A stretch of 64,000 nucleotides of DNA from Clostridium sp. 28_17. Its GTDB lineage: Bacteria; Bacillota; Clostridia; TANB77; CAG-508. Shown piece after piece: positions 1-64,000 of this stretch. Every line of letters begins with the position of its first letter. Position 1 is the first letter of the stretch. The stretch is from assembly GCA_001916065.1 (NCBI GenBank), contig MNRS01000019.1, positions 31,948-95,947 of the forward strand. The letters are read 5' to 3'. The notes under the pieces were generated by a model. It was given only the letters and a program-made list of their open reading frames with translations. It ran no database searches and was not told the DNA's origin. A program made the translations under genes and the position numbers.

Positions 1-97
1 TAAACAAATTCGAAGGCATACATCGTGAAGTATAATATATTAAAATTTAAAAGAAAGGGTTGTCAATAAAAGAATAAAAATAAAAAGCAAGAAGATT

Positions 98-643
98 TTA
101 AGAAGTCTTTAACTCGTATATAGAATTTATTAAGTTAAAGGTTTCTTTTTTCATCAAATCTTTATTATGAGAAGCATTCACTTTGGGAATGAAAGGTTCA
201 CCAAATTTCACAGTCACAGTTGAAAAAAATCGAGGACGTGAAGTTATATAAACAGGTATAATAGGGAGAGAAGTCTTATTTTTATCATGTTTTTTTAATA
301 ACCTTAAAATACGCATAGTAGCTGCAAAGTCCTTGCCATTTCTTTTTATAGGAATGGCATTATAATATGACAAAAAATTCGAAACGAATTTATTTTTAAA
401 AAGTTCAGACTTTGCAACACTATACATATTATCTATTTTGGGATAAAGAAAAACAGGGTCAAAAATCCTAGAGTGATTAGGACAAATTAAACACTTATCA
501 TATTTATTTAAAACATCAAGGTTTTCATATTTTACACGAAATAGAATACGACAAACAAAACCAATTATTACATTTTTAATTAAGTTATACAATAAAATCA
601 CCTTTAAATTACAAAATTTCATCTTTACAAATTTGAGATGCAT
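98..643 (-). CDS. Lysophospholipid (1-acyl-sn-glycerol-3-phosphate) acyltransferase family protein
   Basis: Contains H(X)4D acyltransferase motif (CPNHSRIFDPV); hydrophobic N-terminus; start 7 nt after upstream gene stop. Confidence 0.55.
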   Translation of the reverse strand: MHLKFVKMKFCNLKVILLYNLIKNVIIGFVCRILFRVKYENLDVLNKYDKCLICPNHSRIFDPVFLYPKIDNMYSVAKSELFKNKFVSNFLSYYNAIPIKRNGKDFAATMRILRLLKKHDKNKTSLPIIPVYITSRPRFFSTVTVKFGEPFIPKVNASHNKDLMKKETFNLINSIYELKTS

Positions 644-649
644 ATTTCA

Positions 650-1208
650 TTACAGCATCATATCCACATTTTTCGCAATATTTTTCTTTTCTTGTGTATT
701 GTAATATTTTGGCTCTAATCCAATAACAAAGTTAGAAAATTGTTTAAGTGGAAGTGTTGGAGTATTACTTGTAATACCTCCATCCATCATATAATGAATT
801 TTATTATTAATAGATACTCTATTTGGAGTGAAAATAACTGGGATAGACGAAGAACTTCGAATCGCTTCAGAAATAGGTCTATCATCATAGTATGTAAATT
901 TCTCCATAGGGCTGGAACTATAATAAATAGATTTTCTTTTTGTTATATCTAAAGCAGGAATTATAAATGGTATATCAATGTCTTTCATTATATGTTTGTT
1001 ATGTTTAAGTACTATTTCATCAACACTTTTGCGTATTATTTTAGGGTTTTTTAAACCACCTTTTATCATAAGACTAAAAGACACATGAGCCAATACTTGC
1101 TCCTGAAATTGCCTCAATCTCTACTCCAAGTTCTTTAAGTGCACGGATTGCACCAATATTAATTGCAGCCTTAGCACCTCCTCCAGTACAAGCCAACGCA
1201 ACCTTCAT
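650..1208 (-). pseudogene. Patatin-like phospholipase, frameshifted
   Basis: ATG at 1208 with AGGAGG RBS encodes MKVALACTGGGAKAAINIGA...GASIGS (oxyanion GGG and GxSxG motifs), then stop at 1074-1076; remainder incl. DGG motif (MMDGGITSN) continues in +1 frame as ORF 650-1117. Confidence 0.5.
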
Positions 1209-1414
1209 TTTTAATCCTCCTTTAAACTATAATTGCTAAAATTGATTATAACACAAAATTAGGCAGGTATCTACATTTTGTGCTTAAATAATATTGCATT
1301 TTTATTTGTGCATATGATACAATTAGCAAAAGAATAATGGGATAATTATCATCCAGAAAATGCAAAAAAATATTTGAATTGCAAACATAAAATACGGAAT
1401 GGGGGAAAAATAAA

Positions 1415-2302
1415 ATGAATAACATGTTTTCTATTATTGAAATTGGGAGTAACAATACCAAAATACACATATACAAAGAAGAAAAATTGATATATGAAAA
1501 AACTATTACAATTGAATTTAAGAAAAATTACCAAATAAAAAAGCAAATAAATGAAGAAGACTTAAATAAATTGTATGAAGTAATAAAAAATGCATTAACT
1601 TATACAAACAATGTAAATATATATGGATGTAGTATATTTAGAAACATATCAAATGAAGAATTAGACGAAATTAATAAAAAAATATATGAAAAATTTAAGT
1701 TGGAAATTCAAGTTGTGTCACAAGAAGATGAAGCAAATTATACTGCTCTAGGATGTTATAAAAATATAGAATACAATGAGAATATATGTATTTTTATAGG
1801 AGGTGGAGGTTCAACTGAACTTATATTTGTAAAAAATAAAGAAGTTATAGCCAAAAAATATTATGATTTTGGAGTGGTAGACATTACAAATAAATTTGAA
1901 AGCCTAAAAAATGACATTCCAACATGTTCTTTCAGTGAAGTATACGATTATGTAGATGATATAATTGGAAAAATAGATATTAAAGCAGATATTTTAATAT
2001 TAGCTGGTGGTGACCATTTATATTGGTATAACAATGCAAGATATAATTTAATGGAAAATACTTTATATAAAAATGAAAAACAAAAATATATGCTAACAAT
2101 CGAAATGAGTGATAATTATGATAAAAATGCTTTAGTAACTTCATTAGATAGAATTAGAGCAAATAGTGATAATCCCAAATGGTTTGATGGTTCAAGAGCA
2201 ATGAAAGTGCTAACAAATTTAATATCACATAAAATAGAAAGCAAATATATTGTTCCAACAAAAATAAATATGGAAGATGGATTAAAGATGAAAAATAAGT
2301 AA
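1415..2302 (+). CDS. Ppx/GppA phosphatase family protein (ASKHA N-terminal domains only)
   Basis: IEIGSNNTK, YGCSIFRNISN, VVSQEDEANYTALG, IFIGGGGSTEL motifs typical of Ppx/GppA; paralog of 8314-9198. Confidence 0.7.
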   Translation: MNNMFSIIEIGSNNTKIHIYKEEKLIYEKTITIEFKKNYQIKKQINEEDLNKLYEVIKNALTYTNNVNIYGCSIFRNISNEELDEINKKIYEKFKLEIQVVSQEDEANYTALGCYKNIEYNENICIFIGGGGSTELIFVKNKEVIAKKYYDFGVVDITNKFESLKNDIPTCSFSEVYDYVDDIIGKIDIKADILILAGGDHLYWYNNARYNLMENTLYKNEKQKYMLTIEMSDNYDKNALVTSLDRIRANSDNPKWFDGSRAMKVLTNLISHKIESKYIVPTKINMEDGLKMKNK

Positions 2303-2361
2303 ATCAAGAAGTAAAAAGACATAAAATTAAATTCTTTTTAAAAGTATCAAAAGGAGTAGTA

Positions 2362-3051
2362 ATGAACTTTAAAGACAAAGTATTTTTAATAACAGGGTCA
2401 ACTTCAGGAATAGGTCAAGGAATTGCAAAATCTTTGCTAGAAGAAGGTGCAAAGGTTGTTATTAATTATGGACATGATGAAAAAAAGGCAGAAGAAACAA
2501 GAAGGTTATTTGAAAAATATCAAGATAGGAGCTTGTTTATAAAAGCAGATATATCAAAAGAAAACGATGTCATAAATATGTATAAAAAAATAGAAGAAAA
2601 ATTTAATAGATTAGATGGACTAGTAAATAATGATGTTAATGTTATTGCAAGATGGATGTGCATAAAAAATGCCATTCCGCTTTTGAAAAAATCTAATATG
2701 CCAAGAGTAGTAAACATAGCATCAAGATTAGGAACAAAACCGATTCAAGACTCTGTTGCTTATTGTACAAGTGAAGCTGCTACTATAATTCTAACACAAT
2801 GCTGTGCTTTAGAGTTAACACCAAAATATAATATAAAAGTAAATACTGTTAGTCCATCAATGACATTAACACCACTTGCTAAAAAAAGTTATACAGAAGA
2901 TGAAATAAAACAAACAGCAATGAAAAATCCAAGTGGTAGATTGGGTGAAGTGAAGGATACAGTTAATGCAGTATTATTTTTATTAAGTGAAGAAGCAGAT
3001 TATATAAATGGAGAAAATCTTAATGTCAATGGCGGAATATTATTAGTATAA
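2362..3051 (+). CDS. Short-chain dehydrogenase/reductase family protein, probably degenerate
   Basis: TGSTSGIGQG cofactor motif and NGG C-terminus, but only 229 aa, NNAG replaced by NNDVNV and YxxxK is YCTSE (catalytic Lys absent). Confidence 0.6.
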   Translation: MNFKDKVFLITGSTSGIGQGIAKSLLEEGAKVVINYGHDEKKAEETRRLFEKYQDRSLFIKADISKENDVINMYKKIEEKFNRLDGLVNNDVNVIARWMCIKNAIPLLKKSNMPRVVNIASRLGTKPIQDSVAYCTSEAATIILTQCCALELTPKYNIKVNTVSPSMTLTPLAKKSYTEDEIKQTAMKNPSGRLGEVKDTVNAVLFLLSEEADYINGENLNVNGGILLV

Positions 3052-3095
3052 AAATATTAAAGGGAAACTTTGTATAAGTTGAAAGGTGTAAATGA

Positions 3096-3482
3096 ATGAA
3101 AAATTTAAAGATTGTAAGAACTATAGATTTATGGACTGAACAACATGAAAATCATAATAAATGTTTCAATGGAGCTTTTGTTGATGGATTTGAAAATAAC
3201 CAGATTGCATTTGATGAGTATAAAATAATAAAAAATTGTAATTGTATAATTTCTGTTAGTAACCCAAGTATTAATATAGGCAATAAACATAATGTTATTG
3301 TTTTCTATAAAGATAAAAATCCTGTCAGATTAATGGTTATTAATAAAAATACCGATATTGATAAATGCATTCATATTGCATTAAAACAATATTTTAATAA
3401 TGGTATATTACAAGACTTATATGATAGTCTAGGTGTAAAATCAACAATAATAGATATGAATGAGGAACCTATATATAATTGA
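3096..3482 (+). CDS. Hypothetical protein (same frame as 3534-3797, separated by single TGA)
   Basis: ORF only; no recognisable motifs. Confidence 0.3.
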   Translation: MKNLKIVRTIDLWTEQHENHNKCFNGAFVDGFENNQIAFDEYKIIKNCNCIISVSNPSINIGNKHNVIVFYKDKNPVRLMVINKNTDIDKCIHIALKQYFNNGILQDLYDSLGVKSTIIDMNEEPIYN

Positions 3483-3533
3483 GTTGATAGTACAAAAGAA
3501 ATTGATGTTGGCTCATGTGATAGATGGAATCTT

Positions 3534-3797
3534 TTGTATAATATGTTAAAGGGAAGTTATACGGAGAGCGATACGCAATATGGTAATTATGGAAGCGATA
3601 AATATGAGTTTATTCCAGATTTATGTATAAATTATAAACTAACAACAGATAAGGAGATTTTTAAAATAGAGCATAGATGTATATTTGATTTAATATTATA
3701 CGATATATGCGCCAGAAGATTTTTAAATTATGAAATAAAAATATTTATAGGAGGTAAAAGATTTGAAAGAAGAATTAATATGCCAAATAACAGATAG
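3534..3797 (+). CDS. Hypothetical protein, possible C-terminal part of interrupted gene
   Basis: In frame with 3096-3482. Confidence 0.25.
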   Translation: MYNMLKGSYTESDTQYGNYGSDKYEFIPDLCINYKLTTDKEIFKIEHRCIFDLILYDICARRFLNYEIKIFIGGKRFERRINMPNNR

Positions 3798-4302
3798 AGA
3801 TATAGGAGAAGCACCTGTAGAAATGATAAATCCACAATTAAGAATAGGTGCAAGAGGAATAGTTATAAGAGAAGATGGAAAAATTGCAATATTCAATAAA
3901 AGTAACAAAAATGAGTATAAATTACCTGGTGGAGGATTAGAAGAAGAAGAAAAACCAGAAGAAGCATTTAAAAGAGAGGTATTAGAAGAAACTGGTTGTG
4001 AAATAGAGATTTTAAAATGCTTAGGAACAGCAGAAGAATATAAATCATTAAATAATTTTAAACAGATTTCTTATATTTTTGTAGGAAAAGTTTTAAAAGA
4101 TACTAAGCAATTACATGTGACACAAAAAGAAAAGGAAGAAGGAGCAAAATTACTATGGGAAACTCCTGAAAATGCAATAAAACTTATAACAAAGTCTTAC
4201 AATGAATTAATTGCTTCAAAATATAGTTCTGTATATTCTACAAAATTTGTTGTATTAAGAGATAGAAAAATTTTGGAAAGATGGATCGAAGATTATAAAT
4301 GA
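3763..4302 (+). CDS. NUDIX hydrolase
   Basis: Nudix box GGGLEEEEKPEEAFKREVLEETGCEI; TTG start after AGGAGG. Confidence 0.75.
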   Translation: MKEELICQITDRDIGEAPVEMINPQLRIGARGIVIREDGKIAIFNKSNKNEYKLPGGGLEEEEKPEEAFKREVLEETGCEIEILKCLGTAEEYKSLNNFKQISYIFVGKVLKDTKQLHVTQKEKEEGAKLLWETPENAIKLITKSYNELIASKYSSVYSTKFVVLRDRKILERWIEDYK

Positions 4303-4317
4303 AATTCGAGGTGTAAA

Positions 4318-4614
4318 ATGAACAAAATAACAGATAGATTTTTAAAACTATTTTATAAAATTTCACAAATACCAAGAGAATCTGGACATTAAAAAAGATT
4401 TGCTGATTTTTTAGAAATGTTTGCAAAAGAAAACAATTTAGAATATTATAAAGATAAGAGTAACAATGTTCTAATAAAAAAGAATGGAAAAATATATGGT
4501 GCTTTTTTAGATGAAAAAATGATTGCATGGATATTCTTATCAGTTTCAAATAGGATGAAAAATATTAAAAGATATATTTTATTAAAAAAATTAGGAGAAG
4601 GCGAAAATGAATAA
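4318..4614 (+). pseudogene. pepD: Remnant of aminoacyl-histidine dipeptidase (pepD) N-terminus with nonsense codon
   Basis: MNKITDRFLKLFYKISQIPRESGH*KRFADFLEMFAKENNLEYYKDKSNNVLIKK matches PepD N-terminus (IP..SGHEK..A.E..L....D..NVLIKKPA); GAA to TAA at 4390-4392; downstream diverges. Confidence 0.5.
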
Positions 4615-5218
4615 TACTATAAAACCAATAATATTTGATTTGGATGATGTAAGAAACAAGGCTGAAAACGGTGACAAATTTGCATGCTATATTTTAGGTA
4701 GAAGTTATGATAGTGAGGAAAACGGAGCAGAGCAAAGTTTTGAAAAAGCGATGTACTGGTATGAAAAAGGAAAAGAATTAGGAGATGCTCGTTGTGCATA
4801 CGGAGTTGGTGCTTGTTATTATTTTGGAGATGGAGTAGAACAAGATAAAGGAAAAGCAAAACAGATACATATTGAGGCTTATGAAACACTATTAGAGCTT
4901 ATAAATAAAGAAAAAGAAAATCTAAGAAGACAGGCATTTTCTAAATTTTGTTTAGGTGCTTATTACTATTTTGGATTTGGAAATATCGAAAAAGATGTAA
5001 ATAAAGCATTTGAATTAATACATGACTGTGCAATGCAAGGACATCTTCCAGCAATTTATGATTTAGGAGCAAATTTTTATTATAATGGAATTGGAACAGA
5101 GAAAAATTTGAAATTATCTGAATATTATTTAAAGATGGCAGCAAATGCAGGATTACCAAGAGCAAAAGCTAAATTTGAACAATACAAAAATACATATGAA
5201 AGTGAGATTGAAAAATAG
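4607..5218 (+). CDS. Sel1-like repeat (SLR/TPR-like) protein
   Basis: Repeated A..WY.KG.ELGDA...Y.LG..YY.G.GV..D units. Confidence 0.75.
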   Translation: MNNTIKPIIFDLDDVRNKAENGDKFACYILGRSYDSEENGAEQSFEKAMYWYEKGKELGDARCAYGVGACYYFGDGVEQDKGKAKQIHIEAYETLLELINKEKENLRRQAFSKFCLGAYYYFGFGNIEKDVNKAFELIHDCAMQGHLPAIYDLGANFYYNGIGTEKNLKLSEYYLKMAANAGLPRAKAKFEQYKNTYESEIEK

Positions 5219-5239
5219 TTAATTTAGGAGGTATAATAA

Positions 5240-5791
5240 ATGGAAAATTATTTTATAATACATGGCTCATTTGGGAGCCCTTTTGGAAACTGGTTTAGTT
5301 GGTTACAAGATTTTATATCAACAGACAACAAACAAGTATATGTACCAGATTTTCCAATAGGAGTAGGATATCAAAATTATGAAAATTGGAGTAAGTTATT
5401 AAAATATTATTTAGATTTAGAACTTATAAATGAAAATACAACAATTATAGGTCATAGTATAGCACCAATATTTATATCAAAATTTTTAGTTGAAAATAAA
5501 GTGAAAGTTAAGAAGTTAATATTCGTATGTGGATTTAATAATTATCTAGGAATTAATGAAGAATATGATAATGTTAATAAAACAATGTATTTTGATAACT
5601 TGCAAGATGTACAACAATATGCTAACGAAATTATTTGTTTCTATTCAGATAATGACCCATATGTGAGATATGAAGTAGAAAAAGAATTTGCGGATACAGT
5701 TGCGACAGAACAAGTTTTAATACATAATGGTGGTCATATCAATAGCGAAAGTGGATACGATACATTTGAAGAAATAGTAAGTTATTTATAA
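5240..5791 (+). CDS. Alpha/beta hydrolase, YdeN/RBBP9-like serine hydrolase family
   Basis: N-terminal IIHGSFGSP..NWF and GHSIA nucleophile elbow. Confidence 0.5.
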   Translation: MENYFIIHGSFGSPFGNWFSWLQDFISTDNKQVYVPDFPIGVGYQNYENWSKLLKYYLDLELINENTTIIGHSIAPIFISKFLVENKVKVKKLIFVCGFNNYLGINEEYDNVNKTMYFDNLQDVQQYANEIICFYSDNDPYVRYEVEKEFADTVATEQVLIHNGGHINSESGYDTFEEIVSYL

Positions 5792-5951
5792 GAACTTGTT
5801 AATAAGAAAAATTGAATGTTATTAATAAATATGATAAAAATATATAAGTATTATAATAGGAGGAAAAAATGGAAGGTAATAATATGAGTGGTAATATAGC
5901 TTTTTTAAGAGATACATTTTTAGATGCAGAAAACAATATTTAGAAGAACTA

Positions 5952-6185
5952 ATGAAACAACCTAAATATAAGGCATTTATAGAAAAACTAAACCAATATG
6001 GTTCAGAAGAACTATCTCTTGAGGCTATTAGAAGAATAAGTGATATTGAAACTGGTAAAGTTAATGTAGATGATTTAGAAAGAGTAGAAACAGAAATTAC
6101 ATTGTTATTAGCTTCAATTGAAGATTGTGTTAAAGAAAAAGTAAAAGAAAAAAACAAAGAATCTGATGAAGAACTAGAAATATAA
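5952..6185 (+). CDS. Hypothetical protein
   Basis: ORF only, acidic C-terminus. Confidence 0.25.
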   Translation: MKQPKYKAFIEKLNQYGSEELSLEAIRRISDIETGKVNVDDLERVETEITLLLASIEDCVKEKVKEKNKESDEELEI

Positions 6186-6219
6186 TCGGATTTTTTAAAT
6201 CATTATATTTAATTATAAT

Positions 6220-6414
6220 ATGCTTTATAAAATTAAGTCAAGGAAAATAAAGTTAGGAAAATTAAATTTTTACATTATAGATGATAATTATATTAAATAT
6301 TTAAGTCAATTTGATAAACATATTGCTTATAATAAAAATGAAAAAAGACCATATATAGGAGTTGTAATTATTGTTGAAGAGCATTGTTATTTTGTACTCC
6401 ACTTATCGCAATAA
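6220..6414 (+). pseudogene. Truncated type III toxin ToxN/AbiQ-like N-terminal fragment
   Basis: LNFYIIDDNYIKYLSQFDKHIAYNKNEKRPYIGVVIIVEEHCYFVLHLSQ resembles ToxN/AbiQ N-terminus (KFYTI..YI.YL..FD..V......RPY.G.V......Y.APL.S) but stops after 64 aa; no intact ToxI repeat array upstream. Confidence 0.4.
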
Positions 6415-6422
6415 AATTTAAA

Positions 6423-6453
6423 AGGAAGTGTTTGGAAAAATACTTCCTTTTTT
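6423..6453 (+). terminator. Rho-independent terminator
   Basis: GGAAGTGTTTGGAAAAATACTTCC hairpin followed by T7. Confidence 0.5.
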
Positions 6454-6611
6454 TAACTATTTATGATATAGTTATCATAAATAATCATTATATTAATATA
6501 CAAGAAAAAACTTAATACGAATACAGTTAGTTTTGATAAAAATAAAACTAAAAAATAATGATAATGCATAACAGATAAAATAAAAAAATACTAATAAAAG
6601 AAGGAATATAT

Positions 6612-7691
6612 ATGTTAAAAGACTTATGTTTTGAAATAATACAAACATGCCCTAATAAATGCAAATTTTGTTCTTCAAATTCCTCAAAAGACAAAACAAC
6701 AATAATAACAATAGAAGACTTTAAGAAAACAGTTATGTATTTTATTACTCATGGTGGAATTGGAGAAATATCAATTTCAGGAGGAGAACCTTTTTTACAT
6801 CCAGATTTATTCGAAATGATAAAGTTTTGTAAAGACAATGGAATTAGAACAGTTATATTCACCAGTGGAATAAAAAGAACACCAGCAATACCAGAAAAAA
6901 CAATAGAATATATAAAAAATAAATGTAAAAAAGATTTAGAAGAAATAGAAGAACATGAACCATGGAATGAAAGACTAAAAAGAAATGTGAAGGCGTATTA
7001 TAAAAGAATGATTAATCCAGGAGAATTTACTTCACTAACAAGGCAAGAACTAGAAAAAATAAAAGAATTAGGAGTAGATAAAATCGTATTTGATTGGCAA
7101 GCATTAGATGAAAATATTGATAATGAGTTAATGGGAAGAAAAGCATTAAATACATATCTAATAGATTCTTTGGTTAGAGCAAGCATTGTTGGATTAAATG
7201 TAGATGTTCATTTTATTCCTATGAAACCAAATTATAGACAATTTCCAGATATCATAGAATGTTTAGAAATTTCAAAAGTAAAAAATATAAGTATTTTAAA
7301 TTTTGTACCACAAGGTAGAGGACTAGAAAACAAACAAGACTTGATGTTAAATGAAACAGAGCTAAGAGAATTTAGTGAAATATTAAAAAAAGAAAAAGAA
7401 AAATATAGCGGTAACATAAGAATTGGAATTCCATTAAATGGAAAAATGTCTCATTTATGCACAGCAGGAACTGAAAAATTAGATATAAAATATGATGGAA
7501 CAATACTTCCATGTCCAGCATTTAAAGAAATGACCGTAGAAAAAATGGAAAAATATGGTATAAAATTACATAGTATATATGAGGATTTGGAAAAAGTAGT
7601 TTTACATGAGGGAAAAAGAAAATTACCATTATGTAAGCAAGTTTATGGATTTAATGGAGAATTGACAGAAAGTGAAGAGATAGAGTTTTAA
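6612..7691 (+). CDS. Radical SAM enzyme of unknown function
   Basis: CPNKCKFC (CX3CX2C) at residues 13-20, ISISGGEPFLH glycine-rich SAM motif, C-terminal Cys triad (C-x19-C-x44-C) suggestive of auxiliary cluster. Confidence 0.8.
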   Translation: MLKDLCFEIIQTCPNKCKFCSSNSSKDKTTIITIEDFKKTVMYFITHGGIGEISISGGEPFLHPDLFEMIKFCKDNGIRTVIFTSGIKRTPAIPEKTIEYIKNKCKKDLEEIEEHEPWNERLKRNVKAYYKRMINPGEFTSLTRQELEKIKELGVDKIVFDWQALDENIDNELMGRKALNTYLIDSLVRASIVGLNVDVHFIPMKPNYRQFPDIIECLEISKVKNISILNFVPQGRGLENKQDLMLNETELREFSEILKKEKEKYSGNIRIGIPLNGKMSHLCTAGTEKLDIKYDGTILPCPAFKEMTVEKMEKYGIKLHSIYEDLEKVVLHEGKRKLPLCKQVYGFNGELTESEEIEF

Positions 7692-7703
7692 GGAGGAATA
7701 TTT

Positions 7704-8234
7704 ATGAAAATATTAATAGGAACAAAAAATCCAGGAAAAATAGAAGGAGCAAAACAAGCATTTGAAAAATATTTTGATAAAGTAGAAATAGAAGGAATAC
7801 CAGTAGATTCAAATGTAGGAGACCAACCAATAAATGAAGAAATACTTCAAGGAGCAAAAAATAGAGTGGAAAATCTAAAAGAATATGCTTCAAAAAACAA
7901 TATAAAAGCAGACTTTTATATTTCAAGTGAAGCTGGTATCACAGATTCTTTAGGAGAATGGATTGACATAAATGCAGTAGTGGTGGAGGATTCAAAAGAA
8001 TTCCAAAGTATAGGAACAAGCCAAGGATTTCCAATTCCTGATAAATACATTGATGAAATTAAAGCAACAGAACTTGGAAAAGTTATGGACAAGATATTTG
8101 ATGGACAAGAATTAGGCAAAGGAAAAGGCGGAATAAGTTACTTAACAAAAAATGAAGTATCAAGAATTGATTTAACAAGAACTGCGTTCATTATGGCACT
8201 AACAAAACACATTAATGGAGACATATGGAGATAG
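7704..8234 (+). CDS. Inosine/xanthosine triphosphatase, YjjX (NTPase_I-T) family
   Basis: KILIGTKNPGKIEGAKQAF...SSEAGI...GEW layout resembles YjjX; start 12 nt after radical SAM stop with AGGAGG. Confidence 0.65.
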   Translation: MKILIGTKNPGKIEGAKQAFEKYFDKVEIEGIPVDSNVGDQPINEEILQGAKNRVENLKEYASKNNIKADFYISSEAGITDSLGEWIDINAVVVEDSKEFQSIGTSQGFPIPDKYIDEIKATELGKVMDKIFDGQELGKGKGGISYLTKNEVSRIDLTRTAFIMALTKHINGDIWR

Positions 8235-8313
8235 AAATTACATTTATTTTAATTCTTATAAAAAGAGAATTGAAAGATGTATAAGAGAAAAATATAAAAA
8301 AGGAGATAAATAA

Positions 8314-9198
8314 ATGAATAAAATAATTATAGAAGTAGGGTCAACATGTTTAAAAATAGACAATTATGATGGGAATAAAATAAAAAAATTAGATGGAATT
8401 ACAATACAATTCAAAAAACATTATAACGAAGACAAAAAGTTAAGAGAAAATGATGTGAAAGAACTAATAAAAAAAGTAAATGAATTAAAATCAATTTCTA
8501 AAGACATATATGTATGTGGAACAAGCATTTTCAGAACCTTAAATAAAGAAGAAAGAGAAAAATTCTTAAAAAGATTCAAAAATGAAACAGGATACGATTT
8601 CAACATAATATCTCAAGAAAGTGAAAATGAATTAACTGTATTAGGGGCAACCAGATTTGTAAAAGACAAAGTTTGTGTATTCATTGGTGGAGGAGGTTCT
8701 ACTGAAATTGCAATTTATGATAAGGAAATAAAAGAAAGTGTTAATACAAATATTGGAGTTATAGATGTAATGCAAGAATTTCCTGATTTAGCGGAAAATT
8801 ATGCAACAACTGATTTAGAAGAAGTAAAAGCATTTATTAAGGAAAGACTAAATTTACCAAAACAAAAAGCAGATATATTAATATTGGCAGGTGGTGGACA
8901 TGAAAAGTTTGCCAGAAACTCAGGAATAAAATATGAAGAAAATACTTTATACAAAGATAATTCAGAACCAATTATGATGGACATAGAAACAAGAAGAAAG
9001 GAAACAGAGAGATATTATAAGTCTATTTCTTTAGATGAGATAAGACAAAGAGTTAAAGACCCAGATTGGTGGTATGCTACAAGAGCAATGTCTGCATTTG
9101 CATTAGTGGTTGCAGAAGCAATAGATGCAAAATATATTGTTCCAACAGATATAGCAATGGCATACGGAATTATAAAAGATGGAGACAATAAAAAGTAA
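8314..9198 (+). CDS. Ppx/GppA phosphatase family protein (paralog)
   Basis: IEVGSTCLK, VCGTSIFR, ISQESENELTVLG, VFIGGGGSTEI motifs. Confidence 0.7.
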   Translation: MNKIIIEVGSTCLKIDNYDGNKIKKLDGITIQFKKHYNEDKKLRENDVKELIKKVNELKSISKDIYVCGTSIFRTLNKEEREKFLKRFKNETGYDFNIISQESENELTVLGATRFVKDKVCVFIGGGGSTEIAIYDKEIKESVNTNIGVIDVMQEFPDLAENYATTDLEEVKAFIKERLNLPKQKADILILAGGGHEKFARNSGIKYEENTLYKDNSEPIMMDIETRRKETERYYKSISLDEIRQRVKDPDWWYATRAMSAFALVVAEAIDAKYIVPTDIAMAYGIIKDGDNKK

Positions 9199-9218
9199 AT
9201 TTGAAAAAGGAGATAAAT

Positions 9219-9659
9219 ATGGTTGTTATAGCAGGGTGTTTAATCGTAAAAAATAATAAGATATTAATGGTAAAAGAAGCCAAAAAGAAATGTTATGGAC
9301 AATGGAACTTTCCAGCAGGCCATGTAGAGGAAAATGAATTGGTAACAGATGCAGCAATTAGAGAGGCTTATGAGGAAACAGGTTGCAAAGTAAAATTAAC
9401 AGGAGTATTGCCAATAAGTACAGCGTATTTAAAAGAAAAAGAAACGGCAATAATTATAAAATTCACAGCAGATGTTATTGAAGAAAATATCAAATTTAAT
9501 ACAAAAGAGATATTAGATGTAAAATGGTTAGATTTAGATAAAGTTAGAAATATGACAAAAGATGAACTAAGAGGATATGATACAGCACTTCAAGACATAA
9601 AAGACCTTGAGAATAAAAAAATATATCCATTAGATATTTTTAATAACAAAATATACTAG
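9219..9659 (+). CDS. NUDIX hydrolase
   Basis: Nudix box GHVEENELVTDAAIREAYEETGCKV; ATG at 9219 with AGGAG RBS. Confidence 0.75.
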   Translation: MVVIAGCLIVKNNKILMVKEAKKKCYGQWNFPAGHVEENELVTDAAIREAYEETGCKVKLTGVLPISTAYLKEKETAIIIKFTADVIEENIKFNTKEILDVKWLDLDKVRNMTKDELRGYDTALQDIKDLENKKIYPLDIFNNKIY

Positions 9660-9713
9660 ACAAAAATAATAAAATTATTAAATATAAAAACATAGATAAT
9701 TTGGAGATAAAAA

Positions 9714-10544
9714 ATGATATATCTAAAAACATTTAAATTAAGTGAAAGCAGAAGCACAGACCCCAATATATATCCATTTTGCATATTCAAAAATAAAGAA
9801 CCAAATATATTTGTATTCGACGACATCACAGTACTATATGGAAACAATGGGAGTGGAAAATCAACAATATTAAACATGATTGCACACAAATTAAACTTAA
9901 AAGGCAAAGAACGAAACTATTCTAGAATTGACGGATGGTGGCCATATTTTGAAAACTATTCAAATGAATGTGAATATGAACTAGGAGTAAACGAATATGG
10001 AAGTAGACTAACTAAAATTCCTACAAATAGTAGATATATAAAAAGCGAAGAGATATTATATGAAATTAGGAAAATACAACAAGATGCAGTCTTACAAGAA
10101 AGCATAGAAAGTACTCTAACCAAAGAAAGAGGAAGAAAAAATGCAAAAGATTTTTTAAAAACAAAAGAAGGTGGAAAACAATTTCCAAGATTTGCATTTG
10201 CGCAAGATAAATATTCAAATGGAGAAACAACATTACAAATATTAGAAGAGGATATTGAACCAGATAAATTATATTTATTAGATGAGCCAGAAGTGTCACT
10301 TTCACCACAAAATCAAGTAAAACTTGCAGAAAAAATAAATGAAATGGCAAGATATCTCGGAGTTCAATTCGTTATAGCAACTCATTCTCCATTTATGTTA
10401 GGAATATTAAATGCAAAAATATACAATTTAGACACAAAAGATTATAGAGTAGAAAAATGGAATGAACTTGAAAATGTAAGATATTTTTATAACTTTTTCA
10501 AAAGTAAAAAAGAAGAATTTGAAGATTATTATAAAAAGATATAA
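9714..10544 (+). CDS. Small ABC-type (AAA_21-like) P-loop ATPase
   Basis: Walker A GNNGSGKST, Walker B LYLLDEPE, H-loop ATHSP; 276 aa, no transmembrane or second domain. Confidence 0.7.
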   Translation: MIYLKTFKLSESRSTDPNIYPFCIFKNKEPNIFVFDDITVLYGNNGSGKSTILNMIAHKLNLKGKERNYSRIDGWWPYFENYSNECEYELGVNEYGSRLTKIPTNSRYIKSEEILYEIRKIQQDAVLQESIESTLTKERGRKNAKDFLKTKEGGKQFPRFAFAQDKYSNGETTLQILEEDIEPDKLYLLDEPEVSLSPQNQVKLAEKINEMARYLGVQFVIATHSPFMLGILNAKIYNLDTKDYRVEKWNELENVRYFYNFFKSKKEEFEDYYKKI

Positions 10545-10587
10545 AGAAGAAACAACAAGATAAATAAAAATAGAGGAGGATATATCT

Positions 10588-11166
10588 GTGAAAATAGGAA
10601 TAGATTTAGATGGTGTAGTTATAGATAGTGAAACAACATTCAGGACTTATGAAGAAATCTTTGATATAGATATTTTAAAAGGAAACAATCTAATAAATAA
10701 AAAAGAACCAAAATTTCAAGCTAGATATAATTGGACAAATGAGCAAGAAAAAGAATTTATTGAAAAATATTTCATGACAGTATCAAAAGAAAGTAATTTA
10801 ATGTCAGGATTTGTAGGCATATACAATTTATTAAAAGAACAAGGACACGAATTTGTCGTTATTACTGCAAGAGGTGGTTTTATAAAAGAAATGAAAGATG
10901 ATGCAATAAGATTATTAGAAGAAAATAATATTAAGTTTGATAAATATTATTGGAATGTTGAAGATAAATTAGAAATTTGTAAAAATGAAAAAGTAGACAT
11001 TATGATTGATGATGATTGGAAAATTATAAAAAGACTAGCAGATAATGAAGTAAAAACATTATATTTTAGGGATACAAACTTGATGAAATTAGAAGAAAAT
11101 CAGTACATCAAAGAAGTTAATAATTGGGGAGAAATTTATAGATATATAAAATGTAATAAAACATAG
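10588..11166 (+). CDS. HAD-superfamily 5'(3')-deoxyribonucleotidase-like protein
   Basis: GTG start after AGGAGG; N-terminal KIGIDLDGVV HAD motif I as in NT5C family. Confidence 0.55.
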   Translation: MKIGIDLDGVVIDSETTFRTYEEIFDIDILKGNNLINKKEPKFQARYNWTNEQEKEFIEKYFMTVSKESNLMSGFVGIYNLLKEQGHEFVVITARGGFIKEMKDDAIRLLEENNIKFDKYYWNVEDKLEICKNEKVDIMIDDDWKIIKRLADNEVKTLYFRDTNLMKLEENQYIKEVNNWGEIYRYIKCNKT

Positions 11167-11177
11167 AGGTGAAATAA

Positions 11178-11237
11178 ATGAATAAAATAATTAAAAATTT
11201 AGCAATGGCATATGGAATTATAGAAAATGAAAAATAA
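11178..11237 (+). pseudogene. Internally deleted remnant of a Ppx/GppA paralog (start fused to end)
   Basis: 19-codon ORF MNKIIKNLAMAYGIIENEK; RBS plus first 5 codons match start of 8314 gene and last 12 codons match its end (AMAYGIIKDGDNKK). Confidence 0.55.
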
Positions 11238-11271
11238 ATGACATATTATGAAAAAAAGAGAGGAAATATTC

Positions 11272-11685
11272 ATGTTAAAAATAAATTTAGGTGGAACTTG
11301 CGGTAATAGCAAGTGGAGAAATGAATTAATTGAAAAATTAAATAAAAAAATTGAATATAGAAATCCAGTTGTGAAAAACGGAACATGGAAATATAACAAA
11401 ACGATAAAATTAAAGAAAGAAAATGATATGAGAGAATGTGATTATTTAGTTTATGTAATAACACCAAGACAAAAAGGTTTTAGTTCAATTGCATCAGCCG
11501 TTGATTATAGCAATAAAGTTCCTAAAAAGGTTATATTTTGTATTTTAAAAGAATATGAAAATGAAAAATTTGAAGGTCACCAATTAGAAAGTATTAATTA
11601 TGTTGAAGATATAATAAAAAATAATGGTGGACTAATTCTAGAAAATTTAGATCAAATTGCTGAATTTTTAAATAATAAATGTTAA
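11272..11685 (+). CDS. Nucleoside 2-deoxyribosyltransferase-like (DNPH1/Rcl-like, SLOG-fold) protein
   Basis: Size and CDYLVYVITP....SSIASAVDY region resemble the flavodoxin-like deoxyribosyltransferase family; assignment tentative. Confidence 0.4.
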   Translation: MLKINLGGTCGNSKWRNELIEKLNKKIEYRNPVVKNGTWKYNKTIKLKKENDMRECDYLVYVITPRQKGFSSIASAVDYSNKVPKKVIFCILKEYENEKFEGHQLESINYVEDIIKNNGGLILENLDQIAEFLNNKC

Positions 11686-11705
11686 AAAATTTTAAGAGGA
11701 AAATT

Positions 11706-12311
11706 ATGATAAAAAGATATAAACAAAACGAAACAGATACATTAGCAAAAATACTAAAAAATGATGGAGTAATTAGTGTTCCAACAGACACGGTATATGG
11801 AGTATGTGCCAGAATAAACTCAAAAAAAGCACATGACAATTTAGTAAAAACAAAAAATAGACCAATTACAAAACCATTTCCAGTAATGTGTTCAGATGAA
11901 GAGCAAATAAAAAGTATAGCAATAGTAAATGAAAAGGCAGAAAAACTAATAAAAGAATTTATGCCAGGTCCAATAACACTAATTTTAGAAAAAAGACCAG
12001 AAGCACCAGAATATGTTAACAATGGAAAAACAACCATTGCAATACGAATGGCAACATCAAAAGTTGTAAAAGAATTAATTATAAAAACAGGATGTCCAAT
12101 ATTTATGAGCAGTGCCAATCAAAGTGGAGAGCCAACATGTACTAACCTAGATGAAATAGAAAATGAATGTCCAAATCTAGACGGAATGATGGAAGGTACT
12201 GTCAAATTTGGAAAAGGAAGTACAATAGTTGACTGTGTTTCAAAAGAATTAAAGATTTTAAGAGAGGGACCAATTACAATAGAACAAATTAGAGAAGTTC
12301 TTGAGGAATAA
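11706..12311 (+). CDS. tsaC: L-threonylcarbamoyladenylate synthase TsaC (YrdC/Sua5 family)
   Basis: KILKNDGVISVPTDTVYGVCAR...NRPITKPFPVM...IAIRM...P.FMSSANQSGEP. Confidence 0.8.
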   Translation: MIKRYKQNETDTLAKILKNDGVISVPTDTVYGVCARINSKKAHDNLVKTKNRPITKPFPVMCSDEEQIKSIAIVNEKAEKLIKEFMPGPITLILEKRPEAPEYVNNGKTTIAIRMATSKVVKELIIKTGCPIFMSSANQSGEPTCTNLDEIENECPNLDGMMEGTVKFGKGSTIVDCVSKELKILREGPITIEQIREVLEE

Positions 12312-12395
12312 GAGCCATAAAATTAAATATTAGTCGATAAAAATTTTAAAAGAAATGTTTAGTCAATATTAAGTTGTAGAGGAGATTTTATTATT

Positions 12396-13049
12396 GTGAA
12401 TAAAGAATATATAGAAATTAATAAAAACGCATATGAAATTTTAGCAAATGAGTATAATACTAGAAATTATAAAATTGGCTATGATTTTTGGAATAATATA
12501 TATGATGATTTGAATTTAAAAAATAAAGAGAATATTAAAATATTAGAAATTGGTCCAGGACATGGAAGAAATATTAAATTTTTTAAACAATATAATAATA
12601 AATTTAAAATAACTGCATTAGAAATTTCTAAAAATATGTGTAATATTATAAAAAAAGATCATCCAGACGTACAAATTATAAACGATAACATTTTGAATTA
12701 TAGTTTTGAAAATGACCAATTTGATATTATTCAAATGATAGCTGTTATCCATTTATTTCCAATAGAAGATGCTAAAATTGTATTAAAAAATGTTAAGAAA
12801 TCTTTAAAAGAAGATGGATATTTAATTATAGGAACTACTATTAATGAAAAAGATATGGAAGGTTATTATGAAAAAGAAGATTATAATATTAAAGTAAAAA
12901 GATTTAGACATAAGTATACTAAAGAAACTTATGAGAAATTATTAAATGAATGTGGATTTGAAATATATAAACCATATTTTGTTAATGAAAATGATAGAAA
13001 TAAATTATGGTATGATGCTGTATGTAAAAAAGTTAATAAAAAATATTAA
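12396..13049 (+). CDS. Class I SAM-dependent methyltransferase
   Basis: ILEIGPGHGRN motif I; acidic motif II. Confidence 0.7.
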   Translation: MNKEYIEINKNAYEILANEYNTRNYKIGYDFWNNIYDDLNLKNKENIKILEIGPGHGRNIKFFKQYNNKFKITALEISKNMCNIIKKDHPDVQIINDNILNYSFENDQFDIIQMIAVIHLFPIEDAKIVLKNVKKSLKEDGYLIIGTTINEKDMEGYYEKEDYNIKVKRFRHKYTKETYEKLLNECGFEIYKPYFVNENDRNKLWYDAVCKKVNKKY

Positions 13050-13284
13050 AAGTAGATTTATATGAAACAGTATATTGCTAAAAGAAGTCAGAAAAGTAAT
13101 AAAAAAAGGTGAAGTTGGAGTTACATTTATGAGCAAAAATAAAGTAAACAATAACTGATAGAAAGTACTTTTGAATTAAATCTTATTGGCTGATATCATA
13201 GAAAAATAAGCAATTCTACTAACAGTCGATTGCTAAAAAAGATATAAAGTGATAAGATACAAAAAATTCAAAGGAGGTTTTAAA

Positions 13285-15171
13285 ATGGACAACGAAAAAT
13301 TTGGAAAATTCATAAAAAAATTAAGAAAAGAAAAAGGAATAACACAAAAAGAATTAGGAGAAAAATTAAATATTACAGATAAAGCAATATCCAAATGGGA
13401 AAGAGGATTAAGTTTTCCAGATATAACAATGCTAAATATATTAGCAGAATTTTTTGAAATTGATGTATCAGAATTATTAAATGGAGAAAAAGGAGCAAAA
13501 AAAGATATTGATATAGATAAAGAAATTTCTGAAGCAATAGAAAAATATAAAAATATTGAAGAAAAAAGAAAAAAGAAAATTAACAAAACAAAGAAAACAA
13601 TAGGAGTAATATCAACTATTATATTAATTATTTCATTATTAATACAAATTGCATATTTATTTGTATTGAAAAGACATAATTATGAGTATGTAATTGATAT
13701 TTTAGAATACATAATTAATCAAATAATTATAATTTCAGCTACAATGAGTTTGATTTTATTAACTAAAAAAGAAAAAATTAAGAATATAATTATATATATT
13801 CTCTGTATAATGTTTTCTGTAATTAATATTTCATTTATGTGTAACAATGGATTCAAAAATAAATGTATAATAAGTTTTTCAAATGATTTTTCAAATGAAC
13901 TTGTTGTTAAAACAAATAAAAATACAGGAGCAATAAAAATATATAGAAACCAAAAATTCTTTTTATTTGCAAAAGAAAAAGAGCAACTAGATTACGAATT
14001 AGATGGAAAAATAAAAAAACAATGGCTAACAAATGATGTATGTGGAATAACTTATAAAGATAAAAATGGTATATTACAAGAATATGTTGTTACATATGGA
14101 GATAGAGGCAATGGAATATCATATTATTATGTAACATCAGCATTAATAGGCGATTGGCAAGTATTCACACAATATGGTAATCCGACTCAAATGTTAGTTG
14201 ATAGTAAAGGTATAACAATAAAAAAGAATGAAAAAAGTGAACTTTTTACCTATGAAAATTGCAAACAATATGGAACAACAGCATTGGTATTATATAAAAA
14301 TGATATACCTAAATATATAATTGCATTAGATAAAAATTGTGAAATTGATGAAAAAACATATATTATAAAAAAAGGTGGAACAATAATATTATCTGAAATT
14401 TCAATGGATAAAACAATTTCTGAATCATTATATTGTATGACATTTAAAGATGAAAAAGATTTAGGTAATTATAGTGTTGTAAGTGTTGCAAAAGATAGTT
14501 ATAAAATTCAAGATGGAATAATGTATATAAGTTTTGATGGAAAAAATACAGTAGAAGTACCTGGAGATTTTTCAAAAATGGTAGATAGTTATAATGAATA
14601 CAATTATCAAATATCAAACGAAAAAACAATTTTTTATTATATAAAAGATTCAAAAAGATATTTAGTTTATTCTGATGATATGGGAAATAATTGGACTACT
14701 GTAGAGATAGAAAATGAGTCTTCAATACAAAATATACATTTTATAAATTCAAATATAGGATTTATGCTTAAATTTGAAGATGTTGCAATGGGAATAGCAT
14801 TTGGTAAAATTAGCAAAACTGTTGATGGAGGAAAAACTTGGAAAGATATATATTTTGGAATGGGAGATGAAAAGAAAATATTTAAGACATCTAGTCAAAT
14901 AAAATTTATTAGTGAAAATATTGGCTTTTTAACAATGCCTTCTGCTGGAGGAGAAACTTCTGAAATGTATATTACAAAAGATGGAGGAAATAGTTTTAAT
15001 AAATTAGAAATTATAAATAGTGATATTTATGATTATTATAATTTGCCAACATTTGAAGATGGAGTATTAAGTATAAAAATAACACAAGGTTCAGACGGAG
15101 ATTATAATGGTGGGGATTATAAGGTCTATTATTCAAAAGACTATGGTGATAGTTGGAGCTTGGAAAAATGA
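13285..15171 (+). CDS. Membrane-anchored XRE-family HTH regulator with extracytoplasmic BNR/Asp-box (Ycf48-like) domain
   Basis: N-terminal HTH (GITQKELGEKLNITDKAISKWERG), three TM segments, C-terminal repeats DDMGNNWT, DGGKTW, DGGNSF, DYGDSW. Confidence 0.65.
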   Translation: MDNEKFGKFIKKLRKEKGITQKELGEKLNITDKAISKWERGLSFPDITMLNILAEFFEIDVSELLNGEKGAKKDIDIDKEISEAIEKYKNIEEKRKKKINKTKKTIGVISTIILIISLLIQIAYLFVLKRHNYEYVIDILEYIINQIIIISATMSLILLTKKEKIKNIIIYILCIMFSVINISFMCNNGFKNKCIISFSNDFSNELVVKTNKNTGAIKIYRNQKFFLFAKEKEQLDYELDGKIKKQWLTNDVCGITYKDKNGILQEYVVTYGDRGNGISYYYVTSALIGDWQVFTQYGNPTQMLVDSKGITIKKNEKSELFTYENCKQYGTTALVLYKNDIPKYIIALDKNCEIDEKTYIIKKGGTIILSEISMDKTISESLYCMTFKDEKDLGNYSVVSVAKDSYKIQDGIMYISFDGKNTVEVPGDFSKMVDSYNEYNYQISNEKTIFYYIKDSKRYLVYSDDMGNNWTTVEIENESSIQNIHFINSNIGFMLKFEDVAMGIAFGKISKTVDGGKTWKDIYFGMGDEKKIFKTSSQIKFISENIGFLTMPSAGGETSEMYITKDGGNSFNKLEIINSDIYDYYNLPTFEDGVLSIKITQGSDGDYNGGDYKVYYSKDYGDSWSLEK

Positions 15172-15764
15172 TTGATACAAATATTATTTTGCATTTTTTA
15201 ATTATCCAAGAGATAAACGAAAGTGATTTTGATAATATTTTTGCACAAATTATTGTTATGAAAGATTCTGATAGTTTAATAAAATATTATGATGTAATAA
15301 AAGGAGAAGAATTTATGTCTGACAGTAAAGTAAATTATACTTTGCCTGTATCAAAAGGTGGAATAGTTGATACATCAGAACCTTTTAAATATTCTTGTGT
15401 AATAGCTTATCTTCCAAATTATATGATGAGTAATGGCTATTTTAATGTTATAGTACAAAATGAAAAGATAAAAGTAAATAAAGAAACAGCATTAAACATA
15501 GCAAAATCTTATTTAAAGAATTTGAAATATAAAGGGTGTACTAACTTTTTGGATTTGAATTATATTAGAGTTTCAAAAGCTTATGAAAACAATTTCTTAA
15601 ACATAGAAGATAAAGAAAATCCAAAAGAAGATACTAATAAAAAATATACTGTTTGGAAAGTATTATCATATTCTGAAGAAGATCCTTGTACTTCTGCAAT
15701 TTTATATATTGATGCTAATACAGGGAAAATAATTGGTGGAAAAATAAATTATGCAACAGATTAA
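15168..15764 (+). CDS. Hypothetical protein, PepSY-like C-terminus
   Basis: ATGA overlap with upstream stop; YTVWKV...ILYIDANTGKIIGG. Confidence 0.35.
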   Translation: MIDTNIILHFLIIQEINESDFDNIFAQIIVMKDSDSLIKYYDVIKGEEFMSDSKVNYTLPVSKGGIVDTSEPFKYSCVIAYLPNYMMSNGYFNVIVQNEKIKVNKETALNIAKSYLKNLKYKGCTNFLDLNYIRVSKAYENNFLNIEDKENPKEDTNKKYTVWKVLSYSEEDPCTSAILYIDANTGKIIGGKINYATD

Positions 15765-15808
15765 TTTTTAAATATCAAACATTAGCTAATATTTATGGAG
15801 AAAAAATT

Positions 15809-16378
15809 ATGAAAATAAAACAAATAATAAAAAATATAATTATATCAATAATTATTGGGATAATATTAGGAAGTATTACTGAATTTGCATTAATATTAAA
15901 CATAAGTTGGTTGATAAGAATAACTCAATCTTTCACATTTTGGGGGATTATTATTGGCATATGTGCTTTTATATCTAAAGATTATGCACTATCGCTTATA
16001 AATCCGATTTTAGTTATAACTCTCATGAATGCTACTTATTATATAATTAGGTTAATAATGTCGGGTTATACTAATATTGAAGCGTGGAAATTATTTACTT
16101 TAACAGGTATAGCAGGTTCAATATATATTGGAACTATAATTTCATTTATAAAAATAGGTTATCATAAACAAAAAAATATTTTTATTAAATATAATTTCTT
16201 TCTTATGACTATTATTGGAATATTATGCACAATATATGGATGGTATAATGTTTCTATGTCACATAATTTATTTTATAATATTGATTTAGGAATAATTGTT
16301 GGATTTGCAATTAGTATTATATGGAACAGCAGTATTACTAGAAGAAGTTGGAAAAGTAATAAAAAAAGGTGGAGTTAA
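15809..16378 (+). CDS. Integral membrane protein
   Basis: Six predicted hydrophobic helices. Confidence 0.5.
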   Translation: MKIKQIIKNIIISIIIGIILGSITEFALILNISWLIRITQSFTFWGIIIGICAFISKDYALSLINPILVITLMNATYYIIRLIMSGYTNIEAWKLFTLTGIAGSIYIGTIISFIKIGYHKQKNIFIKYNFFLMTIIGILCTIYGWYNVSMSHNLFYNIDLGIIVGFAISIIWNSSITRRSWKSNKKRWS

Positions 16379-16384
16379 AGAGTA

Positions 16385-16681
16385 ATGTTTGAGGCTTGTA
16401 GATGGGAAGAAAGAGGTGCGAGAGTAAATTCTATATCTCCTGGAATTATAGTAATACCACTTGCAATAGACGAATTTAATGGACCTAGAGGAGATTTTTA
16501 TAAGAATATGTTTGCAAAATGTCCAGCAGGTAGACCAGGTACAGCAGATGAAGTAGCAAATGTTGCAGAACTTATAATGAGTGAAAAAGGAGCATTTATA
16601 ACAGGCTCAGACTTTTTGATAGATGGTGGAGCAACAGCTTCATATTATTATGGAAAATTAAAACCAGAAACAAAGGAGTAA
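16385..16681 (+). pseudogene. C-terminal fragment of a short-chain dehydrogenase
   Basis: RVNSISPGII...GRPGTADEVANVAELIMSEKGAFITGSDFLIDGGATAS matches SDR C-terminus; Rossmann N-terminus absent; locally higher GC. Confidence 0.5.
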
Positions 16682-16839
16682 AATTGATTTTTTAAAGTAG
16701 TGCTTAATTGTAGTAAAACAATTAGCACACATCTCCTTTTATTTTCAAAGAACTACTTGAAATATAGTAGTTCTTTTTGGTATAATCATAACAAAAAATT
16801 ACAAATTTTTGTAGTAACATTCTATTAAAGGAGAAATAC

Positions 16840-17676
16840 ATGGAAAAAACCAAAAAAGTCATTATATTAGATTTAGACGAAACTTTAGAACATGGAATAT
16901 ATCAAAGTAGATATGATGTAGGCAATCAAATGACAATGGTATTAAGACCCAATCTAGATATATTACTTAAAAAATTATATGAAGTAAAAAAACAGGATAT
17001 TGATATTATACTATGCACAACAGCAAGAAATGATTGGATAGATAGATTTTTTAAATTAGCACCAGAATTTAAAAATGTATTTGATAAAATATACTCTCGT
17101 GATAATGAAGGCGAATGGAAATATTATAATAAGGATATATACCCACTTGAAAATAAGGCTCAAAATGAAAATATTAATTTAGAAACTATGAAACCTATAA
17201 CTACTTTTGGATATGATTCTATATTATTTGTAGATGACAACAAAATAGAAGAATTAAGATTGAAGATGTTATTTGAAATGTCAAAAGGAAAACTGCAAAA
17301 AGATGTAACATTTTTTACAGGATTTGGCTTTTACGGTGGTGTTATTGAATGGGATAAAATGCTAATGTATAAAAAGATATCAAATAAAGATTTAAAATTT
17401 TCTAAAAAATTAAATGAATATTTAGAAGCCGAAAGAAGTAATCCAGGTTGTAATATGATTTGTTCAGTAATAGATAAATTTATCAAAAAAGATTTAATAT
17501 ACGGTTTGAATATTGTAGATGATGAATATTCAAAAGAATATGATGTTTTTAATAATAGATTAAAAGCTTTAAAATTAGAATTAGAAGAATTAAGTAATAA
17601 GTTTGAAGAAAAAGATTTCAGATATACTACTGAGGAATTAAAAAAATACATATGTAAGGATAGAAAATACCTTTAA
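16840..17676 (+). CDS. HAD-superfamily phosphatase, FCP1/NIF-like (DLDETL) with coiled-coil C-terminus
   Basis: VIILDLDETLEHG motif I like NLI-interacting-factor phosphatases; LFVDD motif. Confidence 0.5.
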   Translation: MEKTKKVIILDLDETLEHGIYQSRYDVGNQMTMVLRPNLDILLKKLYEVKKQDIDIILCTTARNDWIDRFFKLAPEFKNVFDKIYSRDNEGEWKYYNKDIYPLENKAQNENINLETMKPITTFGYDSILFVDDNKIEELRLKMLFEMSKGKLQKDVTFFTGFGFYGGVIEWDKMLMYKKISNKDLKFSKKLNEYLEAERSNPGCNMICSVIDKFIKKDLIYGLNIVDDEYSKEYDVFNNRLKALKLELEELSNKFEEKDFRYTTEELKKYICKDRKYL

Positions 17677-17715
17677 TAATATATAAAGAAATTATTAGGA
17701 GGAAATTATATAAAA

Positions 17716-18357
17716 ATGAAAGAAAAAATAAAAGAAATTACAAAGAAAAATTTTAAATGGCTTGTGTTATTTATAGCATTAATCGGATTTCTAGCATTAG
17801 CAGAAGATGTATTCAATAAAGAAATAATGAATGGAGATATAATTGGATACAAAATAATATCAACATTTTTAATATCAGATTTTGCAACACCAATAGCCAA
17901 ATTTATCACAAACTTTGGCGGTGCGATATTTTTAATTACATTAACAGTAATATTAGTTATATTAATAAAAAATAAAAAAATAGGGCTATCTATATTTTCA
18001 AATTTGGTAATAATTACGGTATTAAATCAACTATTAAAAAGAATATTACAAAGGCCACGACCTACAGAATTTAGAATAATCGAAGAAACAGGCTACAGTT
18101 TTCCATCAGGTCATTCTATGGTAAGTATGGCGTTTTATGGATATCTAATATATTTAATTTATAAATATGTAGAAAATAGATATGTTAAATGGATTTCAAT
18201 TGTACTTTTGAGCATTTTGATTTGTGCCATCGGTGTAAGTAGAATTTATTTAGGTGTACATTATACAAGTGATGTTTTAGGTGGTTTTTTAGTATCAATT
18301 TCTTATTTGATATTATTTATAAGTACAGTCAATAAATTTTTTATTGAAAAAGATTAA
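17716..18357 (+). CDS. PAP2-family phosphatase (undecaprenyl-diphosphatase-like)
   Basis: KRILQRPRP, PSGHS, SRIYLGVHYTSDVLGG motifs. Confidence 0.75.
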   Translation: MKEKIKEITKKNFKWLVLFIALIGFLALAEDVFNKEIMNGDIIGYKIISTFLISDFATPIAKFITNFGGAIFLITLTVILVILIKNKKIGLSIFSNLVIITVLNQLLKRILQRPRPTEFRIIEETGYSFPSGHSMVSMAFYGYLIYLIYKYVENRYVKWISIVLLSILICAIGVSRIYLGVHYTSDVLGGFLVSISYLILFISTVNKFFIEKD

Positions 18358-18371
18358 AATTATAGGAGAAT

Positions 18372-18626
18372 ATGGTTATGTTGTTAATTTCATTTATACC
18401 ATTTTGTGTAATAATATTTAATTGTATAAAAAGTTATTTTTGGGGATTTAAAATTGTAATGATGAGTGGAATAGATTGTCCATTATATTTTGGATTTGAA
18501 GCAGTTTATAAGTATTTATGGATAATGTTTTCATTTAGATATTTTGGAATAATTACAATTCCAGTAATAATACTTTGTGTTCTATATCAAATATGGTATT
18601 TTAGAAAAAACAGTAATTTATTTTAA
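18372..18626 (+). CDS. Small hydrophobic protein
   Basis: ORF with RBS; hydrophobic. Confidence 0.3.
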   Translation: MVMLLISFIPFCVIIFNCIKSYFWGFKIVMMSGIDCPLYFGFEAVYKYLWIMFSFRYFGIITIPVIILCVLYQIWYFRKNSNLF

Positions 18627-18892
18627 TACATGTATGTTATATGAATAAAGAACAATAGTAGCATGTATTATGAAAATCCTGACTACATATATGAATGTTA
18701 TATAGAAAAAAATAATTTGAAAATAAAAAGGTTAGAAGAATTAAAGAAAAAATAATTTTCGAATAAAAACAGTAACTAGAAACGGCAAATTTATGCAAAT
18801 TAAGAAAGCAAAACGCTTTCTTTTTTTAATTTTTTATGATAAAATGTGAAAACAATAATGTATAATTTAAAATAAAAAAGAAGGTAATAAAA

Positions 18893-19402
18893 ATGAAATT
18901 AAATATAGTAATGGTAGAACCAGAAATACCACAAAATACTGGAAATATAGCAAGAACATGTGCAATAACAGGAGCAAAACTACACTTAGTGCACCCACTA
19001 GGATTCAAAATAGACGAAAAATCAGTAAAAAGAGCAGGGCTAGACTATTGGGACAAGTTAGACATAGAAGAACATAAATCATTGGAAGATTTTTTAAATA
19101 AATACAAACCAGAAGAAAACAATATGTTTTTTGCAACAACAAAAGGAACTACAAAATATACAGACATAGACTATTCAACAATGGACGAAGTATTTGTATT
19201 ATATGGAAAAGAAACAAAAGGATTACCAGAACCTTTACTAGAAAAATATTTAGACGAAAAAACAATAAGAATACCAATGTTACCAACTTTAAGGTCATTG
19301 AATTTGTCAAATTCTGTTGCAATTATTACATATGAAATTTTAAGACAACATAATTTTGAAGATTTACAAGAAACAAGTACATATTTTAGCGATAAAATAT
19401 AA
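18893..19402 (+). CDS. trmL: tRNA (cytidine/uridine-2'-O)-methyltransferase TrmL (SpoU family)
   Basis: MKLNIVMVEPEIPQNTGNIARTCAITGAKLHLVHPLGF. Confidence 0.8.
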   Translation: MKLNIVMVEPEIPQNTGNIARTCAITGAKLHLVHPLGFKIDEKSVKRAGLDYWDKLDIEEHKSLEDFLNKYKPEENNMFFATTKGTTKYTDIDYSTMDEVFVLYGKETKGLPEPLLEKYLDEKTIRIPMLPTLRSLNLSNSVAIITYEILRQHNFEDLQETSTYFSDKI

Positions 19403-19479
19403 AACAAAAGAAAAATATAGAATATGTGCAAAAGGCATTTTCTTAAGTAGAATGAAAATTTTAGCAATGGGAGCAAATT

Positions 19480-19731
19480 ATGGAAAAAATATACAAGGAA
19501 CCAAACAAATCAGAAACAGAAACAACAATAAATGTATTATATAGTGAAAATATGCTATCAATATATACAAACAAAGTGAATTTGCAAAAACAGCTCAACA
19601 AATTATTAGGAGCTCCTACTAAAGAAGACAAAATTAAAAGAAGTATTGCAGGAAGCAGATGGAATATTTCATTAGATGATAAAACAAAAATACAAAAAAT
19701 AATTCTAAAAGCCAATATATATGAATTATAG
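19480..19731 (+). CDS. Hypothetical protein
   Basis: ORF only. Confidence 0.3.
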   Translation: MEKIYKEPNKSETETTINVLYSENMLSIYTNKVNLQKQLNKLLGAPTKEDKIKRSIAGSRWNISLDDKTKIQKIILKANIYEL

Positions 19732-19793
19732 AATAATTATTAAATAAAATGGAAAAATAATATTATCAAAATTAGAAAAGGAAGAAGATCACA

Positions 19794-20582
19794 ATGGACA
19801 AAAAATTGATTGCGATAGATTTAGATGGAACACTATTAAACAGTGACGGAATAGTAAGTGAGGTAACAAAATCACATTTACAAAAATTAAAAGAAAAAGG
19901 ATATATAATAACAATAGCAACAGGAAGAATTTTAAACAGAGCGCTTGTTGGAACAGATGGAGCAGAGTTTACAAATTATATTGTTAGTGACGCAGGAGCA
20001 GCCGTTTTTAAAAATAATGAAATAAACAAAGAGTGGGAAGAAGTATATGCACATGGATTATCAAAAGATATTGCTAAAAATATTTCTTCTTATTATGACA
20101 AAGATAAATTTATAACTATAAATATATGTGATAGAAATAAGATACACCATTATGACCAAACAGTTAATATAACTGAATTTTTAGAGAATATAAACGAAAT
20201 AATACATGTATCAGTATCATTTATTAATAATGAATTTGTAGAAGAATATTTAAAAATATTTACAAAAAAATTTCCAATGTTAAAGGTAGAAATTATGCAA
20301 GATAGTTTTGGTGAAGTTAAATGGTTAGAAATTGCTCAAAATGGTGTTGAAAAATATAAAGGAATAGCTGAAGTTGCAAAATTAGAAGGAATTTTAAATG
20401 AAAATATTATTGCATTTGGCGATGGCTTAAATGATGTTGAAATGCTTAAAAAGTGTGGTGTTGGTGTTGCTATGCAAAATGCTTTGCCAGAAGTTAAAGA
20501 ACAAGCCGATTATATTACTTCCAGAACTAATAATGAAAATGGAGTTGTAGAATTTTTAAAAGAATATTTAGTTGAAATATAA
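19794..20582 (+). CDS. Cof-type HAD-IIB hydrolase
   Basis: LIAIDLDGTLLNSDG; GDGLND motif. Confidence 0.8.
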   Translation: MDKKLIAIDLDGTLLNSDGIVSEVTKSHLQKLKEKGYIITIATGRILNRALVGTDGAEFTNYIVSDAGAAVFKNNEINKEWEEVYAHGLSKDIAKNISSYYDKDKFITINICDRNKIHHYDQTVNITEFLENINEIIHVSVSFINNEFVEEYLKIFTKKFPMLKVEIMQDSFGEVKWLEIAQNGVEKYKGIAEVAKLEGILNENIIAFGDGLNDVEMLKKCGVGVAMQNALPEVKEQADYITSRTNNENGVVEFLKEYLVEI

Positions 20583-20606
20583 ATTATAGAAAAAGGAAGA
20601 AAAACA

Positions 20607-22334
20607 ATGGACGAAAAATATGGATTTTTTAAAGCACTAAAAGATTTGTTTAAATACTCAAAGGAAAATAAAAACAAATATATTTTAGGAACAATATTTA
20701 TGATTATATTTGTAATTACATCAATGTTCTATACAACAATGAATTCAAAATTAATAGCAAATATAATGAGCCTAAACTTAGATAAAGCAATAAGATTAGT
20801 TGTTATATGTGCACTTTTAAGAATATTTTCAATAACATTCTGCCATAATCAATACAGAAGAATTGTAATTAAGGCAGGAGAAGAAATATCAGCTACAATA
20901 CAAAAAAAGATATATTCAAAAGTACTTAATTTATCAATGTCATCATTTGAAAATATGAAATCAGGAAAAATATTTACAACAATAAAAGCAGCAGATAGCG
21001 GAATGATGAGCACAATAAGCCAATTATTACAGGAAAGTGCATATGTGGCAACATCTGTTGTAATGCTATTTGTAATATATTTTATAGATTGGAAAATAGG
21101 GTTAGGGGTAACAGCAATATCAGCAATAAGCCTTCTTTTATTTAAAATACAATTAGATAAATCAAAAAAATATTTAAAATCAGAGTTTGAATATGCAGAT
21201 AATTACTCAACACTAGTAAATGAAACAACTAGAGGATTTAAAGAAATAAAGGCATTAGATTTAAAAGAAAAATGCTTTAATATTTTTGGAAATGATATTG
21301 ATAATTTAAAAGATACAAGAATAACAAGAAGGCTATTAGGGAAAACAGTAAATACATCAAAATGGACAATAAGAATTATTGGAGATGCTATTATTTTACT
21401 ATATATAATAGAACAATTGAGAATTTCAGCAATGGACATAGAAACTGCAATGATGGTAATTACATATATGACAAACATAGTAGATGATGTGTTCCATAGA
21501 ATAATTGAACATGACTTTGGAATTTCAGAATTTACAGCAAATATGAGAAGAGTAAAATCTTTATTAGAAGATGAAGAGCTAGAAAAAGAAAAATTCGGTA
21601 CAAAAGAGTATAAGAATATAAAAGGAAACATTGAATTGAAAAATGTTACATTTGCATATTCTAAGGACAAAATATTAAATGATATTTCATTTGAAATAAA
21701 GGCTAAAAAGAAAAATGCTTTAGTTGGACTGAGTGGAAGTGGAAAATCTACAATATTCAAATTATTATTAAAACAATACGACAATTATGATGGGCAAATA
21801 TTAATTGATGGATATGATATTAGAGATTTTTCAGAGAAAAGTTTACGAAATGCAATTTCTGTTGTTAACCAAGAGCCAATGCTATTTAATATGAGTATAA
21901 AAGAGAATTTATTAATGGTAAAACCAGATGCGACAGATGAACAAATACAACAGGCTTGTAAACTTGCAAGTATTCATGAGTTTATTGAAACTCTACCACA
22001 TAAATATGACGAAATTTTATTAGAAAATAATAATAACATATCTGTAGGACAAAAACAAAGAATTGCAATTGCTAGGTCAATATTAAAAGATACTCCTATT
22101 ATTTTATTTGATGAGGTTACAAGTGCATTAGATAAGGAGAGTAAGAAAAATATTGAAGAAACTATAAATGAAATTGCAAAGGTTAAAACTGTTGTTGTAA
22201 TAGCCCATACTTTAGATAGTATTGATAATTTTGATAATATTGTTTGTTTGAAAAATGGTGTTATTGTTGAAGAGGGGAGTCATAATGATTTGATAAATGA
22301 AAAAGGTATGTATTATAATTTGCTTAATATATAG
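20607..22334 (+). CDS. ABC transporter, fused permease/ATP-binding exporter
   Basis: Six-TM N-terminal domain; Walker A GLSGSGKST, signature ISVGQKQRIAIARS, Walker B ILFDEVTSALD. Confidence 0.85.
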   Translation: MDEKYGFFKALKDLFKYSKENKNKYILGTIFMIIFVITSMFYTTMNSKLIANIMSLNLDKAIRLVVICALLRIFSITFCHNQYRRIVIKAGEEISATIQKKIYSKVLNLSMSSFENMKSGKIFTTIKAADSGMMSTISQLLQESAYVATSVVMLFVIYFIDWKIGLGVTAISAISLLLFKIQLDKSKKYLKSEFEYADNYSTLVNETTRGFKEIKALDLKEKCFNIFGNDIDNLKDTRITRRLLGKTVNTSKWTIRIIGDAIILLYIIEQLRISAMDIETAMMVITYMTNIVDDVFHRIIEHDFGISEFTANMRRVKSLLEDEELEKEKFGTKEYKNIKGNIELKNVTFAYSKDKILNDISFEIKAKKKNALVGLSGSGKSTIFKLLLKQYDNYDGQILIDGYDIRDFSEKSLRNAISVVNQEPMLFNMSIKENLLMVKPDATDEQIQQACKLASIHEFIETLPHKYDEILLENNNNISVGQKQRIAIARSILKDTPIILFDEVTSALDKESKKNIEETINEIAKVKTVVVIAHTLDSIDNFDNIVCLKNGVIVEEGSHNDLINEKGMYYNLLNI

Positions 22335-22340
22335 AATGAA

Positions 22341-22384
22341 AAGAGTAGACTTTGAAATTAATTCTTTAAAATCTACTCTTTATT
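22341..22384 (+). terminator. Rho-independent terminator
   Basis: AAGAGTAGAC...GTCTACTCTT hairpin then TATT. Confidence 0.55.
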
Positions 22385-22515
22385 GGGCTATCACGTTTGC
22401 CTAAGGGCTTTTTGGTATAATTCACACATTTTCCTAACGACCTTTTGAATAAAAAGTACTTTTAATTTCTAAATTTATGTGATAGAATATCAAAAAAACG
22501 GAAGGGAAAATAAAA

Positions 22516-23634
22516 ATGAAAGATATAAGAATAGAAAAATTAGCACACAATTTATTAACATACTCAATAGACTTAAAAGGAAACGACAACATACTAATAG
22601 AGGTATTAGGAGAAGACGGGATACCATTAGCAAAAGAACTTATGAGACAAGCAGAACAAATGAAAGCAAAACCATATTTCAACATAGTAAATTACGAACT
22701 ATTAAGGATAATGTTAGAAAACGCAACAGAAGAACAAATCAAACTATATGGAAAACACGATGAAACAAGAATGAAAGATATGGACGCATATATAGGAATA
22801 AGAGCAACATCAAACACATCAGAATTATCAAAAATAGATAGCAAAATAATGAATATGTACAACAAATATTACACAGTACCCGTACACTTTGAAGAAAGAG
22901 TAAAAAGAACAAAGTGGTGTATATTAAGATATCCAAATAATTCGATGGCACAAATGAGCAAAATGACATTAGAAGAATTTGAAGATTTTTATTTCAATGT
23001 ATGTAATTTAGACTATTCAAAAATGTCAAAAGCAATGGATAATTTAAAAGATTTAATGAATAAAACAGATAAAGTACATATTGTAGGACCTGGTACAGAT
23101 TTAACATTTAGCATAAAAGGAATATCAGCAGAAAAATACATGGGAACATTCAATATTCCAGACGGAGAAGTAGCATCCGCTCCTGTAAAAGAAAGTGTAA
23201 ATGGATTTATCACATACAATACTGAAACAACATATAATGGATATACATTCAATAATATAAGATTTGAATTTGAAAATGGAAAAATAGTAAAAGCAACAGC
23301 AAATAATACGGAAATGATAAATAAAATATTAGACACTGATGATGGTGCACGTTATATTGGCGAATTTGCATTTGGACTAAATCCATATGTAGAAAGACCA
23401 ATTGGAGACACACTATTTGACGAAAAAATAAAAGGAAGTTTTCACTTTACACCAGGAGATGCACTAGAAGAAAGTGACAATGGAAATAGATCAAGTATTC
23501 ATTGGGATATAGTAAATATTCAAAGAAAAGAATATGGCGGAGGAGAAATATATTTTGATGATGCCCTAATCAGAAAAGATGGAATATTTGTATTACCAGA
23601 ATTACAAGCACTAAACCCAGAAAATTTAATATAA
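22516..23634 (+). CDS. Aminopeptidase, M29 (AmpS/PepS) family
   Basis: Length and overall pattern of thermophilic/aminopeptidase T family. Confidence 0.75.
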   Translation: MKDIRIEKLAHNLLTYSIDLKGNDNILIEVLGEDGIPLAKELMRQAEQMKAKPYFNIVNYELLRIMLENATEEQIKLYGKHDETRMKDMDAYIGIRATSNTSELSKIDSKIMNMYNKYYTVPVHFEERVKRTKWCILRYPNNSMAQMSKMTLEEFEDFYFNVCNLDYSKMSKAMDNLKDLMNKTDKVHIVGPGTDLTFSIKGISAEKYMGTFNIPDGEVASAPVKESVNGFITYNTETTYNGYTFNNIRFEFENGKIVKATANNTEMINKILDTDDGARYIGEFAFGLNPYVERPIGDTLFDEKIKGSFHFTPGDALEESDNGNRSSIHWDIVNIQRKEYGGGEIYFDDALIRKDGIFVLPELQALNPENLI

Positions 23635-23650
23635 TACAAGGAGAAAACAA

Positions 23651-24061
23651 ATGATATACGAATTTGAAGTACCAGGAAAAGTAATAGGAAAAGGAAGACC
23701 GAGACTAAACTCATACACAGGAGTAGTCTACACGCCAACAAGAACAAAAGACTACGAAGCATTAGTAGAACAATATTTTTTACTAAAATATCCACGATTT
23801 AAAGCCTTAGAAGGAAGAATAAAAGTAAATATAATAGCATATTTTTCAATACCAAAAACAACCAAAAAATCAGACATAAACGAAATGTTAGAAAACAATA
23901 TAAGTCCAACCAAAAAACCAGATATAGACAACATTGTAAAAGCAATTTTAGACAGTATGAACAAATTTGCCTTTAAGGATGATAATCAAATTACAAAATT
24001 AGAAGTAGAAAAGAAATATGCCATAGAAGATAAAGTTTATGTAAAAATAGAAGAATACTAA
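23651..24061 (+). CDS. rusA: RusA-family Holliday junction resolvase
   Basis: GKGRPR, YTPTRTKDYE, KKPDIDNIVKAILDS, AFKDDNQI motifs. Confidence 0.7.
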   Translation: MIYEFEVPGKVIGKGRPRLNSYTGVVYTPTRTKDYEALVEQYFLLKYPRFKALEGRIKVNIIAYFSIPKTTKKSDINEMLENNISPTKKPDIDNIVKAILDSMNKFAFKDDNQITKLEVEKKYAIEDKVYVKIEEY

Positions 24062-24140
24062 AATACTATTAGTATTCTTTTGGCTTTTTAGAGAGACATT
24101 TGCCATCAAAAAGGACATTTTCAAATAAGAAGGATGCAAT

Positions 24141-24638
24141 ATGAAAGAAATACCTTACAATAGAAATAATGTCATCGAATATGCCAGAAAATGGGCATAT
24201 GGAAGAAACCCACAATATTATAATTTTGATAATGTAGGAGGAGACTGCACAAGTTTTGTGTCACAATGCATATATGCAGGCTCAAAAGTAATGAACTATT
24301 CAAAACAAAATGGATGGTATTATATTAACGGAAACAACAAATCACCATCATGGAGTGGTGTAGAATTCTTACACAATTTTTTGACTAAAAATAAATCAGT
24401 AGGTCCATATGGAAATGAAGTAGGACAGGATAAAATTGCATTAGGAGATATAGCACAACTTTCATTTGATGGAGATAAATTCTCACATAGTTTAGTCATA
24501 GTAAAAATAGAAGATAACACAGATTTAAATCAAGTATTTATTAGTTCACATACATTTGATTCATTTAATAAAAGAATATTAGAATATAATTATGAAAAAA
24601 TAAGATTCATACACATAGAAGGAGTAAGAAAAAATTAA
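24141..24638 (+). CDS. Putative amidase-domain (Amidase_6-like) protein
   Basis: GGDCTSFVSQCIYAGS cysteine motif. Confidence 0.55.
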   Translation: MKEIPYNRNNVIEYARKWAYGRNPQYYNFDNVGGDCTSFVSQCIYAGSKVMNYSKQNGWYYINGNNKSPSWSGVEFLHNFLTKNKSVGPYGNEVGQDKIALGDIAQLSFDGDKFSHSLVIVKIEDNTDLNQVFISSHTFDSFNKRILEYNYEKIRFIHIEGVRKN

Positions 24639-24729
24639 GAAGACCTTTTAAGAACAGTCACCCAAAGGACATAAAATGACATAAAAGACAAACAATACGT
24701 ATAGACATTATATAGAAAGGGGATGTTGT

Positions 24730-25506
24730 ATGAAAATTATTAGTATAAGAAAGAAAACAATATTCAAAATAAGCAGTGCAATATTGTTTGTTATGGTAAT
24801 ATGTATATTTACGCAATCATTTGGAATGCAGCATTACTACAAAGTTGATTTTTCAACGGGATTAGTAACAGCAACAATTTTAAATGTTAGAAGTGGCCCA
24901 GGTGTTAATTACAATATAGTAGCAACAGTCAAGAAAAATGAATACATAAGAGTATTTGCAGGAGTTGGAGATTGGTATATCGTTCAGGTTGAAGGTGATT
25001 ATGTAGGAGCAGTAAGCAAAAAATATGTAAAAGCAATTTATCCAAACTCAAGTGGTGGAACGACATCAGGAAGCACAAGTTCAGGTAGTTCAAGTTCTGG
25101 AAACACAACAAACACAAGTACAATGAGTAGTGATGAAAAGGAAGTTTTTGATTTAATAAACAAGCAAAGAACTAATAATGGATTAACTGCATTAAAAATG
25201 GATTCTGAAGTTTTAAATGTTGCAAGAATAAAAGCAAAAGATATGGTAGACAATAATTACTTCTCACATAATTCACCAACTTACGGTTCTCCATTTGATA
25301 TGTTGAATAGTTTTAAAGTATCATATAAAACTGCCGGAGAAAATATTGCAGGAAATTCAAGTAATAGTGCAGCCGTTACAGCCTGGATGAATTCATCTGG
25401 ACATAAGGCAAATATTTTAAATTCTTCTTTTAACTATACAGGAATAGGTGTTATAAAAAGCAATAAATATGGAAAAGTGTATGTTCAAATATTTATAGGA
25501 AAATAG
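24730..25506 (+). CDS. Secreted SH3b plus CAP (SCP/PR-1, YkwD-like) domain protein
   Basis: Signal/TM, SH3b (ATILNVRSGPGVNYNIV), Ser/Thr linker, CAP motifs HNSPTYGS, GENIA, GHKANIL. Confidence 0.7.
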   Translation: MKIISIRKKTIFKISSAILFVMVICIFTQSFGMQHYYKVDFSTGLVTATILNVRSGPGVNYNIVATVKKNEYIRVFAGVGDWYIVQVEGDYVGAVSKKYVKAIYPNSSGGTTSGSTSSGSSSSGNTTNTSTMSSDEKEVFDLINKQRTNNGLTALKMDSEVLNVARIKAKDMVDNNYFSHNSPTYGSPFDMLNSFKVSYKTAGENIAGNSSNSAAVTAWMNSSGHKANILNSSFNYTGIGVIKSNKYGKVYVQIFIGK

Positions 25507-25596
25507 AAAATGTCCTCTTAAAAGAGGCATTTTTCAATGATGTACGCAAAAGAACAGTCCAAAAACGAACATCATACAATATAATAGGTGATGTAA

Positions 25597-26109
25597 ATGA
25601 AAAATATCATAAAAAGTTTATATGAAGATGCAAAAAATATAAAAGAAAAAGATCCAGCATGTAGAAACGTGTTAGAAGCAATAATTCTGTATCCAGGTTT
25701 TCACGCAATAGTTTTCCATAGAATAGCACATTTTTTATACAATAAGAACCTATATTTTTTAGCAAGATTAATATCACAAATTGCAAGGCATATAACAGGA
25801 ATAGAAATACATCCTGGTGCAAAAATAGGAAGAAGACTATTAATTGACCATGGAATGGGGGTAGTAATCGGAGAAACTGCAACAATAGGAAATGATTGTA
25901 CAATATACCACAATAGTACACTCGGAGGAACCGGAAAAGACAAATACAAAAGACATCCAGATATAGGAAATAATGTAATGGTAGGTTCTGGAGCAAAAGT
26001 TTTGGGCCCAATAAAAATAGGAAACAATGTTAAAATAGGAGCAAATAGCGTAGTATTAAAAAACATACCAGATAATGAAACAGTTGTACGGAGTACCACG
26101 GAAATATAA
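25597..26109 (+). CDS. cysE: Serine O-acetyltransferase
   Basis: Hexapeptide repeats [38 protein letters not shown]. Confidence 0.85.
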
Positions 26110-26198
26110 CCACAACAAAAAAAGCATAAATACACTTGTTTTTTTATTATAAAGGTGATAAAATGTAAAAAAATTGAGATTAGCCGGAGGTACCACAA

Positions 26199-27866
26199 AT
26201 GTATGAAAGAAGTGCAATAGTATTAGAAAAAAATTTTAACACAATATTAGGATTTGACAAAAAACCTAATTTAAAAACAATATATAAAGATTACAAAGAA
26301 ATAACAGAAGAAATACAAAAGTACCAATCTATACTTGAAGAAGAAGATAAAGTAATAAATGAATTTGATGAAATAGCAAACGAAATAAGAAAAATTCAGC
26401 AAGAACAAAAAAAATTATATAAATCTAACATAAAATTAGAAGAAGACAGAAACCAACTATTTGACAACCTAGAAGATGAACCAGAAGTTATAGAAAAAAA
26501 ATTACTAAAAATAGAAACCACTGTTTCAGAAAACAATCAAAAACTAGAAGAAATAAGAGAAAAATATATAAAAACAATAACAGAATTTGAACAAAAACAA
26601 CAAGACAGAAATGCATGCTCAAAAGACAAAAGAGCAGAAGAAAAGAAACATCTACAATTAATTGAAAAAATAACAAATGATTTTAAAGAAATAGATAAAG
26701 AAATGGTTAAAAATATCAAAACATTTATAAGCACAGACGAAGAAGCAGTAAAAACAAATATAATAGAAATAATGATAGAAAATGGTAAAGACGAAAGAAT
26801 ACCATTCAATAAAGCAATAATAGAAAATGCCGTAAACACAAGAATCACAATAGCCAGAAGAGAAGCAGAATGCTATATGGCTATATTTGAAAAAACAAGA
26901 AGGTTATTAACAGAACTAAATAATGACGACATAAAAATGGACAAATACAATAAAACATTACGTGATGTCAGTGCAAAACTAGCATTTTTAAAAGCCATGA
27001 AATTATATATAGTAAGTTTCTTAGACAATGAAAGAATGTCAACAATAAATGGAATCAAGATTCACAATAAATTAATGGAAGAGGCTTGCGAAAATTTCAC
27101 TGCAGATATGGAACAAGTTAGAAAATTATACGAATTAATCATACGTGAAATTACTAATAAATCAAGCAAAAAAGCATACAAAGAATTGTATAACAAAGAA
27201 TATCTAAAAAATATAGAAGACAAAGAAAAAAACTTTGAAGAAGAAGTAAACAATATAAGAGTAAATGCCGGAGCAATAATAAACTCAAACTATTGGAGAA
27301 TCGAAGAAATAAAAAACATTTATGATGTATTTCAAAATGAAGTAACACAAAAATTTGGAAAAGACTTATCAGAATTCCAACCTCAAGAAGAAAACGAAGA
27401 AGAAATAGAGGAAAAAGCAGAAATAGAAGATGACATCTTTAAAACAAAAATTTCAGACGAAGACACAGAATATGTAGAAGAATTTGAATTTGATGACGAC
27501 GATGAATATAACGAAGCAGACAATGAAAAAGAATACTACGAAGATGAAGAAGAATATGAAGATGACGAAGAATACGAAGCTGACTATGAAGAAGACGAAG
27601 AATATGAAGACGAATATGACGACAATTTTGAAGATGATGATCAATATGAAGATGACGGAGAAGAATTTGATGACGAGTACGAGGACGAATATGAAGATGA
27701 TGAAGACGACTATGATGATGAGTATGAAGACGAGTATGATGACGAAGACGAAAATGACGAAGATGATGAAAAAATAGAAAAAACAGATTCAAACAAAAAA
27801 GAAAATACAAAATCAAATAGCAAGAAAGGAATATTTAACAAATTCTTTAAAGACAAAAGAAGTTAA
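26199..27866 (+). CDS. Coiled-coil protein with about 130-aa poly-acidic D/E/Y tail
   Basis: Heptad-rich N-terminal 400 aa; C-terminus EFEFDDDDEYNEADNEKEYYEDEEEYEDDEEYEADYEEDEEYEDEYDD... Confidence 0.6.
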   Translation: MYERSAIVLEKNFNTILGFDKKPNLKTIYKDYKEITEEIQKYQSILEEEDKVINEFDEIANEIRKIQQEQKKLYKSNIKLEEDRNQLFDNLEDEPEVIEKKLLKIETTVSENNQKLEEIREKYIKTITEFEQKQQDRNACSKDKRAEEKKHLQLIEKITNDFKEIDKEMVKNIKTFISTDEEAVKTNIIEIMIENGKDERIPFNKAIIENAVNTRITIARREAECYMAIFEKTRRLLTELNNDDIKMDKYNKTLRDVSAKLAFLKAMKLYIVSFLDNERMSTINGIKIHNKLMEEACENFTADMEQVRKLYELIIREITNKSSKKAYKELYNKEYLKNIEDKEKNFEEEVNNIRVNAGAIINSNYWRIEEIKNIYDVFQNEVTQKFGKDLSEFQPQEENEEEIEEKAEIEDDIFKTKISDEDTEYVEEFEFDDDDEYNEADNEKEYYEDEEEYEDDEEYEADYEEDEEYEDEYDDNFEDDDQYEDDGEEFDDEYEDEYEDDEDDYDDEYEDEYDDEDENDEDDEKIEKTDSNKKENTKSNSKKGIFNKFFKDKRS

Positions 27867-27921
27867 TATAAAAGAAAGGGGTTAATCAATTAAAAAATAG
27901 ACAATTGATTATACAAGAAAA

Positions 27922-28479
27922 ATGTATTTAATAGTTGGATTAGGAAACCCAGAAAACGAATATGCACACACAAGGCACAACATGGGATTTGATACAATAA
28001 ATGAAGTAGCAGAAAAAAACAACATAAATATAACAAAATCAAAATTCAAGGGATTATATGAAACAGGAATAATACAAGGAAAAAAAGTAATATTATTAAA
28101 ACCACAAACATATATGAACTTAAGTGGAGAATCAATAAAAGAAGTGGTAAATTTCTATAATATTGAACCAAAAGAAATTATTGTTATATATGATGACATT
28201 GACATAGAAAAAGGAAAAATAAAATTAAGAAAAAAAGGTGGAGCCGGTTCACACAATGGAATGAAGTCGGTTGTAGAAGAACTAAATACAACAGACTTCG
28301 CACGAATAAGAGTAGGGATAGGACAACCAGAATTCAAAAGTGACATGATTAATTACGTTATAGGGAAAATTCCAGAAGATGAACAAAAAATTTTAAAAGA
28401 AGGAACACACAAAGCAGCAGAAGCAGTAGAAGAAATTCTGAAAAATGGAATAGATATTGCAATGAACAAGTTTAATTAG
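27922..28479 (+). CDS. pth: Peptidyl-tRNA hydrolase
   Basis: MYLIVGLGNPENEYAHTRHNMGF. Confidence 0.9.
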   Translation: MYLIVGLGNPENEYAHTRHNMGFDTINEVAEKNNINITKSKFKGLYETGIIQGKKVILLKPQTYMNLSGESIKEVVNFYNIEPKEIIVIYDDIDIEKGKIKLRKKGGAGSHNGMKSVVEELNTTDFARIRVGIGQPEFKSDMINYVIGKIPEDEQKILKEGTHKAAEAVEEILKNGIDIAMNKFN

Positions 28480-28491
28480 AAGGGAAAAAAT

Positions 28492-29673
28492 ATGCTAGAA
28501 ATAATTATTAACAAAAGTAAAGAACAAAAAGAAATAGCCCTAGTTGAAAATGGAAAATTAGTAGAATACTACTTAGATGAAGAAAGTATTAGAAAAGAAG
28601 GAAATATATATATAGGGATTGTAAAAGACATTGTTAAAGGAATGCAATCAGCATTTGTAAACATTGGAACAGAAAAAAACAGTTTTATACATCTAAAAGA
28701 CATATTAGACAAAGTTGACGAAAGCAAAGAACATAAAGAAATAAAAACAGACATAAGCACAGTTATAAAAAAAGGACAAAAAATCCTTGTACAGGTAAAA
28801 AAAGATAGTAATCAATTAAAAGGAGCAAGAATTTCCACACATATTAATTTACCAGGTAAATACATTGCTATAATGCCAAATACAGATATAATAACAGTAT
28901 CACAAAAAATAGAAGATAAAAAAGAGCAACAAAGACTAAAAAAATTAGTTAAAGAAAATTTAAGTACAGGCAATGGAGCAGTAATAAGAACATCCGCAGC
29001 AGGAAAAGAAAGCGAAATAATAGAAGAAATAAAAAGTATTGAAAAAAAATGGAATGATATAAAAAACAAATTTGACAATTACAAATCAAATAAACCATGC
29101 ATATTATTAAAAGCAAATAATATAGTACAAAAAATGATAATAGATTTACCAGAGGATTCAATAAAAAAAATAACAGTAAATGACAAAAAAGAATATGAAA
29201 AAATAGTAGAAATAAAAAACGACAATAACTATTTAAAAAATATGGTTGTAGAACTAAAAGAAAATGAGGATGTTTTAGATAAATACGACTTAAAAAAAGA
29301 AATAGCAAAACTAGAAAATAGAAAAATTTGGCTAAAATGCGGAGGATTTATCACTATAGATAAAACAGAAGCACTAACAGCAATTGACATAAACACAGGA
29401 AAATATACAGGAACAAAAAATGTAGAACAAACAATTTACAAAGTTAATGAAGAAGCAACAATAGAAATAGCAAGGCAACTACGACTTCATGACATTGGTG
29501 GTATTATAATAATAGATTACATTGACATGAAAAGTGAAAATAATAAAGAAAAAATAGAAAATTTATTAAAAGAATGCCTAAAAAAAGACAGAACAAAAAC
29601 GCAAGTAGAAGGTTTTACAAAACTAGATTTAATGGAATTAACAAGAAAACATATATGTAGTCATAAAGAATAA
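28492..29673 (+). CDS. rng: Ribonuclease G (RNase E/G family)
   Basis: N-terminal S1 domain and RNase E/G catalytic core; 393 aa. Confidence 0.75.
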   Translation: MLEIIINKSKEQKEIALVENGKLVEYYLDEESIRKEGNIYIGIVKDIVKGMQSAFVNIGTEKNSFIHLKDILDKVDESKEHKEIKTDISTVIKKGQKILVQVKKDSNQLKGARISTHINLPGKYIAIMPNTDIITVSQKIEDKKEQQRLKKLVKENLSTGNGAVIRTSAAGKESEIIEEIKSIEKKWNDIKNKFDNYKSNKPCILLKANNIVQKMIIDLPEDSIKKITVNDKKEYEKIVEIKNDNNYLKNMVVELKENEDVLDKYDLKKEIAKLENRKIWLKCGGFITIDKTEALTAIDINTGKYTGTKNVEQTIYKVNEEATIEIARQLRLHDIGGIIIIDYIDMKSENNKEKIENLLKECLKKDRTKTQVEGFTKLDLMELTRKHICSHKE

Positions 29674-29717
29674 TATAAAGATTGACAAATATTAAGAATA
29701 TGAAAATAGTAATATTA

Positions 29718-29796
29718 GGGACTTTAAGGAGTGTCCCTTAATCCCGTTATAAAGGGATTTTAAGGAACGTCCCTAAATCCCTTCCGGGAGGAAAAA
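29718..29796 (+). promoter_or_regulatory. Structured 5' leader of rimO with duplicated 20-nt motif
   Basis: AAGGAGTGTCCCTTAATCCC (29727-29746) and AAGGAACGTCCCTAAATCCC (29762-29781) flank GGGATT; GGGAC at 29718 can pair with either GTCCC; last hairpin overlaps SD. Confidence 0.35.
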
Positions 29797-31167
29797 ATGA
29801 AGGTAGGATTTATATCACTAGGATGTAGCAAAAATTTAATAGATACAGAAGTAGCAATTGGACTATTTAAAGACAACCATTATGAAATAGTAAACAATCC
29901 AAATGATGCAGAAATATTAGTAGTAAACACATGTGGATTTATAGAATCTGCAAAAGAAGAAGCAATAAACACAATTTTAGAAATGGCAGAATATAAAAAG
30001 AAAAAGTGTAAGTATCTAATAGCAATGGGATGCTTGGTACAAAGATATTATGATGACTTAGTAAAACTATTACCAGAAGTAGATTTGTTTATAAAAATAG
30101 ATGAATATAACAAACTATGGGACAAAATAGAAGACTTAATAAAAAGAGACATAGTTGAAAAATCAACAACAAAAACTAGTAAGAAAATATCAGAAATTAA
30201 ACCACTTCCAATGCCAACATATAATGAATTTATGGAAAGAGTTGTTACAACAGGAAAAAACTATGCATATTTAAAAATAGGAGAAGGATGTAGCAACAAA
30301 TGCACATATTGTGCAATTCCATACATAAGAGGACCATTTGTTAGTAGAAAAATGGAAGACATTTTAGACGAAGCGGAAATGCTTGCAAAAAAAGGAATAA
30401 AAGAATTAATTGTAATTGCACAAGACACAACAAAATATGGTGTTGACATATATGGAGAAAGCAAACTTGCAGAATTATTAGAAAAAATAAGTAAGGTCAA
30501 AGGAATAGAATGGATTAGATTCTTATATTCATATCCAGAAGGAATTACAGACAAATTAATAAATGTTGTAGCAACTAATGGCAAAATTGCAAAATATTTT
30601 GATATTCCAATTCAACATATATCAAATCCAATATTGAAAAAAATGAATAGAAGAACAAGCAAAGAAGACGTCACAAAAATAATAGAAAAAATAAGAAAAG
30701 AAGTACCAGACGTAACATTAAGAACAAGTTTAATTGTTGGTTTCCCAGGTGAAACAAAAGAGAATTTTGAAGAACTTTTAGAATTTGTAAAAAACACAAA
30801 ATTCGATAAGTTAGGAACCTTTATGTATTCAAAAGAAGAGGGAACACCTGCTGCAAAACTTCCTGACCAAATACATGGCAATACAAAAAAAGCAAGATAC
30901 AACAAAATTATGGAAGCACAACAAGAGATATCAAAAGAAATATTAACAAATAAAATTGGAAAAAATTATAAAGTTTTAGTAGAAGATATGTCTTTTGATG
31001 GAAAATATTTTATAGGCAGAACTATGCAAGATGTACCTGAAGAAGATGGGCTTGTTTATATCAAAAATAATAAGGATTTAGATGAAAATACAATATTAAA
31101 CAATTTTGTGAACTGCAAAATAATAGAAGTAAGCAATTATGATTTAATTGGAGAAATACAAAAATAA
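29797..31167 (+). CDS. rimO: Ribosomal protein S12 methylthiotransferase RimO (MiaB-family radical SAM)
   Basis: MKVGFISLGCSKNLIDTE MTTase N-domain, CSNKCTYC radical SAM motif, C-terminal TRAM. Confidence 0.8.
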   Translation: MKVGFISLGCSKNLIDTEVAIGLFKDNHYEIVNNPNDAEILVVNTCGFIESAKEEAINTILEMAEYKKKKCKYLIAMGCLVQRYYDDLVKLLPEVDLFIKIDEYNKLWDKIEDLIKRDIVEKSTTKTSKKISEIKPLPMPTYNEFMERVVTTGKNYAYLKIGEGCSNKCTYCAIPYIRGPFVSRKMEDILDEAEMLAKKGIKELIVIAQDTTKYGVDIYGESKLAELLEKISKVKGIEWIRFLYSYPEGITDKLINVVATNGKIAKYFDIPIQHISNPILKKMNRRTSKEDVTKIIEKIRKEVPDVTLRTSLIVGFPGETKENFEELLEFVKNTKFDKLGTFMYSKEEGTPAAKLPDQIHGNTKKARYNKIMEAQQEISKEILTNKIGKNYKVLVEDMSFDGKYFIGRTMQDVPEEDGLVYIKNNKDLDENTILNNFVNCKIIEVSNYDLIGEIQK

Positions 31168-31185
31168 AATTCTAATACAAAAATA

Positions 31186-31232
31186 AAAGAGCCAGTAAAT
31201 AAATTTATTATTTGCTTATAGGCTCTTTTAAA
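31186..31232. terminator. Bidirectional terminator between rimO and smpB
   Basis: AAAGAGCC...GGCTCTTT stem with inner palindrome, A/T runs on both sides. Confidence 0.6.
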
Positions 31233-31240
31233 TATTAAAT

Positions 31241-31696
31241 TTATTGATTTTTCATATGTTGTAACATTCTTCTTTCAGCATCCTTTTTAGCGATATCTTC
31301 ACGTTTATCATAAAGCTTTTTACCTTTACCAATACCAAGTTCAACCTTAACTAAACTACCTTTAAAATACATATTTAAAGGAACAAGACTGTACCCTTTT
31401 TGTTTAGTCATAACAATTAATTTATTAATTTCACGTCTATTCAACAACAACTTTCTATCACGTAAAGGATCTTTATTAAAGATATTTCCATGTTCATAAG
31501 GACTAATATGTAACCCAACAATATAAACTTCATTATTTTTTATAATAGCATAACTATCTTTTAGATTTGCTTTTCCATTTCTTATTGATTTAATTTCTGT
31601 ACCAGAAAGCACAATACCTGTTTCCAATTTGTTTTCTATATTGTAATTATGAAATGCAGTAGGATTCTTTGCAATTAATTTATCATTAGACATCAT
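31241..31696 (-). CDS. smpB: SsrA-binding protein
   Basis: [23 protein letters not shown]...NRREINKL...KGYSLVPL; start MMSNDK. Confidence 0.9.
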
Positions 31697-31816
31697 GTAT
31701 ACCTCAATTCTATATAATAATTTAAAATCAAATCCAGCAACACAAAGGTGTGCTTGATTTATATAATAAGAGTATAACACGAATAAATAAAAACTGCAAA
31801 TAAATCCTACTAAATA

Positions 31817-32239
31817 TTATTCATCATCATCATTATTGTTATTACCTTTACGTCCAGTATTAGTAAACTGCATAGAATAATACCAAACAACTGCAATAAT
31901 AGCAATAGCAGCAACACCTAATATAAGCCAAGTCCAAGCAGTTTGAGACATTCCTGCAACAGTGGTAGTATCTGTACTTGTTCGTGCAGCATTATATCCA
32001 GTACCCATAGTAGAATCAGTACGGACAGCATCCATTTTATTTTCTGCTCCACTTGTAATATTTTTTGATACATTTGAAGCACCAAGTGCAGCATTTTCTA
32101 CAGTATTTTCAACACCACCAACAAAATTACGTATATTATTTGTGGCACTTTTCATTACATCATCTGTTGCTTGACAGATTGTGAATGAAAATATGGTGAA
32201 TAATATAATTGATAAAGATACTAAAATTCTTTTGTTCAT
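31817..32239 (-). CDS. Secreted/membrane-anchored Ala/Thr-rich protein
   Basis: Signal peptide, low-complexity middle, C-terminal TM helix and acidic tail. Confidence 0.45.
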   Translation of the reverse strand: MNKRILVSLSIILFTIFSFTICQATDDVMKSATNNIRNFVGGVENTVENAALGASNVSKNITSGAENKMDAVRTDSTMGTGYNAARTSTDTTTVAGMSQTAWTWLILGVAAIAIIAVVWYYSMQFTNTGRKGNNNNDDDE

Positions 32240-32422
32240 TGTAGTTCCTCCTTTTATTTTTTAATGTAAAATTGATTTTAAAAATCTATTAATATTATTT
32301 TAAAAATTAGACAAAATATACTTACAAAAAATAGCAAAATTTTAATTAAAATCTTAAATATTACAAAAATATTACAGTAATATGACATTTTTGTTAAAAA
32401 ATTGATATCATATCTAAAAGTG

Positions 32423-32451
32423 TTGAACTACAGTTTTGGTTATGGTAAAAT
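32423..32451 (+). promoter_or_regulatory. Sigma-70-like promoter (TTGAAC-17-TAAAAT) with about 190-nt leader
   Basis: Hexamers at 32423-32428 and 32446-32451. Confidence 0.4.
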
Positions 32452-32644
32452 GAAAATATAATACGACAAAATTCGCATTTAATGTTGTATAGACTAAATG
32501 CATATTTAGAAAAAATACAAATGAAAAAATATTTTAAATAACAGTGTTTTAATTTAAAATATTAGAGAGGAGGAAATTATAAGGATTAAAAAATTTTTAA
32601 ATAGAAACAATTAGAAAAATTAAAAGTAGGAGGATTGTATAATA

Positions 32645-34276
32645 ATGTTAAGGAAAAAGAATAAAGGAATAACACTTGTTGCATTAGTAGTGACTATAGT
32701 AGTTTTGCTTATTTTGGCAGGGATTTCAATTGCCGCATTAACAAATACTGGAATATTTCAAAAAGCAAAAGATGCGAAACAAAAAAGTGAAGAAGCAACT
32801 CAAAATGAAGAAAGTCTTTTGGCCGAATATGAGGTAGAAATTGATAAATATACATCTAATGATAGATGGGACGGAAAAGTAAATAAACCGGAATTAATGA
32901 CAGGGATGATGGCAATAAAATTTACAGAACCAACAGGAAATACAGAAGACACAAAAGGAAAAGAAGAAAAAGTAAGTGATAGCAGTAAAAATGATTGGTA
33001 TAATTATAGTGAAAAGAAATGGGCAAATGCAAAAACAAATGATGGAAGTATGTGGGTATGGATACCAAGATATGCATACAAAATAAATAAAAGTAATCAA
33101 ACTTTTGATGTGGTATTTTTAGTAGGAACAACAGATAGTTACTATGATAAAGATGGAAAATTGCAAACAGCAAAAAGACAAACATCAGAAACAGATATCC
33201 CAGATGCAACAAAAGAATATGTAGTACATCCAGCTTTTACAAATGAAAGTAACATTGGCTATGTCAATGGAGGATGGAAAAAAGAATTAACAGGTATTTG
33301 GGTTTCAAAATTTGAAGCAGGATTTGTTGATAAAGATACATTTAATGCAAATAAAGATATATATAATAGTTCAGTAAATTATACACAAGTTACCGGATAT
33401 ACACCGGCAAATAAAGATGAAGATGCAAGAAATTATTTAAATGGAATATATGGTTCTAATGCAACAAAAATAACATATCCAACATTTCAAGGTGGAAAAT
33501 ATTCAATGAATTATATAAATCATAGTGACGCATTCAGTATATCAAGAGCATTAACAGATAGTAATAATATATATAAATTAAGTAATAAAGAAACAGATAG
33601 CCATTTAATAAAAAACAGTGAATGGGGGGCAGTAGTATATTTAGGACAAAGTCAATATGGATTAAATGGAACAAATATATGTATAAATAATTTAAATACA
33701 AATAATAGTGAAGAGTACGTATATGCAAAAACAGGATATGCGTCAAAAAATGGTAATGATTCTGAAGCGACGAATTCAACCAATGGTGTATGGAAATGGA
33801 ATGAAAAAGGTGGAACGGCGGCAAGTTGCACAGGAACAATATATGGCATTTATGACATGTCAGGAGGAACATGGGAAAGATCAGCGGCAATTGTTAATAA
33901 TGGTAATGATAGTGGAAATCTTAATACTTATGGAAAAGCAATAATGAATGCCTTAAATAATGGAAAAAGCTCTGAATATGTAACCGTATATCCAACTGGT
34001 GAATCCAAAGGACAATCTTTAGATGATGCAAGTAAATCTAATTATGCAGCAAATACAAAAATATATGGAGATGCAATACGCGAAACTTCAACAGCTGGCT
34101 TGGGTCAAACATCATGGCATGATGACTACTCTTCCTTCGTTGGAGCTCACGGTCCGTTTTTCGTACGCAGTGGCTTTTGTTGGTATACCAGCGGTGTCGG
34201 TTTGTTCTGTTTCGATCGTTATGTTGGTGATAGCAGTTACTATTATGGGTTCCGCTCAGTGCTGGTCGCTCAGTAA
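32645..34276 (+). CDS. Pilin-like N-terminus fused to FGE-sulfatase (SUMF1/EgtB/PvdO-like) domain protein
   Basis: N-term KGITLVALVVTIVVLLILAGISIAAL resembles prepilin methylation motif (no Glu5); C-term GIYDMSGGTWE, VRSG, GFRSV match FGE-domain motifs (GLYDMSGNVWEW, RGGS, GFRC); last 65 codons GC-rich. Confidence 0.6.
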   Translation: MLRKKNKGITLVALVVTIVVLLILAGISIAALTNTGIFQKAKDAKQKSEEATQNEESLLAEYEVEIDKYTSNDRWDGKVNKPELMTGMMAIKFTEPTGNTEDTKGKEEKVSDSSKNDWYNYSEKKWANAKTNDGSMWVWIPRYAYKINKSNQTFDVVFLVGTTDSYYDKDGKLQTAKRQTSETDIPDATKEYVVHPAFTNESNIGYVNGGWKKELTGIWVSKFEAGFVDKDTFNANKDIYNSSVNYTQVTGYTPANKDEDARNYLNGIYGSNATKITYPTFQGGKYSMNYINHSDAFSISRALTDSNNIYKLSNKETDSHLIKNSEWGAVVYLGQSQYGLNGTNICINNLNTNNSEEYVYAKTGYASKNGNDSEATNSTNGVWKWNEKGGTAASCTGTIYGIYDMSGGTWERSAAIVNNGNDSGNLNTYGKAIMNALNNGKSSEYVTVYPTGESKGQSLDDASKSNYAANTKIYGDAIRETSTAGLGQTSWHDDYSSFVGAHGPFFVRSGFCWYTSGVGLFCFDRYVGDSSYYYGFRSVLVAQ

Positions 34277-34360
34277 TATTTTTTATACTCTACAAATACT
34301 TCGAGTATTTAAATAGAGTGTTAAAAATATAACTAATTAGAATAAAAGTATATAGGAAGA

Positions 34361-35505
34361 TTGTATATAATAATGAAAAAGAAAAGTAAGGGTATAACAC
34401 TTGTAGCACTGGTAATTACAATAATTTTGCTTTTAATTCTTTCAGGAATTTCAATTTCCGCATTAACAAATACTGGAATATTTCAAAAAGCAAAAGATGC
34501 AAAACAAGCAAGCGAAAATGCAGAAAAAAACAAGAAGAAACATTAGATAGTTATGAAAAAGAATTAAATAAATATACATCTGACGAATTAACAATAGACA
34601 ATACAGGAGCAGTATTAAGTAAAAACAACAACATTGAATTACATGATAAAAATGGAAACAAAGTAGTGGTACCAGCTGGATTTAAAGTGGTTAAAACAGA
34701 TAATTTAACAGTTGAAAAAGGAATAGTTGTAGAAGATAAAAAAGGTAACCAATATGTTTGGATACCATGTACTACAGAGGATTCTAAATCACAATTGCAA
34801 TTTAAAAGAAAAGAATGGGATGTTGAAGTAGATGGTACTGATAATAGTAGAGCGTCAAAAGATGAATTGACATTAACATGTGAAGAAAATTATAGCGAAA
34901 ATGGATTAACTTATGCAGTCGTCAATGAGATAGTTGCACAAGTAAAAGCAGAAAAAGAAAGTGTACGCAAAAATGGAGGATATTATATAGGAAGATATGA
35001 AGTTGGTGGAGCTGTTGGAGCCGAAGTTATACAAGCAAATCAAACGCCACTAACAGACATTAACTGGAGCACTGCTTATGGAATAGCAACAGGGATTGGC
35101 GATGGAGTTGGAGCAACAACGCACCTTTGTTCTAGTTACGCTTGGGATACAGCAATTAATTTTATACAAAATAATGGATTTCCAAATTATGCAAAAGTAA
35201 AAGAAGATAGTTACAATGAAAACTGGTATGATAAAAGTGTAAAAGATTTGCTAGGTAATATAATTAAAGTAGCAAATAATGCTACTAGACTTTCAACAGG
35301 AGAAACAACTTCAAAATGCAATATTTATGATATGGGTGGAAATGTTGCAGAATTCACAACAGAAGTAATGCCAAATACTAGTGAACCTGTGGTAGTTCGT
35401 GGCGGCCATTATAATACTAATGGCTTAGCAGGCCGACGCCTTGATTATAGCACTTCAATTGCTTATGACTATGTTGGATTTCGTGTTACTCTATTTCTAA
35501 ATTAG
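34361..35505 (+). pseudogene. Paralogous pilin-like/FGE-domain gene split by frameshift at A7 tract
   Basis: ORF 34361-34546 (pilin-like N-term) and ORF from 34666 (NIYDMGGNVAEF, VVRGGHY, VGFRV) are consecutive pieces; frames differ by one nt at A7 tract 34524-34530. Confidence 0.5.
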
Positions 35506-35512
35506 TAGGAAT

Positions 35513-35537
35513 GTCGACTTTTGTCGAAATTTTTTTC
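35513..35537 (+). terminator. Rho-independent terminator
   Basis: GTCGACTTTTGTCGA hairpin then T7. Confidence 0.45.
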
Positions 35538-35600
35538 TTGACAATTAACATAAAATTATGGTAATATATGGTCATGCAATTAATTAGACAATTGCATGAC
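35538..35600 (+). promoter_or_regulatory. Promoter (TTGACA-18-TAATAT) followed immediately by 11-bp perfect inverted repeat
   Basis: TTGACA 35538-35543, TAATAT 35562-35567, GTCATGCAATT-N8-AATTGCATGAC 35571-35600 then TAATTTT. Confidence 0.35.
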
Positions 35601-35884
35601 TAATTTTAAAAAAAAGATTTAATTCAAGCAACTTAGGGTAGACATAGAAACAGTTTAATCAAAATACTAAAATCAAAGGATTCCATAAAAAATCAAAAAA
35701 AGTAATAAAAAATAGTAAAGATTAAAATTCAAAAATAAATCTAAAAATATTCCAATATCATTAAATAAAACAAGAAGTGTTGATAACCCTAATACACTTA
35801 TATTTGCGTACAAATTTAATATATTAATAGTCTAAAATTGTCTCTTTTAATTGTAAATAATATGTTAAATTATACTAAAAAGTA

Positions 35885-35913
35885 TTGCCAAAGTAAAAAT
35901 AATTTAGTATAAT
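35885..35913 (+). promoter_or_regulatory. Sigma-70-like promoter TTGCCA-17-TATAAT
   Basis: Hexamers 35885-35890 and 35908-35913 upstream of Rpn gene. Confidence 0.4.
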
Positions 35914-35931
35914 TAAGAAAGGAAGAAATAA

Positions 35932-36823
35932 ATGGCACAAAAAACAACAAAAATACCAAGATTACCACTAACAGATGACTATATATTTAAAAGAGTATTT
36001 GCATTTGAAGGTAATGAAAGTGTTTTAAAGGATTTATTGGAGGCAATTTTAAGAAAAAATATTAAAAACGTAACAATAAAAAATCCAGAAATAATTCCAT
36101 ACGAAAGAGAAGATAAAAGAGGCCTTTTAGATATCAAAGCAGAAACAGATGATGGAACTGTTTTAGATATTGAGATGCAAATGGAAGACAAGAAAAATAT
36201 AGAAGAAAGAGGAACACTATATTTAGCAAATATGATAACAAGTCAATTACAAGTAGGAGATGATTATACAACTTTAAAAAAGAGTATTGTAATATTCATA
36301 ACAAATTATAATTTTTTAAAACGAAACAGTTATCATAGTATTGGAAAAATAAAATTTGACAAAACATTAAAAGAAGAATATGTAGATATGGGGTATAAAA
36401 CAGAAGATGAAGAAGCATCAAAATATATAGAATTCCACTACATAGAACTACCAAAATATAAAAAGAAAACTCAATCAGAATTTACAAAACTAGACCAGTG
36501 GATGTGTGTATTCACAAATCGAAAGGGGGAGATGATGTTGGCTGAAAAAGAGAATAAAGAAATAAAAAAAGCAATGAATACATTAGATTATATAAGTTCT
36601 GATCCAAAAGAAAGAGAAAGACATAATTCAGTAATAATGGATGAATATAATAGACTTACAAGTGAACAAAACTTTTTTGAAGCTGGAAAAGAAGAACGGA
36701 AAAAGGAACGGAGTAATAGAAACCGCAAAAGAAATGTTGAAGAAAAAATTATCAATTGATTTAATATGTGAAATTACAAAACTATCAAAAGAAGAAGTCG
36801 AAAAGATAAAAGAATCAATATAA
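35932..36823 (+). pseudogene. Rpn-family recombination-promoting nuclease/putative transposase (YhgA-like), frameshifted near 3' end
   Basis: N-term LTDDYIFKRVFAFEGNESVLKDLLEAIL...LDIEMQ typical of PDDEXK_7/YhgA; C-terminal helix part (ETAKEMLKKKLSIDLICEITKLSKEEVEKI) lies in a different frame (36641-36823). Confidence 0.6.
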
Positions 36824-36883
36824 AAACAAAAAAGAAGCACTTATTTTAAAGCCGCTTCTTTTTATTATTTTCTATTCAAAAAA

Positions 36884-37240
36884 TTAACCCTTTAATCTAA
36901 TCAAAATAGCAATAGCCAAAAGAATCAAAAGAATACCAACACTAATCAAAATAATATTCAAAATATTAGTAATTCCCAAACCTGACTCAGTAGAATTAGT
37001 AGTTTTAACTGTAGCAGAAGAACTTAGACTAGAAGAATTCGTACTAGAAGAACTTCTAGAAGAATTTGACGCAGAAGAAGTTGAATTATCATCATCTTCA
37101 TCATCAGAAGAATTTGTGCTACTAGAAGTATTTTCAGTCAAATTTAAATCAACCGCCTTAACATATAAAAAATTAAAACTAACTAATAATATAGTAACAA
37201 ACATTAAAACCATTGCCAAAATTTTTTCCATTTTTGTCAT
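36884..37240 (-). CDS. Secreted Ser-rich protein with C-terminal membrane anchor
   Basis: Signal peptide, poly-Ser/Asp region, C-terminal TM. Confidence 0.45.
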   Translation of the reverse strand: MTKMEKILAMVLMFVTILLVSFNFLYVKAVDLNLTENTSSSTNSSDDEDDDNSTSSASNSSRSSSSTNSSSLSSSATVKTTNSTESGLGITNILNIILISVGILLILLAIAILIRLKG

Positions 37241-37476
37241 AACTTTACCTCCTAAAAATTTTCATTTGTTCACCTACATAATAATAGCACAAAATATAAA
37301 AACAGTCCAGATTTTTTCAAAAAATTCACAAAAGATTCAATCTAAAAATTACAATTCACACACCAATTATTTCAAAAATCTATAAATCATAGAATCTCAA
37401 ACTGACCGTTCGGACTAATGAAAAAATAAAAAAATTGATATAAAATCACATAAGAAAAATCAAAAGGAACAGAAAA

Positions 37477-37995
37477 ATGAAAATAAAAAAATTTAAAACA
37501 ATAAGTTCAACACACACATATTTAAAAGAAAACAATAGCAAATACACAGAAAACACAGTAATTTTAGCAGAAGAACAAACAGGAGGAATAGGAACAAAAG
37601 GAAGAAATTGGCACACTGGCTCAAACAAAAACATAGCAATGAGTATGCTATTTAGACCACAAAAAAATGTAAAAAACTTAGAAGGACTAACAATAGAAAT
37701 AGCAAAAAGAATCCAGAAAATAATGGAACAAAAATACAATATAAAATTAACAATAAAAGAGCCAAATGACCTAATGCTAAATGGAAAGAAAATATGTGGA
37801 ATATTAACAGAAAGCAACACAATAGGAAATAAAATCAACTATGTAATAATAAGTATAGGCTTTAATGTAAATGAAGACAAATTTCCAAATGAACTAGAAA
37901 ACATAGCAACATCATTGTATAAAGAAACTGGAAAAGAATTCAATAAACAAAAAATTATAGAAGATTTTATAAAAACATTGGAGGATATAATTTAG
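37477..37995 (+). CDS. birA: Biotin--[acetyl-CoA-carboxylase] ligase (no HTH domain)
   Basis: EEQTGGIGTKGRNWHT motif; adjacent to acc genes. Confidence 0.8.
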   Translation: MKIKKFKTISSTHTYLKENNSKYTENTVILAEEQTGGIGTKGRNWHTGSNKNIAMSMLFRPQKNVKNLEGLTIEIAKRIQKIMEQKYNIKLTIKEPNDLMLNGKKICGILTESNTIGNKINYVIISIGFNVNEDKFPNELENIATSLYKETGKEFNKQKIIEDFIKTLEDII

Positions 37996-38035
37996 AAAAA
38001 AATTAGAGTCTAAAAATTAAAAAATATAATTAGAG

Positions 38036-38974
38036 GTGAAAATGAAAAATATAGAAATTATAGCAACAGGAAAGTATTTACCAACAACTAAGATAGATAA
38101 CACATATTTAGCAAAACAATTAAATATAACAGAAGATTTTATATACAAAAGAACAGGAATACAAACAAGACACTATTCAAAAGACGAAAACATAGAACAA
38201 TTAGCAATAAAATGTATAGAAAATTTAATAGAAAAAAACTCACAAATAAATCCGCAAAATATTGATATGATTATAGTGGCAACAACATCAACAAATATGC
38301 TAATGCCAGGTATATCATATAAAATACAAGAACATTTTAATATTGAAAATTGTATGTGTATAGATGTCTTAGCAGGATGTGCAGGATTTGTAAATGCATT
38401 GGATATAGCGCAATGTTATCTTGAAACAGACAAAGCAAAAATGCCATTAGTAGTTGGAGTCGATTTATTATCAAAATGTATAGACCAAAAGGATGTATCA
38501 ACATCAATTTTATTATCAGATGGTGCAGGAGCAGTTATATTGCAAAAAACAGAAGAAAACAGGCTTTATAGCAGTAATATAACAAGTCACGGTCAAAATG
38601 GAAAAATACTAACATATAACGCAAATGAAAAGTTACAAATGGATGGTAAAGAAGTTTATAAATATGCAGTTACAGAGACAGTAAAAAACGTAAAGGAATT
38701 GCTTAAAAAAAACCAAATAAATATTGATGATATTAAATATATAATACCGCATCAATCAAATTTAAAAATAATGAAATCAATTGCAAATAAATTGAAAATT
38801 GACAGCAAAAAAGTATATACAAATATAGAAAATGTAGGAAATACATTTTGTGCAAGTATACCAATAGCATTAGACGAAATGTTTGAAAAACATTTGCTAA
38901 AAAAAGGAGATAAAGTTATTCTTTTAGGCTATGGTGGAGGCTTGAATACAGGAAGTATTTTAATGGAGGTTTAG
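38036..38974 (+). CDS. fabH: 3-oxoacyl-ACP synthase III
   Basis: AGCAGFVNAL active-site Cys, HQSN, GYGGGLN motifs. Confidence 0.9.
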   Translation: MKMKNIEIIATGKYLPTTKIDNTYLAKQLNITEDFIYKRTGIQTRHYSKDENIEQLAIKCIENLIEKNSQINPQNIDMIIVATTSTNMLMPGISYKIQEHFNIENCMCIDVLAGCAGFVNALDIAQCYLETDKAKMPLVVGVDLLSKCIDQKDVSTSILLSDGAGAVILQKTEENRLYSSNITSHGQNGKILTYNANEKLQMDGKEVYKYAVTETVKNVKELLKKNQINIDDIKYIIPHQSNLKIMKSIANKLKIDSKKVYTNIENVGNTFCASIPIALDEMFEKHLLKKGDKVILLGYGGGLNTGSILMEV

Positions 38975-38975
38975 G

Positions 38976-40001
38976 ATGAAATTAGCATTTTTATTTCCCG
39001 GCCAAGGAAGTCAAAAGGTAGGAATGGGAAAAGATTTATATGATAAATATGAAGAAGTAAGAGAAGTATTTAAAAAAGCGTCTGAAATCACAGAAATAGA
39101 TGTTGCAAAATTATGCTTTGAAGGTACAAGAAAAGAATATAATGGAACAGAATATTGTAAAGAAGAAAACACTACTAACAAAGAAAATGTGCAAGACGAT
39201 TTAAATAAAACAGAAAATACTCAAATAGCAATTGCTACAATAAGTTTGGCAATATTAGCAATTCTAGAAAAAAATGGAATACATGCAGGCATATCAGTTG
39301 GATTAAGTTTAGGAGAATATCCTGCATTAATATATAGTGGAAAACTAAAATTTGAAGATGGAATAAGACTGTTAAAACAAAGAGGATATTTGATGCAACA
39401 TAAATTACCAGAAGGCGAATACTCAATGCTTGCAATAATTGGATTAGATTCAAAAAAAATAGAAGAAATATGCAAGGACTTGCAAAATAAAGGAATGTTT
39501 ATAGTACCTGCAAATTACAATTATTCAAATCAAACTGTAGTTTCTGGGAGTAAAGATGCAATTGAATTAGCAAGTAATTTATTTAAAGAAAATGGAGCAA
39601 AAAAAGTTGTTACATTAAAAACAAGTGGTCCATTTCATACAAAAGCATTAGAAGATGCAAAAAATGAATATATACAAGATTTAGAAAAAGTTCATTTTCA
39701 AAAAGGCACAACAAATGTTATAAAAAATATTGATGGAACTTTTTATAAAGACACAGATGACATGGTAGAGATACTATCAAAGCATATTGTTAGCCCAGTT
39801 AGATTTGATAAAGCAATTAAATTAATGAATGACGAAAAAGTAGATACATTTGTAGAAATTGGACCGGGAAAAGCATTAACAGGTTTTATTAGAAAAGAAC
39901 TAAGTGATGTAAATACAATAAATATATATGATGTAGAAACTTTAGAAAAAGCAATACAAGAATTAAGTCCAAACATAGGAGGAAGAAAAAATGGAAGATA
40001 A
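38976..40001 (+). CDS. fabD: Malonyl CoA-ACP transacylase (with about 35-aa low-complexity insertion)
   Basis: FLFPGQGSQ, G(L)SLGEY (His of GHSLG replaced by Leu), VSGP.HT; insertion KEYNGTEYCKEENTTNKENVQDDLNKTEN. Confidence 0.85.
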   Translation: MKLAFLFPGQGSQKVGMGKDLYDKYEEVREVFKKASEITEIDVAKLCFEGTRKEYNGTEYCKEENTTNKENVQDDLNKTENTQIAIATISLAILAILEKNGIHAGISVGLSLGEYPALIYSGKLKFEDGIRLLKQRGYLMQHKLPEGEYSMLAIIGLDSKKIEEICKDLQNKGMFIVPANYNYSNQTVVSGSKDAIELASNLFKENGAKKVVTLKTSGPFHTKALEDAKNEYIQDLEKVHFQKGTTNVIKNIDGTFYKDTDDMVEILSKHIVSPVRFDKAIKLMNDEKVDTFVEIGPGKALTGFIRKELSDVNTINIYDVETLEKAIQELSPNIGGRKNGR

Positions 40002-40731
40002 GAAAGTGGCTTTAATAACAGGCGGAACAAGAGGAATAGGAAAAGCAATAGCAATTAAATTTGCCAAAAACGGATATAATCTAGTTTTAAATTATGTATC
40101 AGATAGAACAAATTTAGAAGAATTAGAAAATGAATTTAAAGAATATAATATTGAAGTTTTATTCATAAAAACAGATGTATCAAATTTTGAGGATTGCGAA
40201 AACATGGCTAAACAGGCTATAGCAAGATTTGAAAAAATAGATGTTTTGGTAAATAATGCTGGAATTACAAAAGATAGTTTATTACTTAGAATGACTCCAG
40301 AGGATTTTGATAAAGTAATAAATATCAATTTAAAAGGCACATTTAATGTTACAAAAAGCATCGTACCTTATATGATGAAAAAAAGAACAGGTAAAATAGT
40401 AAATATCAGTTCAGTAGTTGGAGTATCTGGAAATGCAGGTCAATGCAATTATGCCGCTTCTAAAGCTGGTATTATAGGATTTACAAAAAGTATTGCTAAA
40501 GAATTAGCAAGTAGAAATATATTAGCAAATTGTGTAGCACCTGGTTTTATTGATACAGATATGACATCTGTTTTAAGTGATAGTGTTAAGGAAAATATAA
40601 ATGCTCAAATACCATTAAAAAGAATGGGAAGTAGTGAAGAAATTGCAAATTCAGTTTATTTCTTGGCTGGTGAAGAAAATACATATATAACAGGGCAAGT
40701 TTTAAATGTTGATGGTGGTATGTTGATGTAA
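39991..40731 (+). CDS. fabG: 3-oxoacyl-ACP reductase
   Basis: TGGTRGIGKA, NNAGI, YAASKAG, canonical SDR. Confidence 0.9.
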   Translation: MEDKKVALITGGTRGIGKAIAIKFAKNGYNLVLNYVSDRTNLEELENEFKEYNIEVLFIKTDVSNFEDCENMAKQAIARFEKIDVLVNNAGITKDSLLLRMTPEDFDKVININLKGTFNVTKSIVPYMMKKRTGKIVNISSVVGVSGNAGQCNYAASKAGIIGFTKSIAKELASRNILANCVAPGFIDTDMTSVLSDSVKENINAQIPLKRMGSSEEIANSVYFLAGEENTYITGQVLNVDGGMLM

Positions 40732-40780
40732 AAAAATAAAAGAAAAAGGGGAGATATACCTCTCCCCGGTGAGTGAAACT

Positions 40781-41038
40781 TTAAAAACAAAAATGAAATG
40801 TAATCATCATTGTTGATTGTTTCAAAATTGTTACTTCTTGATAAAAAAGAATTTCAGGACTATACCCTAATGTTAATTCTAAAATCTTCAAAACCTCGGT
40901 TTTATTAACATATGGTACCTTTAAAACAGAAATTGTAACATCCTGATCATTTTTACCATTAAGTTTGAAAATTTTAATCTGATTTTTTATAATATCAGTT
41001 ACAATTTTCCGTTGTCTTTCAAGATCTTTTTCACTCAT
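40781..41038 (-). CDS. Small hypothetical protein antisense to the fab operon
   Basis: 85-aa ORF with strong AGGAGG RBS; followed by GGGGAGATATACCTCTCCCC hairpin plus T-run on the minus strand. Confidence 0.4.
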   Translation of the reverse strand: MSEKDLERQRKIVTDIIKNQIKIFKLNGKNDQDVTISVLKVPYVNKTEVLKILELTLGYSPEILFYQEVTILKQSTMMITFHFCF

Positions 41039-41155
41039 TAAAATTACCTCCTAGGTGTTAAATATTTACAAAATTAATTATACTATAAAAATTGAAAAAA
41101 AGCAAATTTTACATAAACTTAAAAGATTATATTTTGATAGAAAGGAAAATTAAAA

Positions 41156-42388
41156 ATGGAAAGAAGAGTTGTAGTAACAGGATTAGGAGCCATAACTCCT
41201 ATAGGAAACAATGTAGAAGAATTCTGGAAAGGAATAAAAGAAAACAAATGTGGTATAGCACAAATAACAGAATTTGACACAGAAAAATTCAAAGTAAAAT
41301 TAGCAGGAGAAGTAAAAGGATACAATCCTGAAGAACACTTTGACAAAAGAAGTTGCAAAAGACTAGACAAATTTTCACAATTTGCAATCATAGCATCAAG
41401 AGAAGCAATGAAAGACAGTGGAATTACACCAGAAAATACAGACATGAACAGAGTTGGAGTTGTAATCAGTTCAGGTATAGGTGGACTTTCTACAATAGAA
41501 AAAGAAAATGAACATTATATAGAAAAAGGTCCAGACAGAGTATCACCAATGTACATACCTATGAGTATATGCAATATGGCTGCAGGAAATGTAGCAATCG
41601 AATTAGGAACAAAAGGTGAATCTATATCTGTTGTAACAGCATGTGCAGGTGGAACTCATTCAATAGGTGAAGCGTACAGAATGATAAAAAACGGATATGA
41701 AGATGCAATTTTAGCAGGAGGAACAGAAGCATCAATTACACCTACAGGTATAGCAGGGTTCACAAATATAAAAGCTTTAACCCAAGCAACAGACGCAAAT
41801 AGAGCAAGTATTCCATTTGACAAAGAAAGAAGCGGATTTGTAATGGGAGAAGGAGCGGGTGTTATTGTTCTAGAAGAATTAGAACATGCTAAAGCAAGAA
41901 ATGCAAAAATATATGCAGAAATAGTAGGATATGGAGCAACATCAGATGCATATCATATAACATCACCTGCACCAGACGGAGAAGGTGCTGCCAGAGCCAT
42001 GAAAAGAGCCCTAGAAGAGAATAATACAAAACCAGAAGATATTACATATATAAATGCTCATGGAACATCTACACACCTAAATGATGCAGGAGAAACATCT
42101 GCAATAAAACTAGCATTTGGAGAAGCAAGTAGAAAAGTAATGGTAAGTTCAACAAAAGGAAATACAGGACATTTATTAGGTGCCGCAGGTGGAGTAGAAG
42201 CAGTTGTTTGTATAAAAGCAATAGAAGACAACTTTGTACCACCTACAATAAATTACAAAGTACCAGATGAAGAATGTGATTTAGATATAGTACCAAATGA
42301 AGGTAGAAATATAGAAGTGAAATATGCAATGTCAAATTCATTAGGATTTGGAGGACATAATAGTTCTATAATATTCAAAAAAATTTAG
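41156..42388 (+). CDS. fabF: 3-oxoacyl-ACP synthase II
   Basis: KAS II motifs incl. active Cys (VTACAGG), HGTST, GHLLGAAG. Confidence 0.9.
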   Translation: MERRVVVTGLGAITPIGNNVEEFWKGIKENKCGIAQITEFDTEKFKVKLAGEVKGYNPEEHFDKRSCKRLDKFSQFAIIASREAMKDSGITPENTDMNRVGVVISSGIGGLSTIEKENEHYIEKGPDRVSPMYIPMSICNMAAGNVAIELGTKGESISVVTACAGGTHSIGEAYRMIKNGYEDAILAGGTEASITPTGIAGFTNIKALTQATDANRASIPFDKERSGFVMGEGAGVIVLEELEHAKARNAKIYAEIVGYGATSDAYHITSPAPDGEGAARAMKRALEENNTKPEDITYINAHGTSTHLNDAGETSAIKLAFGEASRKVMVSSTKGNTGHLLGAAGGVEAVVCIKAIEDNFVPPTINYKVPDEECDLDIVPNEGRNIEVKYAMSNSLGFGGHNSSIIFKKI

Positions 42389-42397
42389 GAGGAAAAT

Positions 42398-42892
42398 ATG
42401 GATTACGAAGAAATCAAAAAATTAATTGATGATATGGGAAATGCCAAAATAGACGAACTAGAAATAGAATTTCCTGAAGGCATGAAAATAAGTATGAAGA
42501 AAAATACGGAAAAAGAAATTGTAGTAACAAATGGTGCGCAAATGCAAGCAAATGCAATATCAACAACACCTACAACAAATGTTGTTTTGAATAATCAAAA
42601 TAACGCAGAAGTACCAATAAACGAAACAACAGGTAATAAAAATGCACAAGAAGAAAATTACAAAATTATAAAATCACCTATGGTAGGAACATTTTATTCA
42701 AGACCTGCACCAAATAAAGAGGCATTTGCAAAAACAGGTGATACAGTAAAAAAAGGTCAAGTTATATGCATAGTAGAAGCAATGAAACTAATGAATGAAA
42801 TAGAATCAGAATTTGACGGAGAAATAGCAGAAATATGTGTAAAAGACGGAGACGTGGTAGAATATGGAACACCATTATTTAAAATAAAATAA
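42398..42892 (+). CDS. accB: Biotin carboxyl carrier protein
   Basis: EAMKLMNEIE biotinylation motif. Confidence 0.85.
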   Translation: MDYEEIKKLIDDMGNAKIDELEIEFPEGMKISMKKNTEKEIVVTNGAQMQANAISTTPTTNVVLNNQNNAEVPINETTGNKNAQEENYKIIKSPMVGTFYSRPAPNKEAFAKTGDTVKKGQVICIVEAMKLMNEIESEFDGEIAEICVKDGDVVEYGTPLFKIK

Positions 42893-42894
42893 AT

Positions 42895-42975
42895 AAAAAA
42901 ATTGGATGACGATGAGTGAACATCTCAAGATTTGGCAGACAAATTTTGAAAAAATTTGGATGACGATGAGTGAAC
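42895..42975 (+). repeat. Two 26-27-bp direct repeats in accB-fabZ spacer
   Basis: AAAAAATTGGATGACGATGAGTGAAC at 42895-42921 and AAAAAATTTGGATGACGATGAGTGAAC at 42949-42975. Confidence 0.55.
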
Positions 42976-43002
42976 GAAGTGAACGAAAGGCGGAAAATTA
43001 AA

Positions 43003-43434
43003 ATGTTAAATAAAGAAGAAATCAAAAAAATAATACCACAAAGAGAACCATTTTTAATGATAGACGAAGTAGAAGAATACAAACCAGGAGAAAGTTGTAC
43101 AGCATACAAAAATGTATCAGAAGAAGAATATTACTTCAAAGGTCATTTTCCAGGCAACCCAATTATGCCAGGAGTATTAATGGTAGAAGCACTAGCACAA
43201 ACAGGTGCAGTTGCAATACTATCACTAGAAGAAAACAAAAACAAAAACGCACTATTTGGAGGAATAAATAATTTAAAATTCAAAAAACAAGTAGTGCCAG
43301 GAGACAGATTAAAATTAGAGGTAAAAATCATTAAACAAAAAGGTCCAGTTGGTATTGGAGAAGCAATTGCAACAGTAGATGGAAAAGTTGCAGTAAAAGG
43401 AGAATTAACATTTGCAATTGTAAACAATAAATAA
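43003..43434 (+). CDS. fabZ: 3-hydroxyacyl-ACP dehydratase
   Basis: FKGHFPGNPIMPGVL; start MLNKEEIKKIIP. Confidence 0.9.
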   Translation: MLNKEEIKKIIPQREPFLMIDEVEEYKPGESCTAYKNVSEEEYYFKGHFPGNPIMPGVLMVEALAQTGAVAILSLEENKNKNALFGGINNLKFKKQVVPGDRLKLEVKIIKQKGPVGIGEAIATVDGKVAVKGELTFAIVNNK

Positions 43435-43437
43435 AAA

Positions 43438-43706
43438 TTCGGGATTAGGGGCCACTACATAAAATCCCTATTTTATAATATAGTTTTTAATTTATAGTTA
43501 TATATATTAAAAAGCCGTTCCTTACTGGTCGGAATAATCATATAAGATACGACAGATACATATCAAAGTAATATAAGTTAATCTGGCTAATCTGTATGAA
43601 TATGTTTCCTCCCAAACTGCGCGTCACTTTATTTTAATATATATAACTATAAAAAATAATTAATTAAATAAAAACGGGATTTTGTGTAGTGGCCCCTAAT
43701 CCCGAA
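43438..43706. mobile_element. MITE-like element: about 75-bp inverted arms with perfect 22-bp termini around about 120-bp core
   Basis: TTCGGGATTAGGGGCCACTACA 43438-43459 is exact reverse complement of 43685-43706; inner arms 43491-43513 vs 43633-43654 also inverted. Confidence 0.5.
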
Positions 43707-43733
43707 TTTTTAAGAATATGAAAGGAAAAGAAA

Positions 43734-45089
43734 ATGCTAAAAAAAATATTAATAGCAAATCGAGGAGAAATTGCAGTAAGAATAATAAGAGCCTGTAGAG
43801 AATTAGGAATAAGAACAGTAGCAGTATATTCAGAAATAGACAAAAACTCATTACACAAAGAACTAGCAGATGAGGCGGTATGCATAGGGCCTGCACCATC
43901 TAACAAAAGTTATTTAAATGTAAAAGCAATAATCGAAGCAGCATGTTTAACGGGATGTGATGGAATACACCCAGGATATGGCTTTTTATCTGAAAATAGT
44001 AGTTTTGCTAAAATGTGTGATGAAATCGGAATAAAATTCATTGGGCCTACTTATAAAATGATAGAACTAATGGGCAACAAGTCAAAAGCAAAGGAAACAA
44101 TGAAAAATGCAGGTGTGCCAGTTGTTCCAGGTTCAGATGGATTAGTTGATAATGTATTAGAAGCAATAAAAGTAGCATTGAGGATTGGATATCCTGTTAT
44201 TTTAAAAGCATCAAGTGGTGGTGGAGGCAAAGGTATACGAATTGCCTACAACGAAAAAGAACTTGTAAAATTTTATGATTTAGTAAGGCAAGAGGCCAAA
44301 ATTTCTTTTAATGATGACTCTATTTATATTGAGAAATTCATAGAAAATCCAAGACATATAGAAGTTCAAGTAATGGCAGACGAACATGGAAATGTAATAC
44401 ATTTAGGAGAAAGAGATTGTACTGTGCAAAGAAATAATCAAAAAATGTTAGAAGAAACACCTTCAGGAGTAATAACAGACAAATTAAGACAAAAAATGGG
44501 AAAAATTACTGTAAATGCCTTAAAAGAAATTGGATATAGCAATGTTGGAACAATTGAATATTTGCTAGATAAAAACAAAGATTTTTACTTTATGGAAATG
44601 AATACAAGAGTTCAAGTTGAACACCCTATAACAGAAACAATTACAGGTGTAGATATTATAAAAGAGCAACTAAGAATTGCGTCAGGAGAAAAGTTGCAAT
44701 ATAAGCAAGATGATATCAAATTTACAGGACATAGTTTAGAGGCCAGAATAAATGCAGAAAATCCATATAAAAACTTTATGCCATGTCCAGGGGAAATAAA
44801 AGAATTACATATACCCGGTGGAAATGGTGTAAGAATAGACACTGCAATTTATCCAGGCTATAAGATACCTCCTACATATGACTCTATGATAGCAAAGATT
44901 ATTGTACATGGAAAAGATAGAAATGAATCAATTGCGAAAATGAAAAGTGCATTAGGTGAATTTGTTATTGATGGTATTAGTACAAATATAGATTTTCTAT
45001 ATAAGATATTAGAAGACGAAGATTTTATTAATAACAATTATGATACATCTTTTATTGCTAAGAAATTTGCTAATAAGCTTCAAAGTTAA
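43734..45089 (+). CDS. accC: Biotin carboxylase
   Basis: MLKKILIANRGEIAVRIIRACRELGI; ATP-grasp. Confidence 0.9.
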   Translation: MLKKILIANRGEIAVRIIRACRELGIRTVAVYSEIDKNSLHKELADEAVCIGPAPSNKSYLNVKAIIEAACLTGCDGIHPGYGFLSENSSFAKMCDEIGIKFIGPTYKMIELMGNKSKAKETMKNAGVPVVPGSDGLVDNVLEAIKVALRIGYPVILKASSGGGGKGIRIAYNEKELVKFYDLVRQEAKISFNDDSIYIEKFIENPRHIEVQVMADEHGNVIHLGERDCTVQRNNQKMLEETPSGVITDKLRQKMGKITVNALKEIGYSNVGTIEYLLDKNKDFYFMEMNTRVQVEHPITETITGVDIIKEQLRIASGEKLQYKQDDIKFTGHSLEARINAENPYKNFMPCPGEIKELHIPGGNGVRIDTAIYPGYKIPPTYDSMIAKIIVHGKDRNESIAKMKSALGEFVIDGISTNIDFLYKILEDEDFINNNYDTSFIAKKFANKLQS

Positions 45090-45109
45090 TTATAAGATTT
45101 TTATAATTT

Positions 45110-45142
45110 TTCGGGATTGAAGACCCGTCCCCCAATCCCGAA
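45110..45142. repeat. REP-like hairpin of the TCGGGATT family
   Basis: TTCGGGATTG-N13-CAATCCCGAA perfect 10-bp stem; loop contains GTCCCCCAATCCC. Confidence 0.5.
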
Positions 45143-45187
45143 AAAATAAGCAAAAAAATATAAAAACTAGATACAAGGAGAAAAGCG

Positions 45188-46036
45188 ATGGTAATAGATA
45201 AAATCAAAAAAATAAATCCAAAAGAACCAGATATGAAAAACGAAAAAGCATCAGACATGTTAGTTGGAAAATGGGTAAAATGCAATAATTGTAAAGAGAT
45301 ACTATACAAAGAAGATTTAAAAAGCAATTATAGCATATGCCCAAATTGTGGTAAATATTTTAGACTATCTGCCAGAAGAAGAATAAAGCAAATAATTGAT
45401 GAAGGAACATTTGAAGAAATAGATGCAGATATGCGAACAAGTGATTTGTTAAAATTTGAAGGATACAAAGAAAAAATTCAAGCCCTACAAGAAAAGACAA
45501 AAATACAAGAGGCAATACAAACTGGAACAGGAAATATAAATGGTTTAAAAGTTGCAATAGGAGTTATGGATAGTAATTTTATGATGGGAAGTATGGGAAG
45601 TGTTGTTGGTGAGAAGATAACACGACTTGTAGAAAAAGCAATACAAGAAAAATTGCCAGTTATTTTGTTTTGTGTATCAGGTGGTGCGAGAATGCAAGAA
45701 GGAATTATATCATTAATGCAAATGGCCAAAACATCATCTGCAATAGCCAAACTAGATGAAGCGGGTTTATTATATATATCTGTATTAACAGACCCTACTA
45801 CAGGAGGGGTAACTGCAAGTTTTGCAAGTTTAGGTGACATTATTTTAGCAGAACCAGGCGCTTTAATAGGCTTTGCAGGTCCAAGGGTTATAGAACAAAC
45901 AATAAAGCAAAAATTACCAGAAGGATTTCAAAGTGCAGAGTTTTTATTAGAACATGGTTTTATTGATAAAATAGTTGAAAGAAAAGATATGAAAAATACA
46001 TTATATAATATTGTAAAAATGCATCAAAAACATTAA
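45188..46036 (+). CDS. accD: Acetyl-CoA carboxylase carboxyltransferase beta subunit
   Basis: Zn-ribbon CNNC...CPNC then CT domain. Confidence 0.9.
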
Positions 46037-46116
46037 ACCGAACAATGTTCGCTAAAAGATTTTATAAAATAAAATTTGGGGACATGACTTTTAATCCCAG
46101 TGAAAGGAAAATAAAA

Positions 46117-46920
46117 ATGAAAGAAAAAACAATATCTGCATGGGAGCGAGTAGTACTTGCAAGAAAAGCAGAAAGACCAAAATCATTAGATTATATAAAT
46201 AACATATTTACAAATTTTATAGAATTACATGGAGATAGAAACTTTGGAGATGATAAATCTATTATAGGTGGAATTGCGGAATTAGATGAAATGCCAGTAA
46301 CTGTTATAGGTGAGCAAAAAGGGAAAAATGCAAAAGAAAATATAGATAGGAACTTTGGTATGCCTAATCCGGAAGGATACAGAAAAGCATTAAGACTAAT
46401 GAAACAAGCAGAAAAATTTAATAGACCTATAATAACATTTATAGATACACCAGGTGCATATCCAGGAATGGGAGCAGAAGAAAGAGGACAAGGAGAAGCA
46501 ATTGCTAAAAATCTTTTTGAAATGTCAAAGTTAAAAGTTCCAACAATATCAATTGTAATAGGTGAAGGTTCTAGTGGTGGAGCATTGGCATTAGGTGTAA
46601 CAGATGTTATAATAATGTTAGAAAATGCAGTTTATTCTATTTTATCGCCAGAGGGATTTGCAAGTATTTTATATAAAGATGCAAGTAAATCACAAGAAGC
46701 GGCAGAAAAAATGAAGATTACATCAACAGAATTAAAAAGATTAGGTGTTATTGATAGTATAGTAAAAGAGCCAGAAGGTGGAGCACAAGAAGATTTTAAA
46801 AAAGTTTGCAATGATTTAAAAAATATGATATTAAAAGACATAAATGGATTATCAAAAAAATCACAAGAAGAATTAGTAGAACAAAGATATGAAAAGTATA
46901 GAAAAATTGGAGGTATTTAG
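46117..46920 (+). CDS. accA: Acetyl-CoA carboxylase carboxyltransferase alpha subunit
   Basis: AccA motifs; start chosen at [12 protein letters not shown] with GAAAGGA RBS. Confidence 0.85.
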
Positions 46921-46923
46921 ATA

Positions 46924-47694
46924 ATGTTATTACAAGGAAAGAAAATCTTAATAATGGGAATAAGAAATAAATGGAGTATAGCATGGGGAGCAGCAGTATC
47001 TGCTTATGAGCAAGGTGCACAGATTATTTTTACATATAATTCAGAAGCAAATAAACCAAAAGTAGAAAAGTTAATGGAAGAAATTCCAGGTTCAAAGGCA
47101 TATACTTGTGATGCTTCAAGTGACGAGTCTATAAAAACATGTTTTGAAACAATTTTGAAAGAGAATGGAAAAATAGACGGTATATTACATGCAATTGCTC
47201 ACGCTAATACAGATGATTTAAGAAATGATTTTATAAACACATCAAGAGATGGTTTTGCACATGCATGTGATGTTAGTAGTTATTCTCTAATTGCTGTTTC
47301 AAAAATTGCTACAGAGTTAGAGTTATTAAATGATAATTCAAGCATTGTTACTTTAACATATTATGGTGCAGAAAAAGCAATTGATGGTTATAATGTTATG
47401 GGTGTTGCAAAAGCGGCTTTGGAATCAAGTGTTAGATATTTGACAAAGGATTTAGGTAGAAGCGGTACACGTATAAATGCTATTTCTGCAGGACCTATAA
47501 AAACTCTTTCTGCAAAAGGAATAAAAGATTTTGGAACTATTTTAGATGTTGTTGAAGAAAAGTCTCCTTTACATAGAAATGTTACTGCTAAAGAAGTGGG
47601 TGATTGTTGTACATTTTTGTTTAGTGATATGTCTAAGGCTATTACTGGTGAAGTGATTCATGTTGATAATGGTTTTTCAGTTGTGGGAGTATAA
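46924..47694 (+). CDS. fabI: Enoyl-ACP reductase (FabI type)
   Basis: ILIMGI.N..SIAWG, ISAGPIKTLSAKGI. Confidence 0.85.
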   Translation: MLLQGKKILIMGIRNKWSIAWGAAVSAYEQGAQIIFTYNSEANKPKVEKLMEEIPGSKAYTCDASSDESIKTCFETILKENGKIDGILHAIAHANTDDLRNDFINTSRDGFAHACDVSSYSLIAVSKIATELELLNDNSSIVTLTYYGAEKAIDGYNVMGVAKAALESSVRYLTKDLGRSGTRINAISAGPIKTLSAKGIKDFGTILDVVEEKSPLHRNVTAKEVGDCCTFLFSDMSKAITGEVIHVDNGFSVVGV

Positions 47695-47711
47695 AGAAAA
47701 TAACAATAAAA

Positions 47712-47738
47712 AAGGGGTACTAATTTACAGTACCCCTT
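47712..47738. terminator. Bidirectional terminator
   Basis: AAGGGGTAC-N9-GTACCCCTT. Confidence 0.6.
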
Positions 47739-47745
47739 CAATAAT

Positions 47746-48498
47746 TTAATAACTAATTAGTTCATTGTAAATATTTTCAAGCTTTGTTGCAAAAAAATGT
47801 AAATTTTTTTCTAAATCCTCTTTGGGAGTTTTATAAAAAATTTCCATAATACTTGCAATATAGTCCGAATATGGTAAAATTGCTTCTTTAGTTACAGAAT
47901 TAATATCATAAATTCCGCACATTTTCATAGCAGTATATAAAGCAAAACTAGCATTATAATTAGCGGTACATGTACAACTATCAATTAAATTTACGGAATA
48001 AATAAAAAATGTACCAACTGATTCAAGTAATGCAACTGATAAACACGCTGCTTTATGATAAGCATCTATACCATATGAAGATATAATTTGCAAATTCTTA
48101 TCATATTCTAATAAATACTGATTATTCATATTGATTATAATTGTTGACTTTTCAATATGTTTTAGATTTGTTAAAAATTCTTCTTGGCATTTATCAATAA
48201 AGTCAAGAATTTCAGGATTTGCTATTTCCAAAAGATGAATTTTAGAAAAATCTATCTCTTGAATTATTTCTTTTTGTTTTTTTTGCATATCTTTATTTTT
48301 ATAATATCTTTGTATACAAAGTAGCCCATTAAGTACAAATAATAACCGTATTATATTATAAAGTAGACTATTTGGCATAGGGTTTATGAAACATATATAT
48401 ATTAGTGCCCCCATCCATATAAAGCATATTATTAAATTTAAAAAGTTAAGTTTTTTTGTAGTGTTTTTTTTCATAATGTTTTTCCTTTCTTTTTTCAA
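47746..48498 (-). CDS. Hypothetical membrane protein
   Basis: Two N-terminal TM helices, no motifs. Confidence 0.4.
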   Translation of the reverse strand: MKKERKNIMKKNTTKKLNFLNLIICFIWMGALIYICFINPMPNSLLYNIIRLLFVLNGLLCIQRYYKNKDMQKKQKEIIQEIDFSKIHLLEIANPEILDFIDKCQEEFLTNLKHIEKSTIIINMNNQYLLEYDKNLQIISSYGIDAYHKAACLSVALLESVGTFFIYSVNLIDSCTCTANYNASFALYTAMKMCGIYDINSVTKEAILPYSDYIASIMEIFYKTPKEDLEKNLHFFATKLENIYNELISY

Positions 48499-48562
48499 AT
48501 AATAGTTATTAAATTTTCAATGTTCATTTTGTAAATATTTAATTGTAAAATAGAAGGGAAAA

Positions 48563-48841
48563 TTATTTCCCCTCTTGAGCAGAAATATCTATCAAAGATA
48601 TTTCATGGCTTTTTATGTTTAAAAAGCCAAGAATTCCATTATGGTTATACTCTTGATAATCATAGATCTTAAAATTATTTTTTTCGACTACATCCAATAT
48701 TACATCTTTTGAAATGTAAAATGGAATAAAGATTTTATTTGGGTGAAATAATTTTCCATTATTCGCCCTGTCAATTAGAATTTCTTCTAAGATCATTTTC
48801 TGCTTCTTTCTGCTCTTAAAACTTGTTAAAATTTTTTTCAT
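48563..48841 (-). CDS. Hypothetical protein
   Basis: ORF only. Confidence 0.35.
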   Translation of the reverse strand: MKKILTSFKSRKKQKMILEEILIDRANNGKLFHPNKIFIPFYISKDVILDVVEKNNFKIYDYQEYNHNGILGFLNIKSHEISLIDISAQEGK

Positions 48842-48971
48842 GTTAATTCCTCCTTATGCTATAAAAACAAATTTATTATTACTAAAATCTATTTAAATTA
48901 TAGCATCAATTAACATAAATGTCAAAAAAATAACTCCCATTTGGGAGTCACAAAAACAAAGGTATAAAAAA

Positions 48972-49055
48972 CTATTTACAATCTTTACTATTTTGTCTAT
49001 CTGTATTAGGCTCTTGGTCTCTATTTTTATTATTTTTCTTGTTTGATTTTGACAT
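48972..49055 (-). CDS. Very small basic protein (27 aa) MSKSNKKNNKNRDQEPNTDRQNSKDCK
   Basis: GGAGG RBS 6 nt upstream; followed by ACTCCCATTTGGGAGT terminator hairpin 48934-48949; below ORF-track length cutoff. Confidence 0.3.
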   Translation of the reverse strand: MSKSNKKNNKNRDQEPNTDRQNSKDCK

Positions 49056-49204
49056 AAAAATGCACCTCCAATCGATTTCTAAAAATATTTTAACCTAAAA
49101 GCAAAAAAATATTCTAATAAAATTGTTTTTTTGAAAAAAAAGAGATATAATAAAAAACGAAAATTGACATTGATACATATCATAAAAAGAAAGAAGGAAT
49201 AAAA

Positions 49205-50605
49205 ATGAGTTATGAAAACAAAAAATTAAAAGAATTCAACGAATATATAAGATTTAGAAAAGTAGCAGTAATAGGCTTAGGAGTAAGCAATTTACCACTA
49301 TTAGAATACTTACATAACAAAAAAGCACAAGTAACAGTATTTGACGAAAGAACAGAAGAAGAAATACCAATGGATACAATAGCAAAAATAAAAACATATG
49401 AATTTGAAGCATCATTTGGAAAAAATTGTCTTGAAAAATTAAAAGGATTTAACGTAATTTTTAGGTCACCAAGTTGTTTGCCAACAAGACCAGAATTAAA
49501 GCAAGAAGCAGACAGGGGAGCAATTGTTACAACAGAAGTAGAAATGCTTATGGAAATGTGCCCATGTAAAATAATTGGTGTAACAGGAAGTGACGGAAAA
49601 ACAACTACAACAAGTTTAATAAATGCAATTTTACAACATGCAGGATATAAAACATTTTTAGGTGGAAATATTGGAACACCATTATTCACAAAATTACCAG
49701 AAATGGAACCAAATGATATAGTAGTTTTAGAATTAAGCAGTTTTCAATTAATGAATATGCATGTAAGCCCAGATATAGCAGTTATTACTAATATAACACC
49801 AAATCATTTAAATATACACAAAGATTATCAAGAATATATTGATGCAAAAAAATGTATATTCAAAAATCAAAATGAAAATGGAATATTAATATTAAATTAT
49901 GATAATGATATAACAAGAGAATGTAGCAAAGAAGCAAAAGGAAAAGTAATATTCTTTAGTAGCAAAGAAAAATTAGATAATGGATTCATAGTTGATGAAG
50001 ATATAATAAAAGAATGCAATGATGGAGTTAGAAAGCACATTTTAAACACCGATGAAGTTATTTTAAGAGGAAATCACAATTTCCAAAATATAGCAACTGC
50101 TCTTGCAGCAACAAAAACATTAGTTGATACAGATGTTGCAGTTGAAGCAATAAAAAAATTTAAGCCAGTTGAACACAGAATTGAATTTGTAAGAGAAATA
50201 GATGGAGTAAAATGGTACAATGACTCTGCAAGTTCTTCGCCTACAAGAACAATTTCAGGACTAAATGCATTTAAAGAAAACATCATTTTAATTGCAGGTG
50301 GATATGACAAAAACTTAGAATATCAACCACTTGCAAAACCAGTAGTAGATAAAGTTTCAACACTTATTTTAATTGGTCAAACAGCAGAAAAGATATATGA
50401 TGTTGTAAAAAATGAAGCAGAAAAAGAAAATAAAAAAATTAATATAAATATGTGTGATACATTAGAACAAACAATAGAAATTGCAAAAAAATCAGCTAAA
50501 AAAGGTGATATTGTACTATTCTCACCAGCAAGTGCAAGTTTTGATATGTTTAAAAATTTTGCCGACAGAGGCAATCAATTTAAAGATTTAGTAAATAAAA
50601 TTTAG
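49205..50605 (+). CDS. murD: UDP-N-acetylmuramoylalanine--D-glutamate ligase
   Basis: VIGVTGSDGKTTTTSLI; Mur ligase layout. Confidence 0.9.
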   Translation: MSYENKKLKEFNEYIRFRKVAVIGLGVSNLPLLEYLHNKKAQVTVFDERTEEEIPMDTIAKIKTYEFEASFGKNCLEKLKGFNVIFRSPSCLPTRPELKQEADRGAIVTTEVEMLMEMCPCKIIGVTGSDGKTTTTSLINAILQHAGYKTFLGGNIGTPLFTKLPEMEPNDIVVLELSSFQLMNMHVSPDIAVITNITPNHLNIHKDYQEYIDAKKCIFKNQNENGILILNYDNDITRECSKEAKGKVIFFSSKEKLDNGFIVDEDIIKECNDGVRKHILNTDEVILRGNHNFQNIATALAATKTLVDTDVAVEAIKKFKPVEHRIEFVREIDGVKWYNDSASSSPTRTISGLNAFKENIILIAGGYDKNLEYQPLAKPVVDKVSTLILIGQTAEKIYDVVKNEAEKENKKININMCDTLEQTIEIAKKSAKKGDIVLFSPASASFDMFKNFADRGNQFKDLVNKI

Positions 50606-50671
50606 TTTAATAAAAAAATTAAAGAGACTATCCAAAAAAAATTATTAAACAAATTTTTAACAAAAACAAAA

Positions 50672-50730
50672 CCTTCCTCATACGATATATAAAACTAATT
50701 TGCAAAAACAAATTAGAAAGATGAGGGAGG
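50672..50730 (+). promoter_or_regulatory. Two-tier stem-loop sequestering the SD of the downstream gene
   Basis: CCTTCCTCAT 50672-50681 pairs with ATGAGGGAGG 50721-50730 (covers GAGGGAGG SD); inner perfect stem CTAATTTG/CAAATTAG. Confidence 0.35.
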
Positions 50731-50736
50731 TTTGTT

Positions 50737-51420
50737 ATGTATAACGAAACATATGATGACTACATAAGAAGTATTTTAGGATATCCAGTAAGAAACCAAT
50801 TTGACCAGTTTAATCAAGGACAACAAGAATATCAGGGTTACCAAGAATATAGAAATCCAACATTTAATACAAATATAAATATATCTGGAAATAATGTTGA
50901 ATTAGAAAATAGTTACCCTGAAATATACAAAATTGTTTATCCTATGATTACTAAAAAATGTGAAAATGTTAGAGAAAGCAACATCACAAAAGATGATATT
51001 GAAAATATGACAGACGAGATTTATTATGCGTTAGAATCAAGAAACGAAACACAGATAAATATCAACCTAAGAAATGACGTAAATGGGTTAAAAAAGGTAA
51101 ATACTTCAAGTACTTTAGCAAGTAAAAATAATATCTCAACTATAAATAATGTAAGAACAGAATATAAAAAGCCTGAAGTGAAAGTATCAGAAACCACAGG
51201 AGAGAAAAGACAATTGAATGGAGGGTTAAGAGATTTAATTCAAATTCTATTAATACGTGAATTATTAAATAGACGTAGACCACCATTTAGACCACCAATG
51301 CCAAATCCACCCGGACCAGGGCCTCGTCCACCAATGAGACCACCGTTTGGACCTGGACCAGGAAGACCACCATTTAATAGAGATTTTGATAGTTTTAATG
51401 ATTTGTATGAACAGTCTTAA
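50737..51420 (+). CDS. Hypothetical protein with Pro/Gly-rich basic C-terminal tail
   Basis: C-terminus RRRPPFRPPMPNPPGPGPRPPMRPPFGPGPGRPPF. Confidence 0.45.
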   Translation: MYNETYDDYIRSILGYPVRNQFDQFNQGQQEYQGYQEYRNPTFNTNINISGNNVELENSYPEIYKIVYPMITKKCENVRESNITKDDIENMTDEIYYALESRNETQININLRNDVNGLKKVNTSSTLASKNNISTINNVRTEYKKPEVKVSETTGEKRQLNGGLRDLIQILLIRELLNRRRPPFRPPMPNPPGPGPRPPMRPPFGPGPGRPPFNRDFDSFNDLYEQS

Positions 51421-51469
51421 AAAAACAATTGACATAATACAATTCTGTTGAATTGGCACTCAACATATT

Positions 51470-51511
51470 GCGGTGGAATATTTTTAATAGGTTTCCACCG
51501 CAAGGTTTTTT
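51470..51511 (+). terminator. Rho-independent terminator
   Basis: GCGGTGGAA-N14-TTCCACCGC then T6. Confidence 0.6.
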
Positions 51512-51785
51512 AAAATTGGGAAAAAATAGCAAATATGCAAATTAAATTTTGCATATTTTTTTTATTTTCACAAATAATAATAAATGAAAAAATTTAAAAC
51601 AAAGCAATAAAAAACCAGAATTAAGATTTTGTACGCAGTGCAAACTGCTACAAAATCTAATTTCTGCCATATTTATATTCTACAGAAAGTTATCATACTA
51701 TGATAACTTTCCTAGAATATAAAAAACTTCAAAAGTAAATAATCTAAATTTTTTCAAACTTATTATTTGAAAGGAGAATTACAAA

Positions 51786-52232
51786 ATGAAAGTAAAAGAC
51801 TGTATGTGTGACGATGTATGTTGCGTAAAACCAGAAACTAAAATAACTGAGGTTGCAAAATTAATGAGTGAAAACCATATAGGATGTATACCAGTATGTG
51901 ACAGTAACAATTGTATATGTGGAATACTAACAGATAGAGACATTTTATTAAGAACAGTTGCATGTGATAAAGACTGCTCACAAACAACGGCAAGCGATAT
52001 AATGTCTACAGATTTATGTACTTGTAATCAAGATGACGATATAACAAACGCAGAAAGCAAAATGGCAAATAATCAAATAAGAAGATTACCAGTGTGCGAT
52101 GAAGAAAATCATGTAATAGGAATTTTAACTTTAGGAGATTTAGCACAAAACGAAATTCAATTAGGAAGTCAACAAGTTTGCAATACCATAAGCGATATTT
52201 GTAGTTGCAATTCAAGTAAAAATAATTCTTAA
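51786..52232 (+). CDS. Cys-rich CBS-domain pair protein
   Basis: Two CBS-like units (GCIPV...GILTDRDIL; RRLPVCDEENHVIGILTLGDL), 14 Cys. Confidence 0.65.
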   Translation: MKVKDCMCDDVCCVKPETKITEVAKLMSENHIGCIPVCDSNNCICGILTDRDILLRTVACDKDCSQTTASDIMSTDLCTCNQDDDITNAESKMANNQIRRLPVCDEENHVIGILTLGDLAQNEIQLGSQQVCNTISDICSCNSSKNNS

Positions 52233-52328
52233 AAATTATATTATTATTAAAAAAGTCCGAGCGCAGGACTTTTTTAGTGAATATAAACCACAAATTCACA
52301 TATAATAATTACATAGGAGAAGAAAAAA

Positions 52329-53426
52329 ATGATAATTGACATGTCATATTGGACAAGAGTTCTTAAGAAATTTTTATATGTTATACTAATATTAGTTGGT
52401 TTATTTTTTGCATTCAAACTAGCAATATTTTACACACCATTTTTAATAGCATTTATAATATCATTAATGGTAGAACCAGCAATAAGATTTATAATGAAAA
52501 AAATGAAATTTACAAGAAAAACAAGTTCAATAATAATATTTATAATTGTATCTGCAATAATAATAGGAGCAGTAGCGTGGGGGATAGTAGCACTTATTTC
52601 AGAGGCATCAAACTTATTGCAAGATTTAAATGGATATGTAGAAAAAGCATACATATTATTTCAAAATTTTACAAGTAAGTTTGATTTTAATAAAATTCAT
52701 TTACCAACCGAATTAACATCAATAATCCAAAACTCAACAGGTGATGTACTAACTTCAGCTTCAGGGTGGGTTAGAAATTTTTTGACAGGCTTATTAAATA
52801 TTATTACATCTATGCCATCTATTATAATATATTTTGTGGTAACAATTATGGCTTTATATTTAATATGTGTTGATAAAGTATATATTTTAGACCAAATAGA
52901 GCACCATTTTCCACAAAGATGGGTTTTTAAAGTTGGGACACACATAAAAGATTTAACAAAAACATTAGGTGGATATTTAAAAGCAGAAGCAACACTTATT
53001 TTAGTGTCTTTTATAATTTCTTTAATAGGATTATCTATATTAAAATTTGCAAATTTCAACATAGAATTCCCGTTATTAATGGCTTTATTTATAGGTTTTG
53101 TTGATGCATTACCAATTTTAGGTTCTGGAACAGTTATGATTCCCTGGGCTATTATTTCTGGTTTAAATGGAGATTTAAAATTAGGTATAGCAATTATTAT
53201 TTTGTTAATTATAATGTCAACAGTAAGACAATTTTTAGAACCTAAGTTAGTTAGTAAGCATATTGGTACGCATCCGATTTTTACACTAATTGCTATGTAT
53301 ACAGGTTTTAAGTTTATTGGCATTTTAGGTATGCTTGTTGGTCCTATTATTTTGATTATAATAAAAAATGTTTTTGCAACTTTGATAGATGAGGGAGTCG
53401 TAAAAAGTATTTTTGATAGAAATTAA
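52329..53426 (+). CDS. AI-2E family transporter (UPF0118/YtvI-like)
   Basis: Eight TM, conserved PWAII, FLEPKLV segment. Confidence 0.75.
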   Translation: MIIDMSYWTRVLKKFLYVILILVGLFFAFKLAIFYTPFLIAFIISLMVEPAIRFIMKKMKFTRKTSSIIIFIIVSAIIIGAVAWGIVALISEASNLLQDLNGYVEKAYILFQNFTSKFDFNKIHLPTELTSIIQNSTGDVLTSASGWVRNFLTGLLNIITSMPSIIIYFVVTIMALYLICVDKVYILDQIEHHFPQRWVFKVGTHIKDLTKTLGGYLKAEATLILVSFIISLIGLSILKFANFNIEFPLLMALFIGFVDALPILGSGTVMIPWAIISGLNGDLKLGIAIIILLIIMSTVRQFLEPKLVSKHIGTHPIFTLIAMYTGFKFIGILGMLVGPIILIIIKNVFATLIDEGVVKSIFDRN

Positions 53427-53428
53427 AA

Positions 53429-53463
53429 AATCGGGATTGAAGATTTGACTTCAAATTCCGATT
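53429..53463. repeat. REP-like hairpin, TCGGGATTGAAG family
   Basis: Shares 12-mer TCGGGATTGAAG with 45111; imperfect inverted partner CTTCAAATTCCGATT. Confidence 0.4.
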
Positions 53464-53478
53464 TTTATTATACTATAA

Positions 53479-55014
53479 TTATTCCCATTCAATTGTTGCA
53501 GGTGGTTTAGAAGTTATATCATACACAACACGGTTTACATGGTCAACTTCGTTTACAATTCTTGATGAAACTTTTTCTAAAACTTCATAAGGAATTCTGC
53601 TCCAAACACCTGTCATAAAATCTGTTGTTTCAACTGCTCTTAATGCAACAGTATAGTCATAAGTTCTTTCGTCACCCATAACACCAACTGATTTTAAATT
53701 TGTTAATACTGCAAAATATTGATTAATATTTTTGTGTAATCCTGCATTTGCAATTTCTTCTCTGAAGATATAATCTGCATCTTTTAAGATATTTAATTTA
53801 TCTTCAGTAATATCTCCAATAACTCTTATTGCAAGACCTGGACCGGGGAATGGTTGTCTAAATACTAAGTTTTCTGGCATTCCTAATTCTAATCCTGTTT
53901 TTCTAACTTCATCTTTAAATAAATCTCTTAAAGGTTCAATTATTTCTTTGAAGTCAACATAGTCAGGTAAACCACCAACATTATGATGACTTTTTATAAC
54001 AGAACTTTTTCCAAGACCACTTTCGATAACGTCAGGATAAATAGTTCCTTGTACTAAGAAATCAACAGTACCAATTTTTTTTGCTTCTTCTTCAAAAACT
54101 CTTATAAATTCTTCACCAATAATTTTTCTCTTTGTTTCTGGGTCACTAACACCTGCAAGTTTTGCTAAAAATCTATCTTTAGCATTAACTCTAATAAAGT
54201 TAATATCTTGATTTTTGAAAACTTCCTCAACTTCGTCACCTTCGTTTTTACGAAGCAAACCATGGTCAACAAAAATACAAGTTAAGTTTTTACCAATAGC
54301 TCTTGAAAGTAAAACTGCAGCAACAGATGAATCAACACCTCCAGATAGGGCACATAATGCTTTTTTATCACCAATTTTTTCTTTTAATTTTGCAATACTT
54401 TCTTCAACAAAAGAAGATATAATCCAGTCTCCTGAACATTTACAAATATTAAATAAGAAGTTTTTAATTACTTGTGTTCCATTTATAGAACTATTAACTT
54501 CTGGATGGAATTGGATACCGTATAAATTTTTTTCTTTGTTTTCCATTGCGGCATTTGGACAAGATGAAGTATGTCCAATGTTTTTAAATCCTTCTGGAAC
54601 TTTTTCAACAAAATCTGTATGGCTCATTAAGAAACCATTTGTATTTTCAAAGCCTTCAAAAAGTAGGGAAGAATTGTCAATAGATACATCTGTTGTACCA
54701 TATTCTCTTTTATCTGCTCTTGCAACATTACCACCTAATGTATATGTCATAAGTTGCATTCCATAGCATATTCCAAGTACAGGAATTCCAAGTTCAAAAA
54801 TTCCTTCTGCACATCTTGGAGAATCTTCTCCATATACACTTGCAGGTCCTCCTGTAAAAATGATTCCTTTTGGATTTTTTTCTTTGATTTTTTCAATAGA
54901 AATGTCAAAAGGGACAACTTCTGAATAAACATTACATTCTCTTACACGTCTTGCTATTAATTGATTATATTGTCCACCGAAGTCTAAAATTAAAATTAAT
55001 TCATTGTTTTTCAC
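53479..55014 (-). CDS. guaA: GMP synthase (glutamine-hydrolysing)
   Basis: GATase (ILDFGGQY..., CYGMQ) plus ATP-PPase SGGVDSSV. Confidence 0.9.
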
Positions 55015-55073
55015 GATATATCCTCCTAAACAAATATTTTGTAATATTTTATCATATTTTGTAAAAAAAGTAA

Positions 55074-55105
55074 AGGAAAAGCAGAAGATTAATCTTCTGC
55101 TTTTC
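55074..55105. terminator. Bidirectional terminator
   Basis: GGAAAAGCAGAAGATTAATCTTCTGCTTTTCC perfect palindrome. Confidence 0.6.
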
Positions 55106-55496
55106 CAATAGCAAGGAACATTGGCTTTATTCCTATTTTTGCATATTCAGAAATCATGTTGTCAATATCAACATCTTGAATCTCTGTATATACAGAAGGA
55201 CGTTCTGTCCATGTTCCATTGCTTTCGCGCCGGGCAAAATGATAGTCATAATATTCTGGTCTTCCTTCATAGTCGAATTTTATGGCAATAAATCCAAAAA
55301 ATACAACTAACCATTCACCATCAAGTAAATCATCTACGCTATTTACTTTCCGGCAAGTCCGGTGATAGGTATCTTGACATTTTGTTGAAATTTCAACAAA
55401 TGGATCTAAAGAATACCATAACTTTAATTCAGAATTTAAGAGATCATATCCCTCGATGTCTAATGCATATGTCATGCAATTAATAAATTTCTTCAT
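55089..55496 (-). CDS. Hypothetical protein (GC slightly elevated)
   Basis: ORF only. Confidence 0.4.
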
Positions 55497-55564
55497 GTCA
55501 ATTCCTCTCTTTCAACAGTTAATTACATATATTATAACATAATTTAAAAAATTTTTCAAAATTA

Positions 55565-55593
55565 TTGCAAAAGAAAACTTAAATTGTTATAAT
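55565..55593 (+). promoter_or_regulatory. Sigma-70-like promoter TTGCAA-17-TATAAT for guaB
   Basis: Hexamers 55565-55570 and 55588-55593. Confidence 0.4.
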
Positions 55594-55624
55594 TTTTATA
55601 TTAAGAAATAAGGAGGAAACAAAA

Positions 55625-57136
55625 ATGGCAAAAATTGTTGAAGGAATATCAAGAACATTTAACGAATTCTTATTATTACCAAACTTAACAACAGAAGAAT
55701 GTATACCAAACAACGTATCATTAAAAACACCACTAGTAAAATTCAAAAAAGGAGAAGAACCAAAATACTCTGCAAACATACCAATGGTATCTGCAATAAT
55801 GCAATCAGTATCAGGAGAAGAAATGGGAATAGCACTAGCAAGAGAAGGAGGAGTAGCCTTCATTTATGGTGCACAATCAATAGAAAGTCAAGCTAACATG
55901 GTTAGACATGTAAAAAAACACAAAGCAGGATTTGTAGTAAGTGACTCTAATGTAAAAAGTGGAACACCACTAAGAGATGTTATGGAACTTACAAAAGAAA
56001 CAGGTCATTCAACAGTAATGATAACAGAAGACGGAACAGAAAACGGAAAATTTTTAGGATTAGTTACAGATAAAGACTATAGAATATCAAGAGATGATTT
56101 AGACGCTCCAATTGATAATTATATGACACCAAAAGAAAAAGTTATTTGGGCAGAAGAAGGAATAACTCTAGTAGAAGCAAATGATATAATTTGGGAAAAG
56201 AAAAAAGAATGTTTACCAATATTAACAAAAGAAGGTAATCTAAAATATTTAGTATTTAGAAAAGACTATGAAGAAAGAAAAAATAACCCAAACTCATTAT
56301 TAGACGAAAATAAAAGATATATTGTAGGAGCAGGAATAAACACAAGAGACTATGAAGAAAGAATACCTGCATTAGTAGAAGCCGGAGCAGATTTATTATG
56401 TATGGACTCTTCAGATGGATATTCAGTATGGCAAAAAAATACTATAGATTATGTAAGAAAAACATATGGAGATAGTGTAAAAATAGGAGCAGGAAATGTT
56501 GTAGATGCAGAAGGATTTAAATATCTAGCAGAAGCTGGAGCAGATTTTATAAAAGTCGGTGTAGGTGGAGGATCTATCTGTATAACACGTGAAACAAAAG
56601 GAATTGGTAGAGGACAAGCAAGTGCATTAATCGACGTAGTAAAAGCACGTGACGAATATTACGAAGAAACAGGAATTTATATTCCAATATGTTCAGACGG
56701 AGGAATTGTACATGACCATCATATAACAATAGCATTATCATTAGGAGCAGACTTTGTTATGATGGGAAGATATTTTGCAAGATTTGACGAAAGCCCTACA
56801 AGAGTATTAAAAATAGGAAATAACTATGTAAAAGAATACTGGGGAGAAGGATCTAACCGTGCTAGAAACTGGCAAAGATATGACATGGGAGGAGAAAAAA
56901 ACAAATTATCTTTTGAAGAAGGTGTTGATTCTTACATTCCTTATGCAGGACCATTAAAAGACAATTTAAATGTAACAGTAACAAAAATAAAATCAACAAT
57001 GTGCAACTGTGGAGCAATAACAATTAAAGAATTACACGAAAAAGCAAGATTAACTTTAGTTTCTAATGTAAGTATTGCAGAAGGTAGTGCACATGATGTT
57101 ATGCTAAAAGAAGTAGATAAAAATTATAATAATTAA
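55625..57136 (+). CDS. guaB: IMP dehydrogenase
   Basis: [12 protein letters not shown] active-site loop, CBS subdomain, GADFVMMG. Confidence 0.9.
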
Positions 57137-57168
57137 TAACAAAAATGTCCTTTTAACAAAGGGCATTT

Positions 57169-57720
57169 TTATAATATCCCAGCCGTAGGAATATAACTAT
57201 CATCAGGAGGATAAACATACTCATCAGAAGAAGGTTTGTCAACACTTTTTATATCAGTAACTTTAACAATAGGCATATCACCATGATAATCACCTTTCAC
57301 AATAGTACCAGTAACTTTAACCCACGAATTATCAGTAAAATTCTTAGCATTATCGCACTCACACAAAAAGCCAACAACAACAGACTGGGAATTAGAACTA
57401 ACAATCATGTCACGAGCCAGAACAAATTGATTATCTTGCAAATCTAAAACCCTATAAACATAGCCTGTAAAGCAAATCTTTTTACCAACATAAGAATCAA
57501 TATTTTCATGAACAGTCTTTAAAATATTTGTATAATTTCTTGGTTGAATTTCGGAAACACCATTTTGAGGAAAGCAACTTTGGGATTTAGAAGCATTATT
57601 AGCACCACCAAAAACTCTACACATAACAATTCCCAAAATAACAACTAAAAACGCAATTATCCCCATAAAAAAATATTTAAAAATTTTACTCCCATTAACT
57701 TTAACATTAAAAATAAACAT
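57169..57720 (-). CDS. Hypothetical membrane-anchored protein
   Basis: N-terminal TM; start set at MFIFNV with AAAGGGG RBS. Confidence 0.4.
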   Translation of the reverse strand: MFIFNVKVNGSKIFKYFFMGIIAFLVVILGIVMCRVFGGANNASKSQSCFPQNGVSEIQPRNYTNILKTVHENIDSYVGKKICFTGYVYRVLDLQDNQFVLARDMIVSSNSQSVVVGFLCECDNAKNFTDNSWVKVTGTIVKGDYHGDMPIVKVTDIKSVDKPSSDEYVYPPDDSYIPTAGIL

Positions 57721-57951
57721 ACAAAAACCCCTTTTCAATTCTCAATTTACAATCTATTTAATACATAAATAACAAAATTCTTATTGTACATACTAAAATG
57801 TATTTAATAGCAAAAAAAATATGCTTATTTTTTTATTAAAAATACTTGCTAAAAACCAATTTTAGTGATATAGTAACAAAGTACAAAAGGGAAAGTTAGT
57901 AACAAAAAATTTTCCACAATATCAAAAATAAACTTAGGAGGAATGTACCAA

Positions 57952-60699
57952 ATGAAATTTTTCAAAACATACAGCGAAAAAGAAGTAAAAAGGGTAATGC
58001 CAATAGTAAAGAAAATTAATGAATTAGAACCAGAAATGGAAAAATTAACAGACCACGAATTAAGAGGAAAAACAGAATATTTCAAAAAGCAATTAGCAGA
58101 TGGAAAAACATTAGATGATATATTACCAGAAGCATTTGCAGTTGTAAGAGAAGCCTCAAAAAGAGCATTAGGAATGAGACACTTTGATGTTCAATTAATA
58201 GGTGGAATTATATTACACCAAGGAAGAATTGCCGAAATGAAAACTGGTGAAGGAAAAACATTAGTTGCAACATTACCAGTATACTTAAATGCACTAGAAG
58301 GAAAAGGAGTTCATGTAATTACAGTAAACGACTACCTAGCAAAAAGAGATAGTGAATGGATGGGAAAATTATATAAATTTTTAGGACTTTCAGTAGGACT
58401 AGTAATTGCAGGAATGGACCCACAAGCAAAACAAAAAGCATATGCAGCAGATATCACATATGGTACAAACAACGAATTTGGATTTGATTATTTAAGAGAT
58501 AATATGGTAATCTATCAAAATCAATTGGTACAAAGAGGATTACATTATGCAATTGTCGATGAAATTGATAGTATTTTAATAGATGAAGCAAGAACACCAC
58601 TTATCATATCTGGTAGAGCAAACGAATCTTCAGATTTATATAAAAGAGCAGATAACTTCGTAAAAAAATTAGAAGCAAAAGTTATTGTAGAAGAAGATGT
58701 AAAAGATTTTGAACAAGCAGAAGACAACGAAAAATATGATTACATTGTAGACCTAAAAGCAAAATCTGCATCATTAACACAAAAAGGTATTAAAAAAGCA
58801 GAAGAATTCTTTAACCTAGAAAACTTCAACGACCTAGAAAATTCAACAATAGTACACCATGTAAACCAAGCACTAAGAGCAAATGGTGTAATGAAAAAAG
58901 ATATAGATTACATCGTAAAAGATGGAGAAGTTCTAATTGTAGATGAATTTACAGGACGTATCATGTATGGAAGAAGATACAACAATGGATTACATCAAGC
59001 AATTGAAGCAAAAGAAAAAGTCAAAATTGCAGACGAATCAAAAACACTTGCAACAATAACATTCCAAAACTTCTTTAGAATGTATGATAAATTATCTGGT
59101 ATGACTGGTACAGCCATGACAGAAGAGGCAGAATTTGAAGAAATATATAACTTAGACGTTGTTGAAATACCAACAAATAAACCTATGGTTAGAAAAGACG
59201 AAAATGATGTTATATACAAAAATGAAAGAGCAAAATTTAAAGCTGTTGTTGAAAGTGTTAAAGAAAGCCATGAAAAAGGACAACCAGTTCTAATTGGTAC
59301 AGTATCAATTGAAAAATCAGAAAAATTAAGCAAATTACTTGATAAAGAAAGAATACCACATGAAGTATTAAACGCAAAATCACATGAAAAAGAAGCTATG
59401 ATAGTTGCCCAAGCAGGTAAATTTGGTGCAGTTACAATTGCTACAAACATGGCAGGACGTGGTACTGACATTATGCTAGGTGGAAATAGCGAATACTTAG
59501 CAAAAGAAGAAATGAGAAAAAATAAAGTACCAGAAAACTTAATAGAAGAAGCAAACACATATTATGAAACAGACGACCAAGACATATTAAGAGCAAGAGA
59601 ACAATTCAATAAATTAGTTGAAAAATATGACGAAAAAATAAAAGAAGAAAAACAAAAAGTTATAGATGCAGGAGGTCTAAAAATAATTGGTACAGAAAGA
59701 CACGAATCAAGAAGAATTGACAACCAATTAAGAGGACGTTCTGGACGTCAAGGCGATGTCGGAGAATCAAGATTCTTTATCGGACTAGATGATGACTTAA
59801 TGAAAATCTTTGGCGGAGACGCAATAACAAAAGTTTACAATACATTAGGTGCAGACGAAGACATGCCAATTACTGCAAAATTAATATCAAAAACAGTTGC
59901 AAATGCTCAAAAGAAAGTTGAAGGTAGAAACTTCAGTATCCGTAAAAATGTATTAAAATATGATGATGTTATGAACGCACAAAGAGAAATTATTTACAAA
60001 CAAAGAAGAGAAGTTCTTGACGGAGAAGATATCCATAGCAACATATTAAATATGATAAATTCAATAGCAGAAGAAACAGTTGCAATGTTTGTTGAAGGTG
60101 AAGACGGAAAATCAATTAATGTAGAAGCTTTAAATACAGAAATAACAAACGAATTTGGTTTAGAAATGTATGACTTCATTAAAGAACATGAAAATGATTC
60201 AAATGCAATTATAGAAGAATTAGAAAAACAAGCATTAAACAAATATCAAGCAAAAGAAGAAGAAATTACTTCTGAAAAAATGAGAGAACTTGAAAGAGTT
60301 GTAATGCTTAAAGTTGTTGACGAAAAATGGATGAACCATATTGATAATATGGACGAATTAAAAAATGGTATCGGATTAAGAGCTTACGGACAACAAGATC
60401 CAGTTGTTAAATACAGAATGGAAGGTATGGATATGTTTGAAGAAATGATTGCAAACATAAAAGTAGATGTTGTTAAAATTCTTATGAATATCAGAAGACA
60501 AAATGGTGAAGTTAAAAGACAAGAAGCAGTAAAAATTACAGGTGCAGCATTAGAAGCTATCAATAGTGTTGATGGTGGTAAAAAAATAAATACTCCTGAA
60601 TATAGTCAGACAGTTGTAAATGAAGGACCAAAAGTTGGTAGAAATGACCCATGTCCATGTGGAAGCGGCAAAAAGTATAAAAACTGTTGTGGAAAGTAA
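57952..60699 (+). CDS. secA: Preprotein translocase ATPase SecA
   Basis: DEAD-like motor motifs ([28 protein letters not shown]), C-terminal Zn finger [15 protein letters not shown]. Confidence 0.9.
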
Positions 60700-60790
60700 C
60701 ATAAAATAAGTGAAGGATTTAAATTTTAAAAAAGAGAAATAGGTTTGAGTTTTATAACTTGTCTACGAAATATTAAAAAAATAAGTGAAA

Positions 60791-60831
60791 AAGGATGGGG
60801 AAAACATTTTAAATGTAGACATCCTTTTTTT
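60791..60831 (+). terminator. Rho-independent terminator after secA
   Basis: AAGGATG-N21-CATCCTT then T7. Confidence 0.6.
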
Positions 60832-60867
60832 GATAATTAATATAAAATATATTTAGGAGTTGATAAT

Positions 60868-61392
60868 ATGCTAAGTCCAAAATTAGAAACAGAAAGATTA
60901 ATATTAAGAAGATATGAAGAAACCGATATAGATATGCAATATGAAGTATTAACAGATAACAGATTAGCAGAATATATAAAGTTTCCTAACTTAACAAAAG
61001 AAGAAGAACTAGAATGCATTAAAGATTGGATTAAAAATGCAGATGATTCAAAATATGAAAAATGGGTAATTACTTTAAAAAGTGATAATACTCCTATTGG
61101 GAATATATCTGTAAATGGAATTGAAAAAAGACATAACTATTGTAACGTTGGTTATGTAATATTGTATGCTTATTGGGGAAAAGGTTATGCATCAGAAGCA
61201 TTAAAGGTTGTATCGGATTATTTGTTAGAAAGTGGATATTATTTAGTTGAGTGTTCTTGCAATGAATTAAATAAACAATCATCTAGAGTAATGGAAAAAG
61301 CTGGTTTTAAAAAAGATGGTTATATTGCTAATAGAAGACTTAATAAAGATGGAACATATTCTGGAGTAGAATATTATAGTAAGACAAAATAG
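60868..61392 (+). CDS. GNAT family N-acetyltransferase (RimJ/RimL-like)
   Basis: TERLILRRYEETD N-term; acetyl-CoA motif YWGKGYASEAL. Confidence 0.75.
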   Translation: MLSPKLETERLILRRYEETDIDMQYEVLTDNRLAEYIKFPNLTKEEELECIKDWIKNADDSKYEKWVITLKSDNTPIGNISVNGIEKRHNYCNVGYVILYAYWGKGYASEALKVVSDYLLESGYYLVECSCNELNKQSSRVMEKAGFKKDGYIANRRLNKDGTYSGVEYYSKTK

Positions 61393-61923
61393 TAAAAATA
61401 TATTTGCTGAATGTTCTATTGATTATGATAAAAATAGTGATACTGCAATAACTTTTTATAAAACTATTCAAAATAAATTTCATTATGCAATTATTGGAAA
61501 CACTGCTGCTGAAATAGTTTATAAAAGAGTGGATTTTAAAAAAGAAAATATGGGACTTACTACCTGAGAAAATTCACCTGATGGGAAGATTTTAAAATCT
61601 GATGTAATTATTTCCAAGAACTATTTAAATGAACAAGAAATTAAAAATTTAAATAATTTAGTAAACTTATTTTTGGATATCGCTGAAAATAATGTAGAAA
61701 GAAGTATAACAATGTATATGGAAGATTGGAAAAATGAAGTAGATAATGCCCTAAAAGTTTTCCATTATGAAGTTTTATAAGGAAAAGGGAAAATCTCACA
61801 TAAACAAGCAGTAGAAAGAGCGGAAAATGAATATGAAAAATATAAAGCTATACAGGATAAGAATTATGTGTCAGATTTTGATAGACTATTAAGTGAAACA
61901 AAGCAAATTGAAAATAAATAAAT
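61393..61923 (+). pseudogene. RhuM-family virulence-protein gene remnant (N-terminus missing, internal TGA and TAA)
   Basis: Three reading segments TAAEIVYKRVDFKKENMGLTT*ENSPDGKILKSDVIISKNYLNEQEIKNLNNLVNLFLDIAENN...FHYEVL*GKGKISHKQAVERAENEYEKYKAIQDKNYVSDFDRL match RhuM C-terminal half. Confidence 0.5.
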
Positions 61924-62130
61924 TGCACATTTGATAAAAAAATTGATCTAATCATATTAGATGAACGGATGTGGACAATGTCCACAATATGTCCACGTTG
62001 GAAAAATACTTATAGTACAGGTAATATCATAAATACAAATAATATAGATGTTACCTAGTCTGACAAATAAGGAAATACGAATAATACTATAAGTATAGAT
62101 AGTATTAATAATATGGGAGAATCAACTACA

Positions 62131-62215
62131 TGTGGTTCAGGGAAGAAATACAAAAATTGTTGTGGAAAGTAGCTTAAAATAAGGGAAAAGTTGAATTTAA
62201 GAAAGATAACAAATT
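62131..62215 (+). other. Degenerate duplicate of the secA 3' end and downstream flank
   Basis: TGTGGTTCAGGGAAGAAATACAAAAATTGTTGTGGAAAGTAG encodes [13 protein letters not shown]; next 40 bp resemble flank after genuine secA stop. Confidence 0.5.
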
Positions 62216-62269
62216 TGTTGTTTGTCACCCATCAAATAAAAATGTGGACAAAATCCATTGAAATTAAAA

Positions 62270-62350
62270 GATGTCAGCAAAAAGTAATTTGTTGACATCT
62301 TTTTTGGATTTATGAAAACCCCGCGTAAAACACGGGGTTTTCATAAATCC
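62270..62350. terminator. Two consecutive hairpin terminators
   Basis: GATGTCAG-N14-TTGACATC plus T6; then perfect GGATTTATGAAAACCCCGCG...CGGGGTTTTCATAAATCC. Confidence 0.55.
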
Positions 62351-62405
62351 AAAAACATCATGGCAGAAATGCTCCTACCATGATGTCCGTACTTCAGAAC
62401 AAATA

Positions 62406-63470
62406 TTACTCTTCCTCGGTACTCCAGTCGAATTCTCCTGTAACTTTTTCATTGAACAGGTCGAAAGGCCAGTTATGCAGATATTCCTTTGATACTTCTC
62501 CAGATTCTCTGTCATAAACATAGCGCTGTTTCAACAGCTTGTCGTCCAAATCATAAGCCTCGAGGACGACTTTTTTTGCAGATGCAATCAGTTCAGCAGA
62601 GATACCATCATTGTCAGAATTGTCGAACATTCCTAACCAACAAGAACATTCTCTAACTTCTGTTGCAAGCTTTGGATTCGGCATAAGGTAAGCAGTGTAT
62701 TCATGCCAACCCTGGGAATAAATCTTCTTAAGTCTGCTATGTTTTCTCGGATCGAGATGTCCTGCAGACAAACCAGAAAGATATTCAATTCCCGTTTCAG
62801 GAGCAGTACACAGTACCTTTGCGACATTGCAGCAACCACTAGGCCAAATCAGATTCGTGTTCCCATCTTGGTACATAACAGAAAATTCTGAATCATCATC
62901 TGCAACCAGAGTGATTTTCTTGAATTCTCCTCCGAAACTCATACCGCCTGAATACCAAAGTTTATCACCAATACGATTGGCAATGCACTTTGGATCATGT
63001 GCCTGACGATAAGCCTCTGCCGCTGCTTCAGCTTCTTTTCTTGCAACATCTTCTGCACGAGCTTTACCAGCATCATCTAAAGGCAACATATCAAGATATT
63101 TGCTAATATCAGAACGCTTGATGATAAAGTAGTGTGCTCCAGACATAGAATAGTCAGGAATTACAATTTCATCGCGATAGTGAATCGGATAATCTCCTCC
63201 GGGAATATTGACCGGCTCCAATCCTGCCTCATGCAGTGCTCTCCGAAGGCGAGGCCAAAACTTAACATTGTTTCCAAGCTTTTTGCCCGAAATAACTTCT
63301 CTAGCTTGCCGAAGATGTAAAAAACCACCTTTGCAATACTCTCCAACGACATAAGCATCGCAGTTGAACTGATACTTCCCATTGTCTAACCGAGTTACAA
63401 GGACCTCAGCTGTTTCGCCAAGGATGTGCTTAATCGTTACCTGTGTGTTCTTTTTTATAGTCTTCATCAT
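62406..63470 (-). CDS. Hypothetical protein on a GC-rich (about 43-45%) island, likely horizontally acquired
   Basis: Sharp compositional shift vs about 27% background; AGGAGG RBS; start MMKTIKKNTQ; no motif recognised. Confidence 0.5.
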   Translation of the reverse strand: MMKTIKKNTQVTIKHILGETAEVLVTRLDNGKYQFNCDAYVVGEYCKGGFLHLRQAREVISGKKLGNNVKFWPRLRRALHEAGLEPVNIPGGDYPIHYRDEIVIPDYSMSGAHYFIIKRSDISKYLDMLPLDDAGKARAEDVARKEAEAAAEAYRQAHDPKCIANRIGDKLWYSGGMSFGGEFKKITLVADDDSEFSVMYQDGNTNLIWPSGCCNVAKVLCTAPETGIEYLSGLSAGHLDPRKHSRLKKIYSQGWHEYTAYLMPNPKLATEVRECSCWLGMFDNSDNDGISAELIASAKKVVLEAYDLDDKLLKQRYVYDRESGEVSKEYLHNWPFDLFNEKVTGEFDWSTEEE

Positions 63471-63937
63471 ATTGAAGTCCTCCTTATAAAATAGTATTTT
63501 ATTTGCCCAATGAAGTAACATTAAACTTAATCAAAGTTGTTAATAAACAAAATTTAATCAATGATAAGCTTAATTTTACAACACTTTGCATACTTTAATT
63601 ATACCAGATTTTATGTAAAATTTCAACAATATCATTCATTTATTTTTTTAATATAACCTATAAGAATTACTTATGACAAATTCTTTACAAATTGTTGCAC
63701 AAAATTTAATAAAACGATATAATAATATTGAATTATTGTAGATTAAAATAAGTTTCAAAGAAATGAGGGAATAAACATGGCTAATAATAAACCTTTAAAG
63801 GGCTTTCAAGGAATATTTTTAGAAAAAGAGATAGAACAGCAGTTGATAGCTTTACAAAAAAATAGATAATAATGAAATGAAAAAGGTAATGAAATTTGGT
63901 TCTGAAAATTTTAAATATATAAAATTATATATAAAAA

Positions 63938-63962
63938 TGCAGTCGAATGACTGCATTTTTTG
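63938..63962 (+). terminator. Rho-independent terminator
   Basis: TGCAGTCGAATGACTGCA then T7. Confidence 0.5.
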
Positions 63963-64000
63963 TTACAATTTTAATATCCTAAATTTTTTTAATTTCCAAA

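Follow-up and report, generated by a model that had tools for sequence, protein, structure and literature searches.

Two intact Ppx/GppA-like genes lie in the window, the whole 64 kb stretch of DNA that was analysed, on the plus strand, as do all features described here. Ppx1 (1415-2302) encodes 295 aa and Ppx2 (8314-9198) encodes 294 aa; their PF02541 scores are 59.5 and 62.9 bits, respectively, where the Pfam gathering score for Ppx-GppA is 27 bits, and the two share 34% identity over 288 aa (E 6e-51). A 19-codon ORF at 11178-11237 is a relic of a third paralog, Ppx3, and no further Ppx-like copy or fragment was found in the 64 kb. The initial annotation likewise counted three copies, and this number holds as two intact genes and one relic, although it took the gene at 8314 for the parent of the relic, which it is not (see below).

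The exact Ppx1 protein was found in 365 collection blocks, and the arrangement around it in the window recurs in 21 of the 24 longest contigs read (L096). It is followed, as first described, by an SDR gene (2362-3051; Pfam match in two stretches) lacking the catalytic Lys, with YCTSE replacing YxxxK. Relative to a 250-aa ortholog (L038:4993-5745), with which it is 80% identical, this SDR has a single in-frame 21-aa gap after VNN. Because the intact ortholog also carries YCTSE, the Lys-less YxxxE is a family trait. The SDR of L038 lies upstream of the Ppx gene, and in L009 a gene for a 767-aa protein takes the place of the SDR behind Ppx1. Besides the relic, decay in the same 17 kb comprises the 21-aa SDR deletion and fragments of M20 peptidase, GNAT and ToxN genes.

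The remaining genes of interest extend from a radical SAM/SPASM-type gene (6612-7691; Pfam and NCBIfam matches) to tsaC, which encodes L-threonylcarbamoyladenylate synthase (11706-12311; TIGR00057, 176 bits vs. a cutoff of 123). Between them lie, in order, an inosine/xanthosine triphosphatase gene (NTPase_I-T; 7704-8234; PF01931, 152 bits; TIGR00258, 137 bits vs. a cutoff of 117), Ppx2, the 146-aa NUDIX hydrolase gene that had been noted behind it (9219-9659; PF00293, 78 bits), a small ATPase gene of the ABC/AAA_15-AAA_21 type (9714-10544; 276 aa; Pfam), a gene for a 192-aa HAD-type phosphatase-like protein (10588-11166), the relic, and a nucleoside 2-deoxyribosyltransferase-like (DRT-like) gene of 137 aa (11272-11685). 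The HAD-like protein had no match in Pfam or NCBIfam; it matched phrog_415 ‘polynucleotide kinase’ (E 9e-9), and DxDGV and DDD motifs are apparent on reading its sequence. The DRT-like assignment, also made initially, is borne out by PF15891 (33.9 bits vs. a cutoff of 30). The true start of this gene is at 11272, as the ATG at 11248 reads ATA in L026, and it is preceded by its own RBS, AGAGAGG.

The Ppx-like family and its nearest relatives

At 50% clustering the Ppx-like family comprises 392 representatives, and its profile matches Aquifex Ppx/GppA with E 8.5e-25. An AF2 model of Ppx2 (pLDDT 95.9) returned 1t6c as its best Foldseek match (E 9e-21, TM 0.75). Like the short-type Aquifex aeolicus enzyme (PDB 1T6C, 2J4R), members of the family have about 300 aa and only two ASKHA domains, and they share with it the D/E-x-G-S motif, an invariant Glu (E104) and a conserved GGSTE. 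In contrast, identity to the Aquifex type is only about 20%, the family is small, and its genes stand amid nucleotide-housecleaning genes, sometimes fused to NUDIX or NDT-like domains. Furthermore, position 124 is Ile or Asn, never Asp. Because the phosphate-2 Asp of canonical Ppx/GppA is thus absent, activity may be different or weak. Scores against the NCBIfam GppA and exopolyphosphatase equivalogs were 17-64 bits vs. cutoffs of 307-864 (62-64 bits against the exopolyphosphatase model, cutoff 307), and we infer that the family represents a small and divergent branch of the Ppx/GppA superfamily with a two-domain architecture. NTPDases/apyrases (GDA1/CD39), such as Legionella NTPDase1, have a related ASKHA phosphohydrolase fold and provided second-tier structural matches (E about 1e-11). 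Their nucleotide substrates would suit the gene neighbourhood of the Ppx-like family, but their structural similarity to the Ppx2 model is much weaker (TM 0.55-0.62).

The Ppx3 relic

The ORF at 11178-11237 translates as MNKIIKNLAMAYGIIENEK, followed by a stop codon. Of a 291-aa gene it retains the RBS, codons 1-5, the final 14 codons (two of them substituted) and the stop; the 5' portion had been recognized correctly, whereas the 3' portion had been given as 12 codons. Relative to Ppx3 of L010, L026 and L030, the relic lacks 816 nt (codons 6-277), an in-frame loss, and its flanks share 95-97% identity with L026 on either side of the gap. The precise internal deletion proposed initially is therefore confirmed by an intact parent at the same position. 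The intact third copy that was to be sought in related strains lies at L010:12865-13740 and L026:6001-6876, and at the orthologous position in L030 and L100 as well. Its flanking genes are HAD-Ppx3(291 aa)-tsaC in L010, while the order in L026 is radical-SAM-HAD-Ppx3-DRT-tsaC, with a DRT-like gene 97% identical to that of the window. The two substitutions adjoin the deletion junction, at which no clear microhomology was found.

That the similarity exceeds chance, as originally argued, follows from the two ends of the relic: a 5' 23-mer covering the RBS, start and 5 codons, and a 3' 21-mer, are each limited to two sites in the 64 kb, the 8314 gene and the relic, where shuffles lead one to expect 0.01 chance matches apiece. 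Ppx2 was nevertheless rejected as the source, as only 7/11 C-terminal residues match it, compared with 12/13 of the last 13 residues for Ppx3 of L010. The terminal AMAYGIIENEK and stop of the relic and Ppx3 are identical.

The identical scar is present in six other metagenome contigs (L001-L006), and in L008 the relic is wholly deleted; on these grounds it is a dispensable pseudogene scar. Because no catalytic motif is left in it, the relic most likely does nothing. The contigs also bear on the idea that it is an assembly artefact. Ppx2 and Ppx3 are 85% identical in amino acid sequence, and such similar genes 2 kb apart might confuse short-read assemblers. However, the junction joins codon 5 to codon 278, which are non-homologous positions and not a repeat collapse, and the six contigs with this junction come from different studies and assemblers, making an artefact extremely improbable.

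A useful mini-ORF is another conceivable reading, one in which the relic loads ribosomes as an upstream ORF and couples translation of the DRT-like gene and the essential tsaC to upstream genes. The in-frame deletion, the preserved RBS, start and stop, and the identical sequence in six samples accord with it, as does the lack of any terminator-like site found between 6000 and 13300, which makes one long transcript plausible. The stop codon of the relic lies 34 nt upstream of the DRT-like start. Yet an in-frame outcome has a chance of 1 in 3, identity among near-clonal strains is uninformative about selection, and the DRT-like gene has an RBS of its own. Moreover, L008 lacks both the relic and the 3' end of the HAD-like gene and still keeps DRT and tsaC, and L009 and L011 have no relic. 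A role of this kind is considered very unlikely.

The formation of the relic is ordinary gene decay. As in ordinary internal-deletion pseudogenes that arise after duplication, sister strains have an intact ortholog at this site, no catalytic motif survives, the remnant is dispensable (shown by L008), and the other duplicate is kept. It differs from them in that the deletion is exactly in frame and that RBS, start and stop remain, leaving a translatable 19-codon ORF. A 291-aa Ppx3 formerly stood between the HAD-like gene and the DRT-like and tsaC genes, and an in-frame loss of 816 nt in the window lineage removed codons 6-277. Taken as a whole, the reading of the ORF as a Ppx3 leftover in a strain-variable interval of nucleotide-hydrolase genes is held with high confidence.

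Strain variation between the radical-SAM gene and tsaC

The radical-SAM gene on the left and tsaC on the right are conserved borders, present in all related loci. In this uncultured gut Clostridia species (about 26% GC) the interval between them is a strain mosaic, shaped by many insertions and deletions of which the Ppx3 deletion is one, and in it single genes or pairs come and go, its members being NTPase_I-T, Ppx2-NUDIX, the ATPase, the HAD-like gene, Ppx3 and the DRT-like gene. The order is radical-SAM-HAD-Ppx-tsaC in L012-15 and radical-SAM-NTPase-ATPase-HAD-Ppx3-tsaC in L030/L100, the latter in 19 of the 24 places read for P0025; in L009/L011, tsaC directly follows the ATPase gene. The DRT-like gene, missing from L010, L012 and L030, is a separate presence/absence polymorphism.

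Ppx2 and NUDIX are gained or lost as a unit: L030/L100 lack the block, and L010 and L101-105 have it. Comparison of the window with the L030 junction placed a short direct repeat, TGGAGATA, at both boundaries (8226-8233 and 9702-9709). Ppx2 and Ppx3 occur within one species-level clade, either as lineage-specific duplicates or as alleles that have diverged, and L012 carries a single, chimeric Ppx with a Ppx3-like 5' end and a Ppx2-like 3' end. L010 and L101-105 keep Ppx2 and Ppx3 both intact; with at least 5 samples of this kind, loss is not an inevitable result of redundancy.

The last approximately 21 nt of a radical-SAM gene of the L012/L026 type lie orphaned after the ATPase gene (10543-10563; alignment to L012). 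Window positions 10543-11193 align to L012 9362-10016, beginning within the L012 radical-SAM ORF (8303-9382), and the radical-SAM gene at 6612-7691 in the window ends in a different 3' sequence. This orphan end is a recombination scar whose place behind the ATPase gene points to a head-to-tail fusion of two alternative forms of the interval. Either Ppx copy could then have been lost, with the window lineage losing Ppx3 and the commonest lineage losing Ppx2-NUDIX. The orphan radical-SAM end is the one robust scar behind this model. A second candidate, a tsaC-5'-like 17-mer within a 53-nt similarity at 74%, is weaker, being no better than other chance repeats in the A/T-rich DNA here. Breakpoints in the interval fall in short A/T-rich or RBS-like repeats.

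Partner genes and inferred function

The initial annotation proposed a duplicated and diversified two-gene unit; in this model, a functional unit of Ppx and an interchangeable downstream effector underwent three duplications and diversified as partners were swapped. Parts of this proposal hold. Strains have or lack Ppx2-NUDIX as a whole, and NUDIX genes are enriched at the +1 position of Ppx-like genes (13/73, 18%, vs. 7% in the surrounding 6 kb; odds ratio 3.3, p 0.001), occurring downstream in 12 of 61 species-level loci, which are not phylogenetically independent. A DRT-like gene follows Ppx3 in L026, and distant members of the family occur as fusions, NUDIX::Ppx (P0164) with NUDIX and, in at least 10 cluster representatives, Ppx::NDT-like with a deoxyribosyltransferase-like (NDT-like) domain; in L082 and L092 a stand-alone NDT-like gene lies immediately upstream of Ppx. 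However, the downstream genes of the 61 loci fall into 42 unrelated clusters, which contradicts a generally copied ‘Ppx + partner’ unit. The gene behind Ppx1 varies, as the SDR of the window and the 767-aa protein of L009 illustrate, Ppx3 is mostly followed by the housekeeping tsaC, with the DRT-like gene varying independently, and the duplication that produced Ppx2 and Ppx3 carried no common partner. Such a module is thus rather doubtful, while a loose link of the family to NUDIX and deoxyribosyltransferase-like partners is real.

Other immediate neighbours of Ppx-like genes include Ham1, HAD, UDG, dUTPase, HD/YfbR, NTPase_I-T and Maf. Housecleaning families, namely NUDIX/MutT, ITPase/Ham1, Maf, dUTPase, YfbR-type HD and DNPH1/Rcl-type NDT-like N-glycosidases, make up about one third of the immediate neighbours in the 61 loci and also supply the fusion partners. 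Through guilt by association, we infer that the Ppx-like proteins are nucleotide or oligophosphate phosphohydrolases, which might cooperate loosely with NUDIX enzymes and NDT-like N-glycosidases in nucleotide housecleaning. It is gene context that links them to this group, and we know of no Ppx/GppA-type enzyme that is an established member of it.

Degradation of alarmones by Ppx-like and NUDIX proteins, through a GppA-type step (pppGpp to ppGpp) and a NahA/MutT-type NUDIX step, would fit the Ppx/GppA fold with its catalytic Glu. Hydrolysis of (p)ppGpp by NUDIX enzymes has been documented (PMC7593582; bioRxiv 10.1101/2020.03.23.003749). This route is nonetheless improbable, given how far the family falls below the GppA and exopolyphosphatase cutoffs; furthermore, its partners include dUTPase, ITPase, HD and NDT-like proteins, none of which acts on alarmones, and no RelA/SpoT homolog was noted nearby.

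About equally improbable is an anti-phage defence island that acts by nucleotide depletion or modification, with the Ppx-like genes as components. Flanking regions in other strains contain AbiEi/AbiEii, Fic, a PLD-helicase and a ToxN fragment, the NUDIX protein matches candidate family PDC-S07, and PADLOC gave partial matches of the ATPase to AriA/PtuA ATPases and of the radical-SAM core to pVip. But these ATPase and radical-SAM matches are confined to generic core regions, PADLOC gave no match for the Ppx-like, HAD-like, DRT-like and NTPase proteins, both the radical-SAM gene and tsaC belong to the conserved core, and the neighbours of the family (dUTPase, Ham1, Maf, ITPase) are classic housecleaning enzymes.

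Origin of the 19-codon ORF

The 19-codon ORF at 11178-11237 is a dispensable scar, left by an ordinary deletion in a gene cluster that is decaying and recombining. In the first 17 kb of the window the GC content is about 26% and the genes are short and run in one direction; those on the plus strand were identified with Pfam and NCBIfam. They begin with Ppx1, a Ppx/GppA-like gene matched by Pfam (1415-2302), followed by SDR (2362-3051) and NUDIX (3763-4302) genes with Pfam/NCBIfam matches, by genes for a Sel1-repeat protein and a serine hydrolase listed ahead of the radical SAM/SPASM-type gene (6612-7691), and by an inosine/xanthosine triphosphatase gene (NTPase_I-T, 7704-8234). A second Ppx/GppA-like gene, Ppx2 (8314-9198), precedes another NUDIX gene (9219-9659), a small ABC-type ATPase (9714-10544) and a 192-aa HAD-type phosphatase-like protein (10588-11166), after which come the 19-codon ORF, a nucleoside 2-deoxyribosyltransferase-like (DRT-like) gene (11272-11685) and tsaC (11706-12311). 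Sequence searches of the PDB with the HAD-like and DRT-like proteins returned nothing, and no Rfam family was present in 1-17000. No terminators were found in the region of the short ORF, where promoter-like sites were no more frequent than in shuffled sequences. The radical SAM/SPASM-type gene, which is conserved and adjoins a tRNA(U5)-methyltransferase-like gene and tsaC, received no equivalog assignment, its best matches being PqqE-like and partial.

The short ORF, which encodes MNKIIKNLAMAYGIIENEK followed by a stop codon, shares a 5' 23-mer and a 3' 21-mer with the gene at 8314, and each is found in the 64 kb only at these two places. Because shuffled sequences yield an expectation of 0.01 matches, the similarity is not A/T-rich noise. 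Restriction to A/T runs, the outcome that the initial annotation had said would undo its reading, was checked in this way and is not the case, and colinearity with intact parent genes likewise rules out chance resemblance. To find the orthologous locus, identical proteins were looked up and species-representative genomes were scanned (alignment of 11 sequences); it turned up in numerous assemblies of uncultured Clostridia made from gut metagenomes. An intact third copy, which the initial annotation had proposed to look for in other strains, does exist: Ppx3 occupies the orthologous position, with colinear flanks, in L010, L026, L030 and L100-105. The gene order in L010 is radical SAM, NTPase, Ppx2, NUDIX, ATPase, HAD-like, an intact 291-aa Ppx-like gene and tsaC, and in L026 it is radical SAM, HAD-like, an intact Ppx gene, a DRT-like gene (97% identical to that of the window) and tsaC.

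Alignment of the window with L026 shows two matching stretches at 95-97% identity: one ends at codon 5, the other starts at codon 278 and continues well past the stop codon. The intervening 816 nt are absent from the window; the relic thus consists of Ppx3 codons 1-5 and the last 14 codons. The C-terminus of Ppx3, AMAYGIIENEK, is exactly that of the relic, while Ppx2 ends in AMAYGIIKDGDNKK, and descent from the 8314 gene was ruled out by this better match to Ppx3. The initial annotation was therefore right about the anatomy of an internally deleted, 19-codon copy, while its choice of the 8314 gene as parent gives way to Ppx3. Substitutions T278K and I280L are located beside the junction, at which no obvious microhomology is seen, and the loss of codons 6-277 removed the GS, FR, E104 and GGGSTE motifs. 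Searches of the 64 kb by tblastn and with a family HMM on six-frame translations found no further Ppx copies or fragments. A 294-aa gene that lies upstream of the window in the L096 contig was considered as a fourth paralog and rejected (hhalign probability 0.4%).

The relic sequence is identical in six contigs from different studies. Since its junction joins non-homologous positions and recurs in six independent assemblies, collapse during assembly is excluded. In one related locus (L008) a further deletion has taken the 3' end of the HAD-like gene and the whole relic, with the DRT-like gene and tsaC kept, and in two others (L009, L011) the ATPase gene is followed directly by tsaC and the entire relic segment is absent, so the relic is dispensable. 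Taken alone, the relic represents a routine event, the loss of one duplicate by in-frame internal deletion; it is a well-documented case within a strain-variable gene cluster of an abundant, uncultured lineage of gut Clostridia.

Ppx2 and Ppx3 share 85% protein identity, and each is about 34% identical to Ppx1. In a neighbour-joining tree of 70-odd species-level homologs, the paralog phylogeny that the initial annotation had suggested, Ppx2, Ppx3 and the L012, L026 and L030 genes formed one clade, which identifies Ppx2 and Ppx3 as lineage-specific duplicates or diverged alleles and rules out import of the Ppx2-NUDIX pair from a distant species. The only Ppx-like gene of L012 (L012:10001-10888; likewise in L013-L015) is a chimera, 90-98% identical to Ppx3 over its first ~540 nt and 95-98% identical to Ppx2 over its last ~300 nt, which is evidence that the two lineages have recombined or undergone gene conversion. 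Ppx2 or Ppx3 is missing in some strains, at least five samples retain intact copies of the two, and none of the arrangements observed lacks both. This pattern of copy loss fits, rather than proves, relaxed selection on a redundant duplicate.

Other genes at the locus are also decayed. The SDR at 2362-3051, which has a split Pfam match, lacks both the catalytic YxxxK and the full-length Rossmann core of classical SDRs. YCTSE replaces YxxxK, bearing out the earlier observation that the catalytic Lys is missing; because the same replacement occurs in an intact, 80% identical 250-aa ortholog in L038, this absence is a subfamily trait and not decay. The Rossmann core, by comparison with that ortholog, is left incomplete in the NNAG region by a 21-aa in-frame deletion directly after VNN. 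Fragments of an M20 peptidase (4318-4488, the N-terminal 57 residues of a full 463 aa), a GNAT protein (4420-4578), a ToxN type III toxin (6253-6408, the N-terminal 54 residues) and the C-terminus of an SDR-like protein (16421-16630) were found as well. In another strain, an in-frame deletion joins NTPase_I-T to Ppx2 at a common Lys-His, producing a 427-aa protein (P0016) from which the NTPase C-terminus, the spacer and the first ~35 Ppx residues have been removed. The initial annotation had contrasted a precise deletion with random decay. The deletion is indeed precise, but the contrast does not stand, as the further decayed genes and P0016 indicate that precise deletion is the local mode of decay.

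The Ppx-like protein family

When 1.84 billion cluster representatives were searched in full with HMMER, only 392 relatives emerged at E<=0.001, so the family to which these proteins belong is small (~400 clusters at 50% identity). It is best classed as a divergent branch of the Ppx/GppA superfamily rather than with the exopolyphosphatases or GppA. Ppx1 and Ppx2 both exceed the Pfam threshold for PF02541 (59.5 and 62.9 bits against a gathering score of 27), with the match spanning only profile positions ~19-184 of 285. The proteins fell far short of the cutoffs of the NCBIfam exopolyphosphatase and GppA equivalogs, with scores of 62-64 bits against 307 for TIGR03706 and, for NF008108 and NF008260 in that order, 15-23 bits against 864 and 17 bits against 624.

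A profile built from 49 diverse members matched the short Aquifex aeolicus Ppx/GppA protein at E 8.5e-25. An AlphaFold (AF2) model with a pLDDT of 95.9 matched 1t6c in Foldseek (E 9e-21, TM 0.75), and the top 38 matches were all Ppx/GppA entries, with NTPDases next; the model predicts the two-domain ASKHA fold of solved Ppx/GppA structures. Conserved residues, numbered as in Ppx2, include D/E7, G9-S10, K14, R74, E104 and a GGSTE loop. E104 is present in all 49 sequences and E131 in 47 of them, and the G126, S129 and T130 positions are conserved. In an alignment to 2j4r, E104 and the loop residues fall on EQEGRY and on GGGSTE of the phosphate-2 loop, and E104 corresponds to the catalytic Glu of E. 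coli PPX (E121) and of the Aquifex enzyme (E119). These proteins thus have a Ppx/GppA fold with the catalytic Glu. They differ from canonical members in having no Asp before the GGG loop (canonical DxGGGSTE; Aquifex D141, E. coli D143): the residue at position 124 varies among Ile (19), Asn (19), Val, Ser and Cys, and no sequence has Asp there, while the remaining catalytic-site motifs are all kept. Two cluster representatives, P0193 and P0248, carry Trp at positions of conserved Gly (for example NIGWGSTEL, WARSCS); they probably come from organisms in which UGA encodes Gly (code 25), so that the translation table applied to them was incorrect.

Partners and possible function

The family is coupled to NUDIX and NDT-like partners, the latter of the same general kind as the DRT-like protein, and this coupling is real, loose and non-obligatory. 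In 61 species-level loci the Ppx-like gene is followed within 400 nt by a gene on the same strand; these downstream genes fall into 42 clusters, so there is no fixed partner. The composition of the neighbourhood is nevertheless far from random. NUDIX (12), Ham1 (3), HAD (3) and UDG (2) genes lie immediately downstream, and dUTPase (4), HD/YfbR-like (4), NUDIX (4), NTPase_I-T (3), Ham1 (2) and Maf (1) genes immediately upstream. NUDIX genes, detected with an HMM built from the local ones, are enriched at position +1, where they make up 18% of genes compared with a 7% share across the surrounding 6 kb (odds ratio 3.3, p 0.001, for loci that are non-independent). The initial annotation had read the three copies in the window as a duplicated two-gene module with a variable second member; the Ppx2-NUDIX pair does move as a unit, but the window copies are not three copies of such a module.

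Gene fusions point to the same partner types. One of the more distant family members, P0164, is a NUDIX::Ppx fusion, and at least ten cluster representatives (P0254, P0207, P0261, P0242, P0240, P0212, P0158, P0248, P0270 and P0230) carry a homologous ~120-aa C-terminal domain of the nucleoside 2-deoxyribosyltransferase/SLOG kind. When the fused domains were scanned alone, seven of eight matched Nuc_deoxyrib_tr, the best scoring 28.6 bits where the cutoff is 28.8. Two of the domains also matched PF15891, the family of the window's DRT-like gene, and one was above the cutoff for a YtoQ-type family. The same domain occurs as a separate gene directly upstream of a Ppx-like gene at L082:5674-5976 and L092:5676-5990. 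The two kinds of partner in the window (NUDIX following Ppx2, DRT-like following Ppx3) thus turn up again elsewhere, both as neighbours and as fusions. The fused domain and the window's DRT-like protein are assigned to separate Pfam families of one general kind, and direct homology between them is weak (hhalign E 0.005, probability 7%). Two other apparent Rosetta-stone fusions were left out as evidence, P0016 (NTPase::Ppx) as the product of an in-frame deletion and P0043 (HD::Ppx) as a stop-codon read-through.

From this genomic context, Ppx-like enzymes may strip phosphates from nucleotides or their oligophosphate products. They would act beside hydrolases of non-canonical NTPs (NUDIX, ITPase, Ham1, dUTPase) and also beside enzymes that use nucleoside monophosphates as substrates and dephosphorylate or deglycosylate them (HAD, HD, and NDT-like enzymes such as DNPH1 or MilB). 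A tentative proposal, possible though on balance doubtful, is that the family without the phosphate-2 Asp is an undescribed nucleotide-processing enzyme forming half of a two-component unit, whose interchangeable partner, a NUDIX enzyme or an NDT/SLOG-type N-glycosidase, is either a neighbour or fused, and which removes the base of non-canonical or signalling nucleotides after stripping their phosphates. If so, the variable-partner module of the initial annotation would reflect real biochemistry, and the interval from the radical-SAM gene to tsaC would be a hotspot at which such units are exchanged between strains. A narrower alternative, suggested by published work, in which a GppA-like protein and a NahA-like NUDIX protein form an alarmone-degrading pair, is not favoured, as the variety of partners speaks otherwise. 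A role in anti-phage defence is a weak candidate: PADLOC matches to the NUDIX, ATPase and radical-SAM proteins are generic or partial only, and the idea of a defence system was rejected because the key Ppx-like, HAD-like, DRT-like and NTPase proteins have no PADLOC match. The repeated link, by adjacency and by fusion, between NUDIX or NDT-like proteins and a small, divergent, uncharacterised family makes a concrete and testable case for looking within the Ppx/GppA fold for a new activity in housecleaning or nucleotide catabolism.

Strain variation between the radical-SAM gene and tsaC

Closely related strains carry differing gene sets between the conserved radical-SAM gene and tsaC, while the DNA that they share is 92-99% identical. 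The contents are HAD-Ppx in L012-15 and HAD-Ppx3-DRT in L026. The commonest set is NTPase-ATPase-HAD-Ppx3 (L030/L100), found at 19 of the 24 places read for the exact Ppx3 protein. L010 and L101-105 have NTPase-Ppx2-NUDIX-ATPase-HAD-Ppx3, to which the window corresponds with the relic and the DRT-like gene in place of Ppx3 (NTPase-Ppx2-NUDIX-ATPase-HAD-relic-DRT). L008 has NTPase-Ppx2-NUDIX-ATPase-truncated HAD-DRT, and L009 and L011 have NTPase-Ppx2-NUDIX-ATPase. The interval evolves as single genes, and the Ppx2-NUDIX pair, are gained and lost.

Two copies of an 8-nt direct repeat, TGGAGATA, delimit the Ppx2-NUDIX block and occupy 8226-8233 and 9702-9709. Directly after the ATPase stop codon, 10543-10563 is an orphan piece, a copy of the final ~21 nt of radical-SAM ORFs of the L012/L026 type, from which the window's own radical-SAM gene differs at its 3' end. 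The orphan end suggests that two alternative versions of the interval were joined head to tail by illegitimate recombination. The ATPase (9714-10544) has 276 aa in the window versus 271 aa in L009 and L011, where it abuts tsaC, and its extra C-terminal residues (DYYKKI) overlap a 17-mer that resembles the 5' end of tsaC. This 17-mer, possibly a second recombination scar, is no stronger than chance repeats in A/T-rich DNA. An integron-type cassette array was considered and rejected: the intergenic spacers of the variable interval are 10-80 nt long, the only two inverted repeats in 7600-11800 lie within Ppx2 and wholly inside the 3' end of the ATPase ORF, leaving no attC-like repeats at gene-cassette boundaries there, and there is no integrase among the genes annotated in 1-17 kb. 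The population series includes strains with one copy, with two intact copies, with either of them lost and with the relic erased, and provides a clean natural record of how, in A/T-rich genomes, a gene cluster is built and eroded by short-repeat and illegitimate recombination.

In its wider surroundings the locus lies in a hotspot of mobile and accessory genes. The flanks in other strains contain AbiEi/AbiEii, a 1318-aa helicase-PLD protein, Fic, IS elements (rve) and a large serine recombinase, with coordinates L008:1598-3036 and 13862-17818, L009:7027-8163 and L098:569-2368.

What the first reader, a model, noticed from the sequence alone, without database searches (positions are those of the whole stretch)
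6612..13049. Co-directional cluster of a radical SAM enzyme with seven or more nucleotide-phosphohydrolase/nucleoside-processing genes and a small P-loop ATPase
Over 6.4 kb every gene is on the + strand with short spacers, which suggests an operon. The order is radical SAM, YjjX-type ITPase/XTPase, Ppx/GppA-like, NUDIX, a 276-aa AAA_21-type ATPase, NT5C-like HAD nucleotidase, a deleted Ppx copy, a nucleoside 2-deoxyribosyltransferase/DNPH1-like protein, TsaC and a SAM methyltransferase. Taken together these could step-wise strip phosphates and the base from an NTP: triphosphatase, Nudix, 5'-nucleotidase, N-glycosidase/transferase. A radical SAM enzyme upstream could be generating an unusual nucleotide. 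That resembles either biosynthesis of a modified nucleoside/base or a nucleotide-depletion or chain-terminator type antiviral module, comparable to viperin-like or dNTP-depleting defence, with the AAA_21 ATPase as a possible sensor. The cluster sits in a region rich in gene remnants (toxN and pepD fragments), which is typical of accessory or defence islands. No described system with this composition is known to me.
Basis: partly seen in the sequence, partly recalled or inferred. Interest (0 to 1): 0.8.

Follow-up and report, generated by a model that had tools for sequence, protein, structure and literature searches.

The report
Shuffling nucleotide-cleanup genes beside orphan radical SAM
The genes are real, but they are not a fixed multi-enzyme system: they are a fast-changing row of ordinary nucleotide "house-cleaning" genes next to an uncharacterised radical SAM enzyme, and only that enzyme's distant relatives sit in candidate anti-virus or DNA-modification operons.

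Summary
All the genes exist with essentially the predicted domains, and the internally deleted Ppx copy is real. Co-directionality carries no weight, because 56 of 70 ORFs in the window are on the + strand. The cluster is not a conserved unit. In species whose radical SAM (rSAM) is 91-98% identical, the stretch between rSAM and TsaC differs gene by gene, and below about 86% identity none of these genes stays adjacent. No partner of the rSAM is conserved across 79 species, and no precursor peptide flanks it.

One thing is more than chance. In one clade of gut Clostridia, the rSAM is embedded among shuffled NUDIX, Ham1, YjjX, HD and Ppx genes; NUDIX is the top family directly flanking it (16 of 111 genes). 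The signal disappears under strict correction for relatedness and is absent from RF39-like Bacilli.

The rSAM is a SPASM/twitch-type enzyme below every curated family cut-off, and it is not a viperin. Its nearest outside relatives (27-43% identity) sit in conserved operons that this window lacks: TIR-Nmad2-HMUDK-rSAM-unk530-DUF2284, DCD-rSAM-UDG, and MazG-like fusions.

Verdict: a fluid house-cleaning and salvage neighbourhood plus an orphan rSAM. A nucleotide-directed role for the rSAM remains possible but unproven.

The parts
6420..6458 (+). Hairpin with a 14-bp stem followed by a U run. It is a probable intrinsic terminator that closes the upstream unit (the toxN remnant), so the rSAM starts a new transcription unit.
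   Evidence: -15.8 kcal/mol, z = -4.8, 0 of 200 shuffles fold as well. Sequence.
6612..7691 (+). Radical SAM enzyme, 359 aa, SPASM/twitch type. It has CX3CX2C at C13/C17/C20, an SGGEP SAM motif, a helical insertion at about residues 95-134, and conserved C-terminal C283/C301/C341. It is an uncharacterised subfamily.
7704..8234 (+). YjjX-type inosine/xanthosine triphosphatase. It lies 12 nt after the rSAM stop codon and has its own GGAGG ribosome-binding site.
   Evidence: PF01931, 152 bits; TIGR00258 137.3 bits, cut-off 117.1.
8239..8281 (+). Stable hairpin without a U tract, at the left edge of the ppxB-nudixB block that is absent from L004-L006.
   Evidence: -11.8 kcal/mol, z = -4.2; breakpoint at 8238/8268.
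8314..9198 (+). Short Ppx/GppA-family phosphatase (ppxB, 294 aa). It is 34% identical to a second copy at 1415-2302.
   Evidence: PF02541, 62.9 bits; TIGR03706 62.5 bits, far below the 307 cut-off.
9201..9659 (+). NUDIX hydrolase with an intact Nudix box. The likely true start is the ATG at 9219 (146 aa).
   Evidence: PF00293, 78 bits; gene called as 146 aa in L001; shared RBS-like repeat.
9714..10544 (+). Stand-alone ABC/SMC-type P-loop ATPase, 276 aa, with Walker A GNNGSGKST and Walker B LYLLDEPE.
   Evidence: AAA_15/AAA_21; only generic ATPase-core hits to AriA, PtuA and GajA; widespread family, no fixed partner.
10588..11166 (+). HAD-superfamily phosphatase-like protein, 192 aa (motifs DLDGV, ITAR, DDD). 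NT5C membership is not shown.
   Evidence: no hit; conserved motifs; weak HAD phosphatases, E = 0.012-0.07; phrog_420 at 1e-11; phrog_415 PNK at 9e-9.
11179..11238 (+). Remnant of a Ppx gene with about 820 bp of its interior deleted.
   Evidence: Both ends are identical to the intact gene at the same position in L008.
11248..11685 (+). Nucleoside 2-deoxyribosyltransferase-like protein (PF15891), 145 aa. The gene overlaps TsaC by 7 nt.
   Evidence: 33.9 bits, cut-off 30.
11679..12311 (+). L-threonylcarbamoyladenylate synthase TsaC/Sua5, a housekeeping enzyme of tRNA t6A synthesis.
   Evidence: TIGR00057, 176 bits, cut-off 123.2.
12396..13049 (+). Class I SAM-dependent methyltransferase of unassigned specificity.
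   Evidence: Methyltransf_25/23/11; below all equivalog cut-offs.
1415..2302 (+). Context: second Ppx/GppA-like paralogue (ppxA).
3763..4302 (+). Context: second NUDIX hydrolase.
6220..6414 (+). Context: truncated toxN (N-terminal third only).

Best explanation
The 6.4-kb stretch is not a dedicated pathway or defence system. It is a lineage-specific, rapidly rearranging row of independent single-enzyme genes on the leading strand of an uncultured low-GC gut Clostridia genome.

Most of these genes are nucleotide 'house-cleaning' or salvage enzymes:
- YjjX removes ITP and XTP.
- NUDIX hydrolyses aberrant nucleoside di- and triphosphate derivatives.
- The short Ppx/GppA-type enzyme and the HAD phosphatase remove phosphates.
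- The DRT-like protein acts on the N-glycosidic bond.

They are interleaved with housekeeping TsaC, a methyltransferase and a stand-alone ABC-type ATPase. Genes enter and leave this row one at a time by insertions and deletions at gene boundaries. The Ppx remnant is one such event caught in the act.

The only stable element is the first gene, an orphan SPASM/twitch-type radical SAM enzyme. It probably starts its own transcript after an upstream terminator and is probably co-transcribed with at least YjjX.

Shown: the gene identities, the flux, the lack of any conserved partner, and the local enrichment of nucleotide hydrolases.

Inferred: that each enzyme works on its own, and that the rSAM's proximity to NTP pyrophosphatases in one clade is mostly inherited neighbourhood and not an obligate functional coupling. 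The rSAM's substrate is unknown. A nucleotide or nucleic-acid substrate is the leading guess, because of what its relatives are linked to.
For: - Synteny across 79 species: there is no conserved neighbour. The best neighbour cluster occurs in 21 of 79 species, at positions -5 to +8.
- Close relatives differ gene by gene, with breakpoints at gene boundaries:
  - L004: rSAM-YjjX-ATPase-HAD-Ppx-TsaC
  - L005 and L006: rSAM-YjjX-ATPase-(one unrelated gene in L005)-TsaC
  - L007: rSAM-TsaC
  - L008: rSAM-HAD-Ppx-DRT-TsaC
- The remnant equals the L008-type Ppx with its interior deleted.
- Co-directionality is background: 56 of 70 ORFs are on the + strand.
- YjjX and TsaC pass their equivalog cut-offs as ordinary housekeeping enzymes.
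- No cluster protein matches a PADLOC defence model beyond generic cores.
- The ATPase family is widespread and sits in unrelated contexts.
- In 17 RF39-like Bacilli species the same rSAM has essentially no hydrolase neighbours (1.9%).
- The adjacency signal collapses when lineages are merged at >=80% identity (2.5 observed against 2.0 expected). This fits inherited neighbourhood within one clade.
- A terminator-like hairpin lies upstream of the rSAM, and the gap to YjjX is 12 nt.
Against: - NTP pyrophosphatases are closer to the rSAM than other genes of the same loci. They are directly adjacent in 21 of 57 species, against 9.5 +/- 2.5 by permutation. With one representative per >=85% lineage the figures are 12.0 against 5.4 +/- 1.9.
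- The adjacent enzyme belongs to different, analogous families (NUDIX, Ham1, YjjX) and lies on either side, a pattern often read as functional coupling.
- Distant relatives of the rSAM are fused to a MazG-like domain or sit in operons with DCD, UDG, HMUDK, Nmad and TIR genes. A nucleotide-centred function for the whole rSAM clade is therefore plausible.
- No terminator was detected inside the cluster, so co-transcription of all ten genes is not excluded.
Confidence: 0.55

Rival explanations
1. Minimal nucleotide module. The rSAM modifies a (d)NTP or nucleoside, with viperin-like logic on a SPASM/twitch scaffold. An interchangeable flanking NTP pyrophosphatase (YjjX here; NUDIX or Ham1 elsewhere; MazG fused in distant relatives) either detoxifies the product for the host or processes it to the next intermediate. 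The other genes in the row are bystanders. The module could serve antiviral defence or synthesis of a modified base.
For: - Adjacency enrichment and replacement by analogous families (and 90 at the >=85% level).
- A 12-nt rSAM-YjjX junction.
- A MazG-like N-terminal fusion in seven protein clusters (Pfam 22.1 bits; the top three PDB profile hits, which I recall as MazG-type structures, E = 0.05-0.4; a conserved EExxE...ExxD motif).
- DCD-rSAM-UDG, Panacea-rSAM, and Nmad3/TIR/SLATT contexts.
- A homologue with 51% identity sits between a Cas9 locus and a DpnII restriction-modification system.
- Twitch rSAMs that act on nucleotides or nucleosides (BlsE, MoaA) and viperin are among the top structural matches.
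Against: - The association is absent in RF39-like Bacilli.
- It is not significant after merging lineages at >=80% identity.
- Intergenic gaps to the adjacent pyrophosphatase are ordinary: median 79 bp, against 115 for other neighbours.
- Many species have no such neighbour (36 of 57).
- The partnered relatives are only 27-43% identical. They carry a full SPASM domain and lack the insertion, and their partners (unk530, DUF2284, HMUDK, Nmad, TIR) are absent here.
- The rSAM has no hit in 50,697 phage records and no PADLOC system match.
Confidence: 0.2
2. All ten genes form one operon-encoded pathway that makes an unusual nucleotide and then dismantles it step by step, with the ATPase as sensor.
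For: - Short spacers and no internal terminator detected.
- The enzyme classes could in principle be ordered into a triphosphate, then monophosphate, then nucleoside, then base route.
- The cluster is identical in 24 contigs that carry the 100% identical rSAM.
Against: - The composition is not retained even at 91-98% rSAM identity.
- One component is a dead remnant.
- TsaC is an unrelated housekeeping enzyme.
- The ATPase occurs mostly elsewhere in the genome in relatives.
- The NT5C assignment is unsupported.
Confidence: 0.04
3. The rSAM is a housekeeping RNA-modification or translation-related enzyme, or a cofactor maturase, unrelated to the hydrolases. It sits here only because this region also carries translation genes.
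For: - The rSAM is retained as a single, partner-less gene in two classes of reduced-genome gut bacteria.
- It lies 1 to 5 ORFs downstream of rplM-rpsI in 7 of 17 RF39-like species.
- It lies downstream of a TRAM/tRNA-U5 methyltransferase in 20 Clostridia-group loci.
- TsaC and peptide deformylase recur nearby.
Against: - Translation genes are common in small genomes, so these neighbours are weak evidence.
- Relatives were found in only 225 of 185,579 species genomes, which is a narrow range for a core function.
Confidence: 0.15
4. The rSAM is a RiPP (peptide) maturase like its best structural matches, SkfB and SuiB.
Against: - No conserved small ORF (12-75 aa) lies within 700 nt on either side in 79 species.
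- No RiPP-recognition element, transporter or protease partner is conserved.
- All curated maturase models score far below their cut-offs.
Confidence: 0.05

Closest known systems
House-cleaning NTP pyrophosphatases (Nudix, Ham1/RdgB ITPase, YjjX ITPase/XTPase, MazG); concept recalled from Galperin et al. 2006, not re-read here
   Same: YjjX passes its equivalog cut-off. The NUDIX has an intact Nudix box. Ham1, HD/YfbR-like and further NUDIX genes recur in the same neighbourhood in relatives.
   Different: These enzymes are normally scattered singletons. Here up to about ten paralogues crowd into roughly 10 kb and are reshuffled between species.
SPASM/twitch radical SAM enzymes (SkfB, SuiB, PqqE, anSME; twitch enzymes BlsE and MoaA)
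   Different: The protein scores below every curated model (PqqE 83 bits against a 381 cut-off). Only three C-terminal Cys are conserved. It has a unique helical insertion of about 40 residues. It has no peptide or pathway partner.
Prokaryotic viperins (pVips)
   Different: The sequence match covers only the shared rSAM core (residues 6-100): 41.6 bits against a cut-off of 180. This protein carries a Cys-rich C-terminal domain that viperins lack. There is no kinase partner.
Uncatalogued TIR-Nmad2-HMUDK-rSAM-unk530-DUF2284 operons (for example Parabacteroides distasonis NZ_OY725812.1, 45.6-50.8 kb)
   Same: After its own subfamily, their rSAMs are the closest relatives of the window rSAM (27-43% identity, E down to 3e-57), closer than any curated family.
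   Different: Those rSAMs have fixed partners: unk530 in 23 of 38 lineages and DUF2284 in 18 of 38. They also have a full SPASM domain and no insertion. None of the partners is in this window.
Phage thymidine-hypermodification clusters (5-HMUDK; M6 gp53 radical SAM isomerase; PMC8989533)
   Same: The sister clade is linked to an HMUDK_hel kinase-like gene, so a DNA-base chemistry is conceivable for the wider clade.
   Different: M6 gp53 is described as similar to spore-photoproduct lyase, which is a different rSAM family. No HMUDK or aGPT-Pplase gene occurs in this window.
Defence systems built on AAA_15/AAA_21 ATPases (Septu PtuA, PARIS AriA, Gabija GajA, OLD)
   Same: They share the ABC/SMC-type ATPase core.
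   Different: The window ATPase is 276 aa, against about 400-650 aa. It has no nuclease, Toprim or HNH partner, and it is found in unrelated contexts.

Membership tests
Conserved operon or 'system' (any kind) | The same genes stay linked across related genomes. | tested here: not met
   The composition differs among species with 91-98% identical rSAM, and no neighbour is conserved across 79 species.
Prokaryotic viperin (NF038283 / PADLOC pVip) | Full-length match above the curated cut-off. | tested here: not met
   41.6 bits against a cut-off of 180, residues 7-100 only; pVip models match residues 6-99 only.
Prokaryotic viperin | Viperin-type C-terminal nucleotide-binding extension without an auxiliary Fe-S domain. 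| tested here: not met
   conserved C283/C301/C341; the best structural matches are SPASM/twitch enzymes.
SPASM/twitch radical SAM | CX3CX2C plus a GGE SAM-binding core. | tested here: met
   C13/C17/C20; SGGEP at 56-60; PF04055, 68.7 bits.
SPASM/twitch radical SAM | C-terminal Cys-rich auxiliary-cluster domain. | tested here: inconclusive
   Three conserved Cys and the SkfB/SuiB-like fold support it. However, Pfam SPASM is not hit in the window protein, and cluster binding cannot be shown in silico.
PqqE (TIGR02109) and other curated rSAM maturases | Score above the equivalog cut-off. | tested here: not met
   PqqE 83.2 bits against 381. All 61 matching NCBIfam models score far below their cut-offs.
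RiPP maturase system | An adjacent conserved precursor peptide. | tested here: not met
   no small-ORF cluster is shared beyond five close relatives.
YjjX ITPase/XTPase (TIGR00258) | Equivalog cut-off. | tested here: met
   137.3 bits against 117.1.
TsaC/Sua5 (TIGR00057) | Equivalog cut-off. | tested here: met
   176 bits against 123.2.
Ppx/GppA | Pfam gathering score, and the exopolyphosphatase equivalog. | tested here: inconclusive
   PF02541 62.9 bits against 27, which is met, covering profile positions 20-184 of 285. TIGR03706 62.5 bits against 307, which is not met. The protein is a family member, but its substrate is unassigned.
NT5C 5'(3')-deoxyribonucleotidase | Match to the family model. 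| tested here: not met
   no Pfam or NCBIfam hit at E <= 0.01; only weak generic HAD phosphatases. HAD motifs are present.
Nuc_deoxyri_tr2 (PF15891) | Pfam gathering score. | tested here: met
   33.9 bits against 30, which is marginal. There is no PDB relative by sequence.
AAA_15/21 defence ATPases (PtuA, AriA, GajA, OLD) | A partner nuclease or effector, or a fused effector domain. | tested here: not met
   only the core matches, the protein is 276 aa, and no conserved partner exists.
dNTP-depletion defence (dCTP deaminase, dGTPase) | Presence of a DCD-type or dGTPase-type effector. | tested here: not met
   none in the cluster. DCD occurs only beside distant rSAM relatives.
Integron-like cassette array | Structured attC-like repeats at cassette junctions. 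| tested here: not met
   only similarity around the ribosome-binding sites. No integrase gene was seen among the annotated ORFs of 1-18 kb.
TIR-Nmad2-HMUDK-rSAM-unk530-DUF2284 module | Presence of the unk530 and/or DUF2284 partner next to the rSAM. | tested here: not met
   absent from the window and from all 79 loci of the window-type subfamily.

The most novel reading that the evidence does not exclude
The window-type protein is the chromosomal, partner-less branch of a previously undescribed clade of SPASM/twitch radical SAM enzymes that act on nucleotides or on DNA bases. In the sister branches this activity is embedded in mobile conflict operons (TIR-Nmad2-HMUDK-rSAM-unk530-DUF2284; DCD-rSAM-UDG; MazG-like fusions; Panacea-rSAM). 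In these gut Clostridia, the rSAM's aberrant nucleotide product is kept in check, or processed, by whichever house-cleaning NTP pyrophosphatase lies next to it. That would make it a second, structurally unrelated radical SAM route to modified nucleotides in immunity, alongside the viperins.
Probability: 0.15. Interest if true: 0.75.

Novelty: new member of a known kind. Interest (0 to 1): 0.35.

Why it matters
As originally framed, a new multi-enzyme antiviral or nucleoside-biosynthetic system, the finding does not hold up, and it should not be catalogued as a system.

Two by-products are useful:
1. The work defines an uncharacterised radical SAM subfamily. It is found in at least 225 species genomes, mostly uncultured gut Clostridia and RF39-like Bacilli. 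Its nearest relatives belong to conserved operons with nucleotide- or DNA-modification hallmarks that PADLOC v2 does not hold and that I could not find described in the searchable literature. One example is in a cultured Parabacteroides distasonis strain and is directly testable.
2. It documents an unusually dense and fluid concentration of nucleotide-sanitation paralogues in reduced-genome gut anaerobes. This may reflect dependence on scavenged nucleotides.

Tried and rejected
- **Co-directionality as operon evidence.** Rejected, because it is a replichore-wide property.
- **Rfam and tRNA scans of the window.** Nothing found.
- **Consensus promoter and terminator scan.** Uninformative in this AT-rich DNA: 74 promoter-like sites against 88 expected.
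- **attC-like or other junction repeats that could explain the cassette-like flux.** None found.
- **Viperin membership.** Rejected.
- **Sequence search of PDB for the HAD-like and DRT-like proteins.** No hit, or noise only. A profile search for the HAD-like protein found only weak HAD phosphatases.
- **Viral origin of the rSAM.** There was one IMG/VR hit, and it turned out to be a bacterial Cas9 and restriction-modification island. There was no hit in 50,697 phage genomes.
- **Literature searches for Nmad3, for rSAM with DCD and UDG, and for DUF2284/Nmad2.** No description of such systems was found. The M6 gp53 rSAM of thymidine hypermodification belongs to a different, SPL-like family.
- **A precursor peptide next to the rSAM.** None found.
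- **The fold search.** It could not discriminate peptide from nucleotide substrates.
- **The pepD remnant claim.** It could not be confirmed.

Full report
**Observation**

The window is low-GC DNA (about 26%) with a strongly positive GC skew over nearly its whole length, and 56 of 70 non-overlapping ORFs are on the + strand. Exact and near-exact copies of the radical SAM (rSAM) protein occur in human-gut metagenome contigs and in MAGs labelled uncultured Clostridium or Clostridia.

Between 6612 and 13049 there are nine intact + strand ORFs and one remnant, with gaps of -7 to 84 nt.
- Radical_SAM
- NTPase_I-T, passing the TIGR00258 ITPase/XTPase equivalog cut-off
- Ppx-GppA
- NUDIX
- an AAA_15/AAA_21 ABC-type ATPase
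- Nuc_deoxyri_tr2 (marginal)
- TsaC, passing TIGR00057
- a class I methyltransferase

The 192-aa protein called 'NT5C-like' has no Pfam or NCBIfam hit. It shows HAD motifs and only weak similarity to HAD phosphatases and to a phage PNK-type family. It is a HAD-superfamily phosphatase, but NT5C membership is not shown.

The 'deleted Ppx copy' is real. The ORF at 11179-11238 joins the first 16 nt and the last 45 nt or so of a Ppx gene, and that gene is intact at exactly this position in L004 and L008. The toxN remnant is confirmed; the pepD remnant is not. Inside the coordinates there are five intact nucleotide-processing genes plus the remnant, not 'seven or more'.

**Is it more than chance?**

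Co-directionality is not, because it is a property of the replichore. The concentration of nucleotide hydrolases is. HMMs for nine such families hit only genes in 1-11.2 kb of the window, and none of the 50 or so ORFs in the remaining 53 kb.

**Is it a conserved unit? No.**

I fetched 80 loci from distinct species that carry a relative of the rSAM (53-98% identity) and mapped all the window proteins onto them. Species with 91-98% identical rSAM show these arrangements:
- L004: rSAM-YjjX-ATPase-HAD-Ppx-TsaC
- L005: rSAM-YjjX-ATPase-(unrelated gene)-TsaC
- L006: rSAM-YjjX-ATPase-TsaC-methyltransferase
- L007: rSAM-TsaC
- L008: rSAM-HAD-Ppx-DRT-TsaC

DNA comparison puts the breakpoints at gene boundaries. 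Below about 86% identity none of the cluster genes remains adjacent.

An unbiased clustering of all ORFs within ±8 genes in 79 species found no conserved partner. The commonest neighbour cluster (a NUDIX) occurs in 21 of 79 species, at positions from -5 to +8. No attC-like or other structured junction repeats exist.

At strain level, contigs with a 100% identical rSAM keep the cluster but swap the upstream 2.4-6.6 kb segment for a different one carrying Fic, YaaC and DUF6933 (L003). Fic and large serine recombinases recur upstream in other species. The region is therefore variable and accessory, and the rSAM is its only stable gene.

**What recurs**

Gene order is not conserved, but the kind of neighbour is, within the 'Clostridia' group. 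The recurring families are NUDIX (two clusters), Ham1 ITPase (two clusters), YjjX, short Ppx/GppA, His-phosphatase, HD/YfbR-like and the HAD-like protein.
- They make up 20.6% of genes at ±1-3 against 9.3% at ±6-8 (Fisher p = 3e-4).
- An NTP pyrophosphatase is directly adjacent on the same strand in 21 of 57 species, against 9.5 ± 2.5 under within-locus permutation (0 of 5000 permutations reach it).
- A Pfam census of all 111 directly flanking genes, independent of my clustering, puts NUDIX first with 16. Ham1 has 4, HD_3/YfbR-like 3, HAD 3, NTPase_I-T 2 and His_Phos_1 2.

There are four caveats:
- In 17 RF39-like Bacilli species the same rSAM has no such neighbours (1.9%). In 7 of them it lies 1 to 5 ORFs downstream of rplM-rpsI.
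- Intergenic gaps to the adjacent pyrophosphatase are ordinary: median 79 bp.
- With one representative per lineage the signal holds at ≥85% identity (12.0 against 5.4 ± 1.9). It vanishes at ≥80% single linkage (2.5 against 2.0), because the positive species fall into one broad clade. Inherited neighbourhood within that clade can explain much of the signal.
- The hydrolase families were defined from these same neighbourhoods. The position-permutation tests are fair in that respect, but genome-wide background frequencies could not be measured.

**The radical SAM enzyme**

- It has CX3CX2C at residues 13-20, an SGGEP motif, and three further conserved cysteines (C283, C301, C341).
- All curated models score far below their cut-offs: PqqE 83 bits against 381, and prokaryotic viperin 41.6 against 180. 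The viperin and PADLOC pVip matches cover only the generic core, residues 6-100.
- A confident AlphaFold model (pLDDT 89.5, pTM 0.85) shows a helical insertion at about residues 95-134.
- No conserved small ORF flanks it in any direction, which argues against a RiPP maturase with an adjacent precursor.
- The subfamily is narrow: 95 clusters at E ≤ 1e-30 among 1.84 billion representatives.

**Relatives of the rSAM**

Beyond its own subfamily, the nearest sequences are rSAM/SPASM proteins of about 320-350 aa at 27-43% identity. They are closer than any curated family. Unlike the window type, they have fixed partners.
- **38 dereplicated metagenomic lineages.** The rSAM is flanked by an unannotated protein of about 530 aa (23 of 38) and by DUF2284 (18 of 38). 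It is preceded by HMUDK_hel (a '5-hmdU DNA kinase' helical domain), Nmad2 or an HTH-ImmA/IrrE gene, with ThsB-type TIR and TIR-SLOG genes alongside.
- **A cultured example.** A complete Parabacteroides distasonis replicon carries hyp166-TIR-hyp213-'nucleotide kinase domain'-rSAM-hyp521 as overlapping genes next to an integrase.
- **A further branch.** It shows DCD-rSAM/SPASM-UDG on one strand, a UDG::Panacea fusion plus DCD, and Panacea-rSAM with Nmad3, ThsB-TIR, SLATT and an integrase. It also has an N-terminal MazG-like fusion beside Nmad3 and an MmeI-like restriction-modification gene. The MazG-like call rests on a borderline Pfam score, on profile hits to 2q73, 2q5z and 1vmg at E = 0.05-0.4 (I recall these as MazG-type structures), and on a conserved EExxE...ExxD motif.
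- **The one 'viral' contig.** It carries a 51%-identical homologue and is really a Cas9/DpnII/IS110 island.

Apart from ThsB, none of the sister-clade partners has a PADLOC v2 model. The searchable literature did not describe these operons. The DefensePredictor paper lists MazG, dUTPase, NMAD and UDG domains as predicted but unvalidated defence components (PMC13092281). The M6 gp53 rSAM of thymidine hypermodification is SPL-like, so it belongs to another family (PMC8989533).

These contexts make a nucleotide- or DNA-directed chemistry plausible for the wider clade. None of the partners occurs in the window or in any of the 79 window-type loci.

**The ATPase**

It has intact Walker A and B motifs and matches only the generic core of defence ATPases. 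It belongs to a very large, well-conserved family of about 270 aa.

Its contexts elsewhere are unrelated. One is MatE/4HBT/DUF1848, and in another it stands alone near a recombinase. In a third it follows a YjjX fragment and an overlapping MazG gene near transposase genes. Nothing supports a sensor role. Its recurrence beside YjjX or MazG is noted but unexplained.

**Transcription signals**

A 14-bp hairpin plus a U run at 6420-6458 (z = -4.8) probably terminates the toxN-remnant unit, so the rSAM heads a new unit. YjjX follows after 12 nt with its own Shine-Dalgarno sequence.

A second stable hairpin without a U tract (8239-8281, z = -4.2) lies exactly at the left edge of the ppxB-nudixB block that L004-L006 lack. 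No canonical terminator was found inside the cluster, so co-transcription can be neither shown nor excluded.

**Conclusion**

- **Best explanation (confidence about 0.55).** This is a fluid, lineage-specific neighbourhood of independently acting nucleotide-sanitation and salvage genes and housekeeping genes, placed downstream of an orphan SPASM/twitch rSAM of unknown substrate. It is not a defined system.
- **Main rival (about 0.2).** A minimal module in which the rSAM makes or alters a nucleotide, and an interchangeable adjacent NTP pyrophosphatase handles the product.
- **Other rivals.** Housekeeping RNA-modification or cofactor roles (about 0.15) and a RiPP role (about 0.05) remain possible for the rSAM.

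Interest is moderate to low for the cluster as described. The uncharacterised rSAM clade and its partnered sister operons are the parts worth following up.

Noticed in passing
L097-L176 (metagenome loci); L177 = Parabacteroides distasonis NZ_OY725812.1, 45648-50806: A conserved module, uncatalogued in PADLOC v2, built around a sister-clade rSAM/SPASM. The order is [HTH-ImmA/IrrE or HMUDK_hel or Nmad2]-rSAM-unknown ~530-aa protein-DUF2284, often with ThsB-type TIR and TIR-SLOG genes. It is a tight six-gene operon next to an integrase in a cultured strain.
   Followed up: partly
L091 4748-7986; L089 4959-8026; L094 4392-8759; L086 7001-9135: A more distant rSAM/SPASM branch sits in DCD-rSAM-UDG arrangements. 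It also occurs beside a UDG::SocA_Panacea fusion, directly after a Panacea-domain gene (with Nmad3, ThsB-TIR and SLATT nearby), or fused to a MazG-like N-terminal domain next to Nmad3 and an MmeI-like restriction-modification gene.
   Followed up: partly
L084 (IMGVR_UViG_3300029782_000304), 520-17019: A contig filed as viral is a bacterial defence island: Cas1-Cas9, PRiA4_ORF3, SDR, the rSAM homologue (51% identity), an unknown 596-aa protein, DpnII restriction enzyme and methylases, and IS110.
   Followed up: yes
window 2359-6574 versus L003 3364-9962: Strain-level replacement. Contigs with a 100% identical rSAM carry a completely different segment between ppxA and the rSAM (a 652-aa protein, YaaC, DUF6933 and Fic, in place of SDR, NUDIX, Sel1, Ser-hydrolase and the toxN remnant). 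This marks an insertion hotspot just upstream of the rSAM.
   Followed up: partly
window 1415-2302, 8314-9198, 11179-11238: Three Ppx/GppA-like copies lie within 10 kb. ppxA and ppxB are 34% identical. The third is a remnant of the L008-type gene, which is itself only 85% identical in DNA to ppxB. So one copy was lost while another sits 2 kb upstream in a block (ppxB-nudixB) that close relatives lack.
   Followed up: yes
window 8239-8281: A significantly stable hairpin (z = -4.2) without a U tract lies exactly at the left junction of the ppxB-nudixB block. It could be an attenuator or processing site, or a scar of the insertion.
   Followed up: no
L011, L018, L020, L043 (HAD-like); L034, L035 (YjjX); several loci (Ser_hydrolase): The small hydrolase genes are more conserved between species than the rSAM beside them. 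The HAD-like protein is 86-91% identical where the rSAM is 72-83%. YjjX is 84% where the rSAM is 73%. This hints at stronger constraint or at exchange of these genes between lineages.
   Followed up: no
L181 4445-5813 and L182 784-2152: A homologue of the 276-aa ATPase (76% identity) follows a 61-aa YjjX fragment and an overlapping 119-aa MazG gene, near Bro-N, TnpV and rve genes. With the YjjX-ATPase pairing in L004-L006, this suggests an unexplained link between this ATPase family and NTP pyrophosphatases.
   Followed up: no
window 650-1117 (-) and L001 4040-4598: The patatin-like phospholipase gene upstream is split into two ORFs (147 + 44 aa as called in L001), so it is probably a pseudogene. 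Together with the toxN and Ppx remnants, this points to ongoing gene decay in this region.
   Followed up: no
window 13249-15171: A 640-aa protein combines an N-terminal Cro/C1-type HTH, predicted membrane-spanning stretches and C-terminal BNR/sortilin-like repeats. It lies directly downstream of the cluster, and L008 keeps it next to TsaC. Its function is unknown.
   Followed up: no
L096 5258-8017: The closest partnered relative examined (P0148, 43% identity) lies among many small unannotated ORFs, next to a second radical SAM gene and a cREC_REC-domain gene. This looks like a phage or mobile-element context.
   Followed up: no

Follow-up and report, generated by a model that had tools for sequence, protein, structure and literature searches.

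The radical SAM enzymes of the SPASM/twitch group, among them PqqE, SuiB, SkfB, CteB and BtrN, share with the protein described here a CX3CX2C core and a C-terminal hairpin domain with a CX9-15GX4C motif. The twitch domain has been defined as a truncated SPASM domain with one auxiliary cluster, and in MoaA this auxiliary cluster has three cysteine ligands and an open iron site, which binds the substrate (PMC9012708). A radical SAM enzyme connected with a modified DNA base has been described in phage M6, where gp53, a glycinyl-thymine isomerase that resembles spore photoproduct lyase and does not belong to the SPASM/twitch group, shares a cluster with a 5-hmdU DNA kinase (PMC8989533). BlsE, a cytosylglucuronate decarboxylase, and OxsB/OxsA of the oxetanocin system are radical SAM systems for nucleoside or nucleotide sugars. 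To our knowledge, only a few radical SAM enzymes act on free nucleotides, for example MoaA, viperin, QueE and OxsB, and each of these has brought either new chemistry or new antiviral biology.

Here we followed up a sequence-only reading of a window of 64,000 nucleotides, by which we mean the whole stretch of DNA that was analysed. This reading had proposed a radical SAM enzyme encoded at positions 6612-7691, and the open reading frame is indeed a real gene for a radical SAM enzyme, which has a shortened, putative second Fe-S domain (Table 1). The protein of 359 residues, which begins with MLKDLCFEIIQTCPNKCKFCSS, matches Pfam Radical_SAM (PF04055) with 68.7 bits at a gathering cut-off of 29.5, and with an E-value of 9e-19 this match is far beyond chance. 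The CX3CX2C motif and the SAM-binding GGE element, both typical of the superfamily, are present as well. The motif CPNKCKFC, pointed out earlier as lying close to the N-terminus, is made up of C13, C17 and C20 and is invariant, as judged over 37 sequences of 53-98% identity, and the stretch ISISGGEPFLH was likewise found, at residues 53-63. Further cysteines are located at positions 6, 73, 105, 217, 283, 301 and 341. In the same 37 sequences C6 and H281 are also invariant while C105 and C217 are not, and the N-terminus as such is conserved across all homologues. C6 aligns with R17 of MoaA, an arginine that, together with two others, is mutated in PDB entry 2fb2. The AlphaFold2 model (pLDDT 90.7, pTM 0.87) contains a (beta/alpha)6 core that is modelled with confidence.

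Table 1. Features of the radical SAM locus, in window coordinates
Feature	Position	Strand	Basis or remark
Terminator-like hairpin and T-run upstream of the radical SAM gene	6420..6457	+	-15.8 kcal/mol, z = -4.8
Radical SAM enzyme gene, stop codon included	6612..7691	+	359 aa; ORF, Pfam match, homologues, AlphaFold2 model
Invariant C6 codon, strand beta1, 7 residues ahead of the cluster motif	6627..6629	+	Alignment
C13-x3-C17-x2-C20 codons, predicted ligands of the SAM-binding [4Fe-4S] cluster	6648..6671	+	Invariant, 37 sequences
GGEP motif codons (residues 57-60), SAM-binding 'GGE' element	6780..6791	+	Invariant in A2 and A3
Insertion particular to the family, after strand beta3, residues about 90-135	6879..7016	+	Two-helix hairpin; comparison and model
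Twitch-like (truncated SPASM) domain, residues 283-345	7458..7646	+	Cys half-motif, model, sister-clade comparison
AGGAGG ribosome-binding site of the downstream gene	7691..7696	+	Overlaps the last base of the stop codon
YjjX-type inosine/xanthosine triphosphatase gene	7704..8234	+	TIGR00258
Hairpin after the YjjX gene	8239-8281		
Ppx/GppA-like gene	8314-9198	+	Pfam
NUDIX gene	9201-9659	+	Pfam

Two features set the protein apart within its group. The first is the insertion after beta3, for which the model gives helices at residues 95-115 and 120-134 on either side of a conserved E116-P-W-N119 turn; it is absent from the relatives P0334 and P0144 and from the sister clades described below, and phmmer matches break into two stretches around it. 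The second is the C-terminus, for which sequence and model support a twitch-like, truncated SPASM domain with a putative auxiliary cluster. Such a domain had been anticipated, although the cysteine spacing given for it (C-x19-C-x44-C) was incorrect and is C283-x17-C301-x39-C341, with all three cysteines invariant. The stretch C283-x12-G296-x4-C301 corresponds to the initial half of the SPASM/twitch motif, and in the model a beta-hairpin at residues 289-299 (strands 289-292 and 297-299) follows the core and is itself followed by a helix at residues 340-345 bearing C341, which is the arrangement by which a twitch domain is recognized. Of the seven-cysteine SPASM motif the focal protein has only this first half and one further cysteine, and no match to PF13186 (SPASM) was obtained for it; in the sister clades, which are its nearest relatives and have the full domain, the CX2CX5CX3C...C half runs on from the point where the focal protein ends. 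BtrN has four cysteines in this domain whereas only three are invariant here, and the invariant residues C6 and H281 are candidates for a fourth ligand of the auxiliary cluster, as far as can be judged from the alignment.

The profile and structure comparisons that had been proposed as checks were both carried out. None of the curated-family cut-offs was reached, the best score being that for PqqE (83.2 bits versus 381), and viperin, MoaA, PqqE, QueE, the PflA/NrdG-type activases and BlsE (35 bits versus 400) were each rejected as far under the family cut-off; what emerged instead is a relationship to the SPASM/twitch enzymes, which rank first in sequence as well as in fold comparison. SuiB, SkfB, BlsE and PqqE head the fold matches and are followed by viperins and MoaA, though the TM-scores of all fold matches are only 0.5-0.63, and the best sequence and fold matches have E-values of 6e-12 (PqqE), 1e-9 (CteB, 5wgg), 1.5e-15 (SuiB) and 6e-14 (SkfB). 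In contrast to these SPASM/twitch enzymes, the focal protein has its unique insertion and is without a peptide-recognition domain. BlsE is fold match number 7; however, neither BlsE nor OxsB, which is B12-dependent, has a specific sequence relationship to the focal protein. Homologues (n=1156) come from uncultured Clostridia and RF39-like Bacilli of the human and animal gut and are all unnamed, and the focal family was not found in literature on SPASM proteins together with MazG, on Nmad3, on radical SAM enzymes together with Nudix or Ham1, or on twitch enzymes of the gut.

The sequence-only reading had further claimed that a YjjX gene with an AGGAGG sequence follows after a 12-nt spacer. This holds: the stop codon TAA (7689-7691) is separated by 12 nt from the ATG at 7704 of a gene that scores 137.3 bits against TIGR00258 (equivalog cut-off 117.1) and 1.4e-44 against Pfam NTPase_I-T. 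In the window the YjjX gene is probably co-transcribed with the radical SAM gene, and the upstream hairpin probably separates the latter from a fragment of an AbiQ gene. A promoter and terminator consensus scan scored no better than shuffled sequence. No Rfam RNA or riboswitch was detected upstream of the gene, in window positions 5500-12500 or in 11 related loci. A conserved YjjX operon, however, had to be rejected, as YjjX lies directly downstream in only 6/81 loci, namely in the window, in three relatives of at least 97% identity and in L031 and L032. Equally short spacers precede many unrelated downstream genes, and the neighbours of focal-family genes change in almost every species. The Ppx/GppA-like and NUDIX nucleotide-phosphate hydrolases further downstream shift in position among related loci and are regarded as context. 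Small housekeeping genes without relation to each other follow one another on the leading strand throughout this region, and therefore the proximity of nucleotide hydrolases may be incidental.

The earlier argument that coupling to YjjX points to a nucleotide substrate is thus weak, given so few loci and such common spacers, but its conclusion gains independent support from the genomic context of the whole family. Unrelated NTP pyrophosphatases of the NUDIX, Ham1 and YjjX types are enriched beside focal-family genes: using local HMMs, they account for 31/152 immediate neighbours and for 30/442 genes at least four positions away (Fisher p = 8e-6), or for 10/103 versus 9/318 when distinct gene clusters are counted (p = 0.01), and their frequency drops outward from positions +/-1. 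A Pfam census of 150 immediate neighbours gave NUDIX 16, NTPase_I-T 5, Ham1 5 and HD 4, compared with NUDIX 4 and Ham1 2 among 150 genes at least four positions away. Across different species, members of four NUDIX subfamilies, YjjX and HD genes are each found at a distance of 0-45 nt downstream. The enrichment of NUDIX, Ham1 and YjjX genes is modest and is seen mostly in the Clostridia clade, and the sampled loci are phylogenetically related.

The nearest sequence relatives of the focal protein (E = 1e-28 to 1e-50, 25-42% identity; the value for PqqE is 6e-12) form the P0252, P0299, P0332 and P0369 groups, unnamed radical SAM-SPASM clades of which none has been characterized. They share with the focal family the motifs HF(I/V)PM..N, F(V/I)PQGRG and C(T)AG...DG.V.PCPAF, but keep the full seven-cysteine SPASM domain and are without the helical insertion, the focal protein being the opposite in both respects. 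In seven of these relatives an N-terminal MazG-like domain is fused to the enzyme, with an invariant ExxE...EExxD pattern, a Pfam MazG score of 22.1 bits, which is at the threshold, and PDB matches to MazG-like chains only. Genes for Nmad3, Nmad2, HMUDK_hel, DCD/dUTPase-like, Nuc_deoxyrib_tr, TAGT, UDG and ThsB_TIR proteins adjoin the relatives, in settings that resemble defence islands. An NDT fusion is a single case (P0242, on a 3-kb contig), for which the sole support is L097, where an NDT gene overlaps the radical SAM gene. The contig that carries P0138 is 1.6 kb long and yielded no usable context. A partner protein of about 500 residues shows an H..HD..H..H..D pattern, recognized by eye only and given no weight here, and had no Pfam or PDB sequence match. 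These sister clades resemble the gp53 cluster in adjoining 5-hmdU kinase-type genes (HMUDK_hel), whereas the focal gene is without such a cluster. More generally, the conserved partners of the sister groups (Nmad2/3, HMUDK_hel, the ~500-residue protein, DUF2284 and the MazG fusion) are absent from the focal family, and no homologues of Nmad3, Nmad2, DCD, NDT, DUF2284, HMUDK or the ~500-residue partner were found near focal-family genes or within the window. The function may therefore have changed on the focal branch.

Taken together, we favour, tentatively and with somewhat less than even confidence, the reading that the product of the gene is a functional radical SAM enzyme, that it represents a twitch-type subfamily of the SPASM/twitch group not described before, and that its substrate is derived from a nucleotide. 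The nucleotide substrate is suggested by the neighbour enrichment, by the MazG fusions and the nucleotide- and DNA-modification contexts of the relatives, and by the alignment of C6 with R17 of MoaA, so that the earlier conclusion appears partly right, on grounds other than those originally given. According to this model, the N-terminal [4Fe-4S] cluster would cleave SAM reductively to yield a 5'-deoxyadenosyl radical, which would then remove a hydrogen atom from the substrate, a derivative of a nucleotide or nucleoside that is held between both clusters, while the auxiliary cluster would accept or return an electron and, if it has three cysteine ligands only, as in MoaA, may also anchor the substrate. 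The invariant C6, which takes the place of an arginine that contacts GTP in MoaA, could serve as the fourth auxiliary ligand or as a hydrogen-atom donor. The reaction itself might be a dehydration, an oxidation, a rearrangement or an alkylation. The neighbouring pyrophosphatases, YjjX here and NUDIX or Ham1 elsewhere, might supply a monophosphate or remove a non-canonical triphosphate. OxsB has an HD phosphohydrolase as its partner, which recalls the combination of a radical SAM enzyme and an NTP hydrolase. In the focal protein we recognized no residue pattern that would be diagnostic for nucleotide binding. That the highest-ranking structures are those of peptide-modifying enzymes also counts against a nucleotide substrate.

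Among the alternatives, the one that survives best, although we regard it as unlikely, is a housekeeping enzyme that stands alone and whose substrate is not a free nucleotide but rRNA or tRNA, a sugar or cyclitol, as for a BtrN-like dehydrogenase, or a cofactor precursor, with the hydrolases being coincidental neighbours. The context is variable and like that of a single gene, and the gene occurs in reduced genomes. In RF39-like Bacilli it usually lies after rplM-rpsI and has no adjacent nucleotide hydrolase, several Clostridia have RumA-type RNA methyltransferases at position -1 or -2, and the negative riboswitch search also fits. However, the protein is without a TRAM, THUMP, PUA or other RNA-binding domain, and a housekeeping role would explain neither the NTP pyrophosphatase enrichment nor why the nearest relatives have nucleotide-linked contexts and fusions.

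Since peptide maturases of the SPASM/twitch type give the best matches in sequence and in fold, the protein might also be a maturase of RiPPs or proteins in the manner of SuiB, SkfB, PqqE and the sactisynthases and would then cross-link a small precursor peptide. We consider this improbable, as the cluster motif, with its first cysteine at residue 13, leaves no space for an N-terminal RRE domain, the SPASM domain is represented by one half only and the fold similarity is limited, as the TM-scores given above show. Neither a conserved small ORF, in a search that was not systematic for ORFs of less than 60 residues, nor a protease, an exporter or PqqD-like or PqqA-like genes were found adjacent to the gene, and the neighbours vary.

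The viperin-like features claimed in the sequence-only reading found no support in the comparisons, and we think it very improbable that the protein is a prokaryotic viperin that converts CTP, UTP or GTP into a 3'-deoxy-3',4'-didehydro chain terminator with antiviral activity, from which YjjX would protect the host. The two proteins do resemble each other in the CxxxCxxC and GGEP regions and in fold class (viperin fold matches have E-values of about 1e-11), an NTP substrate is plausible for both, and a truncated AbiQ gene, a PtuA/AriA-like ATPase gene and the defence-island-like settings of the sister clades are in agreement with such a role. The weak similarity to viperin and pVip models is, however, confined to the generic core: the match to NF038283 reaches 41.6 bits at a cut-off of 180 and covers residues about 6-100 only, PADLOC pVip gives 47.5 bits over residues 6-99, and PDB viperins align over residues 8-86 only. 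Viperins, moreover, have a single cluster and are without an auxiliary-cluster domain, while the focal protein has its CX12GX4C twitch-like domain. A nucleotide kinase partner was not seen in the neighbour census, and the family spans 53-98% identity over two bacterial classes in a pattern that mostly tracks taxonomy. Searches of phage records and defence models gave nothing past the generic core; in the phage records the focal protein was unmatched and the sister protein P0299 drew only distant generic radical SAM matches.

Finally, a divergent MoaA, that is a GTP 3',8-cyclase of molybdenum cofactor synthesis, is extremely improbable in spite of a similar beta1 strand and cluster loop, a twitch-type domain with three cysteines and weak MoaA model matches, since it is already contradicted by score (TIGR02666 43.5 bits versus 284, TIGR02668 55.5 bits versus 325) and residue tests (the GTP-binding R17, K163 and R192 of S. 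aureus MoaA correspond to C6, D198 and S227/I228 and are not conserved, and the C-terminal CX2CX13C is missing, with spacings of x17 and x39 instead), and moaB/C/D/E were not seen in the neighbour censuses.

The favoured reading of a nucleotide-directed twitch enzyme can be extended, as a possible though doubtful step, to the focal gene and its relatives jointly, which would then represent an unrecognized clade of radical SAM enzymes that modify nucleotides or nucleobases and are distinct from MoaA, viperin and QueE. Members with a full SPASM domain would belong to mobile cassettes for nucleotide modification or defence, together with MazG, Nmad2/3, 5-hmdU-kinase-like, NDT, UDG and TIR partners, and the focal branch, as a chromosomal and truncated (twitch) derivative, would make or repair a non-canonical nucleotide in gut bacteria with reduced genomes, the triphosphate form being handled by NUDIX, Ham1 or YjjX pyrophosphatases. 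Should the nucleotide link prove to be coincidental, the protein would be one more among roughly 165,000 uncharacterized SPASM/twitch proteins (PMC9012708). If it is true, however, this widespread gut family would offer a concrete and clonable way into a new nucleotide transformation.

The focal protein is a genuine member of the radical SAM enzymes that combines a twitch-like C-terminal domain with a distinctive insertion. It carries cysteines at residues 6, 13, 17, 20, 73, 105, 217, 283, 301 and 341, the second to fourth of which give the radical SAM motif C13-x3-C17-x2-C20, and ISISGGEPFLH lies at residues 53-63. The sequence-only reading was largely correct in its observations, these two motifs included; the exception is its C-terminal C-x19-C-x44-C spacing, which is actually C283-x17-C301-x39-C341. 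Across 37 focal-family sequences (53-98% identity), C6, C13, C17, C20, H281, C283, C301 and C341 are invariant and C105 and C217 are variable. C283-x12-G296-x4-C301 matches the opening half of a SPASM motif and forms, in a confident AlphaFold2 model (71 input sequences; pLDDT 90.7, pTM 0.87), a beta-hairpin (289-292, 297-299) followed by helices, with C341 on the last helix. The nearest relatives run on with CX2CX5CX3C...C, whereas the focal protein stops after C341; the missing half makes the C-terminal domain a truncated SPASM, which is how a twitch domain is defined (PMC9012708), and the earlier comparison with such domains therefore stands. The insertion spans residues ~90-135 and consists of two helices that form a hairpin around a conserved EPWN turn. 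No sister clade has it, nor do the relatives P0334 and P0144. In a two-cluster mechanism, C283, C301 and C341 would hold an auxiliary cluster, whose fourth ligand could be C6 or H281, unless that site is open as it is in MoaA (PMC9012708).

A nucleotide substrate had been proposed from the coupling of the gene to YjjX. The arrangement is as described: the stop codon occupies 7689-7691, AGGAGG runs from 7691 to 7696 and an ATG follows at 7704 (spacer 12 nt). The downstream product scores 137.3 bits against TIGR00258 (inosine/xanthosine triphosphatase), above the curated cut-off of 117.1. The hairpins before the focal gene and after YjjX suggest that the two genes may form a bicistronic unit in this genome; the hairpin after YjjX may be a weak terminator or processing site that bounds it. 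However, of the 81 loci in which ORFs were called and clustered (80 plus the window), only six have YjjX immediately downstream, namely the window, L001-L003 (at least 97% identity) and L031/L032; in L005 (91% identity) a HAD gene is already in its place. Spacers of 0-45 nt are shared with many unrelated downstream genes, so tight spacing is not YjjX-specific. The nucleotide hypothesis is still plausible, but this coupling does not carry it.

We nevertheless lean, tentatively, towards a nucleotide-derived substrate because of the neighbour enrichment and because of the domain fusions and gene neighbourhoods of the closest relatives. A Pfam census found 16 NUDIX, five NTPase_I-T, five Ham1 and four HD genes among 150 immediate neighbours, versus four NUDIX and two Ham1 among 150 genes at least four positions away. 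With local HMMs, NUDIX/Ham1/YjjX made up 31 of 152 immediate neighbours versus 30 of 442 distant genes (p = 8e-6), or 10/103 versus 9/318 with distinct gene clusters as units (p = 0.01), and their frequency falls from 18-22% at +/-1 to 5-8% at +/-4 to 6, although the loci are interrelated, the Clostridia clade supplies most of the signal and the region in general is rich in small hydrolase genes. Depending on the species, the adjacent slot can be taken by any of four different NUDIX subfamilies, YjjX, HD or Ham1. A further caution is that RF39-like genomes usually have the gene after rplM-rpsI. The main alternative, less likely than a nucleotide-derived substrate, is a housekeeping role on a substrate that is not a free nucleotide, RNA included.

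Some other genes of this AT-rich window (G+C ~26%, nearly all genes on the + strand) resemble defence components. The ToxN/AbiQ fragment is probably what truncation has left of an abortive-infection toxin. The ATPase has no nuclease partner beside it and may be either a remnant or a stand-alone ATPase of the defence type; in L001-L003 it accompanies YjjX. The PDC-S07 match may reflect generic NUDIX similarity. In 17 related loci, Ppx/GppA-like copies recur at varying positions close to the radical SAM gene. NDT-like genes flank it in L066 and L080, and one lies three genes upstream in L045.

Past the family proper, the next phmmer matches in the exhaustive search are SPASM proteins of 310-375 aa (E = 1e-28 to 1e-50, versus ~1e-12 for PqqE-level similarity), which share HF(I/V)PM, F(V/I)PQGRG and CTAG...DG.V.PCPAF with the focal family. 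Seven of these relatives (P0252, P0271-P0276) have an N-terminal domain of ~105 aa with an invariant ExxE...EExxD motif, which reaches Pfam MazG at threshold (22.1 bits) and whose profile matches only MazG-like PDB chains (2q73, 2q5z, 1vmg; E = 0.05-0.27). The genes of P0275, one of the seven, and of other relatives lie beside nucleotide- and DNA-modification genes (see table), and a DUF2284 gene follows P0144 and P0334; the partners of these relatives were found neither near the focal family nor anywhere in the window. A precedent for these contexts is phage M6 gp53, a radical SAM enzyme whose substrate is a modified DNA base and whose gene neighbours a 5-hmdU DNA kinase, but it is spore photoproduct lyase-like (PMC8989533). 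A ~200-aa conserved protein with an NWWYHYYS motif, without Pfam or PADLOC match, accompanies the MazG-radical SAM/Nmad3 pair. In 14 loci in all (metagenome scan included), the radical SAM-SPASM gene of a distant relative has one and the same protein of ~500 aa as its neighbour; DUF2284 is often present too, and in some cases Nmad2, HMUDK_hel and ThsB_TIR. The ~500-aa protein, with invariant H129, H132, H179-D180, H282, H331 and D352, has no Pfam or PDB match. This recurrent, undescribed cassette is a candidate system for nucleotide modification or defence.

Features in the window and in loci of relatives
Feature	Position	Strand	Details
Ppx/GppA-like paralogues (two)	1415-2302, 8314-9198	+	~295 aa each; N-terminal half of profile only
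ToxN/AbiQ fragment	6220-6414	+	64-aa ORF; N-terminal third of type III toxin only; Pfam ToxN_toxin 43 bits (profile positions 1-47 of 159); PADLOC AbiQ 48.6 bits
15-nt repeat	6229-6266		~2.6 copies
Upstream hairpin	6420-6457		strong, with T-run
Radical SAM ORF	6612..7691	+	359 aa; begins MLKDLCFEIIQTCPNKCKFCSS
Hairpin directly after YjjX	8239-8281	+	stable, AT-rich, no T-run; -11.8 kcal/mol, z = -4.0
NUDIX gene	9201-9659	+	PADLOC phage-defence candidate PDC-S07, 56.3 bits
AAA_15/AAA_21 ATPase	9714-10544	+	276 aa; PADLOC AriA, PtuA, GajA, mad3, <=60.8 bits
Nucleoside 2-deoxyribosyltransferase (NDT)-like gene	11248-11685	+	PF15891 33.9 bits; overlaps YrdC/Sua5 start at 11679
P0275	L081-L083		Nmad3 adjacent
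P0285	L088		Nmad3 adjacent
P0299	L089/L090		Nmad3 adjacent; DCD/dUTPase-like and NDT genes
P0291	L084/L085		Nmad3, ThsB_TIR, SLATT nearby
P0303	L086/L087		DCD (L087 only) and DUF2284
P0332	L095/L096		operon ThsB_TIR - Nmad2 - HMUDK_hel - rSAM - 509-aa protein
P0369	L097		NDT - rSAM - HMUDK_hel - TAGT
P0377	L098		UDG-SocA fusion overlapping rSAM gene
NWWYHYYS protein	L081 5145-5729; L084 4697-5311; L088 5143-5748	- in L084
Radical SAM/~500-aa cassette	L095 3345-7496; L091 6001-8661; L109-L111, L117-L121, L124-L126, L128		with or without DUF2284
Truncated YjjX gene	L004 7093-7233		adjoins radical SAM gene
Fragmented radical SAM ORF	L030 6001-6222; L063 6001-6309; L067 5301-5609

Profile and fold comparisons place the protein outside every described family. 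Pfam matches are Radical_SAM (68.7 bits) and Fer4_12 only, and the protein stays below the cut-off of every NCBIfam model; PqqE comes highest (83.2 against a cut-off of 381), followed by tungsten-cofactor maturase (62.5/380), archaeal MoaA (55.5/325) and viperin (41.6/180). In Foldseek searches of the PDB, SuiB (1.5e-15), SkfB, BlsE and PqqE rank first, and viperins and MoaA follow at ~1e-11, an order that agrees with the SPASM/twitch comparison but not with the proposed viperin likeness; TM-scores are all 0.5-0.63, and there is thus no close solved relative. The PqqE match extends over residues 129-335 too, taking in the start of the SPASM domain, but falls far below its cut-off. We regard a peptide maturase as improbable. 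The viperin analogy fails, and a viperin-like antiviral enzyme is more improbable still, since viperin and pVip profiles match only residues ~6-100, a region common to the whole MoaA/viperin/SPASM group. MoaA itself can practically be dismissed, as profile alignment places C6, D198 and S227/I228 opposite its R17, K163 and R192, R17 being one of three arginines altered in the 2fb2 triple mutant; from this alignment, C6 probably lines the substrate cavity.

The family numbers 1156 homologues in a set of 5.8 billion proteins, all unnamed or labelled "radical SAM protein", with a copy in 161 GTDB species; the 80 retrieved loci are almost all from uncultured gut Clostridia (68-98% identity) or RF39-like Bacilli (53-61%), "Mycoplasma sp. 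CAG" included. Phage records gave no match to the focal protein. The truncated YjjX gene and split radical SAM ORFs are frameshifts, assembly errors or decay. One member from the exhaustive search, P0145, has Trp at invariant-Gly sites (SISWWEPFLH, PQWRGR), which suggests that its genome reads TGA as Gly (code 25, Gracilibacteria-like) and that the translation wrongly took TGA for Trp. In that case candidate-phyla-radiation bacteria would also have the family. The focal protein is a new variant inside a very large, mostly uncharacterised enzyme group and represents a lead of moderate interest, which would be higher if the nucleotide link were confirmed.
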